A stretch of DNA of 64,000 nucleotides from a virus. Position numbers and translations under genes: made by a program. Location: IMG/VR virus record IMGVR_UViG_3300033149_006567, positions 1-64,000 of that record. One strand, written 5' to 3'. Numbering within the stretch: the first letter of the stretch is position 1; every line of letters starts with the position of its first letter. This document shows, in pieces, positions 1-64,000 of this stretch. Below the pieces are notes generated by a model. The model was not told the DNA's origin. It worked only from the letters and a program-made list of their open reading frames with translations, and made no database searches.

Positions 1-57
1 CAGCAAGTTCAAGATATTTTAATTCGCTCGAACATAGAGCTTAATAGAACAATATGA
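1..57 (+). CDS. 3' end of an upstream gene (partial; QQVQDILIRSNIELNRTI*)
   Basis: Frame 1 is open from the window edge to TGA at 55-57; too short to assign a product. Confidence 0.35.
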   Translation, partial: QQVQDILIRSNIELNRTI

Positions 58-156
58 TTAGAGTGGTAACCATAGATGATTGCCATCAACTGGCTGCCGT
101 GCGAAATGGCATGGAACTTTGGAACAACGCAGGCACTAAAATAGGAGATATATTGC

Positions 157-3100
157 ATGTCGCAATTACCTAAAAGTTTACATATTTTGCGTCAAATAGA
201 ATCAGATGGAAATTTGGTTTTGGCGCATTTTTATGGTAGTGGGTCGTTTCAGGACTTCTCGGGGAATTCGCATAATAGTACTCCGACGGCTGGTTTATAT
301 TTTAATAGAGATGGTGTTTTATTTACAAGTACAGGTTATAAATTAGATGATGGTGCAGATTTTATAGGAATTGGAGATATTACTGTTTGTATATACTGTA
401 ATCCAAGAAGTATTGGGCAAATTGCTGGCAGATTTATAGAGAATGGAAAATTTATTTTTGGGTTGACGGCAGGAAAAATATTTTGTTCTAGTGATGGATC
501 TACATCTCCGGTATCAGCTGCAATAAATTATAATATTAATAGTTTGTTTTCTGTAACTAGGGCATCTGATGGAATAGCAACAATGTATGTTAATGGAGCG
601 ATTAGCGGAACACCAGATCAATCGACAGGTACTCCTGTTGCAGGCTCTACTAATGTTATAATAGGTAATAGATCTGCTGGAAGTAGGACATTTGATGGTT
701 TGATGTCTGATGTTATTGTAGTAAATGGAATATTATCTCAATCAGAAATAGCACAAATGCACGGCGAAATTCGGTCTTTAAAATGGCCCACAAAAACAAA
801 GAGCAAAGCTAGTATATTTCTTCCGACAGATGCGGATGATTCTTCTTTAGTATTTTCCAGTGACATGGAATTAGTGAATGGAAAAATTGTAGATGCTTCT
901 GATAATGCAAATGGGGCCACCAAGGGCGGCACAAATTTATTTCAAACAAATACGATTTTGAGTAAAGCTTTAAGTTTTAATGAAGCAGAATGGCTGGATT
1001 TAGATACAAATATAGAGATGACTTCTGGAGATTATACTGTTGCAGCATGGGTAAGGCCAAGGGATGTTGCAGCAAAAGGCGGGATCGTAGGAAATTATTG
1101 GTTTATGTATGATACGAATAACAAACTTACGCATTATACGGGTTCGAATTATAGAAATTCAAATAATTCTCTTGTTTGGGGAAAGATGCATCATGTTGTG
1201 CAGACAATAGCCTCAGATGGCTCTTTAAGATATTATATTGACGGAGAATTGGATACAAGTGTGCATGGTGATGCCGATACAAGCATTGTAGCAACGGCAC
1301 TGGGGAATCACGCAGCGGTTGCCCCTTCTCATGCTGCTGACATGGACCTCGTTGATATTAAAATATATTCAGAAGTAAAATCTGCAGAATGGGTGAAGAA
1401 TCAGTATACAAAAGGAGCCAAAGCAGTTCAATTTCAAACATCTTATGGCATCGAGGAGTCTGTTGCGAATGTTACTTCAGGCTCGATAGGCGATTCTGAC
1501 ATTTATGTATCGACGGGTGAATGGCAGATTGTAAATGATTCTATTGGTGGATTAACTACTGGGGTTGATCTTAATTATGATGGAGATATGGAAGATGTAG
1601 GTGTTGACAATTATACTGTTGATAATTCTGCTACATTAACGAAAGAGCCTGGAACGAGAGATGGGGGCTTAGGGACTCAAGTTTTAAGAATTGCGTATAA
1701 TGGCAGTAGTTCTCCTGGCGCTTTTTTAGAGGGTGACGGGGGTTCTCATTTTTTAACTGTTGGTAAAACATATAAAATAACTGGCTGGGCAAGAGGTGAC
1801 GGGACTTTTTATCCAAGACTTATTGGTCCATCTGGAAATTATTTATGGGATGGAACTGCATCTACAGATTGGCAGTATTTTGAGTCTATTGATTTAGCTG
1901 CACGGGATTATATGAGATTTCGCTCTGATTGTACATCTGCTGGTTATGTAGAATTCGATGATGTTTCCGTTCAAGAAGTGGTAAGTAATACGAAAGTCCT
2001 CGAATGCAAATCTGCTGGTATAGCATATATTCCAATTGACAATTTTATGAGTGCCACAGATGCGGCATACGGGGCATGGGAATTTTGGTTGTACAAAACC
2101 AGTGGTGGAAATCCATATGTAATGTTAAATTCAGATACAATAGGCGAATACGATGCTGCTGGCTCCAATTCGTATGTATTTTATGCTTCTGGTTCTGAGC
2201 AGTATGTTTTTGGGAAAACTATAGGGGGGGTATATTCTCATATTACTTATAGTTCTGATGCAGGAGATACACTTTTAGATGCTAATGCATGGAATAAAAT
2301 TACTATATCTAGAAATTCTGCTGGAGTTTTTACTTTATATCATAATAACACATATGCTAAATTAGGAGCGAATCCCTCTACTCAAACGCAATTAATTTCT
2401 GGAAATTATTTGGTGTTAGATTTCGATGTTGGAGATAAAATATCATTAGGTGATAGAAATGGGGATTATGCATTTAAAAAATATTTAGGTACTGTTCAAT
2501 CAGCAGGATATCTTATTTTGGAAAATGATCAATCTACATTAACCCAAACAACAATTTATATTACAGCTACAAATGGGAAAAGTCTAACAATTGGTTGGGG
2601 TGATAATAGTTTTAATAAAGTAACATGCAATGATGTTGAACAAACTTTAACGCACAATTACGCTTCAGAAGGTGCATATAAAATAAAATTGTATGGTGAT
2701 GTAGATGCGATAACAAGTTTTAAGTGTTATAGTCAAGCTTTTATTTCAGGAGATATTGGTAGATTTTCAAAGATGACAAGTTTGGGAGATATTTCTGCTG
2801 TTTCTGGATTAACAAGTTTGACTCGTTTATATCTTAATTCAACTTCTGTTTCTGGAGATATTTCTGCTGTTTCTGGATTAACAAGTTTGACTCGTTTATA
2901 TCTTTATTCAACTTCTGTTTCTGGAGATATTTCTGCTGTTTCTGGATTAACAAGTTTGACTCGTTTATATCTTTATTCAACTTCTGTTTCTGGAGATATT
3001 TCTGCTGTTTCTGGATTAGCAAGTTTGACTTATTTACTTCTTTATTCAGCTTCTGTAGACACTTATACTTCTATAGCGCTTCCGGCTTGGGCTGGTATTA

Positions 3101-3258
3101 ATTTACAAATTCAAGACTTGGGCTTAGATGCGACTGAAGTAGATAATTTTCTTATAGATTTTGAGGATGGAGCAGGTGCAGCAGGAACAACTTCTGCGAG
3201 TGATGCCGCTGTTGCTAGTTTGAGAGGAGCGGGTTGGACAGTGAATGTTAATGAGTAA
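157..3258 (+). CDS. LamG/concanavalin-A-like domain protein with C-terminal leucine-rich repeats (putative virion decoration or adhesin)
   Basis: LamG-type segments (ATMYVNG...IIGNR...FDGLMSDV; YTVAAWV...HHVVQT...YYIDG), a carbohydrate-binding-like middle part, and 23-aa LRRs GDISAVSGLTSLTRLYLYSTSVS; SD AGGAG upstream. Confidence 0.75.
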   Translation: MSQLPKSLHILRQIESDGNLVLAHFYGSGSFQDFSGNSHNSTPTAGLYFNRDGVLFTSTGYKLDDGADFIGIGDITVCIYCNPRSIGQIAGRFIENGKFIFGLTAGKIFCSSDGSTSPVSAAINYNINSLFSVTRASDGIATMYVNGAISGTPDQSTGTPVAGSTNVIIGNRSAGSRTFDGLMSDVIVVNGILSQSEIAQMHGEIRSLKWPTKTKSKASIFLPTDADDSSLVFSSDMELVNGKIVDASDNANGATKGGTNLFQTNTILSKALSFNEAEWLDLDTNIEMTSGDYTVAAWVRPRDVAAKGGIVGNYWFMYDTNNKLTHYTGSNYRNSNNSLVWGKMHHVVQTIASDGSLRYYIDGELDTSVHGDADTSIVATALGNHAAVAPSHAADMDLVDIKIYSEVKSAEWVKNQYTKGAKAVQFQTSYGIEESVANVTSGSIGDSDIYVSTGEWQIVNDSIGGLTTGVDLNYDGDMEDVGVDNYTVDNSATLTKEPGTRDGGLGTQVLRIAYNGSSSPGAFLEGDGGSHFLTVGKTYKITGWARGDGTFYPRLIGPSGNYLWDGTASTDWQYFESIDLAARDYMRFRSDCTSAGYVEFDDVSVQEVVSNTKVLECKSAGIAYIPIDNFMSATDAAYGAWEFWLYKTSGGNPYVMLNSDTIGEYDAAGSNSYVFYASGSEQYVFGKTIGGVYSHITYSSDAGDTLLDANAWNKITISRNSAGVFTLYHNNTYAKLGANPSTQTQLISGNYLVLDFDVGDKISLGDRNGDYAFKKYLGTVQSAGYLILENDQSTLTQTTIYITATNGKSLTIGWGDNSFNKVTCNDVEQTLTHNYASEGAYKIKLYGDVDAITSFKCYSQAFISGDIGRFSKMTSLGDISAVSGLTSLTRLYLNSTSVSGDISAVSGLTSLTRLYLYSTSVSGDISAVSGLTSLTRLYLYSTSVSGDISAVSGLASLTYLLLYSASVDTYTSIALPAWAGINLQIQDLGLDATEVDNFLIDFEDGAGAAGTTSASDAAVASLRGAGWTVNVNE
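2785..3057 (+). repeat. Four tandem 69-bp repeats encoding 23-aa LRR units
   Basis: Units begin at 2785, 2854, 2923 and 2992 (ggagatatttctgctgtttctggatta...); the first three are nearly identical and the fourth is diverged. Confidence 0.95.
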
Positions 3259-3285
3259 CTTAAGGATCGTCTAGGAGGGTATAAA

Positions 3286-4266
3286 TTGACTTTACGAAGA
3301 TCACAGGGAGTTGGAGAAACAATTACCCTTAGGGCTTTAATTAAAGATGACCAAGATGATCCTGCTACAACCGCTTCTGGTTTGTCTGTCTCTATTTTCG
3401 GGCCCGATGGAGATTATACTGATCCTACTGATGCGCTAGAGACTGGCACTCCCACTCTTTTCGCTGGGGGTATTTATGAGTATGAGTATTCGATTCCTAG
3501 TGATTCCGAGACTGGAATTTTTCAGGACTATTGGACTGCTGAATTAAATGGGCAAGCCCTTACCGCCCTGTTCTCTTTTGAGGTTTTGGATGCTGGATCA
3601 ATTGAATCTCTCGGAGGACAGCTTAATTATAATAATATAGTTGACGTTACTGTTTCTTCTGGTATTTTGGCGTCTGATGGGGCGGCCTTGGCGGAGGATT
3701 ATTCCTGGACTTTTCTTACTGAAGTATCTCCCTGTTATTCGGATTCTATTAAATTAGAATTAGAAGCGGGTTCTGCGCTTTCTGGTCTGACTGATGACGC
3801 ACTTTACCTAGCCATCCTAGAGGCCAGCATTGAAGCAGATCAATTTAGTTTTAATACCACTGATAGAAATGGCGATTTCTTTTTGCATGCAAGAAGGGAA
3901 TGGGCCACTTGTAAGGCAGCTGCCATTTTAGCAGTCAATATCAAGGGGGGTTTTTATACCCAATCTAAGCGCTTGGGAGATTTATCTGTTACGTATAATC
4001 AAAATGCCCTGAATGAATTATTGGACAGAATAGCCAGCTGTTTGGCTCGCTGGGAGCCTCAATTGATGGCTGGAGGATATGGAACCCAGAATCCGATTGG
4101 CGTGATTAAGGGGGAATATGATCCAGATCGTCCTCAAGTCGGAAGAGTCTGGTTTTCAGATGATGAAGGCAGCTATGTTTCTCGTAAGGTTCCGGCAGCC
4201 AACACGAAGGATCGCACTTATTACAAGCGTCGTTGGCAGCGCGGCTACAAGTCTAGGTGGAAGTAA
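3286..4266 (+). CDS. Putative head-tail adaptor/neck protein with N-terminal beta-sandwich domains
   Basis: TTG start after AGGAGG; C-terminal helical part with SKRLGDLSVTY, typical of head-tail connectors; position upstream of the sheath gene. Confidence 0.55.
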   Translation: MTLRRSQGVGETITLRALIKDDQDDPATTASGLSVSIFGPDGDYTDPTDALETGTPTLFAGGIYEYEYSIPSDSETGIFQDYWTAELNGQALTALFSFEVLDAGSIESLGGQLNYNNIVDVTVSSGILASDGAALAEDYSWTFLTEVSPCYSDSIKLELEAGSALSGLTDDALYLAILEASIEADQFSFNTTDRNGDFFLHARREWATCKAAAILAVNIKGGFYTQSKRLGDLSVTYNQNALNELLDRIASCLARWEPQLMAGGYGTQNPIGVIKGEYDPDRPQVGRVWFSDDEGSYVSRKVPAANTKDRTYYKRRWQRGYKSRWK

Positions 4267-4814
4267 TGCGTAATTTTTATTCAGGGAATAGGACCGAGAT
4301 ATCTCTCCGAGATGAGCTGATAAATACTTTAGACGGGAATTTTCCCGAGATTTCCAAGAAGCAGAAGGGAGTTGTTCGTCGTATGCGGCGCGACTCAAGT
4401 GACAATTTAATTGCTTGTGTGTGCAATGATTTGGTTTCCGGAGAGGGTGACAAAGACGGGCCCTGCCCGTATTGTCTCGGAGAAAAATTTTATTGGGAAG
4501 AAGAGTTCATCTATTTTTATCGTTTTGAACCTGGATATGATACCTCTCGAGCTCTCAAGGAGATGAATATCGTTCCGGGTAATTTGAATGTTCCCCTTAG
4601 GGTCTTTTATGTAGACTATCAGGGAGCATTGACTAAGGACGATAAAATGATAGAATTAGTCTTGGATTCTAGCGGGGATCCTGTTGAACCATTGCGACGT
4701 CGAGCTATCTATAGGATAGGGAGTCTTTTTGATGCTCGAGCTGATGAGGGCAGGATTGAGTACTGGAAAGTTGTTTGTTACGAAGATAAAACGCTTTCGT
4801 TGAATGTGGTGTAA
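4266..4814 (+). CDS. Putative head-closure/neck protein with Zn-binding CxC...CxxC motif
   Basis: ATG overlaps the previous TAA (start revised from 4257); CVC...CPYC motif; position in the neck module. Confidence 0.5.
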   Translation: MRNFYSGNRTEISLRDELINTLDGNFPEISKKQKGVVRRMRRDSSDNLIACVCNDLVSGEGDKDGPCPYCLGEKFYWEEEFIYFYRFEPGYDTSRALKEMNIVPGNLNVPLRVFYVDYQGALTKDDKMIELVLDSSGDPVEPLRRRAIYRIGSLFDARADEGRIEYWKVVCYEDKTLSLNVV

Positions 4815-4816
4815 GC

Positions 4817-5524
4817 ATGCTTGGTGATAGTCCTTTTTCTCGGGAACTCTTGGAGTCGCCTCCTAGGGTTCTAGTTTCTCATGTTTATCGAACCATGACT
4901 TCGATAGACGGGAGTCCTCGGGGAAAAAGTAAAACCCCTTATGGGTTCAAGTCTATTGCGGAGGTGCCTGAATTAATTAAGGAAGCCATCGAGCATTTTC
5001 AGACCAGGGAGTCTACCAGGAGCGAGAATCAGATATTTTTTACGGTTGAATCTCCTGATTTTGAAAGGAATATTGAGGCTATTACTTACGGGGTGGTCAA
5101 AAGAACTCCAGGGGGCCTAGGGGCCGGAAGTCCTTTTTCTCAGCCTTCCAAGGAGCTTAGGCCTAGTTTGAGAGAGGAATATACTGACCCGGATAATCCT
5201 GGTTATTCTAGGGCTGTTTTGGGACAATGGTTCGACAATTTGATTAGGCTTACTTGTTGGTCTCATACTTCTCGGCAGGCCGAGAAAAGAGCCAATTGGC
5301 TTGAAAGGATTGTCACTGAGTATAGATGGTGGTTTGTTATGAAGGGTTTGAATAGGTTCTATTTTTGGGAAAGAGAAGAGGATGAGATGAAAGAGGTTAA
5401 TGGGAATAAGGTTTATGGTAAGCCTCTTTTGTTTTTTGTCAGAACTGAAAAATTGTCATATGTTAGCGAAAAGAAGTTAGAACAGTTGATTGTTCAACTT
5501 TCCATTGGAAAAACAGATAGTTAA
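4817..5524 (+). CDS. Putative tail completion/terminator protein
   Basis: Immediately before the sheath gene; alpha/beta pattern (FDNLIRLTCWS...AEKRANWLE) consistent with tail terminators. Confidence 0.45.
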   Translation: MLGDSPFSRELLESPPRVLVSHVYRTMTSIDGSPRGKSKTPYGFKSIAEVPELIKEAIEHFQTRESTRSENQIFFTVESPDFERNIEAITYGVVKRTPGGLGAGSPFSQPSKELRPSLREEYTDPDNPGYSRAVLGQWFDNLIRLTCWSHTSRQAEKRANWLERIVTEYRWWFVMKGLNRFYFWEREEDEMKEVNGNKVYGKPLLFFVRTEKLSYVSEKKLEQLIVQLSIGKTDS

Positions 5525-5539
5525 GGAGGATAAATAGAT

Positions 5540-7465
5540 ATGGCGTATACTAATTTGCCTCAGATTTTAGAGGAAAGACTTGACGGGAATTTGATTACTG
5601 CCGTTGAAAGTGCCGATCCTGTTACCCTTGTTATCGGCACTGCAGGTCAGGGTCCGTCTGAGACGGTATATCCCGTTGAGAGGCCGAGTGACGCAAATAG
5701 CGCCTTTGGAGGAGAGGGAACTCTTACTCGAGGTATGTTTGAAGTTAACACGGCTGGGGCTGAAAGGATTTACCTGTATCGTATTGGCGCCACTGCAGCT
5801 CGGTTGGATTATGTTGGTGGTGGGATTACCATTGAAACGATACAGAAGGATGATGAGGCTGGCGCTGATTATGAGCTCTTTTGGGATCATAGTGCTGGGC
5901 GCTTGCGTGTGTGGAGGACTTCGGACGGGGAATTGGTTTATGATAATAATCCCTCTTATCCGTCTCAAGCTGTGGATGAGGGAGAAGTCTCTGTTACTGG
6001 TTCTGCTACCAGTTTGGGTACCGAAACGGATATCGGTTCTTTAGCAAGTCCTGTAATCCTTGCTGCCGCTGATGGTCTTGGTGGGACTCCTGCGGCTGTT
6101 TATACGGCTGGCACGGATGGACTTAACCTGTCTCGGATGGAGACCTATGAGGCCCTTTACAACGCTTATGAGGATTTAGAGGACCAGGCAGTTGATATCA
6201 TAGTTCCGATGAATGTTTTCCTCGATGACGAAAACATTATGGATAAAACTGAAGCAACTGCTTCTGGTTTGGCGCCTACGGGTAATTCTTACCCGACTGT
6301 TGGTGAAACAGATGACGTTCTTGGCAAACTTTATGTAGAAGAATACGATGGTGAGAATTATTTCTGGTGGTGGTTCCCGACTCAGCCTAATGCTGATGCA
6401 GATACTGATTTCGCGGCTGGTTCTGGGGCTCAGATTTATCCAGCTGGCGTGGGTTTGGCTGATGCTACGCATACTCCTGATGGGACTGAATTGGCTGGGA
6501 GTGATTTCCACGAAGTCAATTTTGCTTATCAGTTGGCTAATTTCTGCTATAATCAGAGTTCGGATATAGTTGAAATGACGGGGGTAATTGGTGTCAAGCC
6601 GCCTGTTTCGTATGCTCCCAGAGAAGTTTCTAGGTGGGTTGGAAAGTTGCCTACCACCGAGATAAATGTCAATACTGGGGTCGAAGTCATTAACATCAAT
6701 GGGTCTGGTTTGCTCGGCAACAAGTTTATGGTTGGCCGTAATGGCTCGGCCGCTGCTTCGGGCATTCCAGGTTTGATCATTGATGGGGTAGATGGCCGTT
6801 ATGGCGGCGGCTTTATTGCTACTGATTCTGGTTTCTTGGATGGGACTCAACAGAAAGACGATAATGATGCTTTAATAGACATTGGTCAATTCATTAGTGT
6901 AGTTTCTGCGTATCCTGTTTTGGCTAATAGTTCGGCTACTAGTGCTTATGTTGCCACCGGTGCCCCTTCTTATGGCGGTTTTTATTCTGCTCTTCCGGCG
7001 AACAGTTCTCCTGCCAATAAGGTTTTACCTTTTGTCCAGTTGCCGTTCCGTTTGAAAATAGCTAAGGTTGATACTTTGGCTGGTGCTGGCTATGTTATGT
7101 TTCACTCGAAACCTAAGGGAATTGTTATTTCTGATGCCCCCACTGCTTCTCGTGCGGAATCTGACTATCGCAGACTTACAACGGTTCGTATCGTCAAGGC
7201 GGTTGTAGATGACATTCGGGCTGTTGCGGATCCATTCATTGGAGGAGAGGGTGGTCTTTCAGATCTTCGTTTGGCAGCTCTCGAGTCCAAAATAGGCGAT
7301 CGTTTGCAACAGAGAGTCAAGGATCTTTTCTTGATTCGTTACGACAAGTCTCTTTCTTCGACTCCGATTCAGCGAGTGCTTGGTCAGGCTGTTCTTGAGC
7401 TGGTTCTCGTTCCTGCTTTTGAGTTCAGGAAGTTGACCGTTGTTGTAAGCTTGGCAGCCATCTAA
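5540..7465 (+). CDS. Contractile tail sheath protein
   Basis: N-terminal LVIGTAGQGP...FGGEGTL; C-terminal sheath signature YRRLTTVRIVKAVVDDIR...FIG...LELVLVPAFEFRKLTVVV; 641 aa; SD AAGGAGG. Confidence 0.9.
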   Translation: MAYTNLPQILEERLDGNLITAVESADPVTLVIGTAGQGPSETVYPVERPSDANSAFGGEGTLTRGMFEVNTAGAERIYLYRIGATAARLDYVGGGITIETIQKDDEAGADYELFWDHSAGRLRVWRTSDGELVYDNNPSYPSQAVDEGEVSVTGSATSLGTETDIGSLASPVILAAADGLGGTPAAVYTAGTDGLNLSRMETYEALYNAYEDLEDQAVDIIVPMNVFLDDENIMDKTEATASGLAPTGNSYPTVGETDDVLGKLYVEEYDGENYFWWWFPTQPNADADTDFAAGSGAQIYPAGVGLADATHTPDGTELAGSDFHEVNFAYQLANFCYNQSSDIVEMTGVIGVKPPVSYAPREVSRWVGKLPTTEINVNTGVEVININGSGLLGNKFMVGRNGSAAASGIPGLIIDGVDGRYGGGFIATDSGFLDGTQQKDDNDALIDIGQFISVVSAYPVLANSSATSAYVATGAPSYGGFYSALPANSSPANKVLPFVQLPFRLKIAKVDTLAGAGYVMFHSKPKGIVISDAPTASRAESDYRRLTTVRIVKAVVDDIRAVADPFIGGEGGLSDLRLAALESKIGDRLQQRVKDLFLIRYDKSLSSTPIQRVLGQAVLELVLVPAFEFRKLTVVVSLAAI

Positions 7466-7478
7466 AGGATGCTATAAT
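7451..7478 (+). promoter_or_regulatory. Sigma70/SigA-type promoter with extended -10, upstream of the major tail tube gene
   Basis: TTGGCA (7451-7456), 16-bp spacer, TG-C-TATAAT (7470-7478). Confidence 0.65.
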
Positions 7479-7520
7479 TGAGAATGATGAAGATGAGAAA
7501 GATATAGGAGGTATACATAG

Positions 7521-8180
7521 ATGGCAAGTTCAGCTTTTGCAGGAGCTTATAATTCATTTTCGGGCGTCGATATTAAGGCTGTTTTTAACGAGAAGACTAT
7601 TGCTGAGCTTCAAGCGGTTTCTTATTCGATTACCCGTGAAAAGGGTCCAATTTATACAATGGGTTCGGCAGATCCTCGGAGTTTCTCTCGAGGAAAACGG
7701 GGTATTGCTGGAACTTTAATATTCTTGGTTTTTGATCGTCACGCTTTGCTGGGCGCAATGGGAGCTATGGCCCAGGATACGAGTTCGGTTAACGAATTTT
7801 TGTCGGATATAGATGATTTACGACCTGAATTTTATCCCAGTTCGACTAGAAGTCCGGCTCTTGTTGCTGTTGCAAACGACGTTCGGAATGCTGGTTCTAC
7901 TGTTCATACGCAAGAAAGCGACCTTTTACCAGCTGATATCGCCAGCGATCAAACACCTGCTCTTCCTTGGTATGCCGATCAGATTCTTCCGTTTGATATT
8001 ACTCTTGCTGCGGCCGATGAGTATGGGAGTCTTGCTGTTATGCGGATTTATGGTGTTGAGATTTTAAATGAGGGCTACGGAGTGTCTATTGATGATATTC
8101 AGTCTGCTACTCAGACTACCTATGTGGCTCGGCAGGTTGTTAGCTGGAAGCCCGTTCACAAGAATTTTGGTCTGACATAA
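7521..8180 (+). CDS. Tail tube protein (probable major tube subunit)
   Basis: Follows the sheath gene; SFSGVDIKA...LQAVSYSITREKGPIYTMG...RGKRGIAGTLIF...IYGVEILNEG..SIDD pattern; SD AGGAGG; flanked by a promoter and a terminator. Confidence 0.8.
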   Translation: MASSAFAGAYNSFSGVDIKAVFNEKTIAELQAVSYSITREKGPIYTMGSADPRSFSRGKRGIAGTLIFLVFDRHALLGAMGAMAQDTSSVNEFLSDIDDLRPEFYPSSTRSPALVAVANDVRNAGSTVHTQESDLLPADIASDQTPALPWYADQILPFDITLAAADEYGSLAVMRIYGVEILNEGYGVSIDDIQSATQTTYVARQVVSWKPVHKNFGLT

Positions 8181-8217
8181 ACGAGTGAAACTTTGCTGTT
8201 TTCTAATTTCTAATCCA

Positions 8218-8244
8218 AAAGGGGCGGCTTTGAGCCGCCCCTTT
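8218..8244 (+). terminator. Intrinsic terminator-like hairpin
   Basis: Perfect 12-bp stem aaaggggcggct / agccgccccttt with a ttg loop, intergenic after the tube gene. Confidence 0.75.
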
Positions 8245-8258
8245 CTCCAGGCCCTTAG

Positions 8259-9110
8259 ATGACTTTTGAGGCAACAAGTTCAGGTGGCATAATTAATTTT
8301 TTGGGTTCTAGTTATTCTGGAGCTGATATTAAATTGGCTGTTCATACTTCTTTACCCGTAGTTACCGAAAGATATCGTATCGAATTGGCCGAAAAGTTTT
8401 CGGCAGAAGAAAGACGCCTTAATGAGGAGTGGATGCATATAGCTGAGTATAATGAGCCACTTCGTTCTCAAGAGGAATCTCGAATAATGCGAGAGCGAGA
8501 ACTTAACCAGATGAAGAAAGACGATCTAGAGCGCCACAAGAATCAAGAGTTCCCTGCTTTTCTTCCTCTAGCTTCTGCGCAGTCCTTGTCTGTCCAAGTT
8601 TTTAGGGAGAAAAGACTTGTTAGGGCTTTGGGTCATGTGGCGCCTAAGGGCGTGGTTAGGGGAGCAAGAACTACGGCTGGCACTATTATTTTTACCACGT
8701 TTGACGAACACGCCCTAGCCTCTCTTCTCCATAGGCCTCCCACTATGTTTTCGCATGAGGATGGCCTGGGAATTAGGGCGCTGATTGATCAGTTACCTCC
8801 CATGACTATTACTGCCATATTCGCCAATGAATATGGCAGTTTGTCAGAAATGAATATATATGGGGTTGAGTTTATCGATGATGGACAAGTTCTGTCTATT
8901 GAGGATTTCTTTACTGAGAATACTTGTACTTTTATTGCTCGAGGATACGACGTTCTTTTAAAAAGAGGGAGGGTTGATTTGGTGAAGTCAGTTGTTGGAG
9001 CTTCTGTTGGCAATTCTATGGCACCCCAGTCAGGCAGTTCTCTCTTAGGTAGTTCTGAATATACTAGTTTTAAGGATAGGCTTGGCCTGAGCAGGGACCC
9101 GTATAAATGA
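8259..9110 (+). CDS. Tail tube-like protein (paralogue 2, with coiled-coil insertion)
   Basis: Shares SYSGADIK, QSLSVQVFREK, RGARTTAGTIIF and IYGVEFIDDG..SIED with 7521..8180. Confidence 0.75.
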   Translation: MTFEATSSGGIINFLGSSYSGADIKLAVHTSLPVVTERYRIELAEKFSAEERRLNEEWMHIAEYNEPLRSQEESRIMRERELNQMKKDDLERHKNQEFPAFLPLASAQSLSVQVFREKRLVRALGHVAPKGVVRGARTTAGTIIFTTFDEHALASLLHRPPTMFSHEDGLGIRALIDQLPPMTITAIFANEYGSLSEMNIYGVEFIDDGQVLSIEDFFTENTCTFIARGYDVLLKRGRVDLVKSVVGASVGNSMAPQSGSSLLGSSEYTSFKDRLGLSRDPYK

Positions 9111-9853
9111 CTCGCAATGTCTCATTGGCTAGAGAGGCCAACTTAGTTTACGACCAGGAATACTACAGTTCGTCTCAGGCTTGCATTTATTTCGGTGATA
9201 TCTGGATAGACGAAATCACTGGGATTCAGTATCAGATAGAGCATTCTAAGACTCCTATTTATGGATATGCTTCGACCCTTTATGATGCCATGGTTAGGGG
9301 TCCCCTTTTGGTTAGGGGTAGTTTTACCATTAATTTCAAAGAAGCTGGCTATTTATTTGTTGTTCTGAATGAGTATAAGAAACGTATGGGGCAGGGGAAT
9401 ACCCATCCCTATCAACGTGACGACAAGAACGGGACCTACGCTATTCAGCGGGCTAATATTGAGCGGCTAATGCAGAAAGACATAGACAACGTAGATTTGA
9501 ATAAATATCATCAAGATATAGCCGGGTTTGTGAGTGAGGCTCAAAGCCGAGGTAATCCTAAGGGCCTGGATACCGCAGAGAATATGTTTGAGGCTTTCGA
9601 GGATGTTGTGTGGGGGAAAAGGGGCGCCCAGGACAAGCTCAATGAGGCGGGCTATGTTGGGCGGCGCGTAGATGACCATAGACTGAATGGATTTGACATT
9701 TTTGTTCAATTTGGTGACTTTTCCAATGAACTTGCTAATCATACTATGCGTAAAATAGTGGATGTTCACATAGTGGGGGACAGTATGGTTATCGGAGGAG
9801 ACTCTGAGCCTCTTCAAGAGTCCTATGTTTTTTATGCCAAGAACGTTATCTAG
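9107..9853 (+). CDS. Tail tube-like protein (paralogue 3; possible tube initiator)
   Basis: YYSSSQACIYFGDIWIDEITGIQY...KTPIYGY...VRGSFTINF...ESYVFYAKN tube-fold pattern; ATGA overlap with the previous gene. Confidence 0.7.
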   Translation: MTRNVSLAREANLVYDQEYYSSSQACIYFGDIWIDEITGIQYQIEHSKTPIYGYASTLYDAMVRGPLLVRGSFTINFKEAGYLFVVLNEYKKRMGQGNTHPYQRDDKNGTYAIQRANIERLMQKDIDNVDLNKYHQDIAGFVSEAQSRGNPKGLDTAENMFEAFEDVVWGKRGAQDKLNEAGYVGRRVDDHRLNGFDIFVQFGDFSNELANHTMRKIVDVHIVGDSMVIGGDSEPLQESYVFYAKNVI

Positions 9854-9856
9854 TTC

Positions 9857-9885
9857 TTGATTTCGTTTTTCTTTTTTGCTATAAT
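9857..9885 (+). promoter_or_regulatory. Sigma70/SigA-type promoter with extended -10, upstream of the chaperone/tape-measure genes
   Basis: TTGATT (9857-9862), 17-bp spacer, TG-C-TATAAT (9877-9885), intergenic. Confidence 0.7.
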
Positions 9886-9914
9886 CTTTTTAAACTGATT
9901 AGAGGAGTCCGAAT

Positions 9915-10358
9915 ATGGCTGATACCGAAGAAAAAAAAGTTTCTGAGGAAGTAACCCCGGAGGAGGAGCGAGAACAGTTTATTAGTTCTCTAATGGAAGC
10001 TCTTAATAAGTTTTCTAACGCTCCGAGTGAAGACCAGATTTCTGGATGGAAAACTGAGCACGGAGAAATTTTTGCCTCTGGTTTTTCTGAGGATGAAGTC
10101 TATATATGGAGGCCTTTAACGCGGGAAGAGCACCGAGATTCTCTTCGTAAATTGCGAGAGACCGAGCAGAGCACGGGGGTTCCCGTGGACGAGGGAGTAT
10201 TCAAAGAGGATGTAACTACGACTTGTCTTTTGTGGTCTTCTCACCCTTCGATGCTCCAGAAAAAGGCCGGAACCATAGAGATGCTTTTTGAGCAGATAAT
10301 GAGTCGCTCTAATTTTATGGATCCACGTTTAGCAACTCAGATGGTTATCAAGTTGTAG
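9915..10358 (+). CDS. Tail assembly chaperone 1
   Basis: Lies between tube and tape-measure genes; acidic; WKTEHGEIF...YIWRPLTREE...KAGTIEML motifs. Confidence 0.65.
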   Translation: MADTEEKKVSEEVTPEEEREQFISSLMEALNKFSNAPSEDQISGWKTEHGEIFASGFSEDEVYIWRPLTREEHRDSLRKLRETEQSTGVPVDEGVFKEDVTTTCLLWSSHPSMLQKKAGTIEMLFEQIMSRSNFMDPRLATQMVIKL

Positions 10359-10362
10359 CGGC

Positions 10363-11325
10363 GTGAAACGCAAGCCCCCCTTTCTCACTATCCTCCCAGA
10401 TGGCCTAGAAGTCCCCTGGAAGCCATTGACTGTCGGCGAGTATCTTAAGCTTATATCAGATCCCTACCTCTCTTTTGATGAGCTAGAAGATATTATATTC
10501 AGCAAATGTGTGTTAGATGAGTATCTGGTAAACAAAATAGATACTATTAAAGCAGGCATTATTCCGACTGTAGTAAGTGGGATACTGGCGAATAGTGTCC
10601 CCAATAACCTTCAAGAATCCCAGATGTTGCTCGATTATTATCGAGTTCAAGTGGATAAAAACTATCTAGAGGAATTGGTTTTAACTATTTTGCTAGCTTT
10701 TCCGGCTTATAAGCCCGAAGATGTTTATGAATTAGATTTGCAAGATCTTATGTATCGATTGGCCCTAGCAGAAAGAAAGTTGTTGATAACCGGGATGCTT
10801 CAGAAGCCTTTCAATTTATTTGACCCTGAAAAAGCCAAAAAGGCCAATAAATCTAAACCGAAAATGGATCCTCACGATTTTAAAAAGCAATGGGAGAAGT
10901 CTCAGAGGTGGTCTGAAATAAGACCAGGTTTTTCTGAAATGCCAGATTATTCTCCGCCTGTCCCTGAGTATGCTGGAGAAAAAACCGTTATCAGAAAAGA
11001 AGATACACCTCCTGCAGAATTGGTGACATCTGGGACCGAAACAGATGCTGGTTTGCTTCAGGAAAAGATGGTCAGAGAGACAATTCCATTTTATTCAGAC
11101 TACTTGGAGATGGTTAAGAAGGGTGATAAAATAACACCAGAGAAGATTAAGTCTCCCGCTCAGAGAGAAAAAGAGGCCAAGGAAAGAGTGGAAGTCAGCA
11201 AGAAAGAACTCGCCAAACAGCTTGCCCAGCAGAGAAAGAAGGAGACTCAGGAGCAGAAACGTATAAATAGCTTATTCGAAAAGGGATTAACTAAGAAGCA
11301 GAAGAAAAAGATATCTAAGAAATGA
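10363..11325 (+). CDS. Tail assembly chaperone 2 (paralogous N-terminus, long basic C-terminus)
   Basis: WKPLTVGEY...CVL...KAGIIPTV mirrors chaperone 1; position before the tape-measure-like gene. Confidence 0.6.
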   Translation: MKRKPPFLTILPDGLEVPWKPLTVGEYLKLISDPYLSFDELEDIIFSKCVLDEYLVNKIDTIKAGIIPTVVSGILANSVPNNLQESQMLLDYYRVQVDKNYLEELVLTILLAFPAYKPEDVYELDLQDLMYRLALAERKLLITGMLQKPFNLFDPEKAKKANKSKPKMDPHDFKKQWEKSQRWSEIRPGFSEMPDYSPPVPEYAGEKTVIRKEDTPPAELVTSGTETDAGLLQEKMVRETIPFYSDYLEMVKKGDKITPEKIKSPAQREKEAKERVEVSKKELAKQLAQQRKKETQEQKRINSLFEKGLTKKQKKKISKK

Positions 11326-11498
11326 CTTTCTTAAATAAAATTTCAAAAGCTTGCTTTCCGAGAATTGTTCATGACAAATGGAGTCGGCGAGGTTCTCGTT
11401 TCACTTGCACTGCGTGTGGACATAAGGCCCACGCAGATGTAAATGCGGCCGAGAACATTGCCGCGAAGGGTACGTCGAGTCTCACTAGCGTGCGTTAG
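11322..11498 (+). pseudogene. tnpB: Remnant of IS200/IS605-family TnpB (zinc ribbon plus RuvC-III end only)
   Basis: 58-codon ORF absent from the supplied track: MTFLNKISKACFPRIVHDKWSRRGSRFTCTACGHKAHADVNAAENIAAKGTSSLTSVR; FxCxxCG...HADVNAAxNI is the TnpB C-terminal signature. Confidence 0.8.
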
Positions 11499-11500
11499 CC

Positions 11501-14500
11501 GTGGGAAATAATTCGAAAAACGGCACCTGGACAAAATTTAATTCTCATCAGAATGTCCCCTATTCTCAGCTACAAGATCGTTGGCGTTCAGGTTCTCAAG
11601 ACCCTCAGGGTTCCTCTTGGCCTGCTTGGCGCAATGTCGGTCTTTTTGGAGGAGCCTTGGCCGGGGCGCATCTTCTCGGGAAAGCTCGTGTGGGCGGAAG
11701 GCCCATGTACGACAGGTTCTGGGGAGTCCTTAGAGGCCTAGAAGAATACAGTCCAGCTCAATTTCTCAGAACTTTCCAATTGGGTAGTTTTTTTAGCCAA
11801 TTTACTTCTACTGCAGCAGCTGAATCTTTTTATTCTCCAGATGTTTTCCTTAAAAATGAAGGCTTAAGAACTTATATGGAAGCCCTCATAGGTGGTGGGA
11901 CTAAAACGGCTCATCGCCTAATGCTTGAGGGGGCGACTTTCCGGGGAGGACGTCTTTATTGGGGGGCTAGTGAAGAAATAGCTCTCCGTCATGCCGGTGT
12001 AATACTCAATCCTCCATTTGCTAAGGGTGTGCAGACTCCTGCTGCTCGTTGGTCTGCTGCTTATGCCAGGTCTTTAGGTATCAAGGACTACGCGGCGACT
12101 TGGCGAGGACCTAAGCTTGAAAAGATGTTTGGGCTATCGGTTACTGAAGGAGAGCGGTTTGCCGCCCATATTATTGGTGGTCAGAGTAGGCTTCAGCATT
12201 GGTGGCGGATGGGTTCGGCCTGGGGGACCGAATGGGTAGGTCGTTTTAATCGCCTTCTTTATGATCCGGTTGAAATGCCTATTATTTCTCAGGCAGTTCG
12301 GGGAGCGACTAAAGCGGTCAGGAAGTTAAGTGGTGGAAGATTAGCTCTCAAGTATGGTTTCGGAGTTAAACCTGCTGGAGGGCTTTCTATGCTCGCGAGG
12401 TTGGGCCTGAAATGGGGTTTAGTCGCTGGGGCAGGCCTGACCCTTTGGAATGAAATTGATCGCCTTACACGCCAATCTGAGGCGTTTGAGGGCACATTAT
12501 TCGAGGAGGGGACGACTTATGGCCTGGCTTCTCTCTGGGCAAAGGCAAATATCTCGATTTCGGGAGCAGCAGAAACTCTAGGGTTGCATAGTTTTAGAGA
12601 ATGGCAGGAAGAAGTGGCTCCTGGTAGTACCAGTTTGCTAAAATTGGCAGCCTTTCCAGCCATAGGTGCGATTGCCGGTCCGGCAGGTATGTGGGGGCAG
12701 AGAGTCTTTAGGACTGCTCGCGGTCAGATCGCGGGTCAGAGTCTAGAGGCTGCTGCCCAAGCAGCCAAGATTGCTGGCAGAGAGTTCGGGGAAGGATGGT
12801 TCGGCAAATTAGCTAAAGGAGTAATGGAGAAAGTTCCGTTGCTTCGAGGCACAACTCCGATGAAATTCGCGGCGCTTTTAGGAGCGGCCGCTGGCACCGC
12901 CCTAGTTGCCCCATTTATTCCAGGAGCTCTAGTTCCCTCAGAAAGACCAGAAGAGTTAAGGGCTATTTATTCGGGCGAGAAAGAAGTTCCTATCAGGAAG
13001 GGAAGATTTTGGTTACCTTTCGGCCGTTCTGACGTTGCGGGTGGTCGTATTCAAAGATACCAACCGCATATTATTGCTAGGCTTCGAATGCGAGCCAAGG
13101 AAAAGGCCCTATGGGGAGAGGAAGCAGATAAGCTTAGTGAGTTTGAGAAGCTCTATCTAAAGGAATTCACTTATCACCTTGAAAATAGAGATCAATATGG
13201 GTACGCATTTCCTATCAGTTCGTTGCCCTTTGAGGATGTGCCTTTAGTGGGGCCTTTGCTGGCTCATACATTAGGTAAATGGATCAAGCCTCCCAGATTG
13301 CTCCGTACGGAAGAATGGGTGCGTGAAAGAGGGGGTGGAGTTGAATATGCTCCTGAGCCCTTAGGGTATGGAGAGGAATATCATCCAGAGTTAGGAGAAA
13401 TACCGAGGGGGGCTCCCGCAAGTCCATATGATTTAAAATCCTTAATAAGGGAGCAGACTTACCGCATGACAGAGGCCTTTGGGCTTTCGGGATTTGTTGC
13501 TACTGCTATTAAAGAAAAACTTACTGGTACTCAAGAGTTTTTTGCAGAGAGAACTGAATTGGAAAGTTTTCGGAGAGCTCACGGTGCTAAGAGATCCTAT
13601 TGGGAGCAAGAGATCGGCGATCCTGGATTCACGGAATTTTTTAGGCGTTTATATCCCCATAGAGTGAGATCTGTTAATTTCTATAATCCTCTCGAGTCAG
13701 GTGCTCCCAGTTGGTTGCCAGGAGCCGGAGAGAGATCACCTAATTTTCAACATGGAGCCGTGTATGCAAAAGTGCCCCTTGGGGAGCTTCGTTTGCCTGG
13801 CCCTGGATACGAAGCTAGATATCCGGAGTTAGAAGGAGTTGCTCCCGAGAATTACCCACTTGTTCATCAACACAAAATATTGGCTGATGTTGCAAGATAT
13901 AGCAACAAATTCAGGGAGATATCTCACAAAGTGAGACGAGCTAGAAAAACCGAGGATTGGGGGGAACATGAAGAGCGCATTTATCAGCAAACCTTGGAAC
14001 AATTACGCGCTCGTAGAGAACGTAGAGAGTTTCATGAGTATCAGCATCTTGAGCCGTATGGATCACAGGAAGATTACAAGACCTTTGAGTCCACTGTCCT
14101 GGCGGAGATCAATAGGTCAAAGGCTGCTGGAGAAAAAGAAGAAGGAGTTGTTAATTCAATATTTGGGGGCTATTGGGAATGGCTTTCTCATAGTGCCGAG
14201 ACTTCGGCAGAACAGCTGACTCCGTTTGCCCCGGTTTCTAAACTATTGCATATGAGAGACGCCATAGAGGACTATAAACAGTCCCAGTGGCTGAGCAATG
14301 AATATGCCTTTTGGCAGAATCCAGTAGAAAACTTTTTGGCTCCTTTCGCGACTTCTACGGCCCATGCATTCGGTGCTGATGCAACTCCGAGCAGAACTAA
14401 TCTGGTTAGATCTGTAGAGGAATATTTTGATACATTAAAGTATATAAAATATCGCCGGTTAGCGATGGAAGCTCAAGTTTCTGGAGATATGGAGAAAGCC

Positions 14501-15307
14501 AAGGAGTATTCCCAAAAACAAAAAGAAACTTTGTTTGGAATGGATCCTTATACCAGGAATGCAAGGGCTATTTACCGAGCTCTTCCCAGGAGAGAAAGGG
14601 ATTATTATCAGAGCTTTGTTAATGTTGAAACTCCCGGAGAACGAGCTAAGATATTAAAGATGATTCCTCGGAATGAGAAGGGTTTTTATCTGGCTCAATG
14701 GCAGTTAAGGTACGCCGATAAATTACAGAAGGCCGTTAAAGAGGGAGTGATTACTGGTGAGTTAGCAGACATGGCTACTCGACAGGTAGACATGGTTATG
14801 GCGCAGAGAAAGCACGAGGGGATGCCTTCCAACCAGGAACTGTTCCATGAGTACCTAGGGAGCCGCCACAAGGGAGAAAGTTACCCGGAGTGGTATCGAA
14901 GGACCAAGTTGTTGCCTAGGAAATTAGCGGGTATGGGGCTTCCGGGGCCGGATTTCGTTGGGTTTCACCCGAGTGTAGACCTAGAGGATGTTAAACTTAA
15001 ATTGGTCCAGAATATGGCCGAGAATATTCATAATTTTGACTTGTGGGATGATAGGGCTAGAGGATTAAAATACAAGCCGTATATCAATGACGGAATTGTG
15101 GAGGATTTAGTTTCTCCCCAATTGGAGGAGGGGGAAATTCGGACTAGACTAGATAATATATTCGGAAAATACAATATACGTGGGGGACAGTATCATATGA
15201 ATGAAATTAACTCCACATCTGGTAGGAATTCTGTTAATATAAATGTGAGGCATCGGAGAGATAGAGAAGTTAAAAGAAGAATAAGAGAGCAGCTAAGTGG
15301 CTTCTGA
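11501..15307 (+). CDS. Tape-measure-like / ejected virion protein
   Basis: 1268 aa directly after the chaperones; helical, with Ala/Gly-rich hydrophobic segments (GLFGGALAGAHLLG, WGLVAGAGLTLW, FAALLGAAAGTALVAPFI); start codon uncertain. Confidence 0.6.
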   Translation: MGNNSKNGTWTKFNSHQNVPYSQLQDRWRSGSQDPQGSSWPAWRNVGLFGGALAGAHLLGKARVGGRPMYDRFWGVLRGLEEYSPAQFLRTFQLGSFFSQFTSTAAAESFYSPDVFLKNEGLRTYMEALIGGGTKTAHRLMLEGATFRGGRLYWGASEEIALRHAGVILNPPFAKGVQTPAARWSAAYARSLGIKDYAATWRGPKLEKMFGLSVTEGERFAAHIIGGQSRLQHWWRMGSAWGTEWVGRFNRLLYDPVEMPIISQAVRGATKAVRKLSGGRLALKYGFGVKPAGGLSMLARLGLKWGLVAGAGLTLWNEIDRLTRQSEAFEGTLFEEGTTYGLASLWAKANISISGAAETLGLHSFREWQEEVAPGSTSLLKLAAFPAIGAIAGPAGMWGQRVFRTARGQIAGQSLEAAAQAAKIAGREFGEGWFGKLAKGVMEKVPLLRGTTPMKFAALLGAAAGTALVAPFIPGALVPSERPEELRAIYSGEKEVPIRKGRFWLPFGRSDVAGGRIQRYQPHIIARLRMRAKEKALWGEEADKLSEFEKLYLKEFTYHLENRDQYGYAFPISSLPFEDVPLVGPLLAHTLGKWIKPPRLLRTEEWVRERGGGVEYAPEPLGYGEEYHPELGEIPRGAPASPYDLKSLIREQTYRMTEAFGLSGFVATAIKEKLTGTQEFFAERTELESFRRAHGAKRSYWEQEIGDPGFTEFFRRLYPHRVRSVNFYNPLESGAPSWLPGAGERSPNFQHGAVYAKVPLGELRLPGPGYEARYPELEGVAPENYPLVHQHKILADVARYSNKFREISHKVRRARKTEDWGEHEERIYQQTLEQLRARRERREFHEYQHLEPYGSQEDYKTFESTVLAEINRSKAAGEKEEGVVNSIFGGYWEWLSHSAETSAEQLTPFAPVSKLLHMRDAIEDYKQSQWLSNEYAFWQNPVENFLAPFATSTAHAFGADATPSRTNLVRSVEEYFDTLKYIKYRRLAMEAQVSGDMEKAKEYSQKQKETLFGMDPYTRNARAIYRALPRRERDYYQSFVNVETPGERAKILKMIPRNEKGFYLAQWQLRYADKLQKAVKEGVITGELADMATRQVDMVMAQRKHEGMPSNQELFHEYLGSRHKGESYPEWYRRTKLLPRKLAGMGLPGPDFVGFHPSVDLEDVKLKLVQNMAENIHNFDLWDDRARGLKYKPYINDGIVEDLVSPQLEEGEIRTRLDNIFGKYNIRGGQYHMNEINSTSGRNSVNINVRHRRDREVKRRIREQLSGF

Positions 15308-18300
15308 TCCTAAAAAAATAGAGCGAGAGTTTACCTTTAAGGACGTTCTCATCGGCGCCCCCCTGGCTGCCGGATTGGGAATGAGCGCGTGGAGATTCGC
15401 CAAGGAAGTTCCAACCGCGTTTTCTCAAACTGTTAGGTCTGGTTTTGGTGAGGACTTTTTGAGGCAGGTTGCCCCTTATGCCTCAAGTGTGGCCGGTACT
15501 GATGCGGCGATAAACAATCTCGTCCGTTCAGCTTCATCTGTTAGGGAGCCCGCAGAGGCTGTGTTTGCTTGGAAAGCGGCTGCTAGTGCCATTCCAGATC
15601 CATTCGGCAAGGCCATTTCTCCTGAAGGATTAACAGAGCCTTTCGCTTCTATTGGGTCAGTTTTCCGAGAGCATTTACCTCGCTTTAGTCCTAGTTATAG
15701 ACTCAAATTTATGAGACTTTTTCAGACTAACCTAAAAGCTATTCAAAAGCAGAAATCTGTAGCGGGAGTAGATTTTGATTTGGCAAAATTAGCTCCCGCT
15801 GAAATAGCGCCCGTAACGCCCGAGTCTTATCTTCGAGCCCCCCTTAGAGGTCCCGAAGACTTACCTGTCCATTTAAAAACTTATGGACAGAGGATACAAA
15901 ATACTCTTGGTGACGTGGGGATGGAATGGGTTTCTCGCCCAGAATGGCAGGGCGCAGGATTGGGGGCTTACAGAATGCGATTAGGTCCCGGTTTGTCATT
16001 GAATATACCGAAATCTGTAGGGGGGCAGGCCCTACTTGGTCAGAATTTGGCCTCTCAGTATGCAGTGGGGGACTTTACTGTTTTCGATGAAGCGACCAGA
16101 AAAGTAACTCGGATGCCTTATGACGAGTATACTCTCTACAGATTTGAAAAGGAAATTCTTCCCAGATTGCGCCCGGGAGCGGAGAATGCTTTTGCTTCTA
16201 CTAGAGAAGCCCAGGCGGCCATAGATGCCTTGGGGAGGGAGCTAAGAGAGAAGGGAACTTTCCTTGGAGCGACTCCGCCTATGTTTCAAACTAGAGCTGC
16301 GCAGGGATATGGAACTCTTAGGTCTAGGGTTACTCATTTGGTTACTTCGAAGGGAAAGACCATCACGGCCCCAGAGGCCTTAAGAATCCCCGAGCTTAGA
16401 GCTTTAGTCGGTCCCGAATTGCGGGCGGCAGGAGTTTCTCCCAGTTCTATGGCAAAGGGAACTTTGTCTAGGTATAGCGCACAAAATCTTTTTCTTGGCG
16501 GCGCAGCGGCTCCGGAAAGTAGGCGCTTAGAGCAGGCGTTCAGAGAATGGGAATTTTTTAAAGGAGATCTTCCAGCTAGAGAGGCTGAGCGATTTAGCTG
16601 GCTTTTGTCTCCTGAATATAAACGCCTTTATGGAGAACGAGGAGCTTTGCTCCATAGGACCGTTTTCGCTAAGCCGGAAGAAATGTCTCGTCTTGCTGAA
16701 AAAGCTCCGAGCTTAATCATGAGAGCGGGTGAAGGGGAGTGGGAGGTCAGCAAGGCTCTTATGGATTATATGAAGTCTGTGAGGAGCTCCCACATGGAGG
16801 TGCATCGTTTAACGACTGAGATGGCCGAGAACTTCATGGAGAAGGGCGGTGTGGGATATGCGAAGAGAGCTGTTTCTCTACCGGCAGGAATGGTCATTGG
16901 GTATGGTCCAAGCGGAGAGATGGTGAATCTTTCCAGGAAGTCGACTTTGTTGGGATACGGAAGGGTCGGAGAAAATCTAAAGTTGTATTTTACCGAAATG
17001 GCGCCTGAGGAAATTCACAAACAAATGTTTGGGGCCAAGGGGGGGGTAGTTCCAAGGAGGAGGGGCGTTTTCTCTATCATGTCTGAGGTCATGAGACTCC
17101 CTCAGGGAGCAGAGGCTAGAATGTCGGTTGGCATGCTTAAAAAGAATCCGCATTATCATACCATGCAAATGACGTCTGCCCTGTGGGATATACTGGGAGC
17201 CAAGCAGGCTGCGGGGCTTCCTGTCGGAGGCCTAGAAGACTTTATTTCCAGGCCAGCAGAAACGGTTCGTTTTCTAGAGCGGCGGGCCACGATGGGAGGG
17301 AAATATAGTCATCGGGCTTTTACCAAAAGCCTTCTTGGCATGGCGCAGGCTGGAGGTCTTTCAGCCGAGGAGTTTGGTCGGGTATTTGGTGGTGTTCCCG
17401 AGGTCTTCGGGGAAGGATGGGAAGCGAGTTTGGGCGGAGGTTTATCTGGAGCTGAACGGAGAGCAATGGAGGAGTTGTCTCCTGTTGGCACGGTGTTTTC
17501 TACTTATGCAGGGATGTTAGAGCAGAGGATCCCCTCGGGCGGGGGAGCGACTATCGAGCCCCGCCTTTTCACACTCCTAGAGGCCGGGCAATACGGAGAG
17601 TTTGGTTCCAAGATTTCTGCAGAAATAGCTCGTCGAGCTGCCTTGGATAATCCAGAAGCCCTATTGGTTTCAGAAGAGGTAAGACGATCTTTAGCTTCAT
17701 TTGTTGGACAGGCAGAAAGTTCGTGGGCCCAAGATGTTTTCAAGTTGCAGTCCAGGTTTTCTCGAGAGGCCTTCGAGGGCTTCCTTGAGAAGGGTGGTTG
17801 GCTAGAAATGCCAGGCAAGACTGGAAACATATACGTGCCTGGCATGGATAAGGTGAGACAAATGCTGCCTCATGAATTGCCTGGAGGAGAGCAGGCTTTT
17901 ACTGAATTCGCTAAGACGTATTCTCGGCTAGCCAGAGCAGCTTCGGATGTAGAAGCAGGAAGGCTGCCGCTGGAAGAGTTCCTGGGGGCAGAGGGCGTCT
18001 ACGAGGGGGCGATGAGGGCTATTCAAAGAGAGCACGCTCCTTTTGGAAAGGGCTTGTTCGGTTTGGCCCGTAAAGGGACTCAGAGGGTCGCTGGTTCTAG
18101 GTTTTTGGAGTTGGCCTCTACGATAGGGGCTTCTGAGGCCGCAGAAAATGCTTTTCTTAAAACTGCCACGCCCTTTGATGTGGGACTATCGGATTATTGG
18201 TTTGAAAAGATGATTCAAGATTCAGAACGTCAAGGCGTTATGGAGGCGGCTGAGACAGCAGCGGTAAGGGCTCGTTGGGAAAGCGGAGAGGCGGTTGGCG

Positions 18301-19760
18301 GGATGTTTTGGAGGCATCCCTTTACCACAGAATATTCTGCCATGCCATTGAGATTTCGGAGAATAGCTGGGGCCGGAAAAGAGGCCCTTGCCTTAATGCC
18401 GGAAATCAATGTGAACATCATGGGAAAGACGGTATCTATTAGTGCCCTAGTGGCCGCTATGGGAGACAAGGATAAGGATACTGCAGGCTTTATGATACTC
18501 GGGGGGGATCTAGAAAAAAAAGCAAGGGATTTCTGGTTTAGAAAGGGAAACATTGAGACTCAGCGCTACTTAGACCAAGTGGTTAAGACGCAGTTACTAA
18601 AACCTCAGGCTGCTAGTGCAGTTGCTGAAATGGAAGCTTTGACTGCCAAGCAGTTATCTGAAATTGCTATTGAAAAGCTTAGCATGCCTAGCCAATATGT
18701 TGGGAGAACGTCTCTCGCTTTGACCAAAATGAAAAGGGCGCTGACTTATATGCCCGAAGGGTACATGAGAGAGCAGGCCGGTTTATTGACAGCCTTAATG
18801 GAGCAGGGGCCAATAGCAGGAAAGCATATACCGGCGGAAGAGCTGGCCGGGAATATACGAGCTTTTGAGGCTTCTTTTCAGGGACTGGAGAGTGCCATTC
18901 TTGGAGGTAGGGGCCGAGATATAGAATACTATTTTAAGGAAACGTTAGGGGCTACTCAAGAATCTCGTATGGTTAGGGATATATTGACTCAAGGAGTTCA
19001 ACTTACAGAGGAGAAAGCTAAGGAGCTATCTAGATTGATGGGGCCAGGAGTGGAAATTTCTCCTCGACTTGGTGGCACGCAATTACAAGAGACTGCGGAT
19101 TTTATGGCCGAAGCTATGCGTCGCTATGCTGGCACAGAAGAAGCTCGGATGTTTGATTTGTTAACGGGTCGAGGGGATGTGAGGGCAGCCAATGATATGA
19201 GGAAATATTTGCAGAGGAGCAATATCGAAGCCGCGAAGCAAGGCATCAATAAGTTGCGAAGTGGTTTCGGCAAGGTAGTTAGTAAAATAAAATTGGCAGC
19301 AGAAAACATAGTCGGGGCTGAAGGCGGGAAATTATTGAAGTATGCGAAACCGTTAGCCATCGGGACTGGAGCAACGATGCTTTTGGCCGCCGTTCTTAGT
19401 CGCCCCTCGGAAACTCTCGGGCCATCAGGTGATAGAATCCCAGGGGATCGCTCTCGGTCAGTTCCTCGCCGAGGAAGAGGGTCGTATAGAACTCCAGAGA
19501 ATCTTCATCCACCTTCTCAGGTGTTGGGTAGTCCAACTGCTCCTACTAGGCTGACGGTTCCATCTGCTCGAATTACATCGGAAAAGGGTTATAATATAAA
19601 TGCGCGGATTGCGATGGAGCAAGAAAATGTAGACCCAGTTAGATTAGCGCAAGAACTAGAACGTGGCGCTGGCAATACCGACAGGGTAAATGTTAATATC
19701 AGTGATAACCGAGCAACTTTAAACATGGATCAATTGCTTAACGAGCTTTATAATGGCTGA
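15297..19760 (+). CDS. Large virion protein; putative single-chain two-barrel (DPBB) RNA polymerase-like protein
   Basis: Ordered motifs resembling RNAP beta (LKLYFTE...HKQMFGAKGGV) then beta-prime (QRVAGSRF; DVGLS; FWRHP; MGDKDKDTAGFMI); hydrophobic segments near both termini. Confidence 0.55.
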   Translation: MASDPKKIEREFTFKDVLIGAPLAAGLGMSAWRFAKEVPTAFSQTVRSGFGEDFLRQVAPYASSVAGTDAAINNLVRSASSVREPAEAVFAWKAAASAIPDPFGKAISPEGLTEPFASIGSVFREHLPRFSPSYRLKFMRLFQTNLKAIQKQKSVAGVDFDLAKLAPAEIAPVTPESYLRAPLRGPEDLPVHLKTYGQRIQNTLGDVGMEWVSRPEWQGAGLGAYRMRLGPGLSLNIPKSVGGQALLGQNLASQYAVGDFTVFDEATRKVTRMPYDEYTLYRFEKEILPRLRPGAENAFASTREAQAAIDALGRELREKGTFLGATPPMFQTRAAQGYGTLRSRVTHLVTSKGKTITAPEALRIPELRALVGPELRAAGVSPSSMAKGTLSRYSAQNLFLGGAAAPESRRLEQAFREWEFFKGDLPAREAERFSWLLSPEYKRLYGERGALLHRTVFAKPEEMSRLAEKAPSLIMRAGEGEWEVSKALMDYMKSVRSSHMEVHRLTTEMAENFMEKGGVGYAKRAVSLPAGMVIGYGPSGEMVNLSRKSTLLGYGRVGENLKLYFTEMAPEEIHKQMFGAKGGVVPRRRGVFSIMSEVMRLPQGAEARMSVGMLKKNPHYHTMQMTSALWDILGAKQAAGLPVGGLEDFISRPAETVRFLERRATMGGKYSHRAFTKSLLGMAQAGGLSAEEFGRVFGGVPEVFGEGWEASLGGGLSGAERRAMEELSPVGTVFSTYAGMLEQRIPSGGGATIEPRLFTLLEAGQYGEFGSKISAEIARRAALDNPEALLVSEEVRRSLASFVGQAESSWAQDVFKLQSRFSREAFEGFLEKGGWLEMPGKTGNIYVPGMDKVRQMLPHELPGGEQAFTEFAKTYSRLARAASDVEAGRLPLEEFLGAEGVYEGAMRAIQREHAPFGKGLFGLARKGTQRVAGSRFLELASTIGASEAAENAFLKTATPFDVGLSDYWFEKMIQDSERQGVMEAAETAAVRARWESGEAVGGMFWRHPFTTEYSAMPLRFRRIAGAGKEALALMPEINVNIMGKTVSISALVAAMGDKDKDTAGFMILGGDLEKKARDFWFRKGNIETQRYLDQVVKTQLLKPQAASAVAEMEALTAKQLSEIAIEKLSMPSQYVGRTSLALTKMKRALTYMPEGYMREQAGLLTALMEQGPIAGKHIPAEELAGNIRAFEASFQGLESAILGGRGRDIEYYFKETLGATQESRMVRDILTQGVQLTEEKAKELSRLMGPGVEISPRLGGTQLQETADFMAEAMRRYAGTEEARMFDLLTGRGDVRAANDMRKYLQRSNIEAAKQGINKLRSGFGKVVSKIKLAAENIVGAEGGKLLKYAKPLAIGTGATMLLAAVLSRPSETLGPSGDRIPGDRSRSVPRRGRGSYRTPENLHPPSQVLGSPTAPTRLTVPSARITSEKGYNINARIAMEQENVDPVRLAQELERGAGNTDRVNVNISDNRATLNMDQLLNELYNG

Positions 19761-22700
19761 TGGCGGAAATTTTATAATTAATGACATAGAGCTGACGATA
19801 CCCCCTCAGCAGATAAAGATAGACCACCAGTCCTTTAATCATCGCTGGCAGACTCTCCGGACTCGAGGCTCTAAGAAGGTCAAGTCAGGGTATTCTATTG
19901 TAAATATCAGAGTTCGCGCCACTTTTGTTGATCATTCTGATTTTGAAAAACTAAGGAAACTGGTGGCTCAACTTAGGGTCACTCCATTTGCTTATGTGGA
20001 AAACCAGCATATTCGCAATGCCGTTCTAGAAGGCTCCCAGGAAGAGAATCTGGTTTTAGCTTTAAAGTCGATCAATATTCGTAAGCCAGCCAGGACTGTC
20101 AATTCCATAAATGTTGTGTTTGATTTTGCCTGGTTCAATTATAAGCCCTATACTTTGCTTTGGCAGTATCGAGTTGATATATTTAGTAATTTGGCGACTA
20201 ATGATCCCAAGTACTCTTATGCCTGGAAGATGATGTATGAGGCTGAGATTAAGAAGGGAGGCTATATCCCGATTAAGCCCCCCGGAGCTTCTGGAGAAGA
20301 GCTTTCAGATAGTTTGATGATCGGATTTAGAGAGTTTATTTCTCCCCTGATGGAGGGGGATGACTCCAAGAGTATTACCCCAGAAGATGCTATTAAAAAA
20401 TATTTTGAACTGCAAGGGAAAATAAAAAGTCAGGCTGAAAAAAGTCTTAGGGGACACGGAGCTTCTGAGTTTCCACAGCCCGTAGAGACTACTGGGGACT
20501 ACGTGGCAGAAGCCAAAAACTTATTGGGGTACTCTACCTCTATGGAGCTGGATTTATTTTCAGAAATACAGGGAGAGATAGGAGGGAAGAAGTTTACCTA
20601 CAAGGGGTTGGATTGGGAGCCCCTATACAAAGACGATAAGCCTCTCACCAAGGATGGCCGCGCAATATTTAGCCGCAGGACAGCCCTAGATGCCAAAAGA
20701 TCTGATATAACGGTGACTGGGGTAGACATATCCTTTCAGCATAATTTAGCTATGATGCCAGTTCTGGGATATTCTCATGCTACTTTTCAGCATACAGGTA
20801 GTGTGGATTCTGTTGTTTCTCTTCAGATGATAGCTAGAAGTGAAGAGGCGGTCAAAAGAATTACTCATTTTTACAATGCAGTTAAAAATGCGGAAATAAA
20901 ATACAAGTCGATTCCTGCTGGTAGTCGCAATTTGTATGTTAGCAATGACATACTGAATCTTTGCGGAATTCAAGAGTGCATAGTCGAACAGTTTTTTATT
21001 GACACAATACCAGGTCAGATAGGGACTTATTCAATTAGTTTGGTTTTGTCAGAAAATAGTTATCCAGATTTAGGAGAGAAATTTGTTTCAGAGTTTGCTT
21101 TTTCTTCAAAATGGCTGAGGAGCGAGATAGCTAAGATTTTAGAGGGGTATGTCAAATTGGCCCCGGGATTTAAAGAAAAGTATGTTTTCGGCAAGAAGTT
21201 TTCAACGCGGCGAGTGGAATCTTTTGAGAATAGAGTGTATGAGACTACAATACTTTCGTCGGATGAAAGTAAAAAGAAGCTGTATGATGCGACCAAGCAG
21301 TACGCAGAATTGATGAGTGGGTTGTATAACGAGCTAGAGGAATTATTGGGCGAAGGGAAGGGGGTACTTGGGGAGTATGGAGATTCAGCGCTTGGATATC
21401 AGTTGGCGAGCTTTTTATCTCTTCGAGATGAAGGAGTTTTTCCGGGGATACATAAAATACAAAGTGATTTAATGGATAACGTAGTCCTCAATAAGACCAA
21501 GAACGCCAGTCGTGCTGGAAAAGAGAACACTGGGATATCGGATACTTTGGGGGCTTTAGGCGGGGACTACGACGCTGTAACTCGCCCTTCTGCTACGGGG
21601 GCGACGGAGGGTAGTTTTGGAAATGCCCTGAACAGCTTGGGTCAAAAGAGTGCGCAGATACACGCTCTTTATCGAGGAAGTTCTGGAGAGTTTACAGACG
21701 AGGAAAGACGGCAAAAAGACGCTTTGACCCAGGAGTATGAGTGGGCCTTGAACGTCCTAAGGAGGTCTTCTAGGGAGTACGTGAGTAATCGTCATTTGGA
21801 AAGTAAAGAAGAGTATCAGCGGCTTTTAAGTCAGTATAAAAATAATGAGGATGTTATCTCCCAAGGGCTAAGTGGGGCCGCCCTGAAGGCTTACTGGGAG
21901 GAGTTCAGGACTGTTAGCGCAAGGCGTTTGGCAGAAAAGCGCTTGGGGCAAAGGGGTCTGCAAGATCTCATATTCGACATAGTAAGAGATTATATGGGGC
22001 AATATGTTTCTCTTTTGGATCGATTAATTAATCCCGGGGAGATATTGAAGGAAAGGGAGTTTTTAGACATAGCCAAGCAGGTTAAGGAGTCTCTTCTGAA
22101 AAATGTGGGGTCAGAATGCTATCCAGATTTTCCCTTAAGAGAGGTTGCAGAGGCCCTGCAGGTTGAAAAGGGCGACATCAATTATGAGTTGGGAGAGCTA
22201 CTCTTTTCAGAATGGAAAGATAAGGGCGACTACATGAAGGGTTTAAGTCCAGCCTGTTTGATTAATCCGGATTTTTATCTTATCAGCGAGACTTTTGATA
22301 AGGCTGGGAATTTGGTTGATGAAGCTTCTATCAAAAAGGTCAAAGAAATATCCAAAAGTAGTTTGAGCAATTATGAACAAGCGCATAAAAAATGGCTTGG
22401 TAGAGTTGAAGAGAATTATCAAAAACGGACACAGGCAATGAATTCTTATAGTCGGAATTCATTTCAAAGTTTGACGAAAAAGGACAAAGAACGGGTAAAT
22501 AAGGGGAAGGCGAGTGCTTTCGGGGGTGAAGCAGTAAGAAGCTATATGAAACAACAGTCAGATTACATGGATCCCTACGATTTTCCCGAAGGGGGTTATG
22601 CGTATGACACCCCCACAGCCTTAGCTCTCGAAGGCGCAAATCCTGTTGAATTTTCGACCATTGATGCTGGCGTTGATGTTGCACTAGGTCAAGAAGATAT

Positions 22701-25683
22701 GAATGACTATTGGATGTGCTACGGGCGGGAATCTGTTTATTTAGAGGAGCCAGAGGTCAAAAAAGAAGAGCGCATTAGACATATATATGGGGGATACGAG
22801 ATACTGGATGGGACGAAACCCAGTGTGTGGGGGAAGCGAGAGGATATAAGAGCAGGTTCGCAGGGAGCGCCGGATAAATGGATTTGGCCCGTTCCGTCTT
22901 TTGGTAGAGGTCCCAACAATATATCGAGTTATTATGGAGAGAGATGGGATCCCGTGGAGGAAGAAAAAGGGGAATACGTTAAGGCATTTCATTATGGAAT
23001 TGACATAGTAAATGGGATAAGCGGCAAGTCTTCTAGGGGGGCGACAGTTGTTGCCGCAGCCCCAGGCAGGGTTGTTTTTGCAAAAGGAGGCCGAGAGAGA
23101 AAAAGGAATGTCGATAACGAGTATGTAGAGGGAGATAAGGGAGAAACGAGTCAAATACTTATTCAGCATGGTGGAGGGTTTTATACCAGGTACAAGCATG
23201 TAACAGGATATGAAAAGTGGCTAGACCCCAATTCTCCCTCTTATTTTCGCAAAAAGCCCTTTGTTAAGGGTGGAGAGGAAATAGCAAAAGTTGGGAATGA
23301 GGGCTATTCTACTGGAGCCCATTTACATTTCGAAACACTTGCAGGAGGGAAAGAGACTAAAAGTTATGCCAAAGATCCATTACTAGTTTTGGCAGGAGAC
23401 TACAACGTTTCTGCCCCAATAACCGTTGGAGAAAATGCTGAGGCGGAGGATTTACTGGCTCGTTTTATCGGAGAGTTTGAAAGAGACTTATATCTAGGGC
23501 AGGGCAAAGGGGTGATGCGGGCATATCCCACTTTTAAACTTTATTTTATAGAAAGTGATTTCGGGGAACGAAAAGAGTATTCTTTTGACGATTTCTTTTC
23601 TTATTCCTCGGTTAAAAATATACAGCTGGTTAAGCATAAGCATATACCCGCAGACGTGTGCATATTGGAGTTGACGAATATATCTGGGGTATTAAGTAAC
23701 CGGAAGTTTCGGAACGCCCTAGATGACCAAACTGACAGGATAGTCAGTCAAGTAAGGCCCATTAGCAAAGAAGACGCAAAGTCTCCCGAGAGGACAAATA
23801 CGAAAGAGGAGAATCCGCTAGTATCGATGTTACTGCAGGCGGGAGTTCAAGTGCAGCTTAGGCTAGGGTATAACAATAACCCTCAATTTTTAGAAACACC
23901 GTTTAATGGTGTGATAACAGAAGTTCAGTTTACTGAATCTGATGATTTAGTCCGAGTTGTGGCCCAAAGCTATGGCACTCAATTAGTTCAAAGGTTTAAG
24001 GGAATAGATAAAAGTATAAAAAGGGGCGGGCTTTTTAGTACGTCTGGAGACACGGGTTCGCTATTGGAAGAGCTACTTGGTTCTACAGAGGTTACTCATT
24101 TCGGTCGATGGGAGCCGGGGTCAAAGGGCCAGGATGAGCTTTATAATACCCTCACCAATAGGTGGGAGTTTAACCCTAAACCTCATGCCTTAAATATATT
24201 TGCGCCAGGGGGGGATTTCTTTTTTAACTTATTTAAATCTGCTCCAAATTACTATATGTTTCGGACTACCATTTGGGATGTAGCACAAGAGATGACATTG
24301 AGGCATCCCGGGTATATTTGCCAAGCTGTTCCTTACGAGGGAGAGTGGGGACCTCGGATGACTCTTTATTTCGGACTTCCCAATCAGCTTTATTACAGTA
24401 GAGACCCGAATCCTCAGGAAAAGGAGTTCGCTAGTGTTCTTGGAAGTTTAGCGGAGAAGATAGAAAAGAATAAAGAACTAGATGATAGCGGAGAGCAGCT
24501 TGCCAAAACATTGAAGGATTCGGCCTCCTCTATAAATCCAGAGAAATTTAATGAGCAGGTGGAGAAGACCGCCAGAGATAATTACAGCAAGAAGAGTAGA
24601 AGTCAGCATTTTGATAAGCTTAAGAAGATTTTTGCGAGGAGCACAGGCTTGAATAAGCCATTTAGGGCTTATCATTTGGTTACAAGCGAGTCACATATAA
24701 TAGCCAACAATATTTGGCCCGTAGCTCCCAGACGACTTTATAACGCGGTGAATCTTCAATACAGTGACGACACCATATTTTTCGACGAAGTTGAAGACGG
24801 CAAGACCGGAAAACTGGAGTCTAGTGACCCCGAAGTGCTTTCTATGAAGGCGGATGTTGATATACCGGACGAAGACATAAGAGAGTTTTTCGCTAGATAT
24901 CCGAATTGCATAGGAGAAGAGCAGGCCAAAAGATATGCCCTAGGACTTCTTTGGGAAGCTCAGAAGAAAGCGTACCAGGGGAACCTGATTGTGATAGGGA
25001 ATCCAAGAATTAAGCCTTATGATGTTGTAATAATTGCAGATAGCTACACTGACATGTATGGCATGGTGGAAGTAGAGCAGGTTGTTCACAAGTTTTCTCA
25101 GGAAAATGGTTTTGTTACGGAAATAAAACCCAATATGTTAATTCATGTAAATCAGACCGCGACTATGACGACAGACGAGGTTATGGGTATGGTGGCGGCT
25201 GAGGTTTTGGGGAAACTTGACATGGATACCGCTTCCAGACTTTTAACGCAAGGGGTTCAGCTTAGTCGGGAGGCCGATAAATCGGTCAGCGGGAAAATAG
25301 CAAAGGCGATTACGGATAACTCAGAGGCTGTAGCGCTATCTACAATGGCGATCAGTATGCCTGCTGGGCTTGCGATACATAGCTGTCTTTGGTTATTCAG
25401 GAAATTTATGGCGCATTCTCAGTTTAATCACCCCTTTAGGTACGAGCCATTAATTTATCGAGGACAACCGATGCTTCAAGGGTTAAAGGCTAGATATAGT
25501 CAAAAAGGATTTTTCTGGTTAAAGGGAGAGTTTATCGAAGAAGGCCTCGAGGGGCTTAAAAATAAATACGAAAATCTTAAGGAGCAGTTTGCTCCAGAAA
25601 ATTGGTTTGATACTCGAGGAGATTTCGGAGATTATTTCTGGGGTATCAAACAGGGCTATGCCGGGCCTAAGTTGGGAGAATAA
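19753..25683 (+). CDS. Multidomain baseplate hub / tail-associated lysin with internal M23 peptidase
   Basis: M23 motifs WIWPV...HYGID...YKHV...GYSTGAHLHFE at about 22879-23390; C-terminal hub-like YQGNLIVIGNPRIKPYD...VEQVVHKFS..GFVTEI. Confidence 0.75.
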   Translation: MADGGNFIINDIELTIPPQQIKIDHQSFNHRWQTLRTRGSKKVKSGYSIVNIRVRATFVDHSDFEKLRKLVAQLRVTPFAYVENQHIRNAVLEGSQEENLVLALKSINIRKPARTVNSINVVFDFAWFNYKPYTLLWQYRVDIFSNLATNDPKYSYAWKMMYEAEIKKGGYIPIKPPGASGEELSDSLMIGFREFISPLMEGDDSKSITPEDAIKKYFELQGKIKSQAEKSLRGHGASEFPQPVETTGDYVAEAKNLLGYSTSMELDLFSEIQGEIGGKKFTYKGLDWEPLYKDDKPLTKDGRAIFSRRTALDAKRSDITVTGVDISFQHNLAMMPVLGYSHATFQHTGSVDSVVSLQMIARSEEAVKRITHFYNAVKNAEIKYKSIPAGSRNLYVSNDILNLCGIQECIVEQFFIDTIPGQIGTYSISLVLSENSYPDLGEKFVSEFAFSSKWLRSEIAKILEGYVKLAPGFKEKYVFGKKFSTRRVESFENRVYETTILSSDESKKKLYDATKQYAELMSGLYNELEELLGEGKGVLGEYGDSALGYQLASFLSLRDEGVFPGIHKIQSDLMDNVVLNKTKNASRAGKENTGISDTLGALGGDYDAVTRPSATGATEGSFGNALNSLGQKSAQIHALYRGSSGEFTDEERRQKDALTQEYEWALNVLRRSSREYVSNRHLESKEEYQRLLSQYKNNEDVISQGLSGAALKAYWEEFRTVSARRLAEKRLGQRGLQDLIFDIVRDYMGQYVSLLDRLINPGEILKEREFLDIAKQVKESLLKNVGSECYPDFPLREVAEALQVEKGDINYELGELLFSEWKDKGDYMKGLSPACLINPDFYLISETFDKAGNLVDEASIKKVKEISKSSLSNYEQAHKKWLGRVEENYQKRTQAMNSYSRNSFQSLTKKDKERVNKGKASAFGGEAVRSYMKQQSDYMDPYDFPEGGYAYDTPTALALEGANPVEFSTIDAGVDVALGQEDMNDYWMCYGRESVYLEEPEVKKEERIRHIYGGYEILDGTKPSVWGKREDIRAGSQGAPDKWIWPVPSFGRGPNNISSYYGERWDPVEEEKGEYVKAFHYGIDIVNGISGKSSRGATVVAAAPGRVVFAKGGRERKRNVDNEYVEGDKGETSQILIQHGGGFYTRYKHVTGYEKWLDPNSPSYFRKKPFVKGGEEIAKVGNEGYSTGAHLHFETLAGGKETKSYAKDPLLVLAGDYNVSAPITVGENAEAEDLLARFIGEFERDLYLGQGKGVMRAYPTFKLYFIESDFGERKEYSFDDFFSYSSVKNIQLVKHKHIPADVCILELTNISGVLSNRKFRNALDDQTDRIVSQVRPISKEDAKSPERTNTKEENPLVSMLLQAGVQVQLRLGYNNNPQFLETPFNGVITEVQFTESDDLVRVVAQSYGTQLVQRFKGIDKSIKRGGLFSTSGDTGSLLEELLGSTEVTHFGRWEPGSKGQDELYNTLTNRWEFNPKPHALNIFAPGGDFFFNLFKSAPNYYMFRTTIWDVAQEMTLRHPGYICQAVPYEGEWGPRMTLYFGLPNQLYYSRDPNPQEKEFASVLGSLAEKIEKNKELDDSGEQLAKTLKDSASSINPEKFNEQVEKTARDNYSKKSRSQHFDKLKKIFARSTGLNKPFRAYHLVTSESHIIANNIWPVAPRRLYNAVNLQYSDDTIFFDEVEDGKTGKLESSDPEVLSMKADVDIPDEDIREFFARYPNCIGEEQAKRYALGLLWEAQKKAYQGNLIVIGNPRIKPYDVVIIADSYTDMYGMVEVEQVVHKFSQENGFVTEIKPNMLIHVNQTATMTTDEVMGMVAAEVLGKLDMDTASRLLTQGVQLSREADKSVSGKIAKAITDNSEAVALSTMAISMPAGLAIHSCLWLFRKFMAHSQFNHPFRYEPLIYRGQPMLQGLKARYSQKGFFWLKGEFIEEGLEGLKNKYENLKEQFAPENWFDTRGDFGDYFWGIKQGYAGPKLGE

Positions 25684-25685
25684 TT

Positions 25686-26090
25686 ATGCCGCTTCCGTAC
25701 AGCAATACCTTTCAGGGTGAACAGCAGAAAATTCAGCGTGAAGCAAGTAGTCCTAGTGACCAAAGCTTGAATATGGCCTTGGGGCGCATAACAGAAATTG
25801 ACGAAGATACCCAACAGGTTAAAGTTCGGCTATTTAGTGGTAGAATGGTTGGAGAGGATCCTAAGCGAGGGAATTTCCTTCCACTGGTTAATGAAATAGA
25901 TGATATTCTTTTTCGCTTTGGACCGCTTAGGAAGAACTTGGTTGTTAGAGTTATGTGGAGGGGAAAAACTTCGACGAGAAATGCTTTGGTAGAGGTAATA
26001 GCAGGGGAAGATGCCGAGTTCTTAAAACAAAAACCTGTTGATCAGGGCGGAGTGGGAGTCCACAAACTAATGTCTCCGGGAGGCTTCTAG
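25686..26090 (+). CDS. Baseplate central spike N-terminal (gpV/gp5-like OB-fold) protein
   Basis: LGRITEIDEDTQQVKVRL motif; directly after the hub gene. Confidence 0.55.
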   Translation: MPLPYSNTFQGEQQKIQREASSPSDQSLNMALGRITEIDEDTQQVKVRLFSGRMVGEDPKRGNFLPLVNEIDDILFRFGPLRKNLVVRVMWRGKTSTRNALVEVIAGEDAEFLKQKPVDQGGVGVHKLMSPGGF

Positions 26091-26420
26091 ATGGCTGAAA
26101 AAGTTAAGGTATGGAGGGTAACTCCTGATTCTTCTGCGCATATACTGATGAAGGACAGTGCGGTATATGTAGCCGCAAGTAGCAAAAATTTTATGGCCAT
26201 AGATGGCAATGGTATTACCTTAAGGGGGAATATCTCGATAGCTAGTATGGGGCAGGGTCAGCGCACAGGAGGACTATTCGTAAATCAGAATGAAATAGTG
26301 AATATGATTCCCAAAACCATGATGACTCCGATTCCGATTAAGATGCCAATTCCCCCCTTGGGGTTTGTTAAAAATGTTATAAAGGCCGTTCAGTTTGGCC
26401 TAGCGATGATGGTGGGATAG
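26091..26420 (+). CDS. Putative spike beta-strand/tip protein
   Basis: Short beta-repeat-like segment (NFMAIDGNGITLRGNISI) and a Pro-rich end; between spike and wedge genes. Confidence 0.4.
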   Translation: MAEKVKVWRVTPDSSAHILMKDSAVYVAASSKNFMAIDGNGITLRGNISIASMGQGQRTGGLFVNQNEIVNMIPKTMMTPIPIKMPIPPLGFVKNVIKAVQFGLAMMVG

Positions 26421-26421
26421 A

Positions 26422-26907
26422 ATGCCAGGATTTTACGACTCAATAGATATGCGTTGGGACGACAATGGAGACTATTTGCTTTCCGAAGATGGTGATTTCC
26501 AGGATACATCGAGTGACACGATAGAGTCTTTTGTCGCCGAAATAAAGTCTGTTTTGCGTTCGGAATTGGGGGACTGGGAAAAGCACCCCAATTATGCAGC
26601 AGATTTAAGAGAGTTTATCGGGGAGCCGAACAATCCTGAGACGGCGAAGAGAATAGAGAATAGAATTATCTATTCTTTGGTTCAAAACAATGTCGTCTCC
26701 AGAAGTGATGTTAGTGCCAGATTGGTTCCGACTCGTCCTGATACGGGTTTGGTGATTCTGACGATTCAGGCCATGCCGACGGAGACCAATAGTTTGGGAG
26801 AAAGTGGGACTGTTTCGGTGGTCTTTGCGTTTAATTTAATTGAAGGCGGGATACTGTTTTTGGATTCAGAGCGAAAGATAAACTTGTTCCCGGTTACGGA
26901 GAGGTAG
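26422..26907 (+). CDS. gp25/gpW-like baseplate wedge (sheath initiator) protein
   Basis: GDYLLSEDGDF...LRSELGDWEKHPNYAADLREFIGEPN pattern; directly before baseplate J. Confidence 0.8.
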   Translation: MPGFYDSIDMRWDDNGDYLLSEDGDFQDTSSDTIESFVAEIKSVLRSELGDWEKHPNYAADLREFIGEPNNPETAKRIENRIIYSLVQNNVVSRSDVSARLVPTRPDTGLVILTIQAMPTETNSLGESGTVSVVFAFNLIEGGILFLDSERKINLFPVTER

Positions 26908-26911
26908 GAAT

Positions 26912-28138
26912 ATGCCAGTTCTTTTAGGTCAAAATGAACAAAAGGTTTTGGGAGATCTTTTATATGATATAACCAGCAATACTGGCTTAACCAGAGCTTC
27001 TCCGGGAAGTAAAACTCGAGCTTTTGCCGAAGCGTTTTCTAAGAAAATCGGCAGGATGTATACTTACTTCGACACGCATTTGGTACAAGCCTTTCTTTCT
27101 GGTGCTACAGATAGATATTTGGATTTTTTCGGAGAAATGCTCGGAGTGCCTCGTCTTGGCCAAGAACGCGCAGATATAGCTTCTACGCACAAGAATTTAA
27201 GATTCTACGTGGAAACCGGAACGTTCGGAGACATCAACGGCAGTTCTTCGATACTTTTGCCAAGTGGAATTGTTATTAGTACTCAGGCGGCAGGTTCTGG
27301 CATTCGATACACCTTGACGTATGATGCTTTATTGAGGGCTACAGATTCTTCTACTTACGTATCCGCCGAAGCCGTGCAAAAGGGATCAAGAGGAAACGTT
27401 GGAGCTAATCGGTTGATATATCATGACTTTACTAGTTATGATGACTCGGCTAATAATTCTCTCAAAGTTATCAATGAGGCAGAGATAGCGAGCGGACAGG
27501 AAGCAGAAAGTAACGAAAACTATCGTTATCGGCTCTCGAATGCTTTGACTTCGGGAGAAAAGGCCAACCAAATAGCCATTCGCTTGGCTGTTCTTTCTGT
27601 CCCAGGTGTGGCTGATTTGGTGATGGAGCAGTATTCCCGAGGTCTGGGAAGCTTTGACATAACTGTTAAATCAGTGAATCCTAGGATATCTGCTGGCCTA
27701 GTAGCGGCCGTCCAGGAGATAGTGGATAAGACGAAGGCTTATGGAACTCGAGCTACGGTTAAAGCCCCCAAGGAAATAGGTACCTCCATGTCCTTTACTT
27801 TGACCCTTAACAAGGCTGTGACGGCCAGTGACAAGGAGGATATAATTACGGACGTCCAGGTTGCGGTTTCAGACTACATAGATAATTTGGATATCGGAGA
27901 GGACCTGATACTGAATGAAGTGGTTCAGAGGGTCATGGAGACGGACAATAGAATCAAAGACATGGGAACTGTCGGAGCCCCCTTTGATACCTTTTATATA
28001 TATACCCCTTCAAGAGTTGAAGACTCTAGAATTAGAACTCGACTTACTCAAAACTATCAAGCAGCCGCTGACGAAAGAGTAATTATTGAGAGGGAAAACA
28101 TAGCTGGAGAAGCGGTTTCAGTAACGATTGAGGACTAG
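26912..28138 (+). CDS. Baseplate J-like wedge protein
   Basis: FLSGATDRYLDFFG, GSRGNVGAN, GQEAESNENYRYRL and AVLSVPGVAD motifs. Confidence 0.88.
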   Translation: MPVLLGQNEQKVLGDLLYDITSNTGLTRASPGSKTRAFAEAFSKKIGRMYTYFDTHLVQAFLSGATDRYLDFFGEMLGVPRLGQERADIASTHKNLRFYVETGTFGDINGSSSILLPSGIVISTQAAGSGIRYTLTYDALLRATDSSTYVSAEAVQKGSRGNVGANRLIYHDFTSYDDSANNSLKVINEAEIASGQEAESNENYRYRLSNALTSGEKANQIAIRLAVLSVPGVADLVMEQYSRGLGSFDITVKSVNPRISAGLVAAVQEIVDKTKAYGTRATVKAPKEIGTSMSFTLTLNKAVTASDKEDIITDVQVAVSDYIDNLDIGEDLILNEVVQRVMETDNRIKDMGTVGAPFDTFYIYTPSRVEDSRIRTRLTQNYQAAADERVIIERENIAGEAVSVTIED

Positions 28139-28141
28139 TAG

Positions 28142-29731
28142 ATGTCGAAATATTCTGTTGTTACAACTGAATTAGCGAATATATATCCCACTTGGTCTAG
28201 GGTTCGTTTTGATCGTCAGAGTCTGGGCCAAAGATTTCTAAATAGCGCTGCCTGTTCTTTAGAGCGAGCGCAAAAAGAAATGATCCGGACTACCAACAAT
28301 TTTCATCTTACAACGGCCAATTTGGACGAGATTGATTGGATATATCGGGTTGATCTTCCTGCGTCTTTCACTTTCAACGAATTGGGAGACGATGTTTTCG
28401 ATGTAGTTTACGATGCCCCGACTGTCAGCGGTTTGATAGATGGGACTTACTATAGCACTCCTGCGACTGAACAGAACAACATAGAGAGTTTTTGGTACAA
28501 CCATCTCCCGGATAGGATATCAGAGGGAACCACCGTTTCTGGCAGCCACATTATTTTAGACGATACGGTAGACAATGCGCCCTTTAGCGGACTCCTAGAT
28601 GCCTATATTCCCAACAAGTTATATGTTGATTTGTCTGGTGGAATTGAATATGTAAGCATAAATGACAATAAAGAGCTGGAAAGAGCTCAGGTTTCAATTG
28701 AAGGAACGACCAGGAAGGGAACTAAGGAATCTGAAATAGTTGTTTTTCCCTGGGATCAAACTCAGCAGACTTTTAAAGAATGGGACGAACTGGACAAGAT
28801 AAACTGTGCTTACATGCCGGAGGGTGCAGCCATAAAAGTGTATTCGGGGAATTTTGATAATGGGCCCTATATCGATTTCTGGAATATTGCCTATTCTCCT
28901 TATAGGAAAAAGATAGATATATTTTGGGATGTTGGCTCTATTTCTACAGGGTCTACTCTTGAGATGAAGCAGTATACTACCGATGAAATAAAGCATTTGT
29001 TGGACGGAGTATTTTCGATTTATGTAGAAAGAAGCTTCGAGCTATTTGACCAGTCAGATAATAGTGTGACGATAGCTGATATATCTCAGCAGCCATTTAC
29101 GGATTATGTATGGGCCGCAGACGATAATAAGCTTTATTGCTACAATATGGATCAGCCTCCGATTGTTGAAAACCCTTCGATTTTTGACGACGTAACTCCA
29201 GGCGCGAAGGTTTATTTTGAGTTCGGAAGCGACTACACAGTCAGGACTGAAGAGGTTGATATAGATATGTATAGCACTGAGCCGACGAATGCCGTTTATA
29301 AGTATCGAACGTGGGTTGAGTATCCAGATACGACTCGGAGTGGTATATTGGGAGGAGAATTAGTTTCGTATTATACGGAAAGTGTAGCTAAGAGTCGATA
29401 TGAAAAACGGATTGATCAGCGTTTATCCTTTTCATCTTCTCAGTTGGGAGAACACGTTTTTAATTTAGAAGTTTTGATGAGAGACGGGACTACCCAACTT
29501 ACCAAAAGGGTCTTACGAGTTGACTATAAGACTCCGGTGGCACAATTCGATTTACCCTCAAGTATAACCCGGGTTTATGGTATAGACTTTAGTAGTGACC
29601 AAGATTTATGGATTTGGCATTCCGGAGGGTATACTCAGATAAATTTGCACCATGACGTAATGCTTGTAGATTACGATGGTAGGGCTCTTTATTTTAGGGA
29701 GCCTTATTCTGAAGTTTTGGTTTGGAGTTAA
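28142..29731 (+). CDS. Baseplate structural protein
   Basis: Acidic, beta-rich 529-aa protein between baseplate J and the gpI-like gene. Confidence 0.5.
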   Translation: MSKYSVVTTELANIYPTWSRVRFDRQSLGQRFLNSAACSLERAQKEMIRTTNNFHLTTANLDEIDWIYRVDLPASFTFNELGDDVFDVVYDAPTVSGLIDGTYYSTPATEQNNIESFWYNHLPDRISEGTTVSGSHIILDDTVDNAPFSGLLDAYIPNKLYVDLSGGIEYVSINDNKELERAQVSIEGTTRKGTKESEIVVFPWDQTQQTFKEWDELDKINCAYMPEGAAIKVYSGNFDNGPYIDFWNIAYSPYRKKIDIFWDVGSISTGSTLEMKQYTTDEIKHLLDGVFSIYVERSFELFDQSDNSVTIADISQQPFTDYVWAADDNKLYCYNMDQPPIVENPSIFDDVTPGAKVYFEFGSDYTVRTEEVDIDMYSTEPTNAVYKYRTWVEYPDTTRSGILGGELVSYYTESVAKSRYEKRIDQRLSFSSSQLGEHVFNLEVLMRDGTTQLTKRVLRVDYKTPVAQFDLPSSITRVYGIDFSSDQDLWIWHSGGYTQINLHHDVMLVDYDGRALYFREPYSEVLVWS

Positions 29732-29732
29732 A

Positions 29733-30647
29733 ATGAGTAGTGGTATCAGATTAGTTCCAGAGTTGTTTCAGGTTCATAATGCTTTTGACCAGCATGGAAT
29801 TACTCTCAATCTTCCTCGACTTAGGGGGGAGGGCAATGACGAGTACAAGCAGCGCCTTCTTGACGTTATGGCCCATAAAGCCGATTCTGCTTATATGGGT
29901 TTGATATATGGTATTACTCGAGAGCTAGGCTTAGAACTTTATGAGGCAGCGTCCATAGAATGCGCGAAAGATTCGAATGGGGATTTTCTTTTAACTAATC
30001 CTGAAGTTAAATTTGAAGGTGGAATGTGCTATTTGATTTCAGATTCTTCTCCGGATAATTACACCGTATATTCGTCTATAGACCTATACGATAGAACGGC
30101 AGACGAATGGTATCTGGGGGGCCTGATAGATACGATTAATGCGACTTCTTATTTTTCCGCGACAATAGACGATGACGCGAATGAATGGTCTAGGTCAGCT
30201 TGTATTTTTGAGCAATCTACTTCTGGGATGGTTGTCAATGAAGATCTGGCGAAGGGTTCAACAAGGATTAAGCTAGACAACGAAGATCTAGTTTCTGGAA
30301 CAATTTCGGTGAGAAGTCCCAATCTTAGAGTCAGGGTTTCTTCCCAGGCGGCACTCCTAGAGGCCGGACAGTATTATATAGATCTTGAGTCTGGGACATT
30401 ATTTTGCACCGAAGACCCAGCAGTGGGTAGCGTGATAAGATATGAACATCGAGAAAGTCCAAAAATTTTTAAGGCTAGTCCAGTTATTATTCAGAACCTT
30501 CAGTCAGCTCCTTTTCTTAACCAACTTTTTGAGAGAAAGACGGATGAGTTGGGTAACGAATATAATTGGTTGCCTTCTGTGCGAGGAATTGATATAATAA
30601 ACGAGCTGTTTTCTGCATCTGCAACAGGTTTGTATTGGGGTAAGTAA
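29733..30647 (+). CDS. gpI-like baseplate wedge protein
   Basis: Start revised to ATG 29733 (GGAG upstream); LPRLRGEGNDEYKQRLL motif typical of gpI-like wedge N-termini. Confidence 0.55.
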   Translation: MSSGIRLVPELFQVHNAFDQHGITLNLPRLRGEGNDEYKQRLLDVMAHKADSAYMGLIYGITRELGLELYEAASIECAKDSNGDFLLTNPEVKFEGGMCYLISDSSPDNYTVYSSIDLYDRTADEWYLGGLIDTINATSYFSATIDDDANEWSRSACIFEQSTSGMVVNEDLAKGSTRIKLDNEDLVSGTISVRSPNLRVRVSSQAALLEAGQYYIDLESGTLFCTEDPAVGSVIRYEHRESPKIFKASPVIIQNLQSAPFLNQLFERKTDELGNEYNWLPSVRGIDIINELFSASATGLYWGK

Positions 30648-30654
30648 TTAGTTC

Positions 30655-33600
30655 ATGGCGTCATATCAAGTAAAATCTGATATCCTTTTTAATATTCACA
30701 AGACTGCCGGGTATTCTGGATCTATTGGATTTGACTCTGTTTATACACAAGAAGAGCATCCTGCTACCGGCAAGAAAATAGAAGGTTTTCAGTGGGAGAA
30801 GCGCCCCTGGCCCCTAGAGGACGAAGAACTTGAAGAATATGCAATCCCTACGATATATGATCCTGGCTTTTATTTCGCAGGGACTTCTGATTGGCAATCG
30901 GGAATTGGCGGTGGAGATGACGTAGAGCTTCTTTCTATTAACGAAGCTTATGTGACCAAAAGTGGGCACCAATGGGCTCCCCGCTTATATCATGGCTATT
31001 TTTACAATTATCGCCAAGAGAACTATTTGTTTAGCGAAGGGCTAACCATAGACTATTTTGACGAGACAGTGGATAGTGGGAATTTTCAGTATATTCAAAT
31101 GTCTGAGTATCCTAAGCCTACCATTCCCATTTTGGCTAGGAACTATTATTACGATAGGGATAAGGCCCGGTATTATGTTAGGCAGGATTTTCGTAAGAAA
31201 GCTGATTTTACTCCTACTGTTGTAAGCGGAGAATATAGTTTTGTAAGAGACGATGATGGCAATCTTTTGCATTCGGGAGTAAACGTTTCTGATCCAGAAT
31301 TTATTGTATACTACGAGTACAATGATCAGAAGCCGTATGCGAAATTGAATGGGAACTACTTGACTACAGCTCAAGAGGACGTTACTGTTTCTGGAGTGGA
31401 CGGCTGGTGCGAAGAAATGGGAGTCAGCAACGGGGAAGCCGATCAGATTTTTCATACGTATCACTCCCCTATTACTCCGAGTGGCGAAGTAAACGTCTAT
31501 ACTTACCATACGACTAATAGTGGCTTAAACTGGCATGTCCAGGAGTGGAACGTAGTTTCCGGAGAGAATCCGACCTTTTCGGGCGCGGCCTATGATTGTA
31601 TAGTAGATAGATATTGGGGTGTTATTGAATTCGGGGATGGGAGTAATGGCTACATACCTTCCCTAGGCGATACGGTGGCTGTTCAATATACTGGTACCGT
31701 GATGCTCACCTACGAGGCAGACGATACTCCCGATTATTATGATGCGATAGGCGAAGAGGCAGATACGAATCCGTTAAATGGGGCGTCTCCGAACGGTTTC
31801 GTAAAAATACGGGCCGCCGAAACAGACCCTGTTTATATAAGGTTAAGCGCCGATCTAGATGTTCTTGCGGATGGAACCTACGGGCCCTTAAGTCTTGGGG
31901 AGACTTATGCAAAATTGCTCTGTGAAGTTACCGGGGGACACGGGGAACTCTTAGAGGGCGTAGATGTTACGTTCGAGATGTCAGATCAAATAGTGGGGGA
32001 TTTTGGATTAGGGGAAACTTCTATAGTTGGTACGACCGATAAGGATGGAGAGGCCGTTGCCTTTTATTCTCCTCCGACTAGCTTGGACGATATCGGGGAT
32101 TATACGACTGATATTACTTATTCTGGTGTGAATACGATTCTTGGCTTTGACGATCTAGTCGAGCCGAATAGTGATTCGTTTATTTATACCTATCAGGTTC
32201 TTAGAGAAGATCTGGTGACTGGCTATCCGGAATCAGAGTTAAACTCTTATTATGAAGATTATTTTGGCGATGAAGACATTGGTTATTCTAGTTTGTCTTC
32301 TGAAATTACTCAGGAAGGGAATTATCGAGCTGCTCACAGCTTGTTGACTCCAGTGACTTATGCCAAGGGTGACATAGAGACGGGTACCAAAAAAGCCGTT
32401 CTGACATATGACGACACAGTTCTTCATCCTCATACGGGAGAGCTTGGAGCTTATACTCTCTTGTCCCATCAAAGCTGGATTGCCACGGAAGAGGGCGTAG
32501 ACGTTACCTATTCAGGCCACCTAGATGCCATAACAACCAGTGGCAGTTTAAAATCCTATTTCGTTGCGACTTCTACTATGGTTAGATTTAAGGCGTCTAT
32601 ATGGAGTGACAAACTTCAGAGACGGATATACTCAAACGAGATAAGTATTAGCATAGAAATTCCAGATCATATGAGTGGGCGCTATGCAGTCGACGCTATT
32701 GAAAATGTAGACTCTGACTTACTTAGCAGAGCCAAAACTGATGCGGAATTCTTGACATACTATAATTCTCTTATAGATGGCGGGGTGTTTTCTGATAGTG
32801 ACACAGAAGAAAGGTACATGAGGGAGAGAGAACCTTCGACTGAAACTCGACAAGAATGGTTTGAACGGACGAGACGAGCTGATAATGTTTTGTTGGGGCT
32901 AGAAAATGTTTCGACTAGTGAGACGGGATCATTGGTAATTCCCCTTGGCTATAGACTTAAGTCTACTGGAATAACGGCTGCTGCAGCGTTAGACTCTTGT
33001 GTATATTTAGACGCAAATGACACTTTCGCGGCTGTTACATTAGAGGAACTTCCCTTTCCCACCACAAAGTCTCTTTATGGGATTGCCTACAACGAAGGCA
33101 GATATGTGGCGGGAGGAGAGGACGTTTCGTTTTTCTATTCAGACGATTGTTATTCATGGAATGAAGCTTCTGTAGATGCGGCTGTTCCTGTGAACGCCGA
33201 CTTTTTGGCTGGGATCGCGTATGGAGGTGGAGTTTTTGTAACTGCAGGAGTACATTACATATTATATTCTGATGACGATGGGGAAAGTTGGCAGATTGGA
33301 TTAAATGATGGAAGTCTATCTGCTTGGGGTGTTTGCTATGGGAACGGGCTTTTTGTCGTAGTTGGAAATAATCACGGAGGCGATGCTTTTATCTATACTT
33401 CCCCGGATGGGATCCATTGGACTGAGAGGGCGAACCCCAAAGATTTTGATTTGCGAGAAGTTACTTATGGAAATGGCTTGTATGTTGCCGTCGGCGAAGC
33501 GGATGGGGGTGACGCATATATTGTTACCTCCCCGGATGGGATCCATTGGACTGAGAGGGCGAACCCCGGGAATTATACTCTCTATTCTGTTTCCTATGAC

Positions 33601-33960
33601 GGAGCAGTTGGGAATGAGCGATTTATCGCGGGAGGGGCGAGTGCGGGAGCGACACCTTACGTAATTACTTCGCCAAATGGCGTTGATTGGACGCAACAAG
33701 TTTTATCAGAAGACGGAATTGTTCTGGGTTCCACATTTGGTGATGGACTGTTTGTTATGACGGGAGCGCTAGCGGATGGCGTACAAGCGATTTGGATTTC
33801 TGCTGATGGAGAAAGTTGGCACCGTCAAGACGCATCTGGTTTTGTTTCCGACTATTGTTATGCGATTGCCTACACAGGAGAGATGTACGTAGGTGTAGGG
33901 AATGAAATTGCCACTGGGGATGGGTACATAACGTTAATTAAAAAATATTTGAAACAGTAG
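30655..33960 (+). CDS. Baseplate/receptor-binding protein with Ig-like domain and C-terminal beta-propeller
   Basis: IEFGDGSNGYIP baseplate motif; Ig-like GVDVTF...GTTDKDGEAVAFY; about 43-aa repeats YGNGLFVVVG...TSPDGIHWT. Confidence 0.65.
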   Translation: MASYQVKSDILFNIHKTAGYSGSIGFDSVYTQEEHPATGKKIEGFQWEKRPWPLEDEELEEYAIPTIYDPGFYFAGTSDWQSGIGGGDDVELLSINEAYVTKSGHQWAPRLYHGYFYNYRQENYLFSEGLTIDYFDETVDSGNFQYIQMSEYPKPTIPILARNYYYDRDKARYYVRQDFRKKADFTPTVVSGEYSFVRDDDGNLLHSGVNVSDPEFIVYYEYNDQKPYAKLNGNYLTTAQEDVTVSGVDGWCEEMGVSNGEADQIFHTYHSPITPSGEVNVYTYHTTNSGLNWHVQEWNVVSGENPTFSGAAYDCIVDRYWGVIEFGDGSNGYIPSLGDTVAVQYTGTVMLTYEADDTPDYYDAIGEEADTNPLNGASPNGFVKIRAAETDPVYIRLSADLDVLADGTYGPLSLGETYAKLLCEVTGGHGELLEGVDVTFEMSDQIVGDFGLGETSIVGTTDKDGEAVAFYSPPTSLDDIGDYTTDITYSGVNTILGFDDLVEPNSDSFIYTYQVLREDLVTGYPESELNSYYEDYFGDEDIGYSSLSSEITQEGNYRAAHSLLTPVTYAKGDIETGTKKAVLTYDDTVLHPHTGELGAYTLLSHQSWIATEEGVDVTYSGHLDAITTSGSLKSYFVATSTMVRFKASIWSDKLQRRIYSNEISISIEIPDHMSGRYAVDAIENVDSDLLSRAKTDAEFLTYYNSLIDGGVFSDSDTEERYMREREPSTETRQEWFERTRRADNVLLGLENVSTSETGSLVIPLGYRLKSTGITAAAALDSCVYLDANDTFAAVTLEELPFPTTKSLYGIAYNEGRYVAGGEDVSFFYSDDCYSWNEASVDAAVPVNADFLAGIAYGGGVFVTAGVHYILYSDDDGESWQIGLNDGSLSAWGVCYGNGLFVVVGNNHGGDAFIYTSPDGIHWTERANPKDFDLREVTYGNGLYVAVGEADGGDAYIVTSPDGIHWTERANPGNYTLYSVSYDGAVGNERFIAGGASAGATPYVITSPNGVDWTQQVLSEDGIVLGSTFGDGLFVMTGALADGVQAIWISADGESWHRQDASGFVSDYCYAIAYTGEMYVGVGNEIATGDGYITLIKKYLKQ
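33400..33567 (+). repeat. Identical 39-bp direct repeat in adjacent propeller blades
   Basis: tccccggatgggatccattggactgagagggcgaacccc at 33400-33438 and 33529-33567 (offset 129 nt, 43 aa). Confidence 0.9.
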
Positions 33961-33972
33961 AGGTAGATAGTT

Positions 33973-36360
33973 ATGCCAGACAAAATGAGAAGGACTTTTC
34001 CGATAAATATCACGCTAACAGATAGGGAGCAGCCTACTGCCGCTAAATTGACAGCCATAGCGACTCAGTCTAGAGGTGGCCTGGGCATAATTGAAGAGGC
34101 AGTTGGAGATATTTGGAATCAATCTGGCGATTCTTATTTGTCTTCGGGGGCTTCTAGGCGCACTCTGCGGATACCTTCTATTGGTCGTTTACTTGGTACT
34201 TCTGATGCTTTGAGTCCTTATTTTGAAATGCCGGATGATGACTTTTTGTTCGAAGAGGATTTAGTCGATTACGCTGATTGCAATAGTGTCCCCCTGACCT
34301 TTGAGGCTACAACTTTTTCGGGAGTGCTTTTTTCTGGTCTTCAAAAAGATTATATTACCCAAGTAGACAGTGACGGGGATTGGTTTTATGATGAAACTAC
34401 AGACAAAGTATTTACTTACGATACGATAGATGGGCACGATGACTTAGTCTATGAGGTTGTTACCGCAAATTTCCCAACTCATCCCTCTACGTTTGATTTG
34501 ACCTCCAATACGATTCCTCCGGAAGACCAGGACGGGACATTTACTGGCTGTAAGGTTGTTCCAAAAACTGGGAGTTCGGGATACTATTATATAATTTTTC
34601 CGCCTCGCCTAAGGCTTTCGAATAGAACTGATGTTGACCTGTATCCCACTGATGCGGGCAATGACGGGACAGATCCGGTTGCAGTTACTCCTATGTATTT
34701 TTGGGATGAATCGACAGATGCTCCTGGATTAGGGACGGCCTGGGATGATCATTACCGATACCATTTACCCTCTCTCCTTGATAGTGCGAGTTGGGGGGAC
34801 AGATTGCCTGACGGATTTTTGAGGCTTGAAATTAACAACGAAGTGGCTGACGGAGTGGTCTTTTTTAAACCAGCAGCTGTTGCTTATCAATATGGATATA
34901 TCCTTGAAATTTATGCCCCCTATAGTATTACCGCCCTAGATGCCGTAGCTTCTGCCGTAGGAACCCATACGACTGCCGCTTATGATACTGGAGTGAAAGT
35001 AATTACCACGGGGACTTCAACTGCCGAATTGCTTAATCAGATAGTCAGGATGCTTTTAAACCACAAACATAATTCTACTCAAACTGGTTGGAGCAGCAGG
35101 GTTGACCATAATGATTTGGTGGGGTTAGATCCAAATTATGATGCTGATTTTGATGACGATGGAGGGGGGTATCCCTATTGGCCGTTTGGAACCAACGATG
35201 TTAGGTTGACTAAGAGTAATTGGGAGAATGACGGGCATTTGCAGTATCTTCATCGAGCTGGCTCGTTAGCCTTAGGAGATTCTGATTATTATCGAGACAT
35301 ATATAATAATGCTTTTATTGGTGATTTATTGATAGGGTCGGCCACCAAGGGTGTTGTGGTCCCGTATTTTAATAATGTAATCAATGATAGCTTTAAGGTC
35401 TATTTCGGAAGTGTGGATTACGGACCATGTTTGTATCTGGAGACTGCCATTTATGACGCGATTGTTGCTCAAGGGATATCGGGAGAGCCGGGGTTGGTTG
35501 GAATTAGTGACACAGATAGTGGACTTTACGGGATAGCGGGGGCTGCTCCTGGGGTTGTAGGAGAAACTGCCAGCGTTGATGGAGTACAAGGGGGTGGTGG
35601 AGATACGGGCATCGGAGTCCATGGATATGGTGGGTCTACTTCTGGTGTGGGAGTAAAAGGTGAAGCTCAGGGGGGCGATAGTAGTGGCGTTGAGGGGATT
35701 GGGCATGGAGATGGTACTGGCGTAAAAGGAGCCGGAGGGACAACGGGTGATGGAGTCTATGGGCTAGGGGGAGCGAGTGGGGGGTATGGTGTGGTAGCAG
35801 AGCAGCAGGGTAACACAAGAGCTGCTTTAAGAACCGTGCCTCAGGCATGTCCTCCTGTCGCGGGGTATGAAGGAGACGTACTTTCAAATTCTATGTATAA
35901 TAACCAGCTCTTTCAGTGTTTGGCTGCGGGAAGTCCTGGTACTTGGGATCCTGTTGGACATACGTTGTTGGCTGAGGTTACAGTTTCTCCGGCAGAAGTT
36001 AAAACGCTGAGGGCTTCGCCGAAAGAGATCGTAGCGGCACCGGGAGCTGGGATGGCGATAGTATTCATTATGGCGACCATAGAGTTGGATTATGGCGGGA
36101 CTCAGTATGTCATTCCAGATGCGGATGACGACTTGAGGATTCAATATAGTGCGATAGCGGCTGTTACGGAGACCTATAACAGCGCTGGTTTTATAGATGG
36201 AGCAAACGACAAGATAAAAGCCCTTTCTTGTGCGAATCCGGCTTATGAAGTCAAAGAGAATGTTCATTTAGAGTTGGATAATGTAGGATCCTCCGAATAC
36301 ACAACGGGGAATTCTTCATTGTATGTGAAGTGTTGGTATCGACTGATACGGACCCATTAA
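33973..36360 (+). CDS. Tail fibre-like protein
   Basis: HKH and GHLQYLHR motifs, a long Gly-rich GVxG repeat region, and a distinct C-terminal beta domain. Confidence 0.65.
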   Translation: MPDKMRRTFPINITLTDREQPTAAKLTAIATQSRGGLGIIEEAVGDIWNQSGDSYLSSGASRRTLRIPSIGRLLGTSDALSPYFEMPDDDFLFEEDLVDYADCNSVPLTFEATTFSGVLFSGLQKDYITQVDSDGDWFYDETTDKVFTYDTIDGHDDLVYEVVTANFPTHPSTFDLTSNTIPPEDQDGTFTGCKVVPKTGSSGYYYIIFPPRLRLSNRTDVDLYPTDAGNDGTDPVAVTPMYFWDESTDAPGLGTAWDDHYRYHLPSLLDSASWGDRLPDGFLRLEINNEVADGVVFFKPAAVAYQYGYILEIYAPYSITALDAVASAVGTHTTAAYDTGVKVITTGTSTAELLNQIVRMLLNHKHNSTQTGWSSRVDHNDLVGLDPNYDADFDDDGGGYPYWPFGTNDVRLTKSNWENDGHLQYLHRAGSLALGDSDYYRDIYNNAFIGDLLIGSATKGVVVPYFNNVINDSFKVYFGSVDYGPCLYLETAIYDAIVAQGISGEPGLVGISDTDSGLYGIAGAAPGVVGETASVDGVQGGGGDTGIGVHGYGGSTSGVGVKGEAQGGDSSGVEGIGHGDGTGVKGAGGTTGDGVYGLGGASGGYGVVAEQQGNTRAALRTVPQACPPVAGYEGDVLSNSMYNNQLFQCLAAGSPGTWDPVGHTLLAEVTVSPAEVKTLRASPKEIVAAPGAGMAIVFIMATIELDYGGTQYVIPDADDDLRIQYSAIAAVTETYNSAGFIDGANDKIKALSCANPAYEVKENVHLELDNVGSSEYTTGNSSLYVKCWYRLIRTH

Positions 36361-36376
36361 TAACAGGAGTAAAAAA

Positions 36377-36685
36377 ATGAATCAGCAACAACAAACGCAG
36401 TATCTTAATCAAATTCTCGGTGACCCGGATTTTCGATTTGAAGATCCAGTGGAACAAGAGATACTGGAGGCTCTCCGAAATGTCTCGACTCAAAGTGAAA
36501 GGTTGGTTGAAACCGTTCGGCAAGCCCAGGAGGAACAAAAGTTGCTTCGAGGGGAAACTCGAGGGTACGCTAAGCTTCTTTTGGCCAAAGAGGTCGCTCG
36601 TAGAGAAGAGTTGGCCAAGGAGGAGGTTGCCGAGGATTTACCTGTCGGCGAAAAAGAAGATTTACTGGAGGAAAGTGAGGGCTAG
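36377..36685 (+). CDS. Small coiled-coil protein (possible fibre chaperone)
   Basis: Follows the fibre gene; SD AGGAG; helical, Glu/Gln-rich. Confidence 0.45.
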   Translation: MNQQQQTQYLNQILGDPDFRFEDPVEQEILEALRNVSTQSERLVETVRQAQEEQKLLRGETRGYAKLLLAKEVARREELAKEEVAEDLPVGEKEDLLEESEG

Positions 36686-36690
36686 TCTGG

Positions 36691-38943
36691 ATGCCTTCTC
36701 GTCAGACTCAAAAATTTAAGGTTAGCTCGGTAAATTACTTGGCCGTCTCTGATGTATTTTTAAACATACAGAAACGGCACGAGGATATCGTCTATAAGAC
36801 TTTTACTGGAGATGAGGACGCCCTGATATCTTACCTTAACGCAGTCCGAATATCCGCAGATGACAATCTGTCTATTGTAGATAGGTCTGCAGAAAAGTTG
36901 GTGGAAAATCGCATAGAAAGTGCCTCCGAGTATTCAGTTGAAGAAAGTGCCCTGACGATAACAACTGAGACTGACGAGGTTTTGATTACTGACGAGTTTT
37001 TGACAGGGAATTCTCTTGAGGAGCCCGTACCCCTCTTCTATAAACACCAGATCCCTGAATCTCATTTCGACCCAGACAGCGGACATAAGATCGTATCCAT
37101 GAGACTCCTAGATGACTCTTTGGAAGAGGTTTCTGTAGCCGATTATTCTTTAGATTCTTCCACGGGAACTCTTTTTAATAATTTTGAGCACGAGTTCGAC
37201 GCAGGAGACAATTCCTACAGTCTCTATTATCTTCAATATACGGTTAAGGAATCGTCGGCAGTCGTCAAAAACTATACGGTGCTTTTAGATAATGAGCCAG
37301 TTTACGCTTTGGCCGAAGCCTCTGATTTGAATGAGTGGGGAGCTCTCATCAACGATGGCCGGAAGGTTTTTCTAAGAGAAGAGCTATTCGATGGGACCTA
37401 TCAATTTACATTTCCTTCGATTGCAGACTATGCTTTTCGAGAAGTTTTAACTAATCGCATAAAGGTTTTGCCTCCTGTCTTGGGGTCGAGAAGTGATCCT
37501 TGGTATATACGAGTCTCTAATGGCCTGTTTTATTCGACGGTAGACGGAATAACCTACAAGTATTATGTTCCTGAGATTACTGGCCAAACCTTTAATCCCT
37601 ATTATCCCTACAGGAAGGCCACTAAAGAGCCAGCCGCTATAGTTAATAAGAACTTGATCAAGCTCGGCTATGACAAGATATATGAAGACGGGTCTACTCT
37701 GCATTTAGATGTCTTTATATACGATGCAGATGATTATCTAAAGTATGCCTTTACTACTGACAGTTCCCTTCATGGGACTGCGGCGGGGAATGGGCGAACC
37801 GAGGTGGTTTTGTATTCCAACTTGGAAGCTGGGGGTGACTATGGTATCCGGAGCGTAGATCATTTGTATGGATTTGTTGATATACGAGGGATGGACTTGT
37901 CTTCTTCTTGTACGGCGAAGGCTACCTATTATTATGAATATTCGGATCTTCCCATTAATTCCGTGAATTTCAATTTCACTCAGAATCAAGACATCATTCA
38001 TTATGATATAGTTCTATTCCTCATCCCCGACACTTTAGTCTCGTCTTCAACTCAGACGGTATACCTGCTAAAGGTGGACGAGAATGGGCAGGTAGTCTAT
38101 TCTGATTGGACTTCTTTTGACAATACGGAGCGGTCCCTAGATGGCAAGCCCCTCTTTTATCGAGAGCCCCCAAGTTGGTGGACAGTTTTGCATGGAAGTG
38201 ACTATTCGAATTTCGAAGAAACATATACGGTAAATGGGAACGGATATTACTTGACTTTAGCTGAGATTCATCCTGTTCTGGCCTACAAGCTTGACGGGAT
38301 AGAAGATTCGGATATACGTCAGCAGGGCGGAGGGCTTCGGGGGGACTCTTCTTTGGTGAATACAGAGGAGGCTCAGAGCTGTTGGGATGTAATGAAGTGG
38401 GATGGCAGGCATTATCCGGGAGCAGGTTCTTTTCTCGTTGAAGTTCCTTCGAGTGTTTTGTCTGGGGCAGGTGGGAGTTTTTATTCAGATGAAGTTCGAG
38501 AAGTCATAAATAAGCATATAGGATACGGGCTTTATCCGGTTATTAGAGGCTATGGAGTTGACCCTCGGATCACTAGCGTAGAACCTGGTGATGGGTCGAT
38601 AACGGTGGTTTGGTCTCATGGAAATTCAGATGCCTATTATAAAATATATATAGCGAAAACTCTTCAGGGACCTTTTACGGCGGTCAATGATTCCAGTCCA
38701 GTTCAAGAGAACAGTACAGAAAATTCGTACACCATTACGGGACTGGAAAATGATATGATTTATTATATATTTGTAGTTGGAGGATTTATCTCGGGTAGTA
38801 CGTGGACCGAGAGTTCTGAGCAAATTATCGGGCCGGGGAATTTGACGGCCAAGACCGGAAGCACCTTAGAGTATGTTAAATGTAAGCCTGGGATCCCACG
38901 CGGCTCAAACTTTTTGAGTCAAAGATTTACGGTAATTTCCTGA
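36691..38943 (+). CDS. Virion structural protein with C-terminal fibronectin type III domain
   Basis: PRITSVEPGDGSITVVW...YKIY...YTITGLENDMIYYIFV FN3 signature; DIRQQGGGL motif. Confidence 0.65.
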   Translation: MPSRQTQKFKVSSVNYLAVSDVFLNIQKRHEDIVYKTFTGDEDALISYLNAVRISADDNLSIVDRSAEKLVENRIESASEYSVEESALTITTETDEVLITDEFLTGNSLEEPVPLFYKHQIPESHFDPDSGHKIVSMRLLDDSLEEVSVADYSLDSSTGTLFNNFEHEFDAGDNSYSLYYLQYTVKESSAVVKNYTVLLDNEPVYALAEASDLNEWGALINDGRKVFLREELFDGTYQFTFPSIADYAFREVLTNRIKVLPPVLGSRSDPWYIRVSNGLFYSTVDGITYKYYVPEITGQTFNPYYPYRKATKEPAAIVNKNLIKLGYDKIYEDGSTLHLDVFIYDADDYLKYAFTTDSSLHGTAAGNGRTEVVLYSNLEAGGDYGIRSVDHLYGFVDIRGMDLSSSCTAKATYYYEYSDLPINSVNFNFTQNQDIIHYDIVLFLIPDTLVSSSTQTVYLLKVDENGQVVYSDWTSFDNTERSLDGKPLFYREPPSWWTVLHGSDYSNFEETYTVNGNGYYLTLAEIHPVLAYKLDGIEDSDIRQQGGGLRGDSSLVNTEEAQSCWDVMKWDGRHYPGAGSFLVEVPSSVLSGAGGSFYSDEVREVINKHIGYGLYPVIRGYGVDPRITSVEPGDGSITVVWSHGNSDAYYKIYIAKTLQGPFTAVNDSSPVQENSTENSYTITGLENDMIYYIFVVGGFISGSTWTESSEQIIGPGNLTAKTGSTLEYVKCKPGIPRGSNFLSQRFTVIS

Positions 38944-38955
38944 TCGGAGTCGAGG

Positions 38956-39510
38956 ATGGCAGTAACAGTTTATTGGGCTAGTGATAATTCGGGCACTTTG
39001 TTAAATCAGGTCGTAGATCATGGATCTGTAGCAAAAGGGAATAATAGCGGGGCAACCGCTTTTTATCTATATCATAATGGCCAGAATGACATAACTAATT
39101 GCGGCTTTTACATACAGCCTCGGTCTGGGTTGTACGAGGGAGACTTTTCTGCTCTCACAGATTACCAAGAGCTTATCGATTGGGGGGACTCTACGAACGC
39201 TAATGGGTTTGGCGGCTATATGATAAATATGAATGCGACGGGAGCTTGGGCTAATGGTTGGGCGGCAGTCGGAGATAAATTTCCTGCGTACGGCTTTGTT
39301 TGTCGAAGTGGAGTGGCAGATTCTTTTGGTAATGCTCAGACTTTGATGTCAGAGATGGGGTGTTCGTCTTCTGGCGTGGTACAGAATAATTATCCGAATG
39401 GATATGGAATTAATGTCCGGTTTCAATGTAGAATAGCGGTTCCCTCCAATGAGACTTCGTTGGGTCAAAGGGAAATCGATCTTTGTCTTCGATATTCTTA
39501 TACGAGTTAA
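38956..39510 (+). CDS. Putative virion structural beta-sandwich protein
   Basis: Asn/Gly-rich, beta-type composition within the structural cluster. Confidence 0.45.
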   Translation: MAVTVYWASDNSGTLLNQVVDHGSVAKGNNSGATAFYLYHNGQNDITNCGFYIQPRSGLYEGDFSALTDYQELIDWGDSTNANGFGGYMINMNATGAWANGWAAVGDKFPAYGFVCRSGVADSFGNAQTLMSEMGCSSSGVVQNNYPNGYGINVRFQCRIAVPSNETSLGQREIDLCLRYSYTS

Positions 39511-39959
39511 TGATGCGCGTGAATGGTTGGATTAAAAGATTCGTGGATGGTTCCTGGGAAGAGGGGAAAGACAAGGAAGTATTAGCCGGAAGAGCTAGCT
39601 GGTCTAGGGGTCGCCTAGAGGGCATGCTGAGGGCAGAGGTTCATCACGGAAGATATTTTCTGGGAATTTGTGGTCCTGGAGAATATTGGCAGTCAGATGA
39701 TTTTTCTGTAAATCTTTCTTCAGGAGAGACGCAGTTAGAGACGAGGAGGCTGCAGAGGAAGATAGTGCTTCCCGACACTAACATGGTAGTGCAGAGAAAA
39801 GAAAGCGAGTTGCTTGTGTTTGTGTATACGGGTTCTCCTCCGTACATGCCAGGAGAGTTTCTTTGTGTGAGCCCAGAGATGTTGGGAAAATGGCTGACGC
39901 TTGAATTAAACTTGAAGGACGACTCTCTCCAGATGAACATTTTGCCGGAGCGGATATAG
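39510..39959 (+). CDS. Hypothetical protein
   Basis: Start revised to ATG 39510, which overlaps the previous TAA; fills the gap between flanking genes. Confidence 0.5.
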   Translation: MMRVNGWIKRFVDGSWEEGKDKEVLAGRASWSRGRLEGMLRAEVHHGRYFLGICGPGEYWQSDDFSVNLSSGETQLETRRLQRKIVLPDTNMVVQRKESELLVFVYTGSPPYMPGEFLCVSPEMLGKWLTLELNLKDDSLQMNILPERI

Positions 39960-41950
39960 TGGCACAATATTTAAATAAGTTCAAAAGTTCTATAAGCAAG
40001 AATCAGTTCGAAAAGCTCACCAGACTCCTAGATGCCCAGAAGAGGCGCGGGCAGTTTTCTACCATTGATGAATTCCGGAAACATCTTGATTCTGTGATGA
40101 AGGAGTTGTTTGCAAAGAGGATAACTCCCTTACTCGAGGTTTTTCTTGCTATTCCTGGAGAAGTTGCCGATGTAGAAACTTACAATTTTATGCTTGAAAG
40201 AATTCAGGATGATTTGGAGGTTGCCTTTAAGGAGATAGCTAATATAGAGGAAGTTCTTCGGGGTCATCGAGCTGTTGTTCAGGATGTACTTCTTAAGGGC
40301 CTGAAGCATGCTGCGGCGGATCTAGAAAATAAAATATCTACTTATGAGTTGATGGTTACTTCTGGTCATGGATTTAATTCAGCTTTGGCTAGCAATTTTG
40401 ACGGAGCGATTAGCCCTAGGCTTAAGCGGGCTGAGGATGTGGGGGGATATTTTAAAGATCCTCGCACTGGCAAGGCCATATCTGCTGACTATGACATATA
40501 TTTGGACCAAATGGGAAAGTTTTTGACTCTCCCCGTACAGTCCTCTAGCTACGTCAATATAGTCGGAGTGCGTCAGATATTTGACTCAGATGCCACAGCT
40601 ACGGAAAAGAATGTAGAACCAGAGGATTCTTCTGTTTCCAATTTGATAGACGGGGAAAATGGAACTTATTGGATGGTTTTATCCCTGTTCGAGGACAACA
40701 AGAATGACAAGTTTCCTGCGGAAGTTAAGACCAGAATTGAACTCGATCTTGGGGGGGCCAAAGAAGTAAATTTCTTGGAGATAGAACCGGCGCTTTTGAA
40801 TGACGTGACACTTGACTCTATGTCTTATATAAGGAAGGATGGGTCGGTGGAGACTGTTGCAGGCGTATCGGAAACAATTGGCCGCCATAGGGTCAAGATC
40901 CTTTTTAGAAAAATCGGAGCTAAAAAAATAATTTTGACTTTTTCCAACGAGACCTCTCATGCTTTGGCTTATGAAGTTCCAGATACCGAAGTCACCCTAG
41001 AAGAGCTCCTTACTGAGCCCGTAAATGAAAAGATTAGCCAGATGCAGGTCTCTCTGACCGAGAGTTTTAGCGGAAGGCAGTTCCAGATTGGATTTGACAA
41101 TATTCGAGTCGGATTGGCCAAGTACTTGGATAAGGGCGTCTTCATTAATAAGGCCCTGGAACTAAAAAGTAAGCCTGCGAGAAGTTTCGGTTTGCAAGTT
41201 GAAGAGGAGCGTCCGGCGAATTCTACTGCCCTCCCTTCTGGCATTAGTTTTACCGAGGACACTTACGATGATGGTGACACAAAATTTATGTACGGAAGCG
41301 TAGAATATTGGCTTATTCGAAATTCCTACGACAGCAATGAGCGATTTATCGCATCTGATTTTTTACCTATCCTACCTTTGGAAGTTAGTCGAGTCAATCA
41401 TGAACGATTGATACTGACGCATAAGTACGGGGCCACTTCAGTTGTTAATGATTCGGGAACAACGATGTTTTATACTGATGCGACAAATGGGAACATAAAG
41501 GTCTATCGGAATGGAGAATTAACTCCGTTGACTCAATTGACTCCTGGAGATACTGCAGACGGATGGGTGGAAGAAAGCAATCTCGTTAACACTTCTTCCG
41601 GGAATGGGACTCCCATGTCTTATGGCATCCGGATTACTCAGCCAAAAGCCGGAGATATTTTTACCGTTAGTTATGACCCAATAGTTTCTAATGTCCTAAC
41701 TATTTCGACGGCTAGCGGTGCAACTCAACAAAATCTAGTGGATTTACTAGGAGATTTGTCGGCCAGAAGTTACACGGACCAGATTCTTTTATCTTCCGAC
41801 CACAAGGGGGCTTTTGAAATAGAATCTTCAAAAGTATATCTAATGACTATTTTGCGACGAAACACTTCGGATGAATTTTTGTCTCCTCTGGTAAAAGAGC
41901 ATCTTTTAGGAGTCAGCACTAAAAATCCGAGCAAGTTCCAGGGATTTTAA
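39959..41950 (+). CDS. Virion protein: N-terminal coiled coil plus discoidin/F5-8-type C-like domain
   Basis: Heptad-rich N-terminus; NLIDGENGTYW...IELDLGGAKEVNFLEI signature. Confidence 0.55.
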   Translation: MAQYLNKFKSSISKNQFEKLTRLLDAQKRRGQFSTIDEFRKHLDSVMKELFAKRITPLLEVFLAIPGEVADVETYNFMLERIQDDLEVAFKEIANIEEVLRGHRAVVQDVLLKGLKHAAADLENKISTYELMVTSGHGFNSALASNFDGAISPRLKRAEDVGGYFKDPRTGKAISADYDIYLDQMGKFLTLPVQSSSYVNIVGVRQIFDSDATATEKNVEPEDSSVSNLIDGENGTYWMVLSLFEDNKNDKFPAEVKTRIELDLGGAKEVNFLEIEPALLNDVTLDSMSYIRKDGSVETVAGVSETIGRHRVKILFRKIGAKKIILTFSNETSHALAYEVPDTEVTLEELLTEPVNEKISQMQVSLTESFSGRQFQIGFDNIRVGLAKYLDKGVFINKALELKSKPARSFGLQVEEERPANSTALPSGISFTEDTYDDGDTKFMYGSVEYWLIRNSYDSNERFIASDFLPILPLEVSRVNHERLILTHKYGATSVVNDSGTTMFYTDATNGNIKVYRNGELTPLTQLTPGDTADGWVEESNLVNTSSGNGTPMSYGIRITQPKAGDIFTVSYDPIVSNVLTISTASGATQQNLVDLLGDLSARSYTDQILLSSDHKGAFEIESSKVYLMTILRRNTSDEFLSPLVKEHLLGVSTKNPSKFQGF

Positions 41951-44821
41951 ATGGCGAATAAATACCGCAGGCACAGATACGCGAAGCTCCTAGAGGCCAA
42001 GCTGAAAAAGCTTTCAGAGACTTTGGGGGCGAGTTTGAGTTCTCCCAACTTTTATACTAAGGAGCAGTATATAGCAGAATCAGTTAGGGTGCTGACCACC
42101 TTTTACAAAGACCTCGATGGGCCGATAACCAGTGAAGAAGACTATCCTCTCGCCGCTAGTTTGCCAGACGCCGATCAATTTAATGCCATGCTTCAGAATA
42201 TCAAAAATAACCTGGATATTACCTTTGCCGAATTTGAGAATCTAGAAGATTTAATATTGGCAAATTTTAATTTTGCAGTAACTGGGCATAATCGCTTAAA
42301 TGCTCGCCTTAAGAAGGTTTATTCTCTGGCGGGAGATTACGCAGTCTATGCGAATTATGACGATGATATAATTGTTGTCAAAGACAGTTTTAGTAATACC
42401 GACAAGCTCGAGATTGGTAGTTCTTTATTGAATTCTGACGAATGCTACGTTAATGAAGGGGAGGGCATTGTTTGTTTGCCCATAGATACGAGTAAAGAAA
42501 GTACCATATTGGTCCACAATAGCCCTCGTATTGATCCGTCTTCTAATGGCGTGGCGGGGAATAATTATCAGCTTGGAGCTGACTGGAATGGAGACGTTAG
42601 GGCGATTATAGACGATAATGCAGATACTTGGTTTGAGTATGAGCGTACATGTCGACTTTCGAAGGATCCCGGAGATCCTTTGATGCTGGACTTAACTATT
42701 GTTTTAACTGAACCCAAAATAGCGAATTACATCCGCGTAAATCCGAACAATTTTGGAACGAGAACTTCTGTATTTATAGAAAAGATAGAGACCTCTCTCG
42801 ATGGAGACAGTTACCTTAGCATTAAAGATGATATTCCCGTAGCTGGCTATCTGCAAGAGGACGAGGAGAATATATTTACTTTGGCTCCATCAACTTCTAA
42901 GTACAAGGGACAGGGGCTTTACACTTTTACTCCCAGGAAAATAAAGTATATACATTTTGTGTTTTCTCAGCCTGACCCTTATGTGATTGAAACGGCTAAT
43001 GGGCAGCGTCTTAGATACGCGATTGGCATCAAGGACATAGAATTAAAGGCTTTAACTTTCTTGAATGCGGGGGAAATCGTTGGGGTTAATCAAAATGTTG
43101 GTCGAGAGATAGAGAAGGTCGGATTACAGGCAAGTCAAGATCCTATTCTTCCTTCTTCTATCGCCTCTGTAGAGCATTTTGTTTCGACCGACAACGGGGC
43201 TTCTTGGAATCAAATTCAGCCTCAAGCTGAATTAGGGGTGTCTGGGCAAGTTTCTGAAATTCCAGAAATATTAAACTTTAATAATGCAGATGTAAATAGT
43301 ATAGTTACCCCTTATATTCCAACGACTATTCGATGGAAGGCCGTTCTAAAAAGGAATGATGGGGCTTTCAAGGAGGGAGGAGCAGCTCTTTCCGAAAAGA
43401 TAGCGGTTGCTTCGGAAATACATGGCGTAGCGAATACCACCCCTCACACCATTACCCTGGAAAATGTACCACTAGAGAATACCATTCAGGTTATAGATCC
43501 TATGTATGGTTGTCGAGGTGATGCCCGAAATACGTATGTTATTCGCTCTGGAGAGGAGCAGGGTCTTTATCCTCTCCCCGATTGGGGTGACATAAACTCT
43601 AAGCGTCCCTGGAAGAAGGAGTCTATTGGCGATGGGATGTATGGGACCGTGAAATCTGATGATTCAGATTGGATAAATGTTCACGTCGGAGGGAAGGCCT
43701 GGGACTGTGTAACAGACGATATATCCACATATGGTTCTACCGACAAGGTTTATCAGATAGATTGGAACGACGACATACTTCATTTCGGGGACGGCACCAA
43801 CGGAGATTTACCTCCAGCTAATTCTAAGATAACGATGTTTTTTGAGCCCGAGAGATTGATGCCTGTAGGGGGGGAGAATTCCATTGTGCCCCTTGTTTTC
43901 CCGACTGGCTCAGATAAGAAACAGATAGTAATCGAGAGATACGGAGCCCGGAAAAGTGGCGCCAGCAGTATTCCTCGGGGAGAAACTGTGTTGAATTTGC
44001 AGCATGACCATATAGACTCTCTCATAACTGATGCCCTGCCTGTCCTTTCAACCGACGAGCAGACTTTCATAAATGGGCGAGACGAACTTTCCAGTTCGGG
44101 CGATTGGTCCCTAGATGCCGAACGAGGAATAATCTATCTTTATGAGCCGTCCGATACTTTTACGGAGGTTGAGTATTATTATTATCCCGTTTATACCTTG
44201 TCTGAGAGTGATTGGGAGTGGACGAGTAATACGGCCTTGAATGATAGTATTAAAATTAAGCCTAGCGGATGGCAAACCAATTCTGCCACCTTTACTATAG
44301 CTGCTATGCCGTCTCCTATTTCTGATGGATTTTCATATTGTTTGCACCTTCCCAATTTGAGCATAATAAGGAAAACCTTGCAAATAAGTGCGACAGTTTC
44401 TGGCGACGACCCTTTTGTTGAAGAAGTCCCTTATGTTGATGGTCGAGTTGAATTGAAAGAGATACCTTCGGATACGGGACTTTATTCTGTTGACTATGAG
44501 GGGGGGCGGATATTTGTCCAAAGAGCCTTGTCTAACATAACGGCGATTACTGTTCAATACGAATATGCCGACTATAGGATGCAATATCCCATAGCTCGAC
44601 TTATTGATCCGTCTAGCTACAAGATTGACTATGACAATAAAAAAATTACGCTTGACAGTTCTGTGATATTGGGAGGATACAATATCCCTCGTGGAGAGCA
44701 TGGTGGCTATCTGGTTTCCTATTCTTATGTTTTGAAATCGAGGACAGATTTGCCCGCTCTTAAGAACTATTTTTCTCCTGTTTTAAAAGATTATGCCCTG
44801 AGAATTTTACCGAGAGAATAA
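41951..44821 (+). CDS. Virion protein: coiled coil, discoidin-like domain and baseplate beta-modules
   Basis: AIIDDNADTWFE...LTIVLTEPKIANYIRV; HFGDGTNGDLP; C-terminal SPVLKDYAL. Confidence 0.55.
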   Translation: MANKYRRHRYAKLLEAKLKKLSETLGASLSSPNFYTKEQYIAESVRVLTTFYKDLDGPITSEEDYPLAASLPDADQFNAMLQNIKNNLDITFAEFENLEDLILANFNFAVTGHNRLNARLKKVYSLAGDYAVYANYDDDIIVVKDSFSNTDKLEIGSSLLNSDECYVNEGEGIVCLPIDTSKESTILVHNSPRIDPSSNGVAGNNYQLGADWNGDVRAIIDDNADTWFEYERTCRLSKDPGDPLMLDLTIVLTEPKIANYIRVNPNNFGTRTSVFIEKIETSLDGDSYLSIKDDIPVAGYLQEDEENIFTLAPSTSKYKGQGLYTFTPRKIKYIHFVFSQPDPYVIETANGQRLRYAIGIKDIELKALTFLNAGEIVGVNQNVGREIEKVGLQASQDPILPSSIASVEHFVSTDNGASWNQIQPQAELGVSGQVSEIPEILNFNNADVNSIVTPYIPTTIRWKAVLKRNDGAFKEGGAALSEKIAVASEIHGVANTTPHTITLENVPLENTIQVIDPMYGCRGDARNTYVIRSGEEQGLYPLPDWGDINSKRPWKKESIGDGMYGTVKSDDSDWINVHVGGKAWDCVTDDISTYGSTDKVYQIDWNDDILHFGDGTNGDLPPANSKITMFFEPERLMPVGGENSIVPLVFPTGSDKKQIVIERYGARKSGASSIPRGETVLNLQHDHIDSLITDALPVLSTDEQTFINGRDELSSSGDWSLDAERGIIYLYEPSDTFTEVEYYYYPVYTLSESDWEWTSNTALNDSIKIKPSGWQTNSATFTIAAMPSPISDGFSYCLHLPNLSIIRKTLQISATVSGDDPFVEEVPYVDGRVELKEIPSDTGLYSVDYEGGRIFVQRALSNITAITVQYEYADYRMQYPIARLIDPSSYKIDYDNKKITLDSSVILGGYNIPRGEHGGYLVSYSYVLKSRTDLPALKNYFSPVLKDYALRILPRE

Positions 44822-44822
44822 G

Positions 44823-47036
44823 ATGGCCATAGACAGTACCTATAAAAAAATTCTTATTGATTCTTACTTGAAGGCTCTGCTTAAAAATGGCGTAGCTTTG
44901 ACTGCCCCCCAAGTGGAGGGGCTGATAGAGAATTTTGAGTCGGACAAAGATTTTACGAAGCCTCAGTTTGTCGCAGAAGACCATATGGTCGAAAAGGGAG
45001 AGGCATCTTCTGCCAGTAAGCAGAGGGCGACTCTTGATGCGATTTATGCCGATATGAGAGCGATTTTTTCTGAATTGCGAATTTTGACTACTACTGCCAT
45101 CAGGCAGTATGAACGGTGGGATTCTGAATACGATGCCATAGAAAAGACTCTGGTGAGTTTGGAAGATCGCATAGGGGATTTGACTCTTATAGCTCAGGAT
45201 ACCGAAGGGTATGTAAATTTTGTTTTAGATGATTTTAAAGATTTGTCAAGGATTGACCAAACCAATACTACTGTTACGGTTAATCCTGCGCTGAGGGTTG
45301 CGGGCCTTTTTCCTAAGACTAGGGATCACAAAGCTATATATTTCGATATAGACCCTAAAAAAGACATATCTTTTAGGGCTACGTCTAAGCTGGGAGCCAT
45401 AACTCAGAACAACTATGGCGGGGCCCTAGAAAACGCTTTTAGCGACCTAAATACTTATTGGCAAACGAAATTGTCTGCCAGCAAGCAAGGGGTAGTTACA
45501 GGAGAACTACTGGTCAAATTGGGTGATACCGCGACAAGTTTGTCGAAGATAGAGTTTGTAGCCCATAGCTCTAACTATTCTTCTCCTCTTGAAGTTACTC
45601 CTCTTTATTCTTTTGATGGATATAATTTTGAGCAGCTTCCTGGGAAAACGGTTTCCCTTTCGATTCGAGATAGCGGGACCTTTATTTTTCAGCCGGTAGA
45701 AGCCACCTATATTAAGTTTTTACTGACGAAGAGGTCGGCGGATTATCTTGAGGGAGGGAAATTTGTATATGAGTTCGGGGCAAAATTAATTCAATTTTTT
45801 AAAGAAACGTTTACCCTGACCCTAGAGGACGATGAAATAAGAAAATTAATTTCTAAGCCGTTGTCTATTACGGACGCGGAAGGAAGTTTAGTCGAATTTA
45901 GCAAGCTTAGGCTTGAAACTTGTGAGGTGATAAATGAGGGGACCAATATCCGATATTTTGTTACTGTTAGCAATGACTCTTCTGTGCCTATAGATGGTTC
46001 GCCAGAATGGGTTCCAGTAGATCCAGTTGGTAGAACAGAAAAAGAAAGCGGTTCTGTTATTGATGTTGGAGATTTGAGTTCGGTAGAAATAGGAGATGAT
46101 GAAACTGTCGTTGTCTCTTATGATGCCACAGGAAATGCCGCCCAGGGGCTCCAGAATCCCTCAGGTTCGTTTTATTTGGTTAGTTATGACTCAGGAACTA
46201 GCTCGTTCATAAATACGAGCAAGACGGCTCTTGTCAATCGATATATGTTGATCAATAGCAATGACCGCATCTTAAACTATCAGTTAAAAAGCCCCAAGGA
46301 TTCCTCGGTCGTAGAGAGCGACGACACTTATTTTTTGGTTGATATGAATGAATTTGAGATATTTCGAAACATAGGAGAGCGGGGAGTTTCAGATCTTGTT
46401 CGGGAGACGGAGAGGGGCTGGGGATTCGATGATCCTTATTATTTCTGTGTTGTTGAGATAGACAATAGTAGCGGGCTTCTAGTGGACACCGGCGATTTTG
46501 ATATTTGGGTTGACAATAGAATTAAAAGCGGCAAGGTTACTATTCCTTATGGTACGCACAGGATTAAGGTTTACAAAGATTACTGGTATGATGTGACTCC
46601 GGAACTGACTACTCTCTCAGCCTTAATTGCGGCGGATCCACTTTATCCTCACAATTTAAAGCTTTTGATAGAAGGATATGATTATGGAGCGGGCTTTAAT
46701 GAGAGCGAAAAAATATATCAGGGAGCAGATGTATTCGCCGAGTGTTTAATGAAAAAGGTTTCTGTTTTCGACTTCGCCAACAATATAGCCGAAGACGACT
46801 ACGAACATTATGCGATTGATTGGGACATTCCCGATAGTTATTCAAACGATTGTGGCAATATGCTATTCATGGTTAAAATAAACGAGGACATAGACGACAG
46901 TGACAATGAACAATTTCTTGTTCGTTTCAAGGCTGTCGACCAGAAGTTTAAATATCTTCGTTTGAGAGCGGATTTTGAAACTGAGGATGCCAATTTGACG
47001 CCGATGCTTACTTCTTATAAGATCAAGTTGGGTTAG
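44823..47036 (+). CDS. Virion protein: coiled coil plus discoidin-like domain
   Basis: NAFSDLNTYW...LLVKLG...SKIEF; C-terminal YLRLRADF...TPMLTSYKIK. Confidence 0.55.
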   Translation: MAIDSTYKKILIDSYLKALLKNGVALTAPQVEGLIENFESDKDFTKPQFVAEDHMVEKGEASSASKQRATLDAIYADMRAIFSELRILTTTAIRQYERWDSEYDAIEKTLVSLEDRIGDLTLIAQDTEGYVNFVLDDFKDLSRIDQTNTTVTVNPALRVAGLFPKTRDHKAIYFDIDPKKDISFRATSKLGAITQNNYGGALENAFSDLNTYWQTKLSASKQGVVTGELLVKLGDTATSLSKIEFVAHSSNYSSPLEVTPLYSFDGYNFEQLPGKTVSLSIRDSGTFIFQPVEATYIKFLLTKRSADYLEGGKFVYEFGAKLIQFFKETFTLTLEDDEIRKLISKPLSITDAEGSLVEFSKLRLETCEVINEGTNIRYFVTVSNDSSVPIDGSPEWVPVDPVGRTEKESGSVIDVGDLSSVEIGDDETVVVSYDATGNAAQGLQNPSGSFYLVSYDSGTSSFINTSKTALVNRYMLINSNDRILNYQLKSPKDSSVVESDDTYFLVDMNEFEIFRNIGERGVSDLVRETERGWGFDDPYYFCVVEIDNSSGLLVDTGDFDIWVDNRIKSGKVTIPYGTHRIKVYKDYWYDVTPELTTLSALIAADPLYPHNLKLLIEGYDYGAGFNESEKIYQGADVFAECLMKKVSVFDFANNIAEDDYEHYAIDWDIPDSYSNDCGNMLFMVKINEDIDDSDNEQFLVRFKAVDQKFKYLRLRADFETEDANLTPMLTSYKIKLG

Positions 47037-47045
47037 GAGGTTCCT

Positions 47046-48089
47046 GTGAGCAAGATAGAGCAAATGAGAGTTAATTTTATGCAGCGAAATGCTCGGAAGA
47101 ATGGCCCAGCGACGTCTGCGCTAATAAATGACAGTATAGATGAGCTAGCCGTTGATTGGGCCAATTTGGAAGTTCAATGGAACGATTCTCTTTATCCCCT
47201 TTTGGATACCGTTCCCAGCGGAAGTGCCAGTGACGGGACTGACAAGGTTGATGCCTTTACAAATGGACTAGATGGAAGCACTCTCTATGTGGATTCAGAT
47301 ACGTCTTCTACGGGGACGGGGGCTACATACTACAATTCTTCTCGGAGCCGCCCGAATACGATAAGTGAACAGTTTGTTGCTCTTTACGATTATCTTGATG
47401 AGACCTGGGACGACATAAGGAGTGAGTTGGTTACAGCCGCAAATCCGTGGAGTGAGGCCGTTAAAGAACGGATTGGGATGAATATCTTTGACAGTTCTGA
47501 GACCAGCTCTGCCACCAGCTTAGATGGGAAAATTGACACCAATACGAATAACATCACTCAACTGGCCAAGGATATGTATGGATCTGGTGCAGCTCTTGGT
47601 GGCGATGGAGTCGCGGATTTAGCCACTGATGTTTCGACCAATCTGGATAATATTGAGACTTTTGTTGGAATGGCTGACGCAACGGATGCAACTCCGACAT
47701 ACTCTTCTAATAATTATGTGACCGACGGAGATAGCCTGGAGACGGCTATTGGGAAATTAGATACTACTGTAGCTGATGCCTTGGACGGCATTAGCACCAT
47801 GAATGGATTAACTGTAGCCTATGGTTCGGAGACCGTAGGTGATGATGACGAAGTCATTGTCGCAACGGGAGTCACAGGCTGGGGTTTTGCTCAGGCTGGC
47901 GACAACCAGGAATACGCCCAATTTACTTGGACTGCCGCTGGGGCTGTGACTCTGATAGTCAATACGGCAAATGTTAATAATGCCGATGTTGACGGCGATT
48001 TTTGCATATATGACAACGGGGCGGGAATTGCGATAAAGAACCGGCTCGGCGCAGATCTTATCGTCAGATATTCACTATTTTATTCATAA
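47046..48089 (+). CDS. Fibre/whisker-like virion protein
   Basis: SD AGGAGG with GTG start; fibre-type YSSNNYVTDGDSLETAIGKLD; C-terminal beta domain ending IKNRLG. Confidence 0.55.
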   Translation: MSKIEQMRVNFMQRNARKNGPATSALINDSIDELAVDWANLEVQWNDSLYPLLDTVPSGSASDGTDKVDAFTNGLDGSTLYVDSDTSSTGTGATYYNSSRSRPNTISEQFVALYDYLDETWDDIRSELVTAANPWSEAVKERIGMNIFDSSETSSATSLDGKIDTNTNNITQLAKDMYGSGAALGGDGVADLATDVSTNLDNIETFVGMADATDATPTYSSNNYVTDGDSLETAIGKLDTTVADALDGISTMNGLTVAYGSETVGDDDEVIVATGVTGWGFAQAGDNQEYAQFTWTAAGAVTLIVNTANVNNADVDGDFCIYDNGAGIAIKNRLGADLIVRYSLFYS

Positions 48090-48104
48090 TAAGGAGGCCC
48101 CTAG

Positions 48105-50093
48105 ATGCCACTAAAACTCCACAATAACGGAATTACGATACAAGATGATGGTGATTTAGATGATACTACTGTAGATGGAGATCTAACCATAACTGGAGAT
48201 GTAGAAGTCGGTAGTACAGGTACTCTAAAGGCTTTTACCGAAGAGATACATTTTGGTGGAGCTGACGGTTCAAAGTCTAATCGAATTTATTGCGACGAGA
48301 CAACTGATCAAACTAATATCGGGTTAAACAGTGATCTCGGAAGACAGCTAGTTATTTGTGATAGGGACGTAGTTGAGGATGATTTTGGCCATGCCGTTCC
48401 GACTAATCCTACCCTTTTTATTCAAAGTGCTTTAGACCCCGATACGAATAACACAAGGTGGGGTTCGTTTTCTCATACAGGCGATGCGGCTAATGCTGGA
48501 TATTTTGATTATGTCTTGGGGGCAGGAGTACATCGTTTTGGTGGAGCTGGAGTCCCAGGCGTTGCGACTGCTGTTAACGACGTGTTTGTCAATGGAGCTT
48601 TTGAAGTTGACGGAGCGGTCGACTTTGGTTCCACTCTCGATGTAGCGGGGGCGGTAAATATTGTTTCCATCCTTGATGTAACAGGAGCGGCATCTTTGGC
48701 TTCCACTTTTAGCGTTGGAGGTAATGCTGATTTTGAATCTGACGTAACGGTTTCTGGTCAATTAGATGTTGACGGAGCGGTCGACTTTGGGTCTGCCCTT
48801 GGCGTTGATGGAGCAGTTACTTTCAATTCTACTCTTGACGTAACTGGCGGCACGTCTACTTTTGGTAGTCCAGCCATTTATTTAAGAAGCGATGGGAAAA
48901 TAAGTACTGGCGGGGAAACAGCCCCTGATTGCGCAGCAGGCGGAATCACGCTTGACATAAATGCGAATGATGGGATATTTTTTTCTGCGAAGTCAAGTGA
49001 CATTGCCCATGCGTTAGCTAGTTATGGTGAGACAGATACGTTTTATTCTTTGAGAAAATATGATGGTGATGGCGGTGGGACCCGGATAAGAAGTTTTGCA
49101 GATGGAGATGAAGCACATCCTGTTGGATATTTTGTCGAAACATTTGTTGAAAATAACGCAGATACAGTTACAGGCAAAGCAGGTTACGGGTTACTCAATT
49201 TTTACGCTGCGCAACATGATGGAGCCGGTAATCTTGTGGATGTTGCAGATGCCGGGAATGCCTTTTCCATTAGATGTCGGAAAAATAATGCTTCGGAAAC
49301 TAAATTTTTGTTGAAAGGTAATGGCGATTTTTGGCATGCAGGAAGTGGGGTAATTGATGGAGGCTTAAGTACTGGCGGGGAAACAGCTCCTGATTGCGAG
49401 GATGGTGGGATCACACTTAACATGGGAGCCAATGACGGAATATTTTTGTCGGCAAAATCAAGTGACATTGCCCATGGACTTACAGCTTATGCGGAGACGG
49501 ATACGTTTTTTACCATGAACAAGAGAGATGCTGCGGGCGGGGGACTTTCTATGCGAAGCTTCACCGATGGAGGAGAAGGTGAAGCTATAGGTTGGAGTGT
49601 GTCGACTTTTATCAGGGATACGTTAGACACGACGACTTCTGTCGCCGGGTTGGGAGGGATTAATTTTTCTGTGTGTCAGCATGATGGTTCGAACAACAAG
49701 GTCACTTGTGCGGCAAACGGAAATCTTTTTACTGTTCGTAGATGGTATAATAGTGGGGGAGGAGCTGATTGGGAGGTAGCTTTTATAATTAAGGGTGACG
49801 GAGACATTTATTATGACGGAGCAGATCAGGGAGCTTTTGATGCAGAGCAAGATGCACTGGCTTGTCGAGACGCCGCATACACAATCGCCGGGGAGTTCGA
49901 TAAAGTTCTGGCGTATAACCGAGAGGAGCTGGAACGTATCGGTGTAATGCAGAATGGTTTCATTTCTAATCGCAAGATGACAAAACTCAATCTTTTTGGT
50001 TTAGCCGAGGTATATGCCGTAGTGGAAAAGCTTTGCGAAAAGTTTGGTTTGAGTTACGAAGACATTCGCAAGGAGATTCGCGGATTAAAATAG
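48105..50093 (+). CDS. Tail fibre protein with internal domain duplication
   Basis: (L/F)DVxGAVxF beta repeats; two copies of STGGETAPDC...SAKSSDIAH...ETDTF starting near 48901 and 49366; helical C-terminus. Confidence 0.65.
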   Translation: MPLKLHNNGITIQDDGDLDDTTVDGDLTITGDVEVGSTGTLKAFTEEIHFGGADGSKSNRIYCDETTDQTNIGLNSDLGRQLVICDRDVVEDDFGHAVPTNPTLFIQSALDPDTNNTRWGSFSHTGDAANAGYFDYVLGAGVHRFGGAGVPGVATAVNDVFVNGAFEVDGAVDFGSTLDVAGAVNIVSILDVTGAASLASTFSVGGNADFESDVTVSGQLDVDGAVDFGSALGVDGAVTFNSTLDVTGGTSTFGSPAIYLRSDGKISTGGETAPDCAAGGITLDINANDGIFFSAKSSDIAHALASYGETDTFYSLRKYDGDGGGTRIRSFADGDEAHPVGYFVETFVENNADTVTGKAGYGLLNFYAAQHDGAGNLVDVADAGNAFSIRCRKNNASETKFLLKGNGDFWHAGSGVIDGGLSTGGETAPDCEDGGITLNMGANDGIFLSAKSSDIAHGLTAYAETDTFFTMNKRDAAGGGLSMRSFTDGGEGEAIGWSVSTFIRDTLDTTTSVAGLGGINFSVCQHDGSNNKVTCAANGNLFTVRRWYNSGGGADWEVAFIIKGDGDIYYDGADQGAFDAEQDALACRDAAYTIAGEFDKVLAYNREELERIGVMQNGFISNRKMTKLNLFGLAEVYAVVEKLCEKFGLSYEDIRKEIRGLK

Positions 50094-50125
50094 GTATGTC
50101 CTGTATTTCCATTCTTTTTTTTCTC

Positions 50126-50154
50126 TTGCCTTGCCTTATTTTATCTGTTATAAT
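50126..50154 (+). promoter_or_regulatory. Sigma70/SigA-type promoter with extended -10 driving the actin/glycan operon
   Basis: TTGCCT (50126-50131), 17-bp spacer, TG-T-TATAAT (50146-50154), with a T-rich upstream tract. Confidence 0.7.
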
Positions 50155-50188
50155 CATTTTGGTTCTCAAATTTCGAGGGAAATTTTCT

Positions 50189-50620
50189 GTGGCCGATCGA
50201 CTAAGGTTAAATAAAGACGGTAAAGTAGTCAAAGATCATAATCTTCCTGGCTTTAAAAAGGGAGGGGCGTTTTCAGTTCCCTCTCTTTCTATTGACGAAA
50301 AGCAGTTGAAAAGGTTGGCCATTATTGTTGGGAAAACCATCGCCAGGGAACTACTTAAGCATCCGGAATTATTTAAGACTGAAGTGACTCTTAAACCAGC
50401 TTTATTGCCCGAAAGCGTTCAATATCCCCAGGTAACTTACGATGACATACGGACACCCGATGATTGGAGTAAGCTAGAGGACATAGTTGACGTGGGGGTG
50501 TCTACGGAGGGAATGGAAGGTTCTTTTGATGAAGCTTTTAAAGAGGAGCTGGTTAAGGATGAAGGCGTCGAGGGGGCCCGAGAAAAATTATCTAAGTTGA
50601 AAAGTAAGCAGGGAGTTTAG
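50189..50620 (+). CDS. Small protein upstream of the actin-like gene (putative partner)
   Basis: Start revised to GTG 50189 (GAGGGA at 50175-50180, downstream of the promoter); acidic C-terminal half ending in the basic helix AREKLSKLKSK. Confidence 0.6.
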   Translation: MADRLRLNKDGKVVKDHNLPGFKKGGAFSVPSLSIDEKQLKRLAIIVGKTIARELLKHPELFKTEVTLKPALLPESVQYPQVTYDDIRTPDDWSKLEDIVDVGVSTEGMEGSFDEAFKEELVKDEGVEGAREKLSKLKSKQGV

Positions 50621-50621
50621 A

Positions 50622-51617
50622 ATGTTAGGTTTAGATGTAGGGACGTCTTATGTTATTGGGGCCAGGGAAACTGACAAGGGGATAACTTATCGAGAGTTTC
50701 GGGACGCCTTTTTCAGGATTAAGCCCGCTACGCCCATAGCGGCCAAGATGATAGAGAAGGGTTTGAAAGGCACCAAATATTTTAAAGATTCGGATGGAAG
50801 TTTCGTTGTTATTGACAAGGAGGCTATTGTCAAGGCAGTTGAGAGGAACTCGTCGGCTCTAAGGCCTCTTGCTCGAGGGATTTTATCTCCCAAAGAGAGG
50901 GATGCTCGCAGGGTATTCAAGTTCCTTTTGGGCAAATTACTAGGCAAGCCGAAAGAAAAGAAGGAAAAGCTTGTTTATTCGATTCCTGCGGCTCCGGCAG
51001 ACGTATCCTCAGACGATTTCGATGTTGGATATCACTGCGATGCCATTGGGAACGATCTTAAGGAACTCGGTTTTGATCCCAGCCCCTTAAATGAGGCAGA
51101 GGCAATTTGTTATGCAGAATTAGAAGAGGATGATTATACGGGCGTTTCTATTTCGGCAGGCGCGGGAATGCAAAATGTTTGTGTCATGTCTTCTGGTGAG
51201 CCAGTATTAATATTTAGTCTAGCCAGGTCTGGAGATTATGTTGATCGTATGGCTGCGGCTTCTACAGCGGAACCGGATTCTGTTGTTCAAATGGAGAAGG
51301 AGGCTGGAGATTGGGAAGTGGGGAAGGAAAATGAGAATCGTATTTTGAGCGCTGTTTCCATATATTACGTCAGACTTATTAAATACGTAGTAGAAATGCT
51401 TTCGAAAAAGCTTAATTCAGCAGATGAACTTCCCAGGTTTCCTTCAGCGATACCAGTTGTTTTGTCTGGGGGAACTTCGCTAGCGAAGGGGTACGTAGAG
51501 GAGTTTAAAAAGCAGTTGGCCCCGGTTGATTTGCCGTTCGAAGTCAAGGAAGTTCGTCACGCTAAGGAGCCCCTTAGGGCTGTCGCAAAAGGCTGCTTAA
51601 TCGCCGCGTCTTTATAG
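50622..51617 (+). CDS. Actin-fold ATPase (MreB/FtsA superfamily, volactin-like)
   Basis: Phosphate-1 GLDVGT, connect-1 NEAEAICY, phosphate-2 SAGAGMQNV, adenosine VVLSGGTS, connect-2 AVAKGCLIAA. Confidence 0.85.
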   Translation: MLGLDVGTSYVIGARETDKGITYREFRDAFFRIKPATPIAAKMIEKGLKGTKYFKDSDGSFVVIDKEAIVKAVERNSSALRPLARGILSPKERDARRVFKFLLGKLLGKPKEKKEKLVYSIPAAPADVSSDDFDVGYHCDAIGNDLKELGFDPSPLNEAEAICYAELEEDDYTGVSISAGAGMQNVCVMSSGEPVLIFSLARSGDYVDRMAAASTAEPDSVVQMEKEAGDWEVGKENENRILSAVSIYYVRLIKYVVEMLSKKLNSADELPRFPSAIPVVLSGGTSLAKGYVEEFKKQLAPVDLPFEVKEVRHAKEPLRAVAKGCLIAASL

Positions 51618-51625
51618 GACCCCAG

Positions 51626-52732
51626 ATGGCTAAAAAACTTGCTTTAAATAAGAACGGGGTTGTTACTAAAAGAATTAATATGCCAGACCTTAAGGTTGTT
51701 CCAACGACTAAAGCTGGGCGCAGATTGGTTCGGTTGCATAAGTTGATAGTCGGAGAGTCTCCTAAGATATGTATTGTTCGAGGTGGAGGAATAGGCGACC
51801 TTTTGATGACTACTCCTGCTGCTAAATTTATCAAGAAGCAGTATCCTCATGTCCATCTGACTTATGCCGTTGACTTTCATTATTTAGACGGGGCTCTTCC
51901 TTCAGTTTTAGAGGGTAATCCTTATGTTGACAAGGTAGTCCACTGGAAGTCATATGACGAAGATGATTTTGATGCTGTTTTAAATCTTCAGTGTCCTTGT
52001 GTTGCTCACGAAAGACCAGGCGCGAAACCGATTAGCAGAATAGACCTTTTTGCTCGTCACCTGGGTATTTATGAGATGGAAGATAAGCGGCCCGTTTACG
52101 TCGGATCAGCGGAAGAGGACGCAGAAGTTGACGCTTGGTTAAATAGTCGGCTTCATTATGATAGTTCTCGTCATAAATTACTTGTTGTGAGTCCTTTTTC
52201 TTCTGCTGGTGGACGTAGTTTTCCGATTGAGAGGATGAAAGAGACTCTTAGGTATGTTAAACAGGTTCTTCCTGAGGTAAAGGTGGTTGTTTGCACTCAT
52301 GACTCAGATTTTCTCAAGGACACGTACTGGGATTCTGTTGCAGATGCTGTAGCTCATGAATTTAAAGTTCGAAAATTTGCTTCTCTTTTGAGTTTTTCTC
52401 GATTAGTTCTTTGTCAGGATTCAGCTGCTCTTCATCTTTGCGGGGCACTTGACATTTCTGTTTTGGCCCTTTTTGGTTCCACCGATCCTCGCGCCAGAGT
52501 AAATCATTACCCTAAGGCGGTCGGGTACTGTCCAGGTCTTAAGCTGCAGTGTTTTCCATGTTGGTATAATTACGGAAATTGTTCTCACAGTACTTGTTGG
52601 CGTTTGATAGAGCCGAAAGACGTGGCCGGTATTATGGTAAATATGTTGACTCAAAAACCAGTTGTGTCCGAGTTTCTATCCCTCGGAGAGAAAAAACCTC
52701 CGAGAAATCGCATTCGAACTGAAACCCTTTAG
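51626..52732 (+). CDS. GT9-family (heptosyltransferase-like) glycosyltransferase
   Basis: RGGGIGDLLMTTPA and DSAALHLCGAL...LFGST motifs; C-terminal Cys cluster CFPC...C...C. Confidence 0.85.
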   Translation: MAKKLALNKNGVVTKRINMPDLKVVPTTKAGRRLVRLHKLIVGESPKICIVRGGGIGDLLMTTPAAKFIKKQYPHVHLTYAVDFHYLDGALPSVLEGNPYVDKVVHWKSYDEDDFDAVLNLQCPCVAHERPGAKPISRIDLFARHLGIYEMEDKRPVYVGSAEEDAEVDAWLNSRLHYDSSRHKLLVVSPFSSAGGRSFPIERMKETLRYVKQVLPEVKVVVCTHDSDFLKDTYWDSVADAVAHEFKVRKFASLLSFSRLVLCQDSAALHLCGALDISVLALFGSTDPRARVNHYPKAVGYCPGLKLQCFPCWYNYGNCSHSTCWRLIEPKDVAGIMVNMLTQKPVVSEFLSLGEKKPPRNRIRTETL

Positions 52733-52745
52733 CCCGAGTCCCCAG

Positions 52746-54020
52746 ATGTCTAAAAAAATTAAGCTACTTGCTTGGTGCGATTTGGTTGCGCATACAGGTT
52801 TTTCAAATGTAGCAGAGCATGTCTTGAAGGCACTTTATTCTACCGGGTTATATGATATAGATGTTTTAGCCATCAATTATCACGGAGACTTTCTCGATAA
52901 AGAAAGATATCCTTATCAAATAGTTCCGGCTAAACTGAAGGACCCCAAGGATCCCTATGGAAAGGGCATGTTCGTTAGGTCTCTAGAGAATAAGGCCTAT
53001 GATGCTGTTTGGATAATAAATGACGTGTATGTGGTTGAACCTGTTTCTAGGGCCGTGACGCAGATGAAAGAGGCTTTTCAGAATAGAGGGAAGACGCCTC
53101 CCTGTATTTTCTATTACTTTCCAATAGATAGCAAGCTTTTGCCTGGATATTCGGGGATGATCAAGGTAGCTGATGTTCCTGTTGCTTATACTCAGTTTGC
53201 TTTGGATGAAACTCTGAAGACAGTCCCCTCTCTAAAGTCCAAGAATATCCCGATTATTTATCATGGAGTCGACACTTCTGTTTTCCGCCCCCTTTCGCTC
53301 GAGGAGCGCTCTAGATGGCGAAGAGATTATTTGAAAGTCGAAGATGACACTTTTGTTATTATTAACGTCAATAGAAACAGTGAGAGAAAACAGTTAACTA
53401 GAACTCTATTGGCTTTTGAGGAGTTTAGAAAACATGTTCCGAAGTCTAAGCTTTATGTGCATGCAGCCCCCAGAGATTCTGGCATTGATCTTTTTTCTGC
53501 TTGCAATGATCTAGGATTTGACATAAGGAGGGATGTCATATTTCCTGACCCAAGAAATTTTTCGCCATCTAAGGGGTATCCGGCTGAGGTGTTAAATCGG
53601 TTTTATAATGCAGCTGATTGCTTTCTGACGACTACCCTAGGCGAGGGATACGGGTTGTGCGCCCAAGAATCTCTCGCTGCTGAGATTCCCGTAGTTGTTC
53701 CCGATAATACCGTTCATCCTGAAATTTTTGGAGAAGATGGAGAACGAGCTCTAATATATGATTGCAAAGAACTTATTTGGGTAGACAACACTGCCTATCG
53801 CCCCCTGGGTCGAGTGGAAGACATAGTCGAGAAATTGCTCCAGGTTTATAACGAGCCCCTAGATGCCAAGCGATCTCGAGCTAAAAGAGGACGTGAATGG
53901 TGTGTTAAAAATGACTGGAAAGAGATAGGGGAGCAATGGATAAGTCTCTTTAATAGAGAGCTTTCTTCTAGAAAAGTTAAGGGGGAAGATACTTCTCGCA
54001 TTAAGGCTAGTTTGGTATGA
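52746..54020 (+). CDS. GT4-family glycosyltransferase
   Basis: Start revised to ATG 52746; TGFSNVA, IYHGVD, NVNRNSERK and EGYGL motifs. Confidence 0.85.
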   Translation: MSKKIKLLAWCDLVAHTGFSNVAEHVLKALYSTGLYDIDVLAINYHGDFLDKERYPYQIVPAKLKDPKDPYGKGMFVRSLENKAYDAVWIINDVYVVEPVSRAVTQMKEAFQNRGKTPPCIFYYFPIDSKLLPGYSGMIKVADVPVAYTQFALDETLKTVPSLKSKNIPIIYHGVDTSVFRPLSLEERSRWRRDYLKVEDDTFVIINVNRNSERKQLTRTLLAFEEFRKHVPKSKLYVHAAPRDSGIDLFSACNDLGFDIRRDVIFPDPRNFSPSKGYPAEVLNRFYNAADCFLTTTLGEGYGLCAQESLAAEIPVVVPDNTVHPEIFGEDGERALIYDCKELIWVDNTAYRPLGRVEDIVEKLLQVYNEPLDAKRSRAKRGREWCVKNDWKEIGEQWISLFNRELSSRKVKGEDTSRIKASLV

Positions 54021-54027
54021 GGAAAAA

Positions 54028-56292
54028 ATGTCTCTAAAGATTAGATGGGTAGGTCCTTACTCGGATCCTTGTTATGATGATCAGACTGAGGTGTTAACTT
54101 CTAGCGGTTGGAAATTTTTCAAAGATATTTCTTTCGAAGATGGTCTTGCCACTCTGAATGAATGGCATATCATAGAATACCAAAAGCCTTCTCATATAAT
54201 AAACAGAGAGTATGAGGGCGAAATGTATTACCTGGACGCTCCAAGGGCTAAAATAAATATTTGTGTGACTCCTAATCATTCTATGTACGTGACTACGGAA
54301 AGCGGTAGGCGTTCAGGGCGAGCGAATGCGTGGCGTCTCGAAGAGGCGAGGGATATATATGGGAAAACGCGAGCTTTTAAAAGAGATGGTCGGTGGCGAA
54401 AAAAGGGGAAGGAGCATTTTCGGATATGTGGAAGAAAGATAAAGGCGGAGCATTGGCTGGAGTTTTTGGGATATTATCTTAGCGAAGGATCTGCAACTAT
54501 TTACAAAAGGCCTGCTGGTGTTACAAAAGGGGGCAGGCATCCGGTATATAGGGATCGTTACGTGAATAGGACTTACGAGCGTTCTGAGTCAACAGAGTAC
54601 ATATTGCAAATCAGGCAGGTTAAAGGCGAGGAGAATCGGGTTCGAATGGCAGAGGCGGTTCGGCGAGTGACGAATAATTCGGTAAATACTCGAAACAAAG
54701 ACGGGCGAATACTGGTGCACGACAAAGATCTGGTGCTTTATTTGAAGCGATTTGGAAATTGCTGTACCAAGTATATACCGAGAGACGTGTTAAACAAATG
54801 CTCTAAGGAACAGCTGGAGGTACTTTTCGAAGCTCTTGTTTTGGGAGGCGGAACAGACAACAGAAAGAAAGGTGGCGGGGTTATTTACAAGACCTTTTCC
54901 AAACGCCTTCGGGACGATTTTCTGGAGCTATTGCTTAAAGTCGGATTTTCTGGGCACTATAAGCGTGAGATCGTGAAGGGCGAAGAGATAAGAATAAACG
55001 GCAGAGTTTGCCATGCGAAAGAGGATGGCTGGAAAATAGGGGTACGATTTAAAAACCGCGGTTTTTTGAAAAAATCATCTCAATGTTCGGTCCCGAGTAA
55101 ACATGAAGAAAAGATAGTCCCCTATAAGGGGCGAATTTATTGCGCTACGGTCCCTAACCATGTGCTTTTTGTAAGGCGAAATGGCTGCGTTTTATGGTGT
55201 GGGAACTCGGGCTACGGTAGTAACTCGAGAAAGTTCGTGCATGCCCTATATAAGTTGCAAAAAAAATACGACTTTCGTCTTGGAACTATGCCGGTTTCTT
55301 TCGAAAAACAAAGGGCGGATTATGGAGAGGCCGGAAGAATTTGTAAACGCCTGGAGGAGCATGCACTTCAAGAGGACATCCGGATAATTAACACTACTCC
55401 AGAGTTTTATGATCGTTTGAAAAGGCCCGGAGTGTTAAATGCTGCTTATGTTACATTCGAACTAGATGGTATTCCCGATTTATGGGTCAGAGAGCTTAAC
55501 AAGATGGACGCGGTATTTACTACGGCGGAGTTTTGTGCGGAAGTGTTTAGGAAGAGTGGGGTAAAAACGCCAGTATTTTCTGTCCCCCCGGGCTTGTTTC
55601 CCGAAGATTATCGGAGAGTGGAACCGTTGTCCTCCCTAGATGTCCCCGAAGATGTCTTTTCTTTTTATTCTATCTTTCAGTGGACTCCTCGCAAAAATCC
55701 CCAGGCTTTACTTCATGCGTATTGGTCGGAATTCACTGGACAAGATGATGTTTGTCTGGTTCTGAAGACTTACAAGAATGATACGTCTCCTCAGCAAGTT
55801 GATATGCTCAGGAGAATTATTGCTCAGGAAAAACGGGGTTTTCGGCTTGATCATCACCCCAAGATATTCTTTATCTCTCAATTGTTGAGTGCTAGTCAAT
55901 TAGAAGATTTACATTTGTCTTGTGACGCCTTTGTCTCGACTACGGCAGGGGAAGGAAATTTTATCCCCGCTTTTAACGCCATGGCATATGCTAAGCCAGT
56001 AATAGTTACGGGGTGGTCTGGGCATACAGAATATTGTCGACCCGAATATAATTATTTGTCTAAATACCAATTGAGGCCAGCTCACTCGATGAGTTGGTGT
56101 GCCTGGAATGAGGCTCGATTTAATTGGGCCGATGTTAATATACTTCATTTTCGAAAATTGATGCGAGAGGTTTATGAAAATCGAGCCCAGGCGAAGAAGA
56201 AAGCTGAGAAAGGACAGCGATTTTTATTTAAGGAGTTTTCTTGGGAAAAAATGATTAAAAGACTCGTAGATGGTATTGAGGAGGTTTTGTGA
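54028..56292 (+). CDS. GT4-family glycosyltransferase interrupted by an intein
   Basis: Exteins join as GPYSDP|SGYG; FYSIFQWTPRKN and GEGNFIPAFNAM..KPVIVTGWSG motifs. Confidence 0.85.
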   Translation: MSLKIRWVGPYSDPCYDDQTEVLTSSGWKFFKDISFEDGLATLNEWHIIEYQKPSHIINREYEGEMYYLDAPRAKINICVTPNHSMYVTTESGRRSGRANAWRLEEARDIYGKTRAFKRDGRWRKKGKEHFRICGRKIKAEHWLEFLGYYLSEGSATIYKRPAGVTKGGRHPVYRDRYVNRTYERSESTEYILQIRQVKGEENRVRMAEAVRRVTNNSVNTRNKDGRILVHDKDLVLYLKRFGNCCTKYIPRDVLNKCSKEQLEVLFEALVLGGGTDNRKKGGGVIYKTFSKRLRDDFLELLLKVGFSGHYKREIVKGEEIRINGRVCHAKEDGWKIGVRFKNRGFLKKSSQCSVPSKHEEKIVPYKGRIYCATVPNHVLFVRRNGCVLWCGNSGYGSNSRKFVHALYKLQKKYDFRLGTMPVSFEKQRADYGEAGRICKRLEEHALQEDIRIINTTPEFYDRLKRPGVLNAAYVTFELDGIPDLWVRELNKMDAVFTTAEFCAEVFRKSGVKTPVFSVPPGLFPEDYRRVEPLSSLDVPEDVFSFYSIFQWTPRKNPQALLHAYWSEFTGQDDVCLVLKTYKNDTSPQQVDMLRRIIAQEKRGFRLDHHPKIFFISQLLSASQLEDLHLSCDAFVSTTAGEGNFIPAFNAMAYAKPVIVTGWSGHTEYCRPEYNYLSKYQLRPAHSMSWCAWNEARFNWADVNILHFRKLMREVYENRAQAKKKAEKGQRFLFKEFSWEKMIKRLVDGIEEVL
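54070..55206 (+). mobile_element. Intein (379 aa) with LAGLIDADG homing endonuclease domain
   Basis: Block A CYDDQTEVLT, block B VTPNHSMY, LAGLIDADG-like FLGYYLSEGS and LFEALVLGGG, block F IYCATVPNH, terminal GN followed by Ser(+1). Confidence 0.92.
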
Positions 56293-56293
56293 A

Positions 56294-57235
56294 GTGGAAC
56301 ATACGGCAGCAGTAATTGGTTGCGGCTATTGGGGTCCCAATATAGCTCGTAATTTAGTTGATTTTGCTAACCTAAAATATGTTGTTGACAAAAATCTAGA
56401 GCTTGCTTCTGGAGTTGCAGGAAAATATGAAGGGGTCCAGGCCATAGGGGACGTTCAGGTCGCCCTGGATGATGAAGAAGTTGATATGATTGCGATAGTG
56501 ACTCCTCCATCAACTCATGCTGAATTGACAGAAAGAGCCTTGGCAGCGAACAAGCATGTCTTCGTAGAGAAACCCCTTGCTCATTCAGAAAAAGATGCCA
56601 TGAGGATGCTAAACGTCGCTTTAGAATATCCTTACGCGGTTTGCTGCGTGGGACATACTTTTTTGTTTGTCCCCGAGATAATCAAGATGAGAGAGCTTAT
56701 AAAAAATGGTCTTATCGGAAATATAGACCTTATCAGTGTAAGTCGTTTGAACTTCGGGAAATATCAGGAATGTGGTGTGGCAATGGACTTGTTACCCCAT
56801 GACATTTCTATTATGGAGTTCCTTTTAGACAGAGAAAGTTATCCTTTGGGGATGTCTACTGCTGAATTAGGTGGAATTAGCGTGGTGGGTTCGGCGACTT
56901 TTGGCTTTAAGGGGTCTTCCGCCAGGGGAGCTGCTGCCATGAGCTGGGTACATACCGATAAGACAAGGAAGCTGATAGTCACTGGTAGCCGAGGCGTACT
57001 TGAATTCGACATGAGCATGCCGCATTTTGTTAAGCATTATGTCGGGCGGGATGTTCGGGTGAACCGATCTGGAGATTTACGATTAATTGAGATCGATGAC
57101 CACTCAGAGGCTCTCGCGTCTGAAATGAAGTATTGGATAAGCTTGATAAATAATCCGGGTTCTAAAAATAAGATTAGCTTTACTCGAGGCTACAGTGTGG
57201 TTAAGACCATCGAAGGGTTAAGAGATGGCCCATAG
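56294..57235 (+). CDS. Gfo/Idh/MocA-family oxidoreductase (WbpB/WlbA-like nucleotide-sugar dehydrogenase)
   Basis: VIGCGYWG Rossmann motif, TPPSTH, HVFVEKP, DLLPHDIS; start revised to GTG 56294 after GAGGAGG. Confidence 0.85.
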   Translation: MEHTAAVIGCGYWGPNIARNLVDFANLKYVVDKNLELASGVAGKYEGVQAIGDVQVALDDEEVDMIAIVTPPSTHAELTERALAANKHVFVEKPLAHSEKDAMRMLNVALEYPYAVCCVGHTFLFVPEIIKMRELIKNGLIGNIDLISVSRLNFGKYQECGVAMDLLPHDISIMEFLLDRESYPLGMSTAELGGISVVGSATFGFKGSSARGAAAMSWVHTDKTRKLIVTGSRGVLEFDMSMPHFVKHYVGRDVRVNRSGDLRLIEIDDHSEALASEMKYWISLINNPGSKNKISFTRGYSVVKTIEGLRDGP

Positions 57236-57992
57236 GGAAAACATCGTCATTGGACAGGGAGAAACAGGAGCTCCGCTTCTTAAGGTGCTTAAGAGAGGCG
57301 ACTTGGGGGCAGCTGGAGTAGATATCCAAAAGGGTTTTGATGTTAGGGGGGGGACAACCTGTACTTTTCTTCATGTATGCATCCCGGGAGGTTTGGATAA
57401 TTTTGTCGACATAGTGAATGGGTATAAAAAGCGTTTTAGTCCAGATATTATTATTATTCATAGTACCGTTTTTCCTGGGACGACGAGGAAGATAGGTCAT
57501 GTTCCGACTCGTACCTTTCATAGTCCCATAAATGGAAAGCATAAAGAAATGTACGAGGCTCTTCTCCGTCACCCTAAGTTTTTTAGTGTGGCAGAGGAAT
57601 GCTTGGGGTCGATCGCTAAGATAGAAAATCTTTATTCTGGCTGTGGGATGCGTCCCGAATATGTAGAGGGTGGACCTGAAACTACTGAGCTTGGAAAGAT
57701 ATTGGCCACTACGGCATATTACTATAATATCGTTTGGGCCCAACAAGTCCAGGCTATTTGTGAGGAGCTGGGAGTAAACGAGAAAGAGGCGAAAAAGTGC
57801 TATGAGCTTATTGAGTCCTCCGACTATACCATGAAGGGAAAGTTCGCCGGAGCAGTTGGGGGGCATTGTTGCCGCGAGAACGTCTGGCTTCTTGAGGAGG
57901 GTGGCGTATCTTCGGATCTCCTTGACTACCTTTCTAGGTCAGACGAAGATTTTCGAATAAGACATAAAATAGACCCTGATTGGCGTCGGTAA
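57225..57992 (+). CDS. Short UDP-glucose/GDP-mannose dehydrogenase-family protein
   Basis: VIGQGETG, IIHSTVFPGTT, TELGKIL and GGHC motifs; appears to lack the usual C-terminal domain. Confidence 0.75.
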   Translation: MAHRENIVIGQGETGAPLLKVLKRGDLGAAGVDIQKGFDVRGGTTCTFLHVCIPGGLDNFVDIVNGYKKRFSPDIIIIHSTVFPGTTRKIGHVPTRTFHSPINGKHKEMYEALLRHPKFFSVAEECLGSIAKIENLYSGCGMRPEYVEGGPETTELGKILATTAYYYNIVWAQQVQAICEELGVNEKEAKKCYELIESSDYTMKGKFAGAVGGHCCRENVWLLEEGGVSSDLLDYLSRSDEDFRIRHKIDPDWRR

Positions 57993-58706
57993 ATGCGGAA
58001 GTACTTCAAGGTGTACGGTCTTCAGAGAACTGGGACCAATTATATGCATCGTCTTTTGGCTAAGAATTTCAAGGTCGGTCCACTTTGGGAGAAGACGTAC
58101 ATATCGCACAAAGACATGTACAAGCATGCTCCCCCAGGGGCGATTGTCGATAGGCTCCTAGAAGGCGCCATACCTCCGTTCAGCAAGGATAATGTATTTT
58201 TTGTTGTTATGGTGAAGCATCCCTATTCTTGGTTGGTAAGTCGCATGCGATTGGCCAAGAAAACTATTGAGGGAAACGAGGGGGAGGCTCTGGATAGACT
58301 GAAGGAATATAATCTCAAGTACAGAGAGTGGCTTCGATTCCTCTTTTGTAAGCCTTCTTGTTCCATTCTGGTTCGATACGAAGATTTAGTCAAAAATTAC
58401 AAGGCACCTCTGGGGATTTTGCAGGCAGCCTTTAACCTAGAAATGACTGGAGACTCGCTTGAGAATGTTCGGGGGGTTATGCGGAAAAATAATACGGAAG
58501 ACAAGGGTCAGTTATTTGATGTCAATTATTATCTTAAGAAGTTTTACCTGGAAGAATATCCGGAGCAATTTAAACGCCCTGTTTATCGAGCGATAGATTG
58601 GGGTGTAGTGCGTGAGCTGGGATATCGAGATGCATTACGTAAAGATATTTGGGGCTCGTCGGACGGCGACGAACTATTTGACGGTTTTGCTCCCCCTCAA
58701 TTTTGA
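57993..58706 (+). CDS. Sulfotransferase-like protein
   Basis: GLQRTGTNY (5'-PSB loop), VKHPYSWLVS (3'-PB) and VRYEDL motifs. Confidence 0.75.
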   Translation: MRKYFKVYGLQRTGTNYMHRLLAKNFKVGPLWEKTYISHKDMYKHAPPGAIVDRLLEGAIPPFSKDNVFFVVMVKHPYSWLVSRMRLAKKTIEGNEGEALDRLKEYNLKYREWLRFLFCKPSCSILVRYEDLVKNYKAPLGILQAAFNLEMTGDSLENVRGVMRKNNTEDKGQLFDVNYYLKKFYLEEYPEQFKRPVYRAIDWGVVRELGYRDALRKDIWGSSDGDELFDGFAPPQF

Positions 58707-59259
58707 TATTGAAATCGTCAAGGGTCTTTCTTTTAAGCACAACCCTCCCACAGGTCGTTTCGTGGGGGCGATGAAGTCTGATTCTGGGAGACTCAATAAA
58801 ACTTCTCTGTGTGCTATTGTTATGGTTAAACATCCATATCCCTGGGTACTTAGTCGAGCTAGATTTGCCAACATAAAAAAAATGAGAATGGGACGACACG
58901 AGTCTTTTCTCGAGAAATTTATCGCAGATTATAATTTGAAATATAAGGCTTGGCTGGATTTCATTAGTAAGTTTCCCGAAAATACCTCCTTGGTTCGTTA
59001 TGAGGATTTGCTCGATCATCCCAAGAAAGCCACCCTTAAACTCATGCGAAAATTCGGGTGGAAACTTAAAAAGAGTTGGTTTCGAGATATAAAGCAGGTT
59101 GTGGCGCCGGGAGAGATAATTAGGGAGGGCAGAAAATTTAATAAATTTTATTATACTCAAAAAAGGTATCTAGAAGAGTTGTCCCCCGATATCAGGAAGT
59201 TTCTGAACAAAAAATTTGACTGGAAGATGGCTGGAAAAATGGGGTATAAACCTGAATGA
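58630..59259 (+). CDS. Sulfotransferase-like protein (paralogue)
   Basis: GARRTATNY, VKHPYPWVLS and VRYEDL motifs; start revised to ATG 58630. Confidence 0.75.
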   Translation: MHYVKIFGARRTATNYLTVLLPLNFDIEIVKGLSFKHNPPTGRFVGAMKSDSGRLNKTSLCAIVMVKHPYPWVLSRARFANIKKMRMGRHESFLEKFIADYNLKYKAWLDFISKFPENTSLVRYEDLLDHPKKATLKLMRKFGWKLKKSWFRDIKQVVAPGEIIREGRKFNKFYYTQKRYLEELSPDIRKFLNKKFDWKMAGKMGYKPE

Positions 59260-60032
59260 TACTTCTAGTGACTGGTCCCCCCAGAACGGGTTCTTCTGCT
59301 TTATGTAGAGCCTTGAGCATGCACGACAAGATACTTCTTACCGACGAAATGGGCATTTTTCACGACTACAACTGGAAGCCAAATAAAAAGTATCCCGGAA
59401 AGCTCTTGAATTTTCTTAAAAAGCCTGCCAGGCCATTTTTGTACCCCGTCTTTAAGAAGAAGGGCATCTCCAGGAGCGCCCTAGAGGCCTTTGTCGAGAA
59501 TCAAAAACCTTGTTCGGCTGACGTCCTTAAGTATATGATAAGAAAGAGTAGTCCAAGACCTCTCATAGCTGGAGACAAGTGTCCCTCTAGTTACTTACTT
59601 AGATTCGATGATGTTTCTAGACGAGCCGATAAATTTATTTTTACGATGCGAGACGGCCGGGCAGTTATTGCGTCTCAAGTCAGAAACTGGAGAAGAAATT
59701 TTCGTCTGAATCGGCCTACTGATCATTGGATGAAGCCGTCCATTGAGGGGTCAGTGAAGCTCTGGCTTCGGGACGCCAAGTTGGTTCTGAAATGTTTCAG
59801 AAGGGTCCGAGATCGTGCGATTATTTGCCGATACGAGGATTTTTTTGACGGGAAAACCGATTTGTTCGATTCCATAGGAAGTTTTCTGGAGATTGACGGC
59901 GTGGCCCGGGAGGCTAGGAGGTGGTTTAAGCCCGTTCATTTATCCTCTTGGCAGGATGAAATCCCTGAGATTGATGATAAAATAACAACGGAGTTTAAAT
60001 CTGTGCTCCGTGACTTTGGCTATGAGGTTTAA
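59256..60032 (+). CDS. Sulfotransferase
   Basis: LVTGPPRTGSSAL, DKCP, RDGRAVIAS and RYEDF motifs. Confidence 0.85.
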   Translation: MILLVTGPPRTGSSALCRALSMHDKILLTDEMGIFHDYNWKPNKKYPGKLLNFLKKPARPFLYPVFKKKGISRSALEAFVENQKPCSADVLKYMIRKSSPRPLIAGDKCPSSYLLRFDDVSRRADKFIFTMRDGRAVIASQVRNWRRNFRLNRPTDHWMKPSIEGSVKLWLRDAKLVLKCFRRVRDRAIICRYEDFFDGKTDLFDSIGSFLEIDGVAREARRWFKPVHLSSWQDEIPEIDDKITTEFKSVLRDFGYEV

Positions 60033-60034
60033 TT

Positions 60035-60880
60035 ATGTCTATCGCCGCCCTCTATCGTGTCCATAATGTCGAAAGAATGGACTATCCCTTTGAACAGTCA
60101 GTCCGTCAAACCCTGCTTTTGTGCGATGAGATTTGCGTTGCGGCTGGTTATTCAGAAGATAATACTCTTGAGATTATTCTGAATTTGCAAAAAGAATTCG
60201 GGAAGGATAGGGTTAAGTATGTACAGTACGAGTTTGTGTATAACAGAGAATGGCAAGTGCTTGCCTGGAATAAGGCCCGGAAGCTCACTAAAGCCGACTG
60301 GCTCTTGCTCATAGACGCCGACGAGGCTTTTCACGAGCAAGACATTCCTCGACTTAAGAAAATGCTCAAGAAGACAGATAGGCAATTGGTTAATTTTCCT
60401 ATGTACCACTTCTATGGAACGCCAAATTTTTTAGTCACCGGAGGTCATTTTTACAAGAGGCATACGAGGATGGGTTGTAAGGGAATAAAATTCGGGATGA
60501 AGAACTTCCGTCGCGATGGCAATTTAGCGCCCGTGTGCGATGTTGTGGCGACTCTCGGGGGGCGTGAAAAGAAAGTTCATAGGTATGGTGGACCTGAGAT
60601 GCTTCAAGTCGATATTCCTATTTATCATTACGGATGGGTTCGTTCTGCCGAAGCTATGGGTATGAGACGGGTAAAGGGGCGTGCTTGGTATACAAATGAC
60701 AAGAAGTTTTTCGATGGGCATCTACCTGAATTAAAAAAGCGGTTTAATTATCAAATGAAAAAAAATCGTTCTGTTTATAAAAACTTTAAGGGGACTCATC
60801 CAAGATTTATGAGGAGCTGGTTTGAGAAAGACCCCCACCCCAAAGAATGGGATACCCTTAGGAGGCAGGCCGATGAGTAA
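60035..60880 (+). CDS. GT2-like (GT-A fold) glycosyltransferase
   Basis: SEDNT, WLLLIDADE (DxD) and IYHYGW motifs. Confidence 0.8.
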   Translation: MSIAALYRVHNVERMDYPFEQSVRQTLLLCDEICVAAGYSEDNTLEIILNLQKEFGKDRVKYVQYEFVYNREWQVLAWNKARKLTKADWLLLIDADEAFHEQDIPRLKKMLKKTDRQLVNFPMYHFYGTPNFLVTGGHFYKRHTRMGCKGIKFGMKNFRRDGNLAPVCDVVATLGGREKKVHRYGGPEMLQVDIPIYHYGWVRSAEAMGMRRVKGRAWYTNDKKFFDGHLPELKKRFNYQMKKNRSVYKNFKGTHPRFMRSWFEKDPHPKEWDTLRRQADE

Positions 60881-61625
60881 GCCTCGCGTATCTGCGATCA
60901 TGTTGGTGTTAAACGAGCGCTTTTACATAAAGGCCTCGATGTATAATGCTCTTCAGTTTTTTGACGAGATATTAGTCCTTGACGGAGGTTCTCAAGATGG
61001 AACATTTGAGTTTTTAGAGGAATTTGCCTCTAAATTTTCTAGGGTCAAGATCGAGCAATGGCCTCAAGCTGACGCAAGACATTATCACCCTAGTTGGAAT
61101 CAACCCGCTCGATGGAACAAGCTTATCGAGAAGGCTCGGTTTGATTGGATAGCGGTGCTTGGCGCAGATGAATGTTGGTGTGACCATGCTCGACCTAGAC
61201 GTTTGATAATGAAGTATCAGGATACTCCGGCTTTTGCTTTTCCCAGATATGCCGTTACCGGAAGGCATGAATATACTCCCAATTGGTTTCCAGATTATCA
61301 ACTTCGGCTATTTGACAGGGCTGCCCTCGGGGGAGTTCGTTTCAAAAATATGCCTCGACATTGCACTCCAAAAACCCACATGGGGGCCGGAAGTACTCCT
61401 CCGAAGAAAAATTTTAAGAAATATTATTTAGTTCATTACCATCATGGATTTGGACCCAAAAGACACTCTCTCGGCAAGGGTATGAGAGTTGAAAAACTTC
61501 CTGGCTCTTTCGATCATCCTCGACATGCCCGCAAATATATAATCAACCACCCAGAAAGGGTAGATTTTAAATATGATTTTCGGCTATATGGAAGGGCTGG
61601 GTTTGTCCCCAAGGAGACTCGATAG
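60873..61625 (+). CDS. GT2-like (GT-A fold) glycosyltransferase
   Basis: LNE...DEILVLDGGSQDGT, LGADE and PDYQLRLF motifs; start revised to ATG 60873 after GGAGG. Confidence 0.8.
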   Translation: MSKPRVSAIMLVLNERFYIKASMYNALQFFDEILVLDGGSQDGTFEFLEEFASKFSRVKIEQWPQADARHYHPSWNQPARWNKLIEKARFDWIAVLGADECWCDHARPRRLIMKYQDTPAFAFPRYAVTGRHEYTPNWFPDYQLRLFDRAALGGVRFKNMPRHCTPKTHMGAGSTPPKKNFKKYYLVHYHHGFGPKRHSLGKGMRVEKLPGSFDHPRHARKYIINHPERVDFKYDFRLYGRAGFVPKETR

Positions 61626-62561
61626 ATGGCGAAACCAAAAATCTTAATGATAGTCGGTTTTGATTGGGCCAATGCGGCTTACAAAATGTACGAGGCTATT
61701 AACGAATTTGGAGATGTAGCTTCCATCCGTCTTTGGACTCGGTGGCCCTTTAAGGCACAAGGAAAGCGTAAGGGCTACAAGTATGACATGAAGGGGAATG
61801 AGCAACTTGCCGAGGCAAAGAATCTTGTCAAGGAGGCCGATGTCATACATTTTATAGATAGGGCTCATCCAGCGTTATCAAAGTCTCCCCTGCCAGCATT
61901 GGCTCCTCCCGACAAGAAGGCAATAGTGAGTCTGAATACATCGGCGTGGTATTCGGTGGGACCAGGAAGAGTCAAAAAGCTGTACGGCAAAATTAAAAAT
62001 CGAAACCAAAATTGCTTAATTACCACCCTTACCGCTTCTATGCCTCTTCAGGCTATTCCCTTTAAGTATACTCCGCAACCAATAGACACCAGAAAGATAG
62101 GGTTCAGGGAAAAAGTTTTTTCTCGAGAGAAGCTTGTTGTTGGTCACATGCCATTTTCTGGAAGGTTTGGGAAAAAGGGAACCAGGGAGATACAGGAGGC
62201 ATTAAAAAGATACGAGAAGGCTGAGCTTCGTATTACAACTGGAGCTTCCCAAGAAGAGGCCATCGCTCGGAAAAGAAAGCTTGATGTTCTGATAGATCAG
62301 CTGGTGCTAGGGGCTTATGGCTACAACGCCCTAGAAGCCGCTTGTATCGGCATCCCGGTTATGTGCCATTTAAAAGAGGATTGCTGGCCATTAATTAATT
62401 GTCGGCGAGATGGGACGGATATACCTCAGAAGTTGGATTGGCTACAAGATCGTGCGAAACGGAAAACCGTGGGTAAGAAAACTCGGCGTTGGGTTGAAGA
62501 GACTCATGGTTATCCAGTTATAGGCAAAATGTGGAGTGAAATATACCGTGATTTTTGTTAA
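61626..62561 (+). CDS. GT-B fold glycosyltransferase (GT4-like)
   Basis: VGHMP...KKGT, DVLIDQL..GAYGYNALEAACIGIPV, RRWVEETH motifs. Confidence 0.75.
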   Translation: MAKPKILMIVGFDWANAAYKMYEAINEFGDVASIRLWTRWPFKAQGKRKGYKYDMKGNEQLAEAKNLVKEADVIHFIDRAHPALSKSPLPALAPPDKKAIVSLNTSAWYSVGPGRVKKLYGKIKNRNQNCLITTLTASMPLQAIPFKYTPQPIDTRKIGFREKVFSREKLVVGHMPFSGRFGKKGTREIQEALKRYEKAELRITTGASQEEAIARKRKLDVLIDQLVLGAYGYNALEAACIGIPVMCHLKEDCWPLINCRRDGTDIPQKLDWLQDRAKRKTVGKKTRRWVEETHGYPVIGKMWSEIYRDFC

Positions 62562-63255
62562 ACAATATGGTGAACGAAGAACTTGCACTAATCTTGCAAA
62601 ATATTTTGTGGAGCAGAATACTGTCGGAGTCGAAGTCTTGGCTTCGGTTTTGGGGTGGAAACACGGGTTTCATTCTGGGAAAATAGACTGGAGTGGAGAA
62701 ACATGGGGCGAGGAATATGGTAGGCCGCTTAAAGATCAAGTTAAAAATCTTTTGGAGATAAAAGAGGCTTATACGGCAGGGGAATTGAGATACTTAGTTT
62801 GTGTGAAAGATCCGTATTCTTGGTGTTTATCCTTTGCTCGCTATCAAAGAAAAATAAACCCTGTTGGGTACGTAAGACCTGCTTATTTAAAAAATATCAT
62901 TGGTGTTTGGAACAAAAAGTATTTGAACTGGGAAAAGCTTTTAAATTCTGTTGAATTGAGTTTTTTATTTCGTTACGAGGATTTTCTTCGTGAGCCGAGG
63001 AGCGTGAGAGAGAGGCTGCTTAAGTCTTTATGTCTTCCTGGTAGTCAGAAAAGTTCTCTATCTTTTCCTCAGAAATTTTCCAGGGGAGGGCAGAGGCTTA
63101 ACAAAAAAAACGCTTTTTCTTCTACTGCTTTTGATAGGGATTACTACCTGAATAGGCGGTATATGAAATTCTATAATTCTGATCACAAGGGCATATTCAG
63201 GAAGTGTCTGGATATCGCTCTGGCGAAAAGACTAGGATACACATTGTGCGAGTAG
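62536..63255 (+). CDS. Sulfotransferase-like protein (paralogue)
   Basis: GERRTCTN, GWKHG, VKDPYSWCLS and FRYEDF motifs; start could be GTG 62548. Confidence 0.75.
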   Translation: MKYTVIFVKQYGERRTCTNLAKYFVEQNTVGVEVLASVLGWKHGFHSGKIDWSGETWGEEYGRPLKDQVKNLLEIKEAYTAGELRYLVCVKDPYSWCLSFARYQRKINPVGYVRPAYLKNIIGVWNKKYLNWEKLLNSVELSFLFRYEDFLREPRSVRERLLKSLCLPGSQKSSLSFPQKFSRGGQRLNKKNAFSSTAFDRDYYLNRRYMKFYNSDHKGIFRKCLDIALAKRLGYTLCE

Positions 63256-64000
63256 GTTTTTCAAAAAGAAAGCCCGTAGAGTCTGCGGTGGCTCGAGCTT
63301 TTTCGACTTTAGGACATGAGGTCATTTTTAAAAGAAGCAAGGCTGATTTTGAGAGTTTTGTTCGGAACAATAACCTAGACATTCTTTTTCTGTCTTCTAG
63401 CGCCCCCGTTCCTTCCCCCAAGATTGTCCAAAAATTACAGAATAATTGTCGAGTTATCTACTGGGAGAGAAGGGCTCCTCCAAAAGGAATAGACAATAAT
63501 CGCTATCGATTTAGGAACTATTTTACCATTTATAATGACGGGAGTGGGCGGTATCTTCCTTGCGCAGCGGAAGATCACCTATTTCTTAAGGAGGACGAAA
63601 GGTACGGGGTTTCGCTGGTGGCAAAAGATGTTTTCAAAAAGCCACGGAAGAGACAGCATGAGAAAAGAGTCCGATTGCAGAAGATGATATTCAAAGACGC
63701 ATCGAATAGGTTTACGATGTACGGGGATATTCCCGAGAAAAGATACGATGATCGTTTTGAAATAATGGCGAATTCTGTTTGTTCTATCGGGATTTGGAAT
63801 GCTGACAAAGCGGTTCCTCTTCGATATTTTGAGATAATTTCAACTTCTACGCCATTGATAACCTACCCCTATGAGACATTCAGGAGTCTGTTTGTTCCGG
63901 GGGAGCATTACGTGGAGACAGAGTCTCTTTCCCTGACCCTAGATGCCTTATCTGGAGATAAAGAACGTTTTGAGGCGATAGGTCGAGCGGGTTATGAACA
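63246..64000 (+). CDS. CgeB-like / GT-B glycosyltransferase (partial, runs off the window)
   Basis: Not in the supplied track; GTG 63246 opens VRVGF...LGHEV...YLPCAA...LRYFEI...LFVPGEHYV...EAIGRAGYE with no stop before the edge. Confidence 0.7.
   Translation, partial: MRVGFSKRKPVESAVARAFSTLGHEVIFKRSKADFESFVRNNNLDILFLSSSAPVPSPKIVQKLQNNCRVIYWERRAPPKGIDNNRYRFRNYFTIYNDGSGRYLPCAAEDHLFLKEDERYGVSLVAKDVFKKPRKRQHEKRVRLQKMIFKDASNRFTMYGDIPEKRYDDRFEIMANSVCSIGIWNADKAVPLRYFEIISTSTPLITYPYETFRSLFVPGEHYVETESLSLTLDALSGDKERFEAIGRAGYE

Follow-up and report, generated by a model that had tools for sequence, protein, structure and literature searches.

The tail module lies on the plus strand of the window, the whole 64,000-nucleotide (nt) stretch that was analyzed, and it runs in the order sheath, tubes, chaperones, a giant gene of 1268 amino acids (aa), a polymerase-like gene, a 1976-aa hub gene with an M23 peptidase, and baseplate. 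The polymerase-like gene is the open reading frame at 15297-19760 (+), present on that strand as the preliminary description had claimed. It has a GTG start, and its 1487-aa product is a homologue of single-chain two-barrel RNA polymerases (RNAPs); its homologues likewise start with "MA...". The GTG overlaps the stop of the upstream gene by 11 nt, and the ATG of the downstream gene, at 19753, gives an 8-nt overlap with the 3' end. The genes around it are as follows.

5540-7465, +, tail sheath
7521-9853, +, three tail-tube paralogues
9915-11325, +, two genes in the chaperone position
11501..15307, +, giant gene upstream (1268-aa product); its orthologues are gp035 of Acinetobacter phage vB_AbaM_ME3 (ME3) and gp145, a virion protein, of Bacillus phage 0305phi8-36
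19753..25683, +, giant gene downstream (1976-aa product); its orthologues are ME3 gp037 and gp147, the baseplate hub of 0305phi8-36
22990-23355, +, M23 peptidase in the 1976-aa protein (aa 1080-1201)
26422-26907, +, gp25-like baseplate gene
26912-28138, +, gp6/J-like wedge baseplate gene

The tail module was collinear in 15 related contigs except for small-gene gaps. In 15/15 the polymerase-like gene came after the 1268-aa giant, the flanking giants were distinct genes at all of these loci, and the M23 hub giant came after it in the 14 contigs that continue that far. Gly/Ala hydrophobic segments occur twice in the 1268-aa protein (aa 379-397 and 456-474); judged from its sequence it is plausibly the tape measure, and it is the better candidate for the true tape measure or channel former. 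The 1487-aa protein was rejected for that role: it matched no tape measure protein (TMP) family in Pfam, PHROGs, or NCBIfam, and ∼1000 of its residues form a globular alpha/beta polymerase core.

The regions and motifs of the 1487-aa protein are listed below; DPBB stands for double-psi beta-barrel.

aa 1-48, 15297..15440, +, Ala/Gly-rich hydrophobic helix of low confidence (pLDDT <50), a possible membrane or tail-lumen segment
aa 190-430, 15864..16586, +, alpha/beta domain weakly resembling the N-terminal part of RNAP beta/second-largest subunits
aa 430-750, 16584..17546, +, beta-like barrel region (DPBB-B), from structure match and lysine columns
aa 478-489, +, motif GEGEWEVSKALM
aa 528-537, +, motif LPAGMVIGYG
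K575 (nt 17019-17021) and K581 (nt 17037-17039), +, lysines of the beta-like barrel
aa 900-1100, 17994..18596, +, beta-prime-like barrel (DPBB-A), from structure match, the three Asp, and RHP
aa 926-939, nt 18072-18113, +, motif KGTQRVAGSRFLEL
G933-S934-R935, nt 18093-18101, +, in the beta-prime-like barrel
aa 961-972, +, motif DVGLSDYWFEKM
R1006-H-P1008, nt 18312-18320, +, in the beta-prime-like barrel
D1057-K-D1059-K-D1061, nt 18465-18479, +, putative metal-binding loop of the beta-prime-like barrel
aa 1101-1230, 18597..18986, +, long helix at aa 1117-1150 plus a helical hairpin, placed where a bridge helix/trigger loop would be
aa 1341-1375, 19317..19421, +, conserved Gly/Ala-rich hydrophobic segment (family consensus KPLxxGFAAxLALAxxLS)
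aa 1376-1487, 19422..19757, +, Pro-rich linker and conserved C-terminal module (N..RD.RSSL)

All seven motifs quoted in the preliminary description were found, at the residues and bases it gave. Chaban et al. 2024 (PMC10770324) filtered for an [RK]xP motif 20 to 100 residues upstream of DxDxD, and the 1487-aa protein matches this pattern ([RK]xPx{20,100}DxDxD), with 48 residues before D1057. A single DxDxD is not rare; we estimate that ∼0.2 would be expected per 1487 aa at 5% Asp.

By sequence comparison, the gene belongs to a large unannotated family. An exhaustive HMMER search gave 154 relatives, nearly all of 1430 to 1610 aa, and the family comprises at least 150 clusters at 50% identity. 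Sequence searches of Pfam, PHROGs, NCBIfam, and the PDB with the 1487-aa protein gave no match, and PF05183 (RdRP/YonO) did not match it in a Pfam search up to an E value of 1. An Atlas feature lead for the protein (0.86) points toward a TMP cluster.

Conservation was counted in a MAFFT alignment of 112 full-length homologues with about 20 to 40% identity, typically near 22%. Only 8 columns were invariant, and because these include the three Asp and P1008 (D1057, D1059, D1061, and P1008 in 112/112), the conservation of DxDxD is not a matter of chance. R1006 was Arg in 110/112 homologues, two columns in the beta-like barrel were each Lys in 107/112, and G933 and S934 were ≥90% conserved. Thus, the residues whose conservation had been proposed as a check (DxDxD, RxP, and the two Lys) were conserved across the family, and all three metal-binding Asp are retained, as had been suggested. 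Two details of the preliminary description need amendment. K581 aligned with the second lysine column, but the first column holds Q576 and not K575, because the 1487-aa protein has a 1- to 2-residue indel in the loop; from the alignment, K575 is the sensible candidate for the equivalent of the first conserved lysine. The "variant DKDKD" loop is present but is peculiar to this single member; across the family the consensus reads DxD[A/G]D, and the pentads found include DKDAD (37), DYDAD, and the canonical DFDGD and DYDGD.

The AlphaFold2 model of aa 430-1230 had a pLDDT of 89 (89.3) and a pTM of 0.87. When it was searched against the PDB with Foldseek, ranks 1 to 50 were all RNAP largest-subunit (beta-prime-type) chains (best E value 2.5e-4, probability 1.0), and the top 19 VIA-align entries were two-barrel polymerases throughout. 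The best structural match was QDE-1 (Z 12.8, 311 residues aligned), which covered both halves together; other VIA-align matches were RDR2 (Z 10.0), P74-26 gp62 (Z 10.0), and P23-45 gp96 (Z 8.7). The halves also aligned separately, model residues 1-320 with beta subunits (Z 8.1 to 9.6: AR9 nvRNAP beta 9.6, African swine fever virus [ASFV] RPB2 9.3, phiKZ nvRNAP 9.0, and bacterial beta 8.4) and model residues 375-801 with beta-prime/largest subunits (Pol I A, archaeal A', and Mtb beta-prime; Z 8 to 9.4). Isolated DPBB domains aligned on model residues 504-650 (Z 7 to 8), and a structure search of BFVD gave many annotated viral RNAPs among its matches. Both fused barrels, beta and then beta-prime, are therefore in the predicted structure in the order originally suggested; their absence from such a model would have counted against that suggestion. 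We regard membership of the two-barrel RNAP fold as almost certain. As modeled, the protein is a very diverged one-chain version of cellular RNAP, and from the model and the conserved residues together it is quite probably an active nucleotide polymerase.

The alignments to QDE-1, gp96, and beta-prime extend to model residues 778-801 and so cover the helix and hairpin of aa 1101-1230. Within the family, conservation over 30 residues peaks in this region, in which E1169 and H1177 are nearly invariant and K1176, in the hairpin, is invariant; the modeled position suggests that the region may be functionally equivalent to the bridge helix/trigger loop. At the other end of the core, aa 190-430 matched vaccinia Rpo132 (Z 6.7, 229 residues aligned), AR9 nvRNAP 7s00_c (Z 5.8), bacterial beta 6j9e_C (Z 5.5), and 6vvt_C (E value 0.088). 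The scores are middling, yet the alpha/beta matches came consistently from one family.

The terminal hydrophobic segments noted in the preliminary description hold for much of the family: with a threshold of ≥1.4 on the Kyte-Doolittle scale in a 19-residue window, the N-terminal segment was over threshold in 51/112 homologues and the C-terminal one in 75/112. In the 1487-aa protein itself they are moderate, and no 19-residue window reaches 1.4. The segment at aa 1341-1375 had the highest mean conservation of any region (0.50). Together with the C-terminal module, it is homologous to the C terminus of 0305phi8-36 gp146 (family profile 1323-1474 versus gp146 2397-2540, 22 bits; C-terminal module, 34.6 bits, E value 5.3e-10 per genome), and gp146 is a virion protein by mass spectrometry, according to its GenBank note.

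Neither PF05183 (RdRP) nor PF00623 (Rpb1) matched in the IMGVR record, which is only ∼51% complete, or in a relative whose 188.6-kb genome is complete and has terminal repeats; a search of both for another large DxDxD open reading frame gave none. PF05183 also had no match in five related records. PF00940 (T7-like) had none, but it had none in control genomes either and is uninformative. Searches at the sequence level could miss a second polymerase if it were very diverged.

We propose that the protein is a catalytically competent single-chain two-barrel RNAP that is borne in the virion, ejected, and used to transcribe the first phage genes, a proposal that we favor as a whole with some reserve. 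The beta-like N-terminal domain and barrel (aa ∼190-750) would supply the two lysines and the beta-prime-like barrel (aa ∼900-1100) the Mg-binding Asp triad, and the bridge-helix/trigger-loop-like region would follow, to aa ∼1230. The gene would be expressed late, together with the tail genes, and assembly would place its product in the particle alongside the two neighboring giants, inside or adjacent to the tail lumen or hub; attachment would be through the hydrophobic segment and the C-terminal module that it has in common with gp146. On sheath contraction the polymerase would be ejected into the host, where it would transcribe the first phage genes with no need of the host enzyme, and this transcription may help draw the DNA in. 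Thermus phage P23-45 gp96 works in this way (PMC10770324). That the protein is virion borne and injected seems to us somewhat more probable than the contrary, and this reading is strengthened by the conserved synteny, the stop/start overlaps with both neighbors, and the C-terminal module of a known virion protein. A folded core of ∼1000 residues would not obviously fit the tail-tube lumen.

The same fold and catalytic residues would be expected of an active phage RNAP that is merely encoded in the tail operon and acts unpackaged in the infected cell, on late genes, for example; the polymerase-like gp99 of 0305phi8-36 lies outside the structural module and has no mass spectrometry note in its record. 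However, a polymerase made only with the late tail genes could not begin infection, and no earlier polymerase was found. The slot between two virion giants is kept in 15/15 related contigs, translation overlaps with both neighbors, and a soluble enzyme would have no evident need of a conserved hydrophobic segment and a virion-protein C-terminal module. We consider an unpackaged enzyme unlikely. We give about the same small weight to a structural or ejection protein in which the polymerase fold serves something other than transcription, such as gripping or translocating DNA, priming, or RNA-templated synthesis like that of QDE-1. This had been raised in the preliminary description, and it draws on the tape-measure-region position, on the best structural match being an enzyme that is both an RdRP and a DdRP (QDE-1, Z 12.8), and on 0305phi8-36, which fills the same slot with a DxDxD-less protein. 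Against it, the complete catalytic signature is invariant over 112 very diverged sequences, which points to selection on nucleotidyl transfer itself, and gp96, the closest tail-associated functional precedent, is a true transcriptase (PMC10770324).

Tail giants often carry lysins, and the next gene encodes an M23 peptidase. The isolated DPBB fold is also found in RlpA/MltA/3D-type enzymes, and such barrels are common in tail lysins, so the barrels might be a cell-wall-degrading domain and DxDxD a coincidental acidic loop. This reading is essentially refuted by the structural matches and by the RxP, GxxxGSR, and lysine motifs, which are polymerase specific. No lytic transglycosylase was among the top 50 structural matches, and the matches span 230 to 340 residues, taking in the two barrels plus the intervening and following helices, and are to RNAPs only.

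The closest precedent for virion delivery is P23-45 gp96, a tape-measure-fused virion two-barrel RNAP (Chaban et al. 2024, PMC10770324; PDB 8H2M/8H2N), with which Thermus phages P74-26, G20c, and TSP4 are grouped. Structures of this type aligned with our model at Z 8.7/8.3 over 284 to 291 residues. Both proteins have, in a single chain, a beta-like barrel before a beta-prime-like one, RxP, and DxDxD, and both have hydrophobic segments, an association with an M23-type peptidase, and a place in the tape measure region of the tail module. However, P23-45, whose tail is long and noncontractile, makes polymerase, tape measure, and peptidase as a single polypeptide of 5002 aa (gp96), whereas the 1487-aa protein has a separate gene with its own start and stop, between two giants, in an uncultured contractile-tailed jumbo-type phage; the 1487-aa protein also has additional helical sequence at the N terminus and a C-terminal anchor module of its own. 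Profile comparison with hhalign detected no similarity to the gp96 sequence (probability 0.1%). Also unlike P23-45, no second, nonvirion polymerase was found in this record or in the complete 188.6-kb relative.

In ME3 the slot between the orthologues of the flanking giants is filled by gp036 (YP_009595868.1, 1603 aa, "hypothetical protein"), which is unannotated, unstudied, and too diverged for BLAST or standard HMMER. It carries REP...DHDQD at aa 1178-1225, and profile comparison aligned it weakly with the beta-like barrel (LGYDxxGxP...KxFxxxK). Among the top Foldseek matches in BFVD was the ME3 model A0A172Q021_2 (E value 2.7e-7), which we took, because of its length, as the second half of gp036. 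ME3 gp036 probably represents a sister family and not a member of the 1487-aa family. The positional counterpart in 0305phi8-36 is gp146 ("hypothetical tape measure protein"), which has the homologous C-terminal hydrophobic segment and terminal module but is 2537 aa long, lacks DxDxD, and has no detectable polymerase core; the slot thus does not require a polymerase. That phage has a separate RdRP-like protein, gp99, to which hhalign found no similarity.

Virion-carried RNAPs let a phage bypass the host transcription machinery from the onset of infection. To our knowledge, few kinds have been shown experimentally (N4, crAss-like gp66, the phiKZ/AR9 multisubunit enzymes, and P23-45 gp96), and only gp96 is tied to the tail. 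The chances seem to us evenly balanced that a lineage of contractile-tailed jumbo-type phages, with sister forms such as that of ME3, delivers a one-chain cellular-type RNAP through or with the tail; because this is the only polymerase that sequence searches found in one complete genome, it may start all transcription and help pull the genome in. If so, tail-associated two-barrel polymerases would be widespread in big contractile-tailed phages, beyond the Thermus siphoviruses, and could be separate proteins with their own anchor module, and gene order (the middle giant between chaperones and hub) would predict polymerases where sequence annotation fails. It also raises the mechanical question of how a contractile tail stores a ∼1000-residue core and lets it pass. 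The idea can be tested in cultured relatives such as ME3.

With the 1487-aa family, the tree of two-barrel polymerases gains a deeply diverged branch. QDE-1, eukaryotic RDR, and YonO-type enzymes have the same fused barrel order in one chain, but QDE-1/YonO-type proteins (PF05183) have other flanking domains, whereas the 1487-aa protein has membrane-like segments and a tail-gene context; YonO, like 0305phi8-36 gp99, is encoded outside structural modules. The virion RNAPs of crAss-like phi14:2 (gp66) and of phiKZ/AR9-like jumbo phages are two-barrel enzymes carried in the virion for early transcription. The crAss-like gp66 polymerase is a domain of a podovirus-like cargo protein, and the phiKZ/AR9 enzymes have 4 to 5 subunits, reside in the head, and have genes that lie apart from those of the tail. 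The nonvirion enzymes of AR9 and phiKZ fit both halves of our model (Z 9.0 to 9.6); among the matches, they were the only solved structures from those phage groups.

The window is a single long plus-strand operon of phage structural genes, and the gene for the RNA polymerase (RNAP)-like protein lies within its tail module, which is laid out as follows.

5540-7465, plus strand: tail sheath
7521-9853, plus strand: three tail-tube paralogues
9915-11325, plus strand: two genes in the chaperone position
11501-15307, plus strand: giant gene encoding 1,268 aa
15297-19760, plus strand: RNAP-like gene, GTG start, 1,487 aa
19753-25683, plus strand: giant gene encoding 1,976 aa with an M23 peptidase
Downstream of the 1,976-aa giant, plus strand: small genes, then gp25-like and gp6/J-like baseplate proteins

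The GTG of the RNAP-like gene sits 11 nt within the 3′ end of the 1,268-aa gene, and the 1,976-aa gene starts 8 nt ahead of the RNAP-like stop. Homologues share an "MA" N terminus, which supports the GTG start. The open reading frame (ORF) is present as the preliminary description gave it, and all seven motifs quoted there sit at the residues and bases assigned to them.

Homologues of the gene were found in 15 IMG/VR contigs, the longest of 188.6 kb. In all 15 the gene comes after the 1,268-aa giant, and in those contigs that extend further the M23 giant follows it; except for small-gene gaps, the tail module around it is collinear. The tail-tube paralogues match phrog_9206, which is labeled "major head protein." This label looks like a propagated misannotation, because the equivalent in Acinetobacter phage ME3 carries it only via homology to the "major structural protein" of Bacillus phage 0305phi8-36, which is a tail tube. 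Two further observations concern the structural operon. The 1,033-aa product of ORF 157-3258 combines leucine-rich repeats and a Laminin_G_3/ConA-like lectin domain; within the ORF, at 2785-3060, a 69-bp unit (23 aa) occurs as four identical tandem copies. The product is probably a fiber or host-recognition protein with a region of variable repeat length. Two group-1 glycosyltransferase-like genes at 52662-56292 may encode enzymes that glycosylate virion proteins.

Conventional searches with the 1,487-aa protein gave no match in Pfam, PHROGs, or NCBIfam, and neither tblastn nor megablast found it in 50,697 phage records. Against PDB sequences, single-sequence phmmer and the family profile gave only noise-level calmodulin-like matches (E ≥0.017), which fell in the C-terminal helices. 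A word-indexed search of 5.8 billion proteins retrieved only the protein itself, and thus an exhaustive HMMER search was required. With aa 402-1201 as the query against 1.84 billion cluster representatives, phmmer found 154 proteins at E ≤0.001, 82 of them at E ≤1e−30; nearly all of the full-length members are 1,430 to 1,610 aa long. Judged by these searches, the family is large, constant in length, and wholly without annotation. A locus search with the 6-sequence alignment that had retrieved the viral contigs found zero copies of the gene in 185,579 prokaryote genomes, which gives no hint of prophages carrying it.

The catalytic signature was evaluated in a MAFFT alignment of 112 full-length members, which have 18 to 40% identity to the 1,487-aa query and a mean column identity of 17%. 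Only eight columns are invariant: G535, R756, P848, P1008, D1057, D1059, D1061, and K1176. Columns at least 90% conserved include the lysine columns 576 and 581, R925, G933, S934, R1006, S1014, E1169, and H1177. The most conserved 30-residue stretches (aa 1148-1177, 989-1018, 1046-1075, 1341-1370, and 912-941) correspond to the catalytic barrel, the helical hairpin that follows it, and the C-terminal hydrophobic segment. The β′ subunit of RNAP carries the signatures GKxGRxRxxLLGKRVDxSxRSV, NRxPxLH, and NADFDGD; the family consensus sequences GKGxGGLxRGxxxGSRFLT, RHPxIGPYSxQP, and SPxVGxAGDxDAD, respectively, resemble them. As read from this alignment, the catalytic signature is complete and strongly conserved.

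The retention of all three metal-binding Asp residues, proposed from the single sequence, thus holds across the family, but the DKDKD loop in which they were noticed is confined to the 1,487-aa protein among the aligned members. At its middle positions the pentad is variable: DKDAD occurs 37 times, followed by DLDAD, DYDAD, DTDGD, and DVDGD, and the canonical forms DFDGD and DYDGD occur three and four times, respectively. The two lysines proposed as conserved do fall in conserved columns, except that MAFFT places Q576, not K575, in the first of them. This is due to a short indel in the 1,487-aa protein, and K575 is the natural equivalent of the first conserved lysine.

An AlphaFold2 model of aa 430-1230, built from a 54-sequence alignment, had a mean pLDDT of 89.3 and a pTM of 0.87. 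When it was compared to the PDB with Foldseek, the matches listed (ranks 1 to 50) were all RNAP largest-subunit (β′-type) chains, with a best E of 2.5e−4 and a probability of 1.0; among them are the nonvirion enzyme of phage AR9 and chains from bacteria, cyanobacteria, and plastids. In a VIA-align comparison to 48,161 representative chains, the first 19 matches were two-barrel polymerases, including the following.

VIA-align matches of the core model (chain; Z score; model residues aligned)
QDE-1, a single-chain two-barrel polymerase; 12.8 (311 aligned); 8-778
Maize RDR2; 10.0; 5-777
P74-26 gp62, a nonvirion single-chain RNAP; 10.0; 10-774
AR9 nvRNAP β-like chain; 9.6; 1-320
Human Pol I largest subunit; 9.4; 375-801
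ASFV RPB2; 9.3; 1-316
phiKZ nvRNAP; 9.0; 1-317
P23-45 gp96, a tape-measure-fused virion RNAP; 8.7 and 8.3; 11-783 and 11-792

β chains align to the first half of the model and largest subunits to the second, which argues that the halves are β-like and then β′-like, the barrel order that had been predicted from the motifs. Thus, the model shows a two-barrel polymerase fold. Isolated double-psi β-barrel (DPBB) domains (VAT-N, CDC48-N, and designed DPBBs) came next, at a Z of ∼7 over model residues 504 to 650. The identification of the barrels as peptidoglycan-hydrolase DPBBs was rejected, since the 50 top-ranked structural matches include no lytic transglycosylase and the aligned stretches of 230 to 340 residues, which take in both barrels, all lie in RNAPs.

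In a second model, of aa 1-450 (pLDDT, 82.1), the hydrophobic N terminus (aa 1-48) is of low confidence, aa 50-170 form a helical bundle, and aa 190-430 form a well-predicted α/β domain. This last domain is matched best, at middling scores, by the N-terminal parts of second-largest RNAP subunits (vaccinia Rpo132, Z of 6.7; AR9, 5.8; plastid β, 5.7; bacterial β, 5.5), and consequently the polymerase homology probably covers aa ∼190-1230.

The nearest cultured phages are Acinetobacter phage ME3, Bacillus phage 0305phi8-36, Moorella phage MTATph1, and Bacillus phages WH1, Edson, and KLEB27-3. The arrangement of three giants also occurs in ME3 (gp035/036/037) and 0305phi8-36 (gp145/146/147). The flanking giants are clear orthologues (e.g., the 1,268-aa giant versus ME3 gp035, E of 5e−69), and divergence is much greater in the middle gene. 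Standard HMMER filters missed both ME3 gp036 and 0305phi8-36 gp146, for which matches appeared only with --max. ME3 gp036, a "hypothetical protein" of 1,603 aa, has weak profile matches to the family on the β-like barrel and carries REP...DHDQD at aa 1178-1225. A search of BFVD with the core model returned many annotated viral RNAPs and an ME3 protein model; the ME3 model, which we take to be the second half of gp036, was a top Foldseek match (E of 2.7e−7). Other BFVD matches to the polymerase model (ma834d8954c70) were a "minor tail protein" of uncultured Siphoviridae sp. ctnpt50 (A0A8S5SD80_1; E of 2e−7) and an uncharacterized protein of Microcystis phage MaMV-DC (A0A075BUT7_2; E of 9e−5), which extend the list of candidate tail-associated polymerases to other phage groups.

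According to its record, 0305phi8-36 gp146, a "hypothetical tape measure protein," was detected by mass spectrometry of virions. The motif scan found no DxDxD in it, but its C-terminal hydrophobic segment and terminal module are common to the RNAP-like family (34.6 bits; E of 5.3e−10 per genome). This phage encodes a separate RdRP-like polymerase, gp99, near the right end of its genome, as noted by Iyer et al. 2021 (PMC7824862). From 0305phi8-36 positions 14624-22237 set against window positions 19270-19757, the middle giant gene seems modular across the phage group: that gp146 keeps the C-terminal anchor module without a polymerase core, while gp99 is separate, suggests that the core has been gained or lost in this slot. 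Alignment of the family with the single sequences of gp96 and gp99 by hhalign gave no similarity, consistent with a published remark that these RNAP families have sequence in common only around DxDxD.

Operon position and the overlapping stops and starts suggest that the RNAP-like gene is coexpressed with the tail genes. Its product is probably built into the particle, adjoining both other giants, given that the gene keeps its slot, that the hydrophobic segment is conserved, and that the C-terminal module also occurs in a proven virion protein. It would then be ejected upon contraction and transcribe the first phage genes. P23-45 gp96 provides the published precedent: its N-terminal 1,100 residues are an active, clampless two-barrel RNAP in one chain with the tape measure, and it transcribes the pre-early genes and is thought to act at the pore as the DNA enters (PMC10770324). 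In contrast to gp96, the 1,487-aa protein is not fused to a tape measure, and the upstream 1,268-aa protein, with its two Gly/Ala hydrophobic segments, is the better tape-measure candidate.

The 1,487-aa protein would be a virion- or tail-associated two-barrel RNAP, as known from P23-45, in a new structural setting and an apparently new sequence family. The full texts searched included the P23-45 work but described no tail-module polymerase in contractile-tailed phages, in ME3, or in the 0305phi8-36 group. The supplementary files examined for Chaban et al. 2024, including the table of viruses with at least two RNAPs, do not mention ME3, Metrivirus, or 0305phi8-36.

It is possible that these genomes encode a second, very diverged polymerase. 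The 97.8-kb record that contains the window is ∼51% complete, and the motif scan found no other large ORF with [RK]xP...DxDxD in it. In the complete 188.6-kb relative (IMGVR_UViG_3300021603_000001), which has terminal repeats, the sole large DxDxD ORF is the RNAP-like homologue (1,564 aa; RHP...DYDAD); the other motif-scan matches in the record and the relative were spurious small or antisense ORFs. The large nonstructural ORFs scanned in that genome encode ribonucleotide reductase, Pol III α, two AAA proteins (one ClpB-like), GDP-mannose dehydratase, and two intein/homing-endonuclease ORFs, and several contain inteins. Five related records, including the complete genome, had no match to PF05183 (RdRP) or PF00623 (Rpb1). 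PF00940 (T7-like) also had none in the five records, nor in control genomes, and so is uninformative. An uncharacterized 798-aa ME3 protein, A0A172Q0S6 (NC_041884.1, 224456-226849, minus strand, near the right genome end), matched the polymerase model by Foldseek (E of 5.7e−6; 563 columns). It was set aside as a second ME3 polymerase, having no [DE]x[DE]x[DE] anywhere and no homologue in the window phage's lineage.

A search of the five records for sigma-70 (PF04542) gave only a subthreshold match. In the 97.8-kb record, positions 79278-79385, within a 216-aa ORF, match sigma-70 region 2 below threshold (E of 0.004; 13.9 bits); a Pfam scan of this ORF found nothing. If real, the match would hint that the host polymerase is used for later genes. 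A k-mer search of the same record for repeated promoter-like motifs yielded only a coding tandem repeat.

The rest of the 97.8-kb record includes replication genes such as those for RecA, a split Pol III α, and an intein-containing DnaG primase. The DnaG-type primase is at 67382-70438 (L045, 3382-6438). In the complete relative, inteins with HNH or LAGLIDADG endonucleases occur in the ribonucleotide reductase, Pol III α, and an AAA protein; inteins are, judging from these genes, frequent in the lineage. DNA polymerase III α appears to be split in the 97.8-kb record (83045-88419, minus strand; L046, 3045-8419): the PHP domain is on a 284-aa protein, and the polymerase core, fingers, HhH, and OB domains are on another of 906 aa. 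RecA and a metallophosphatase are encoded nearby.
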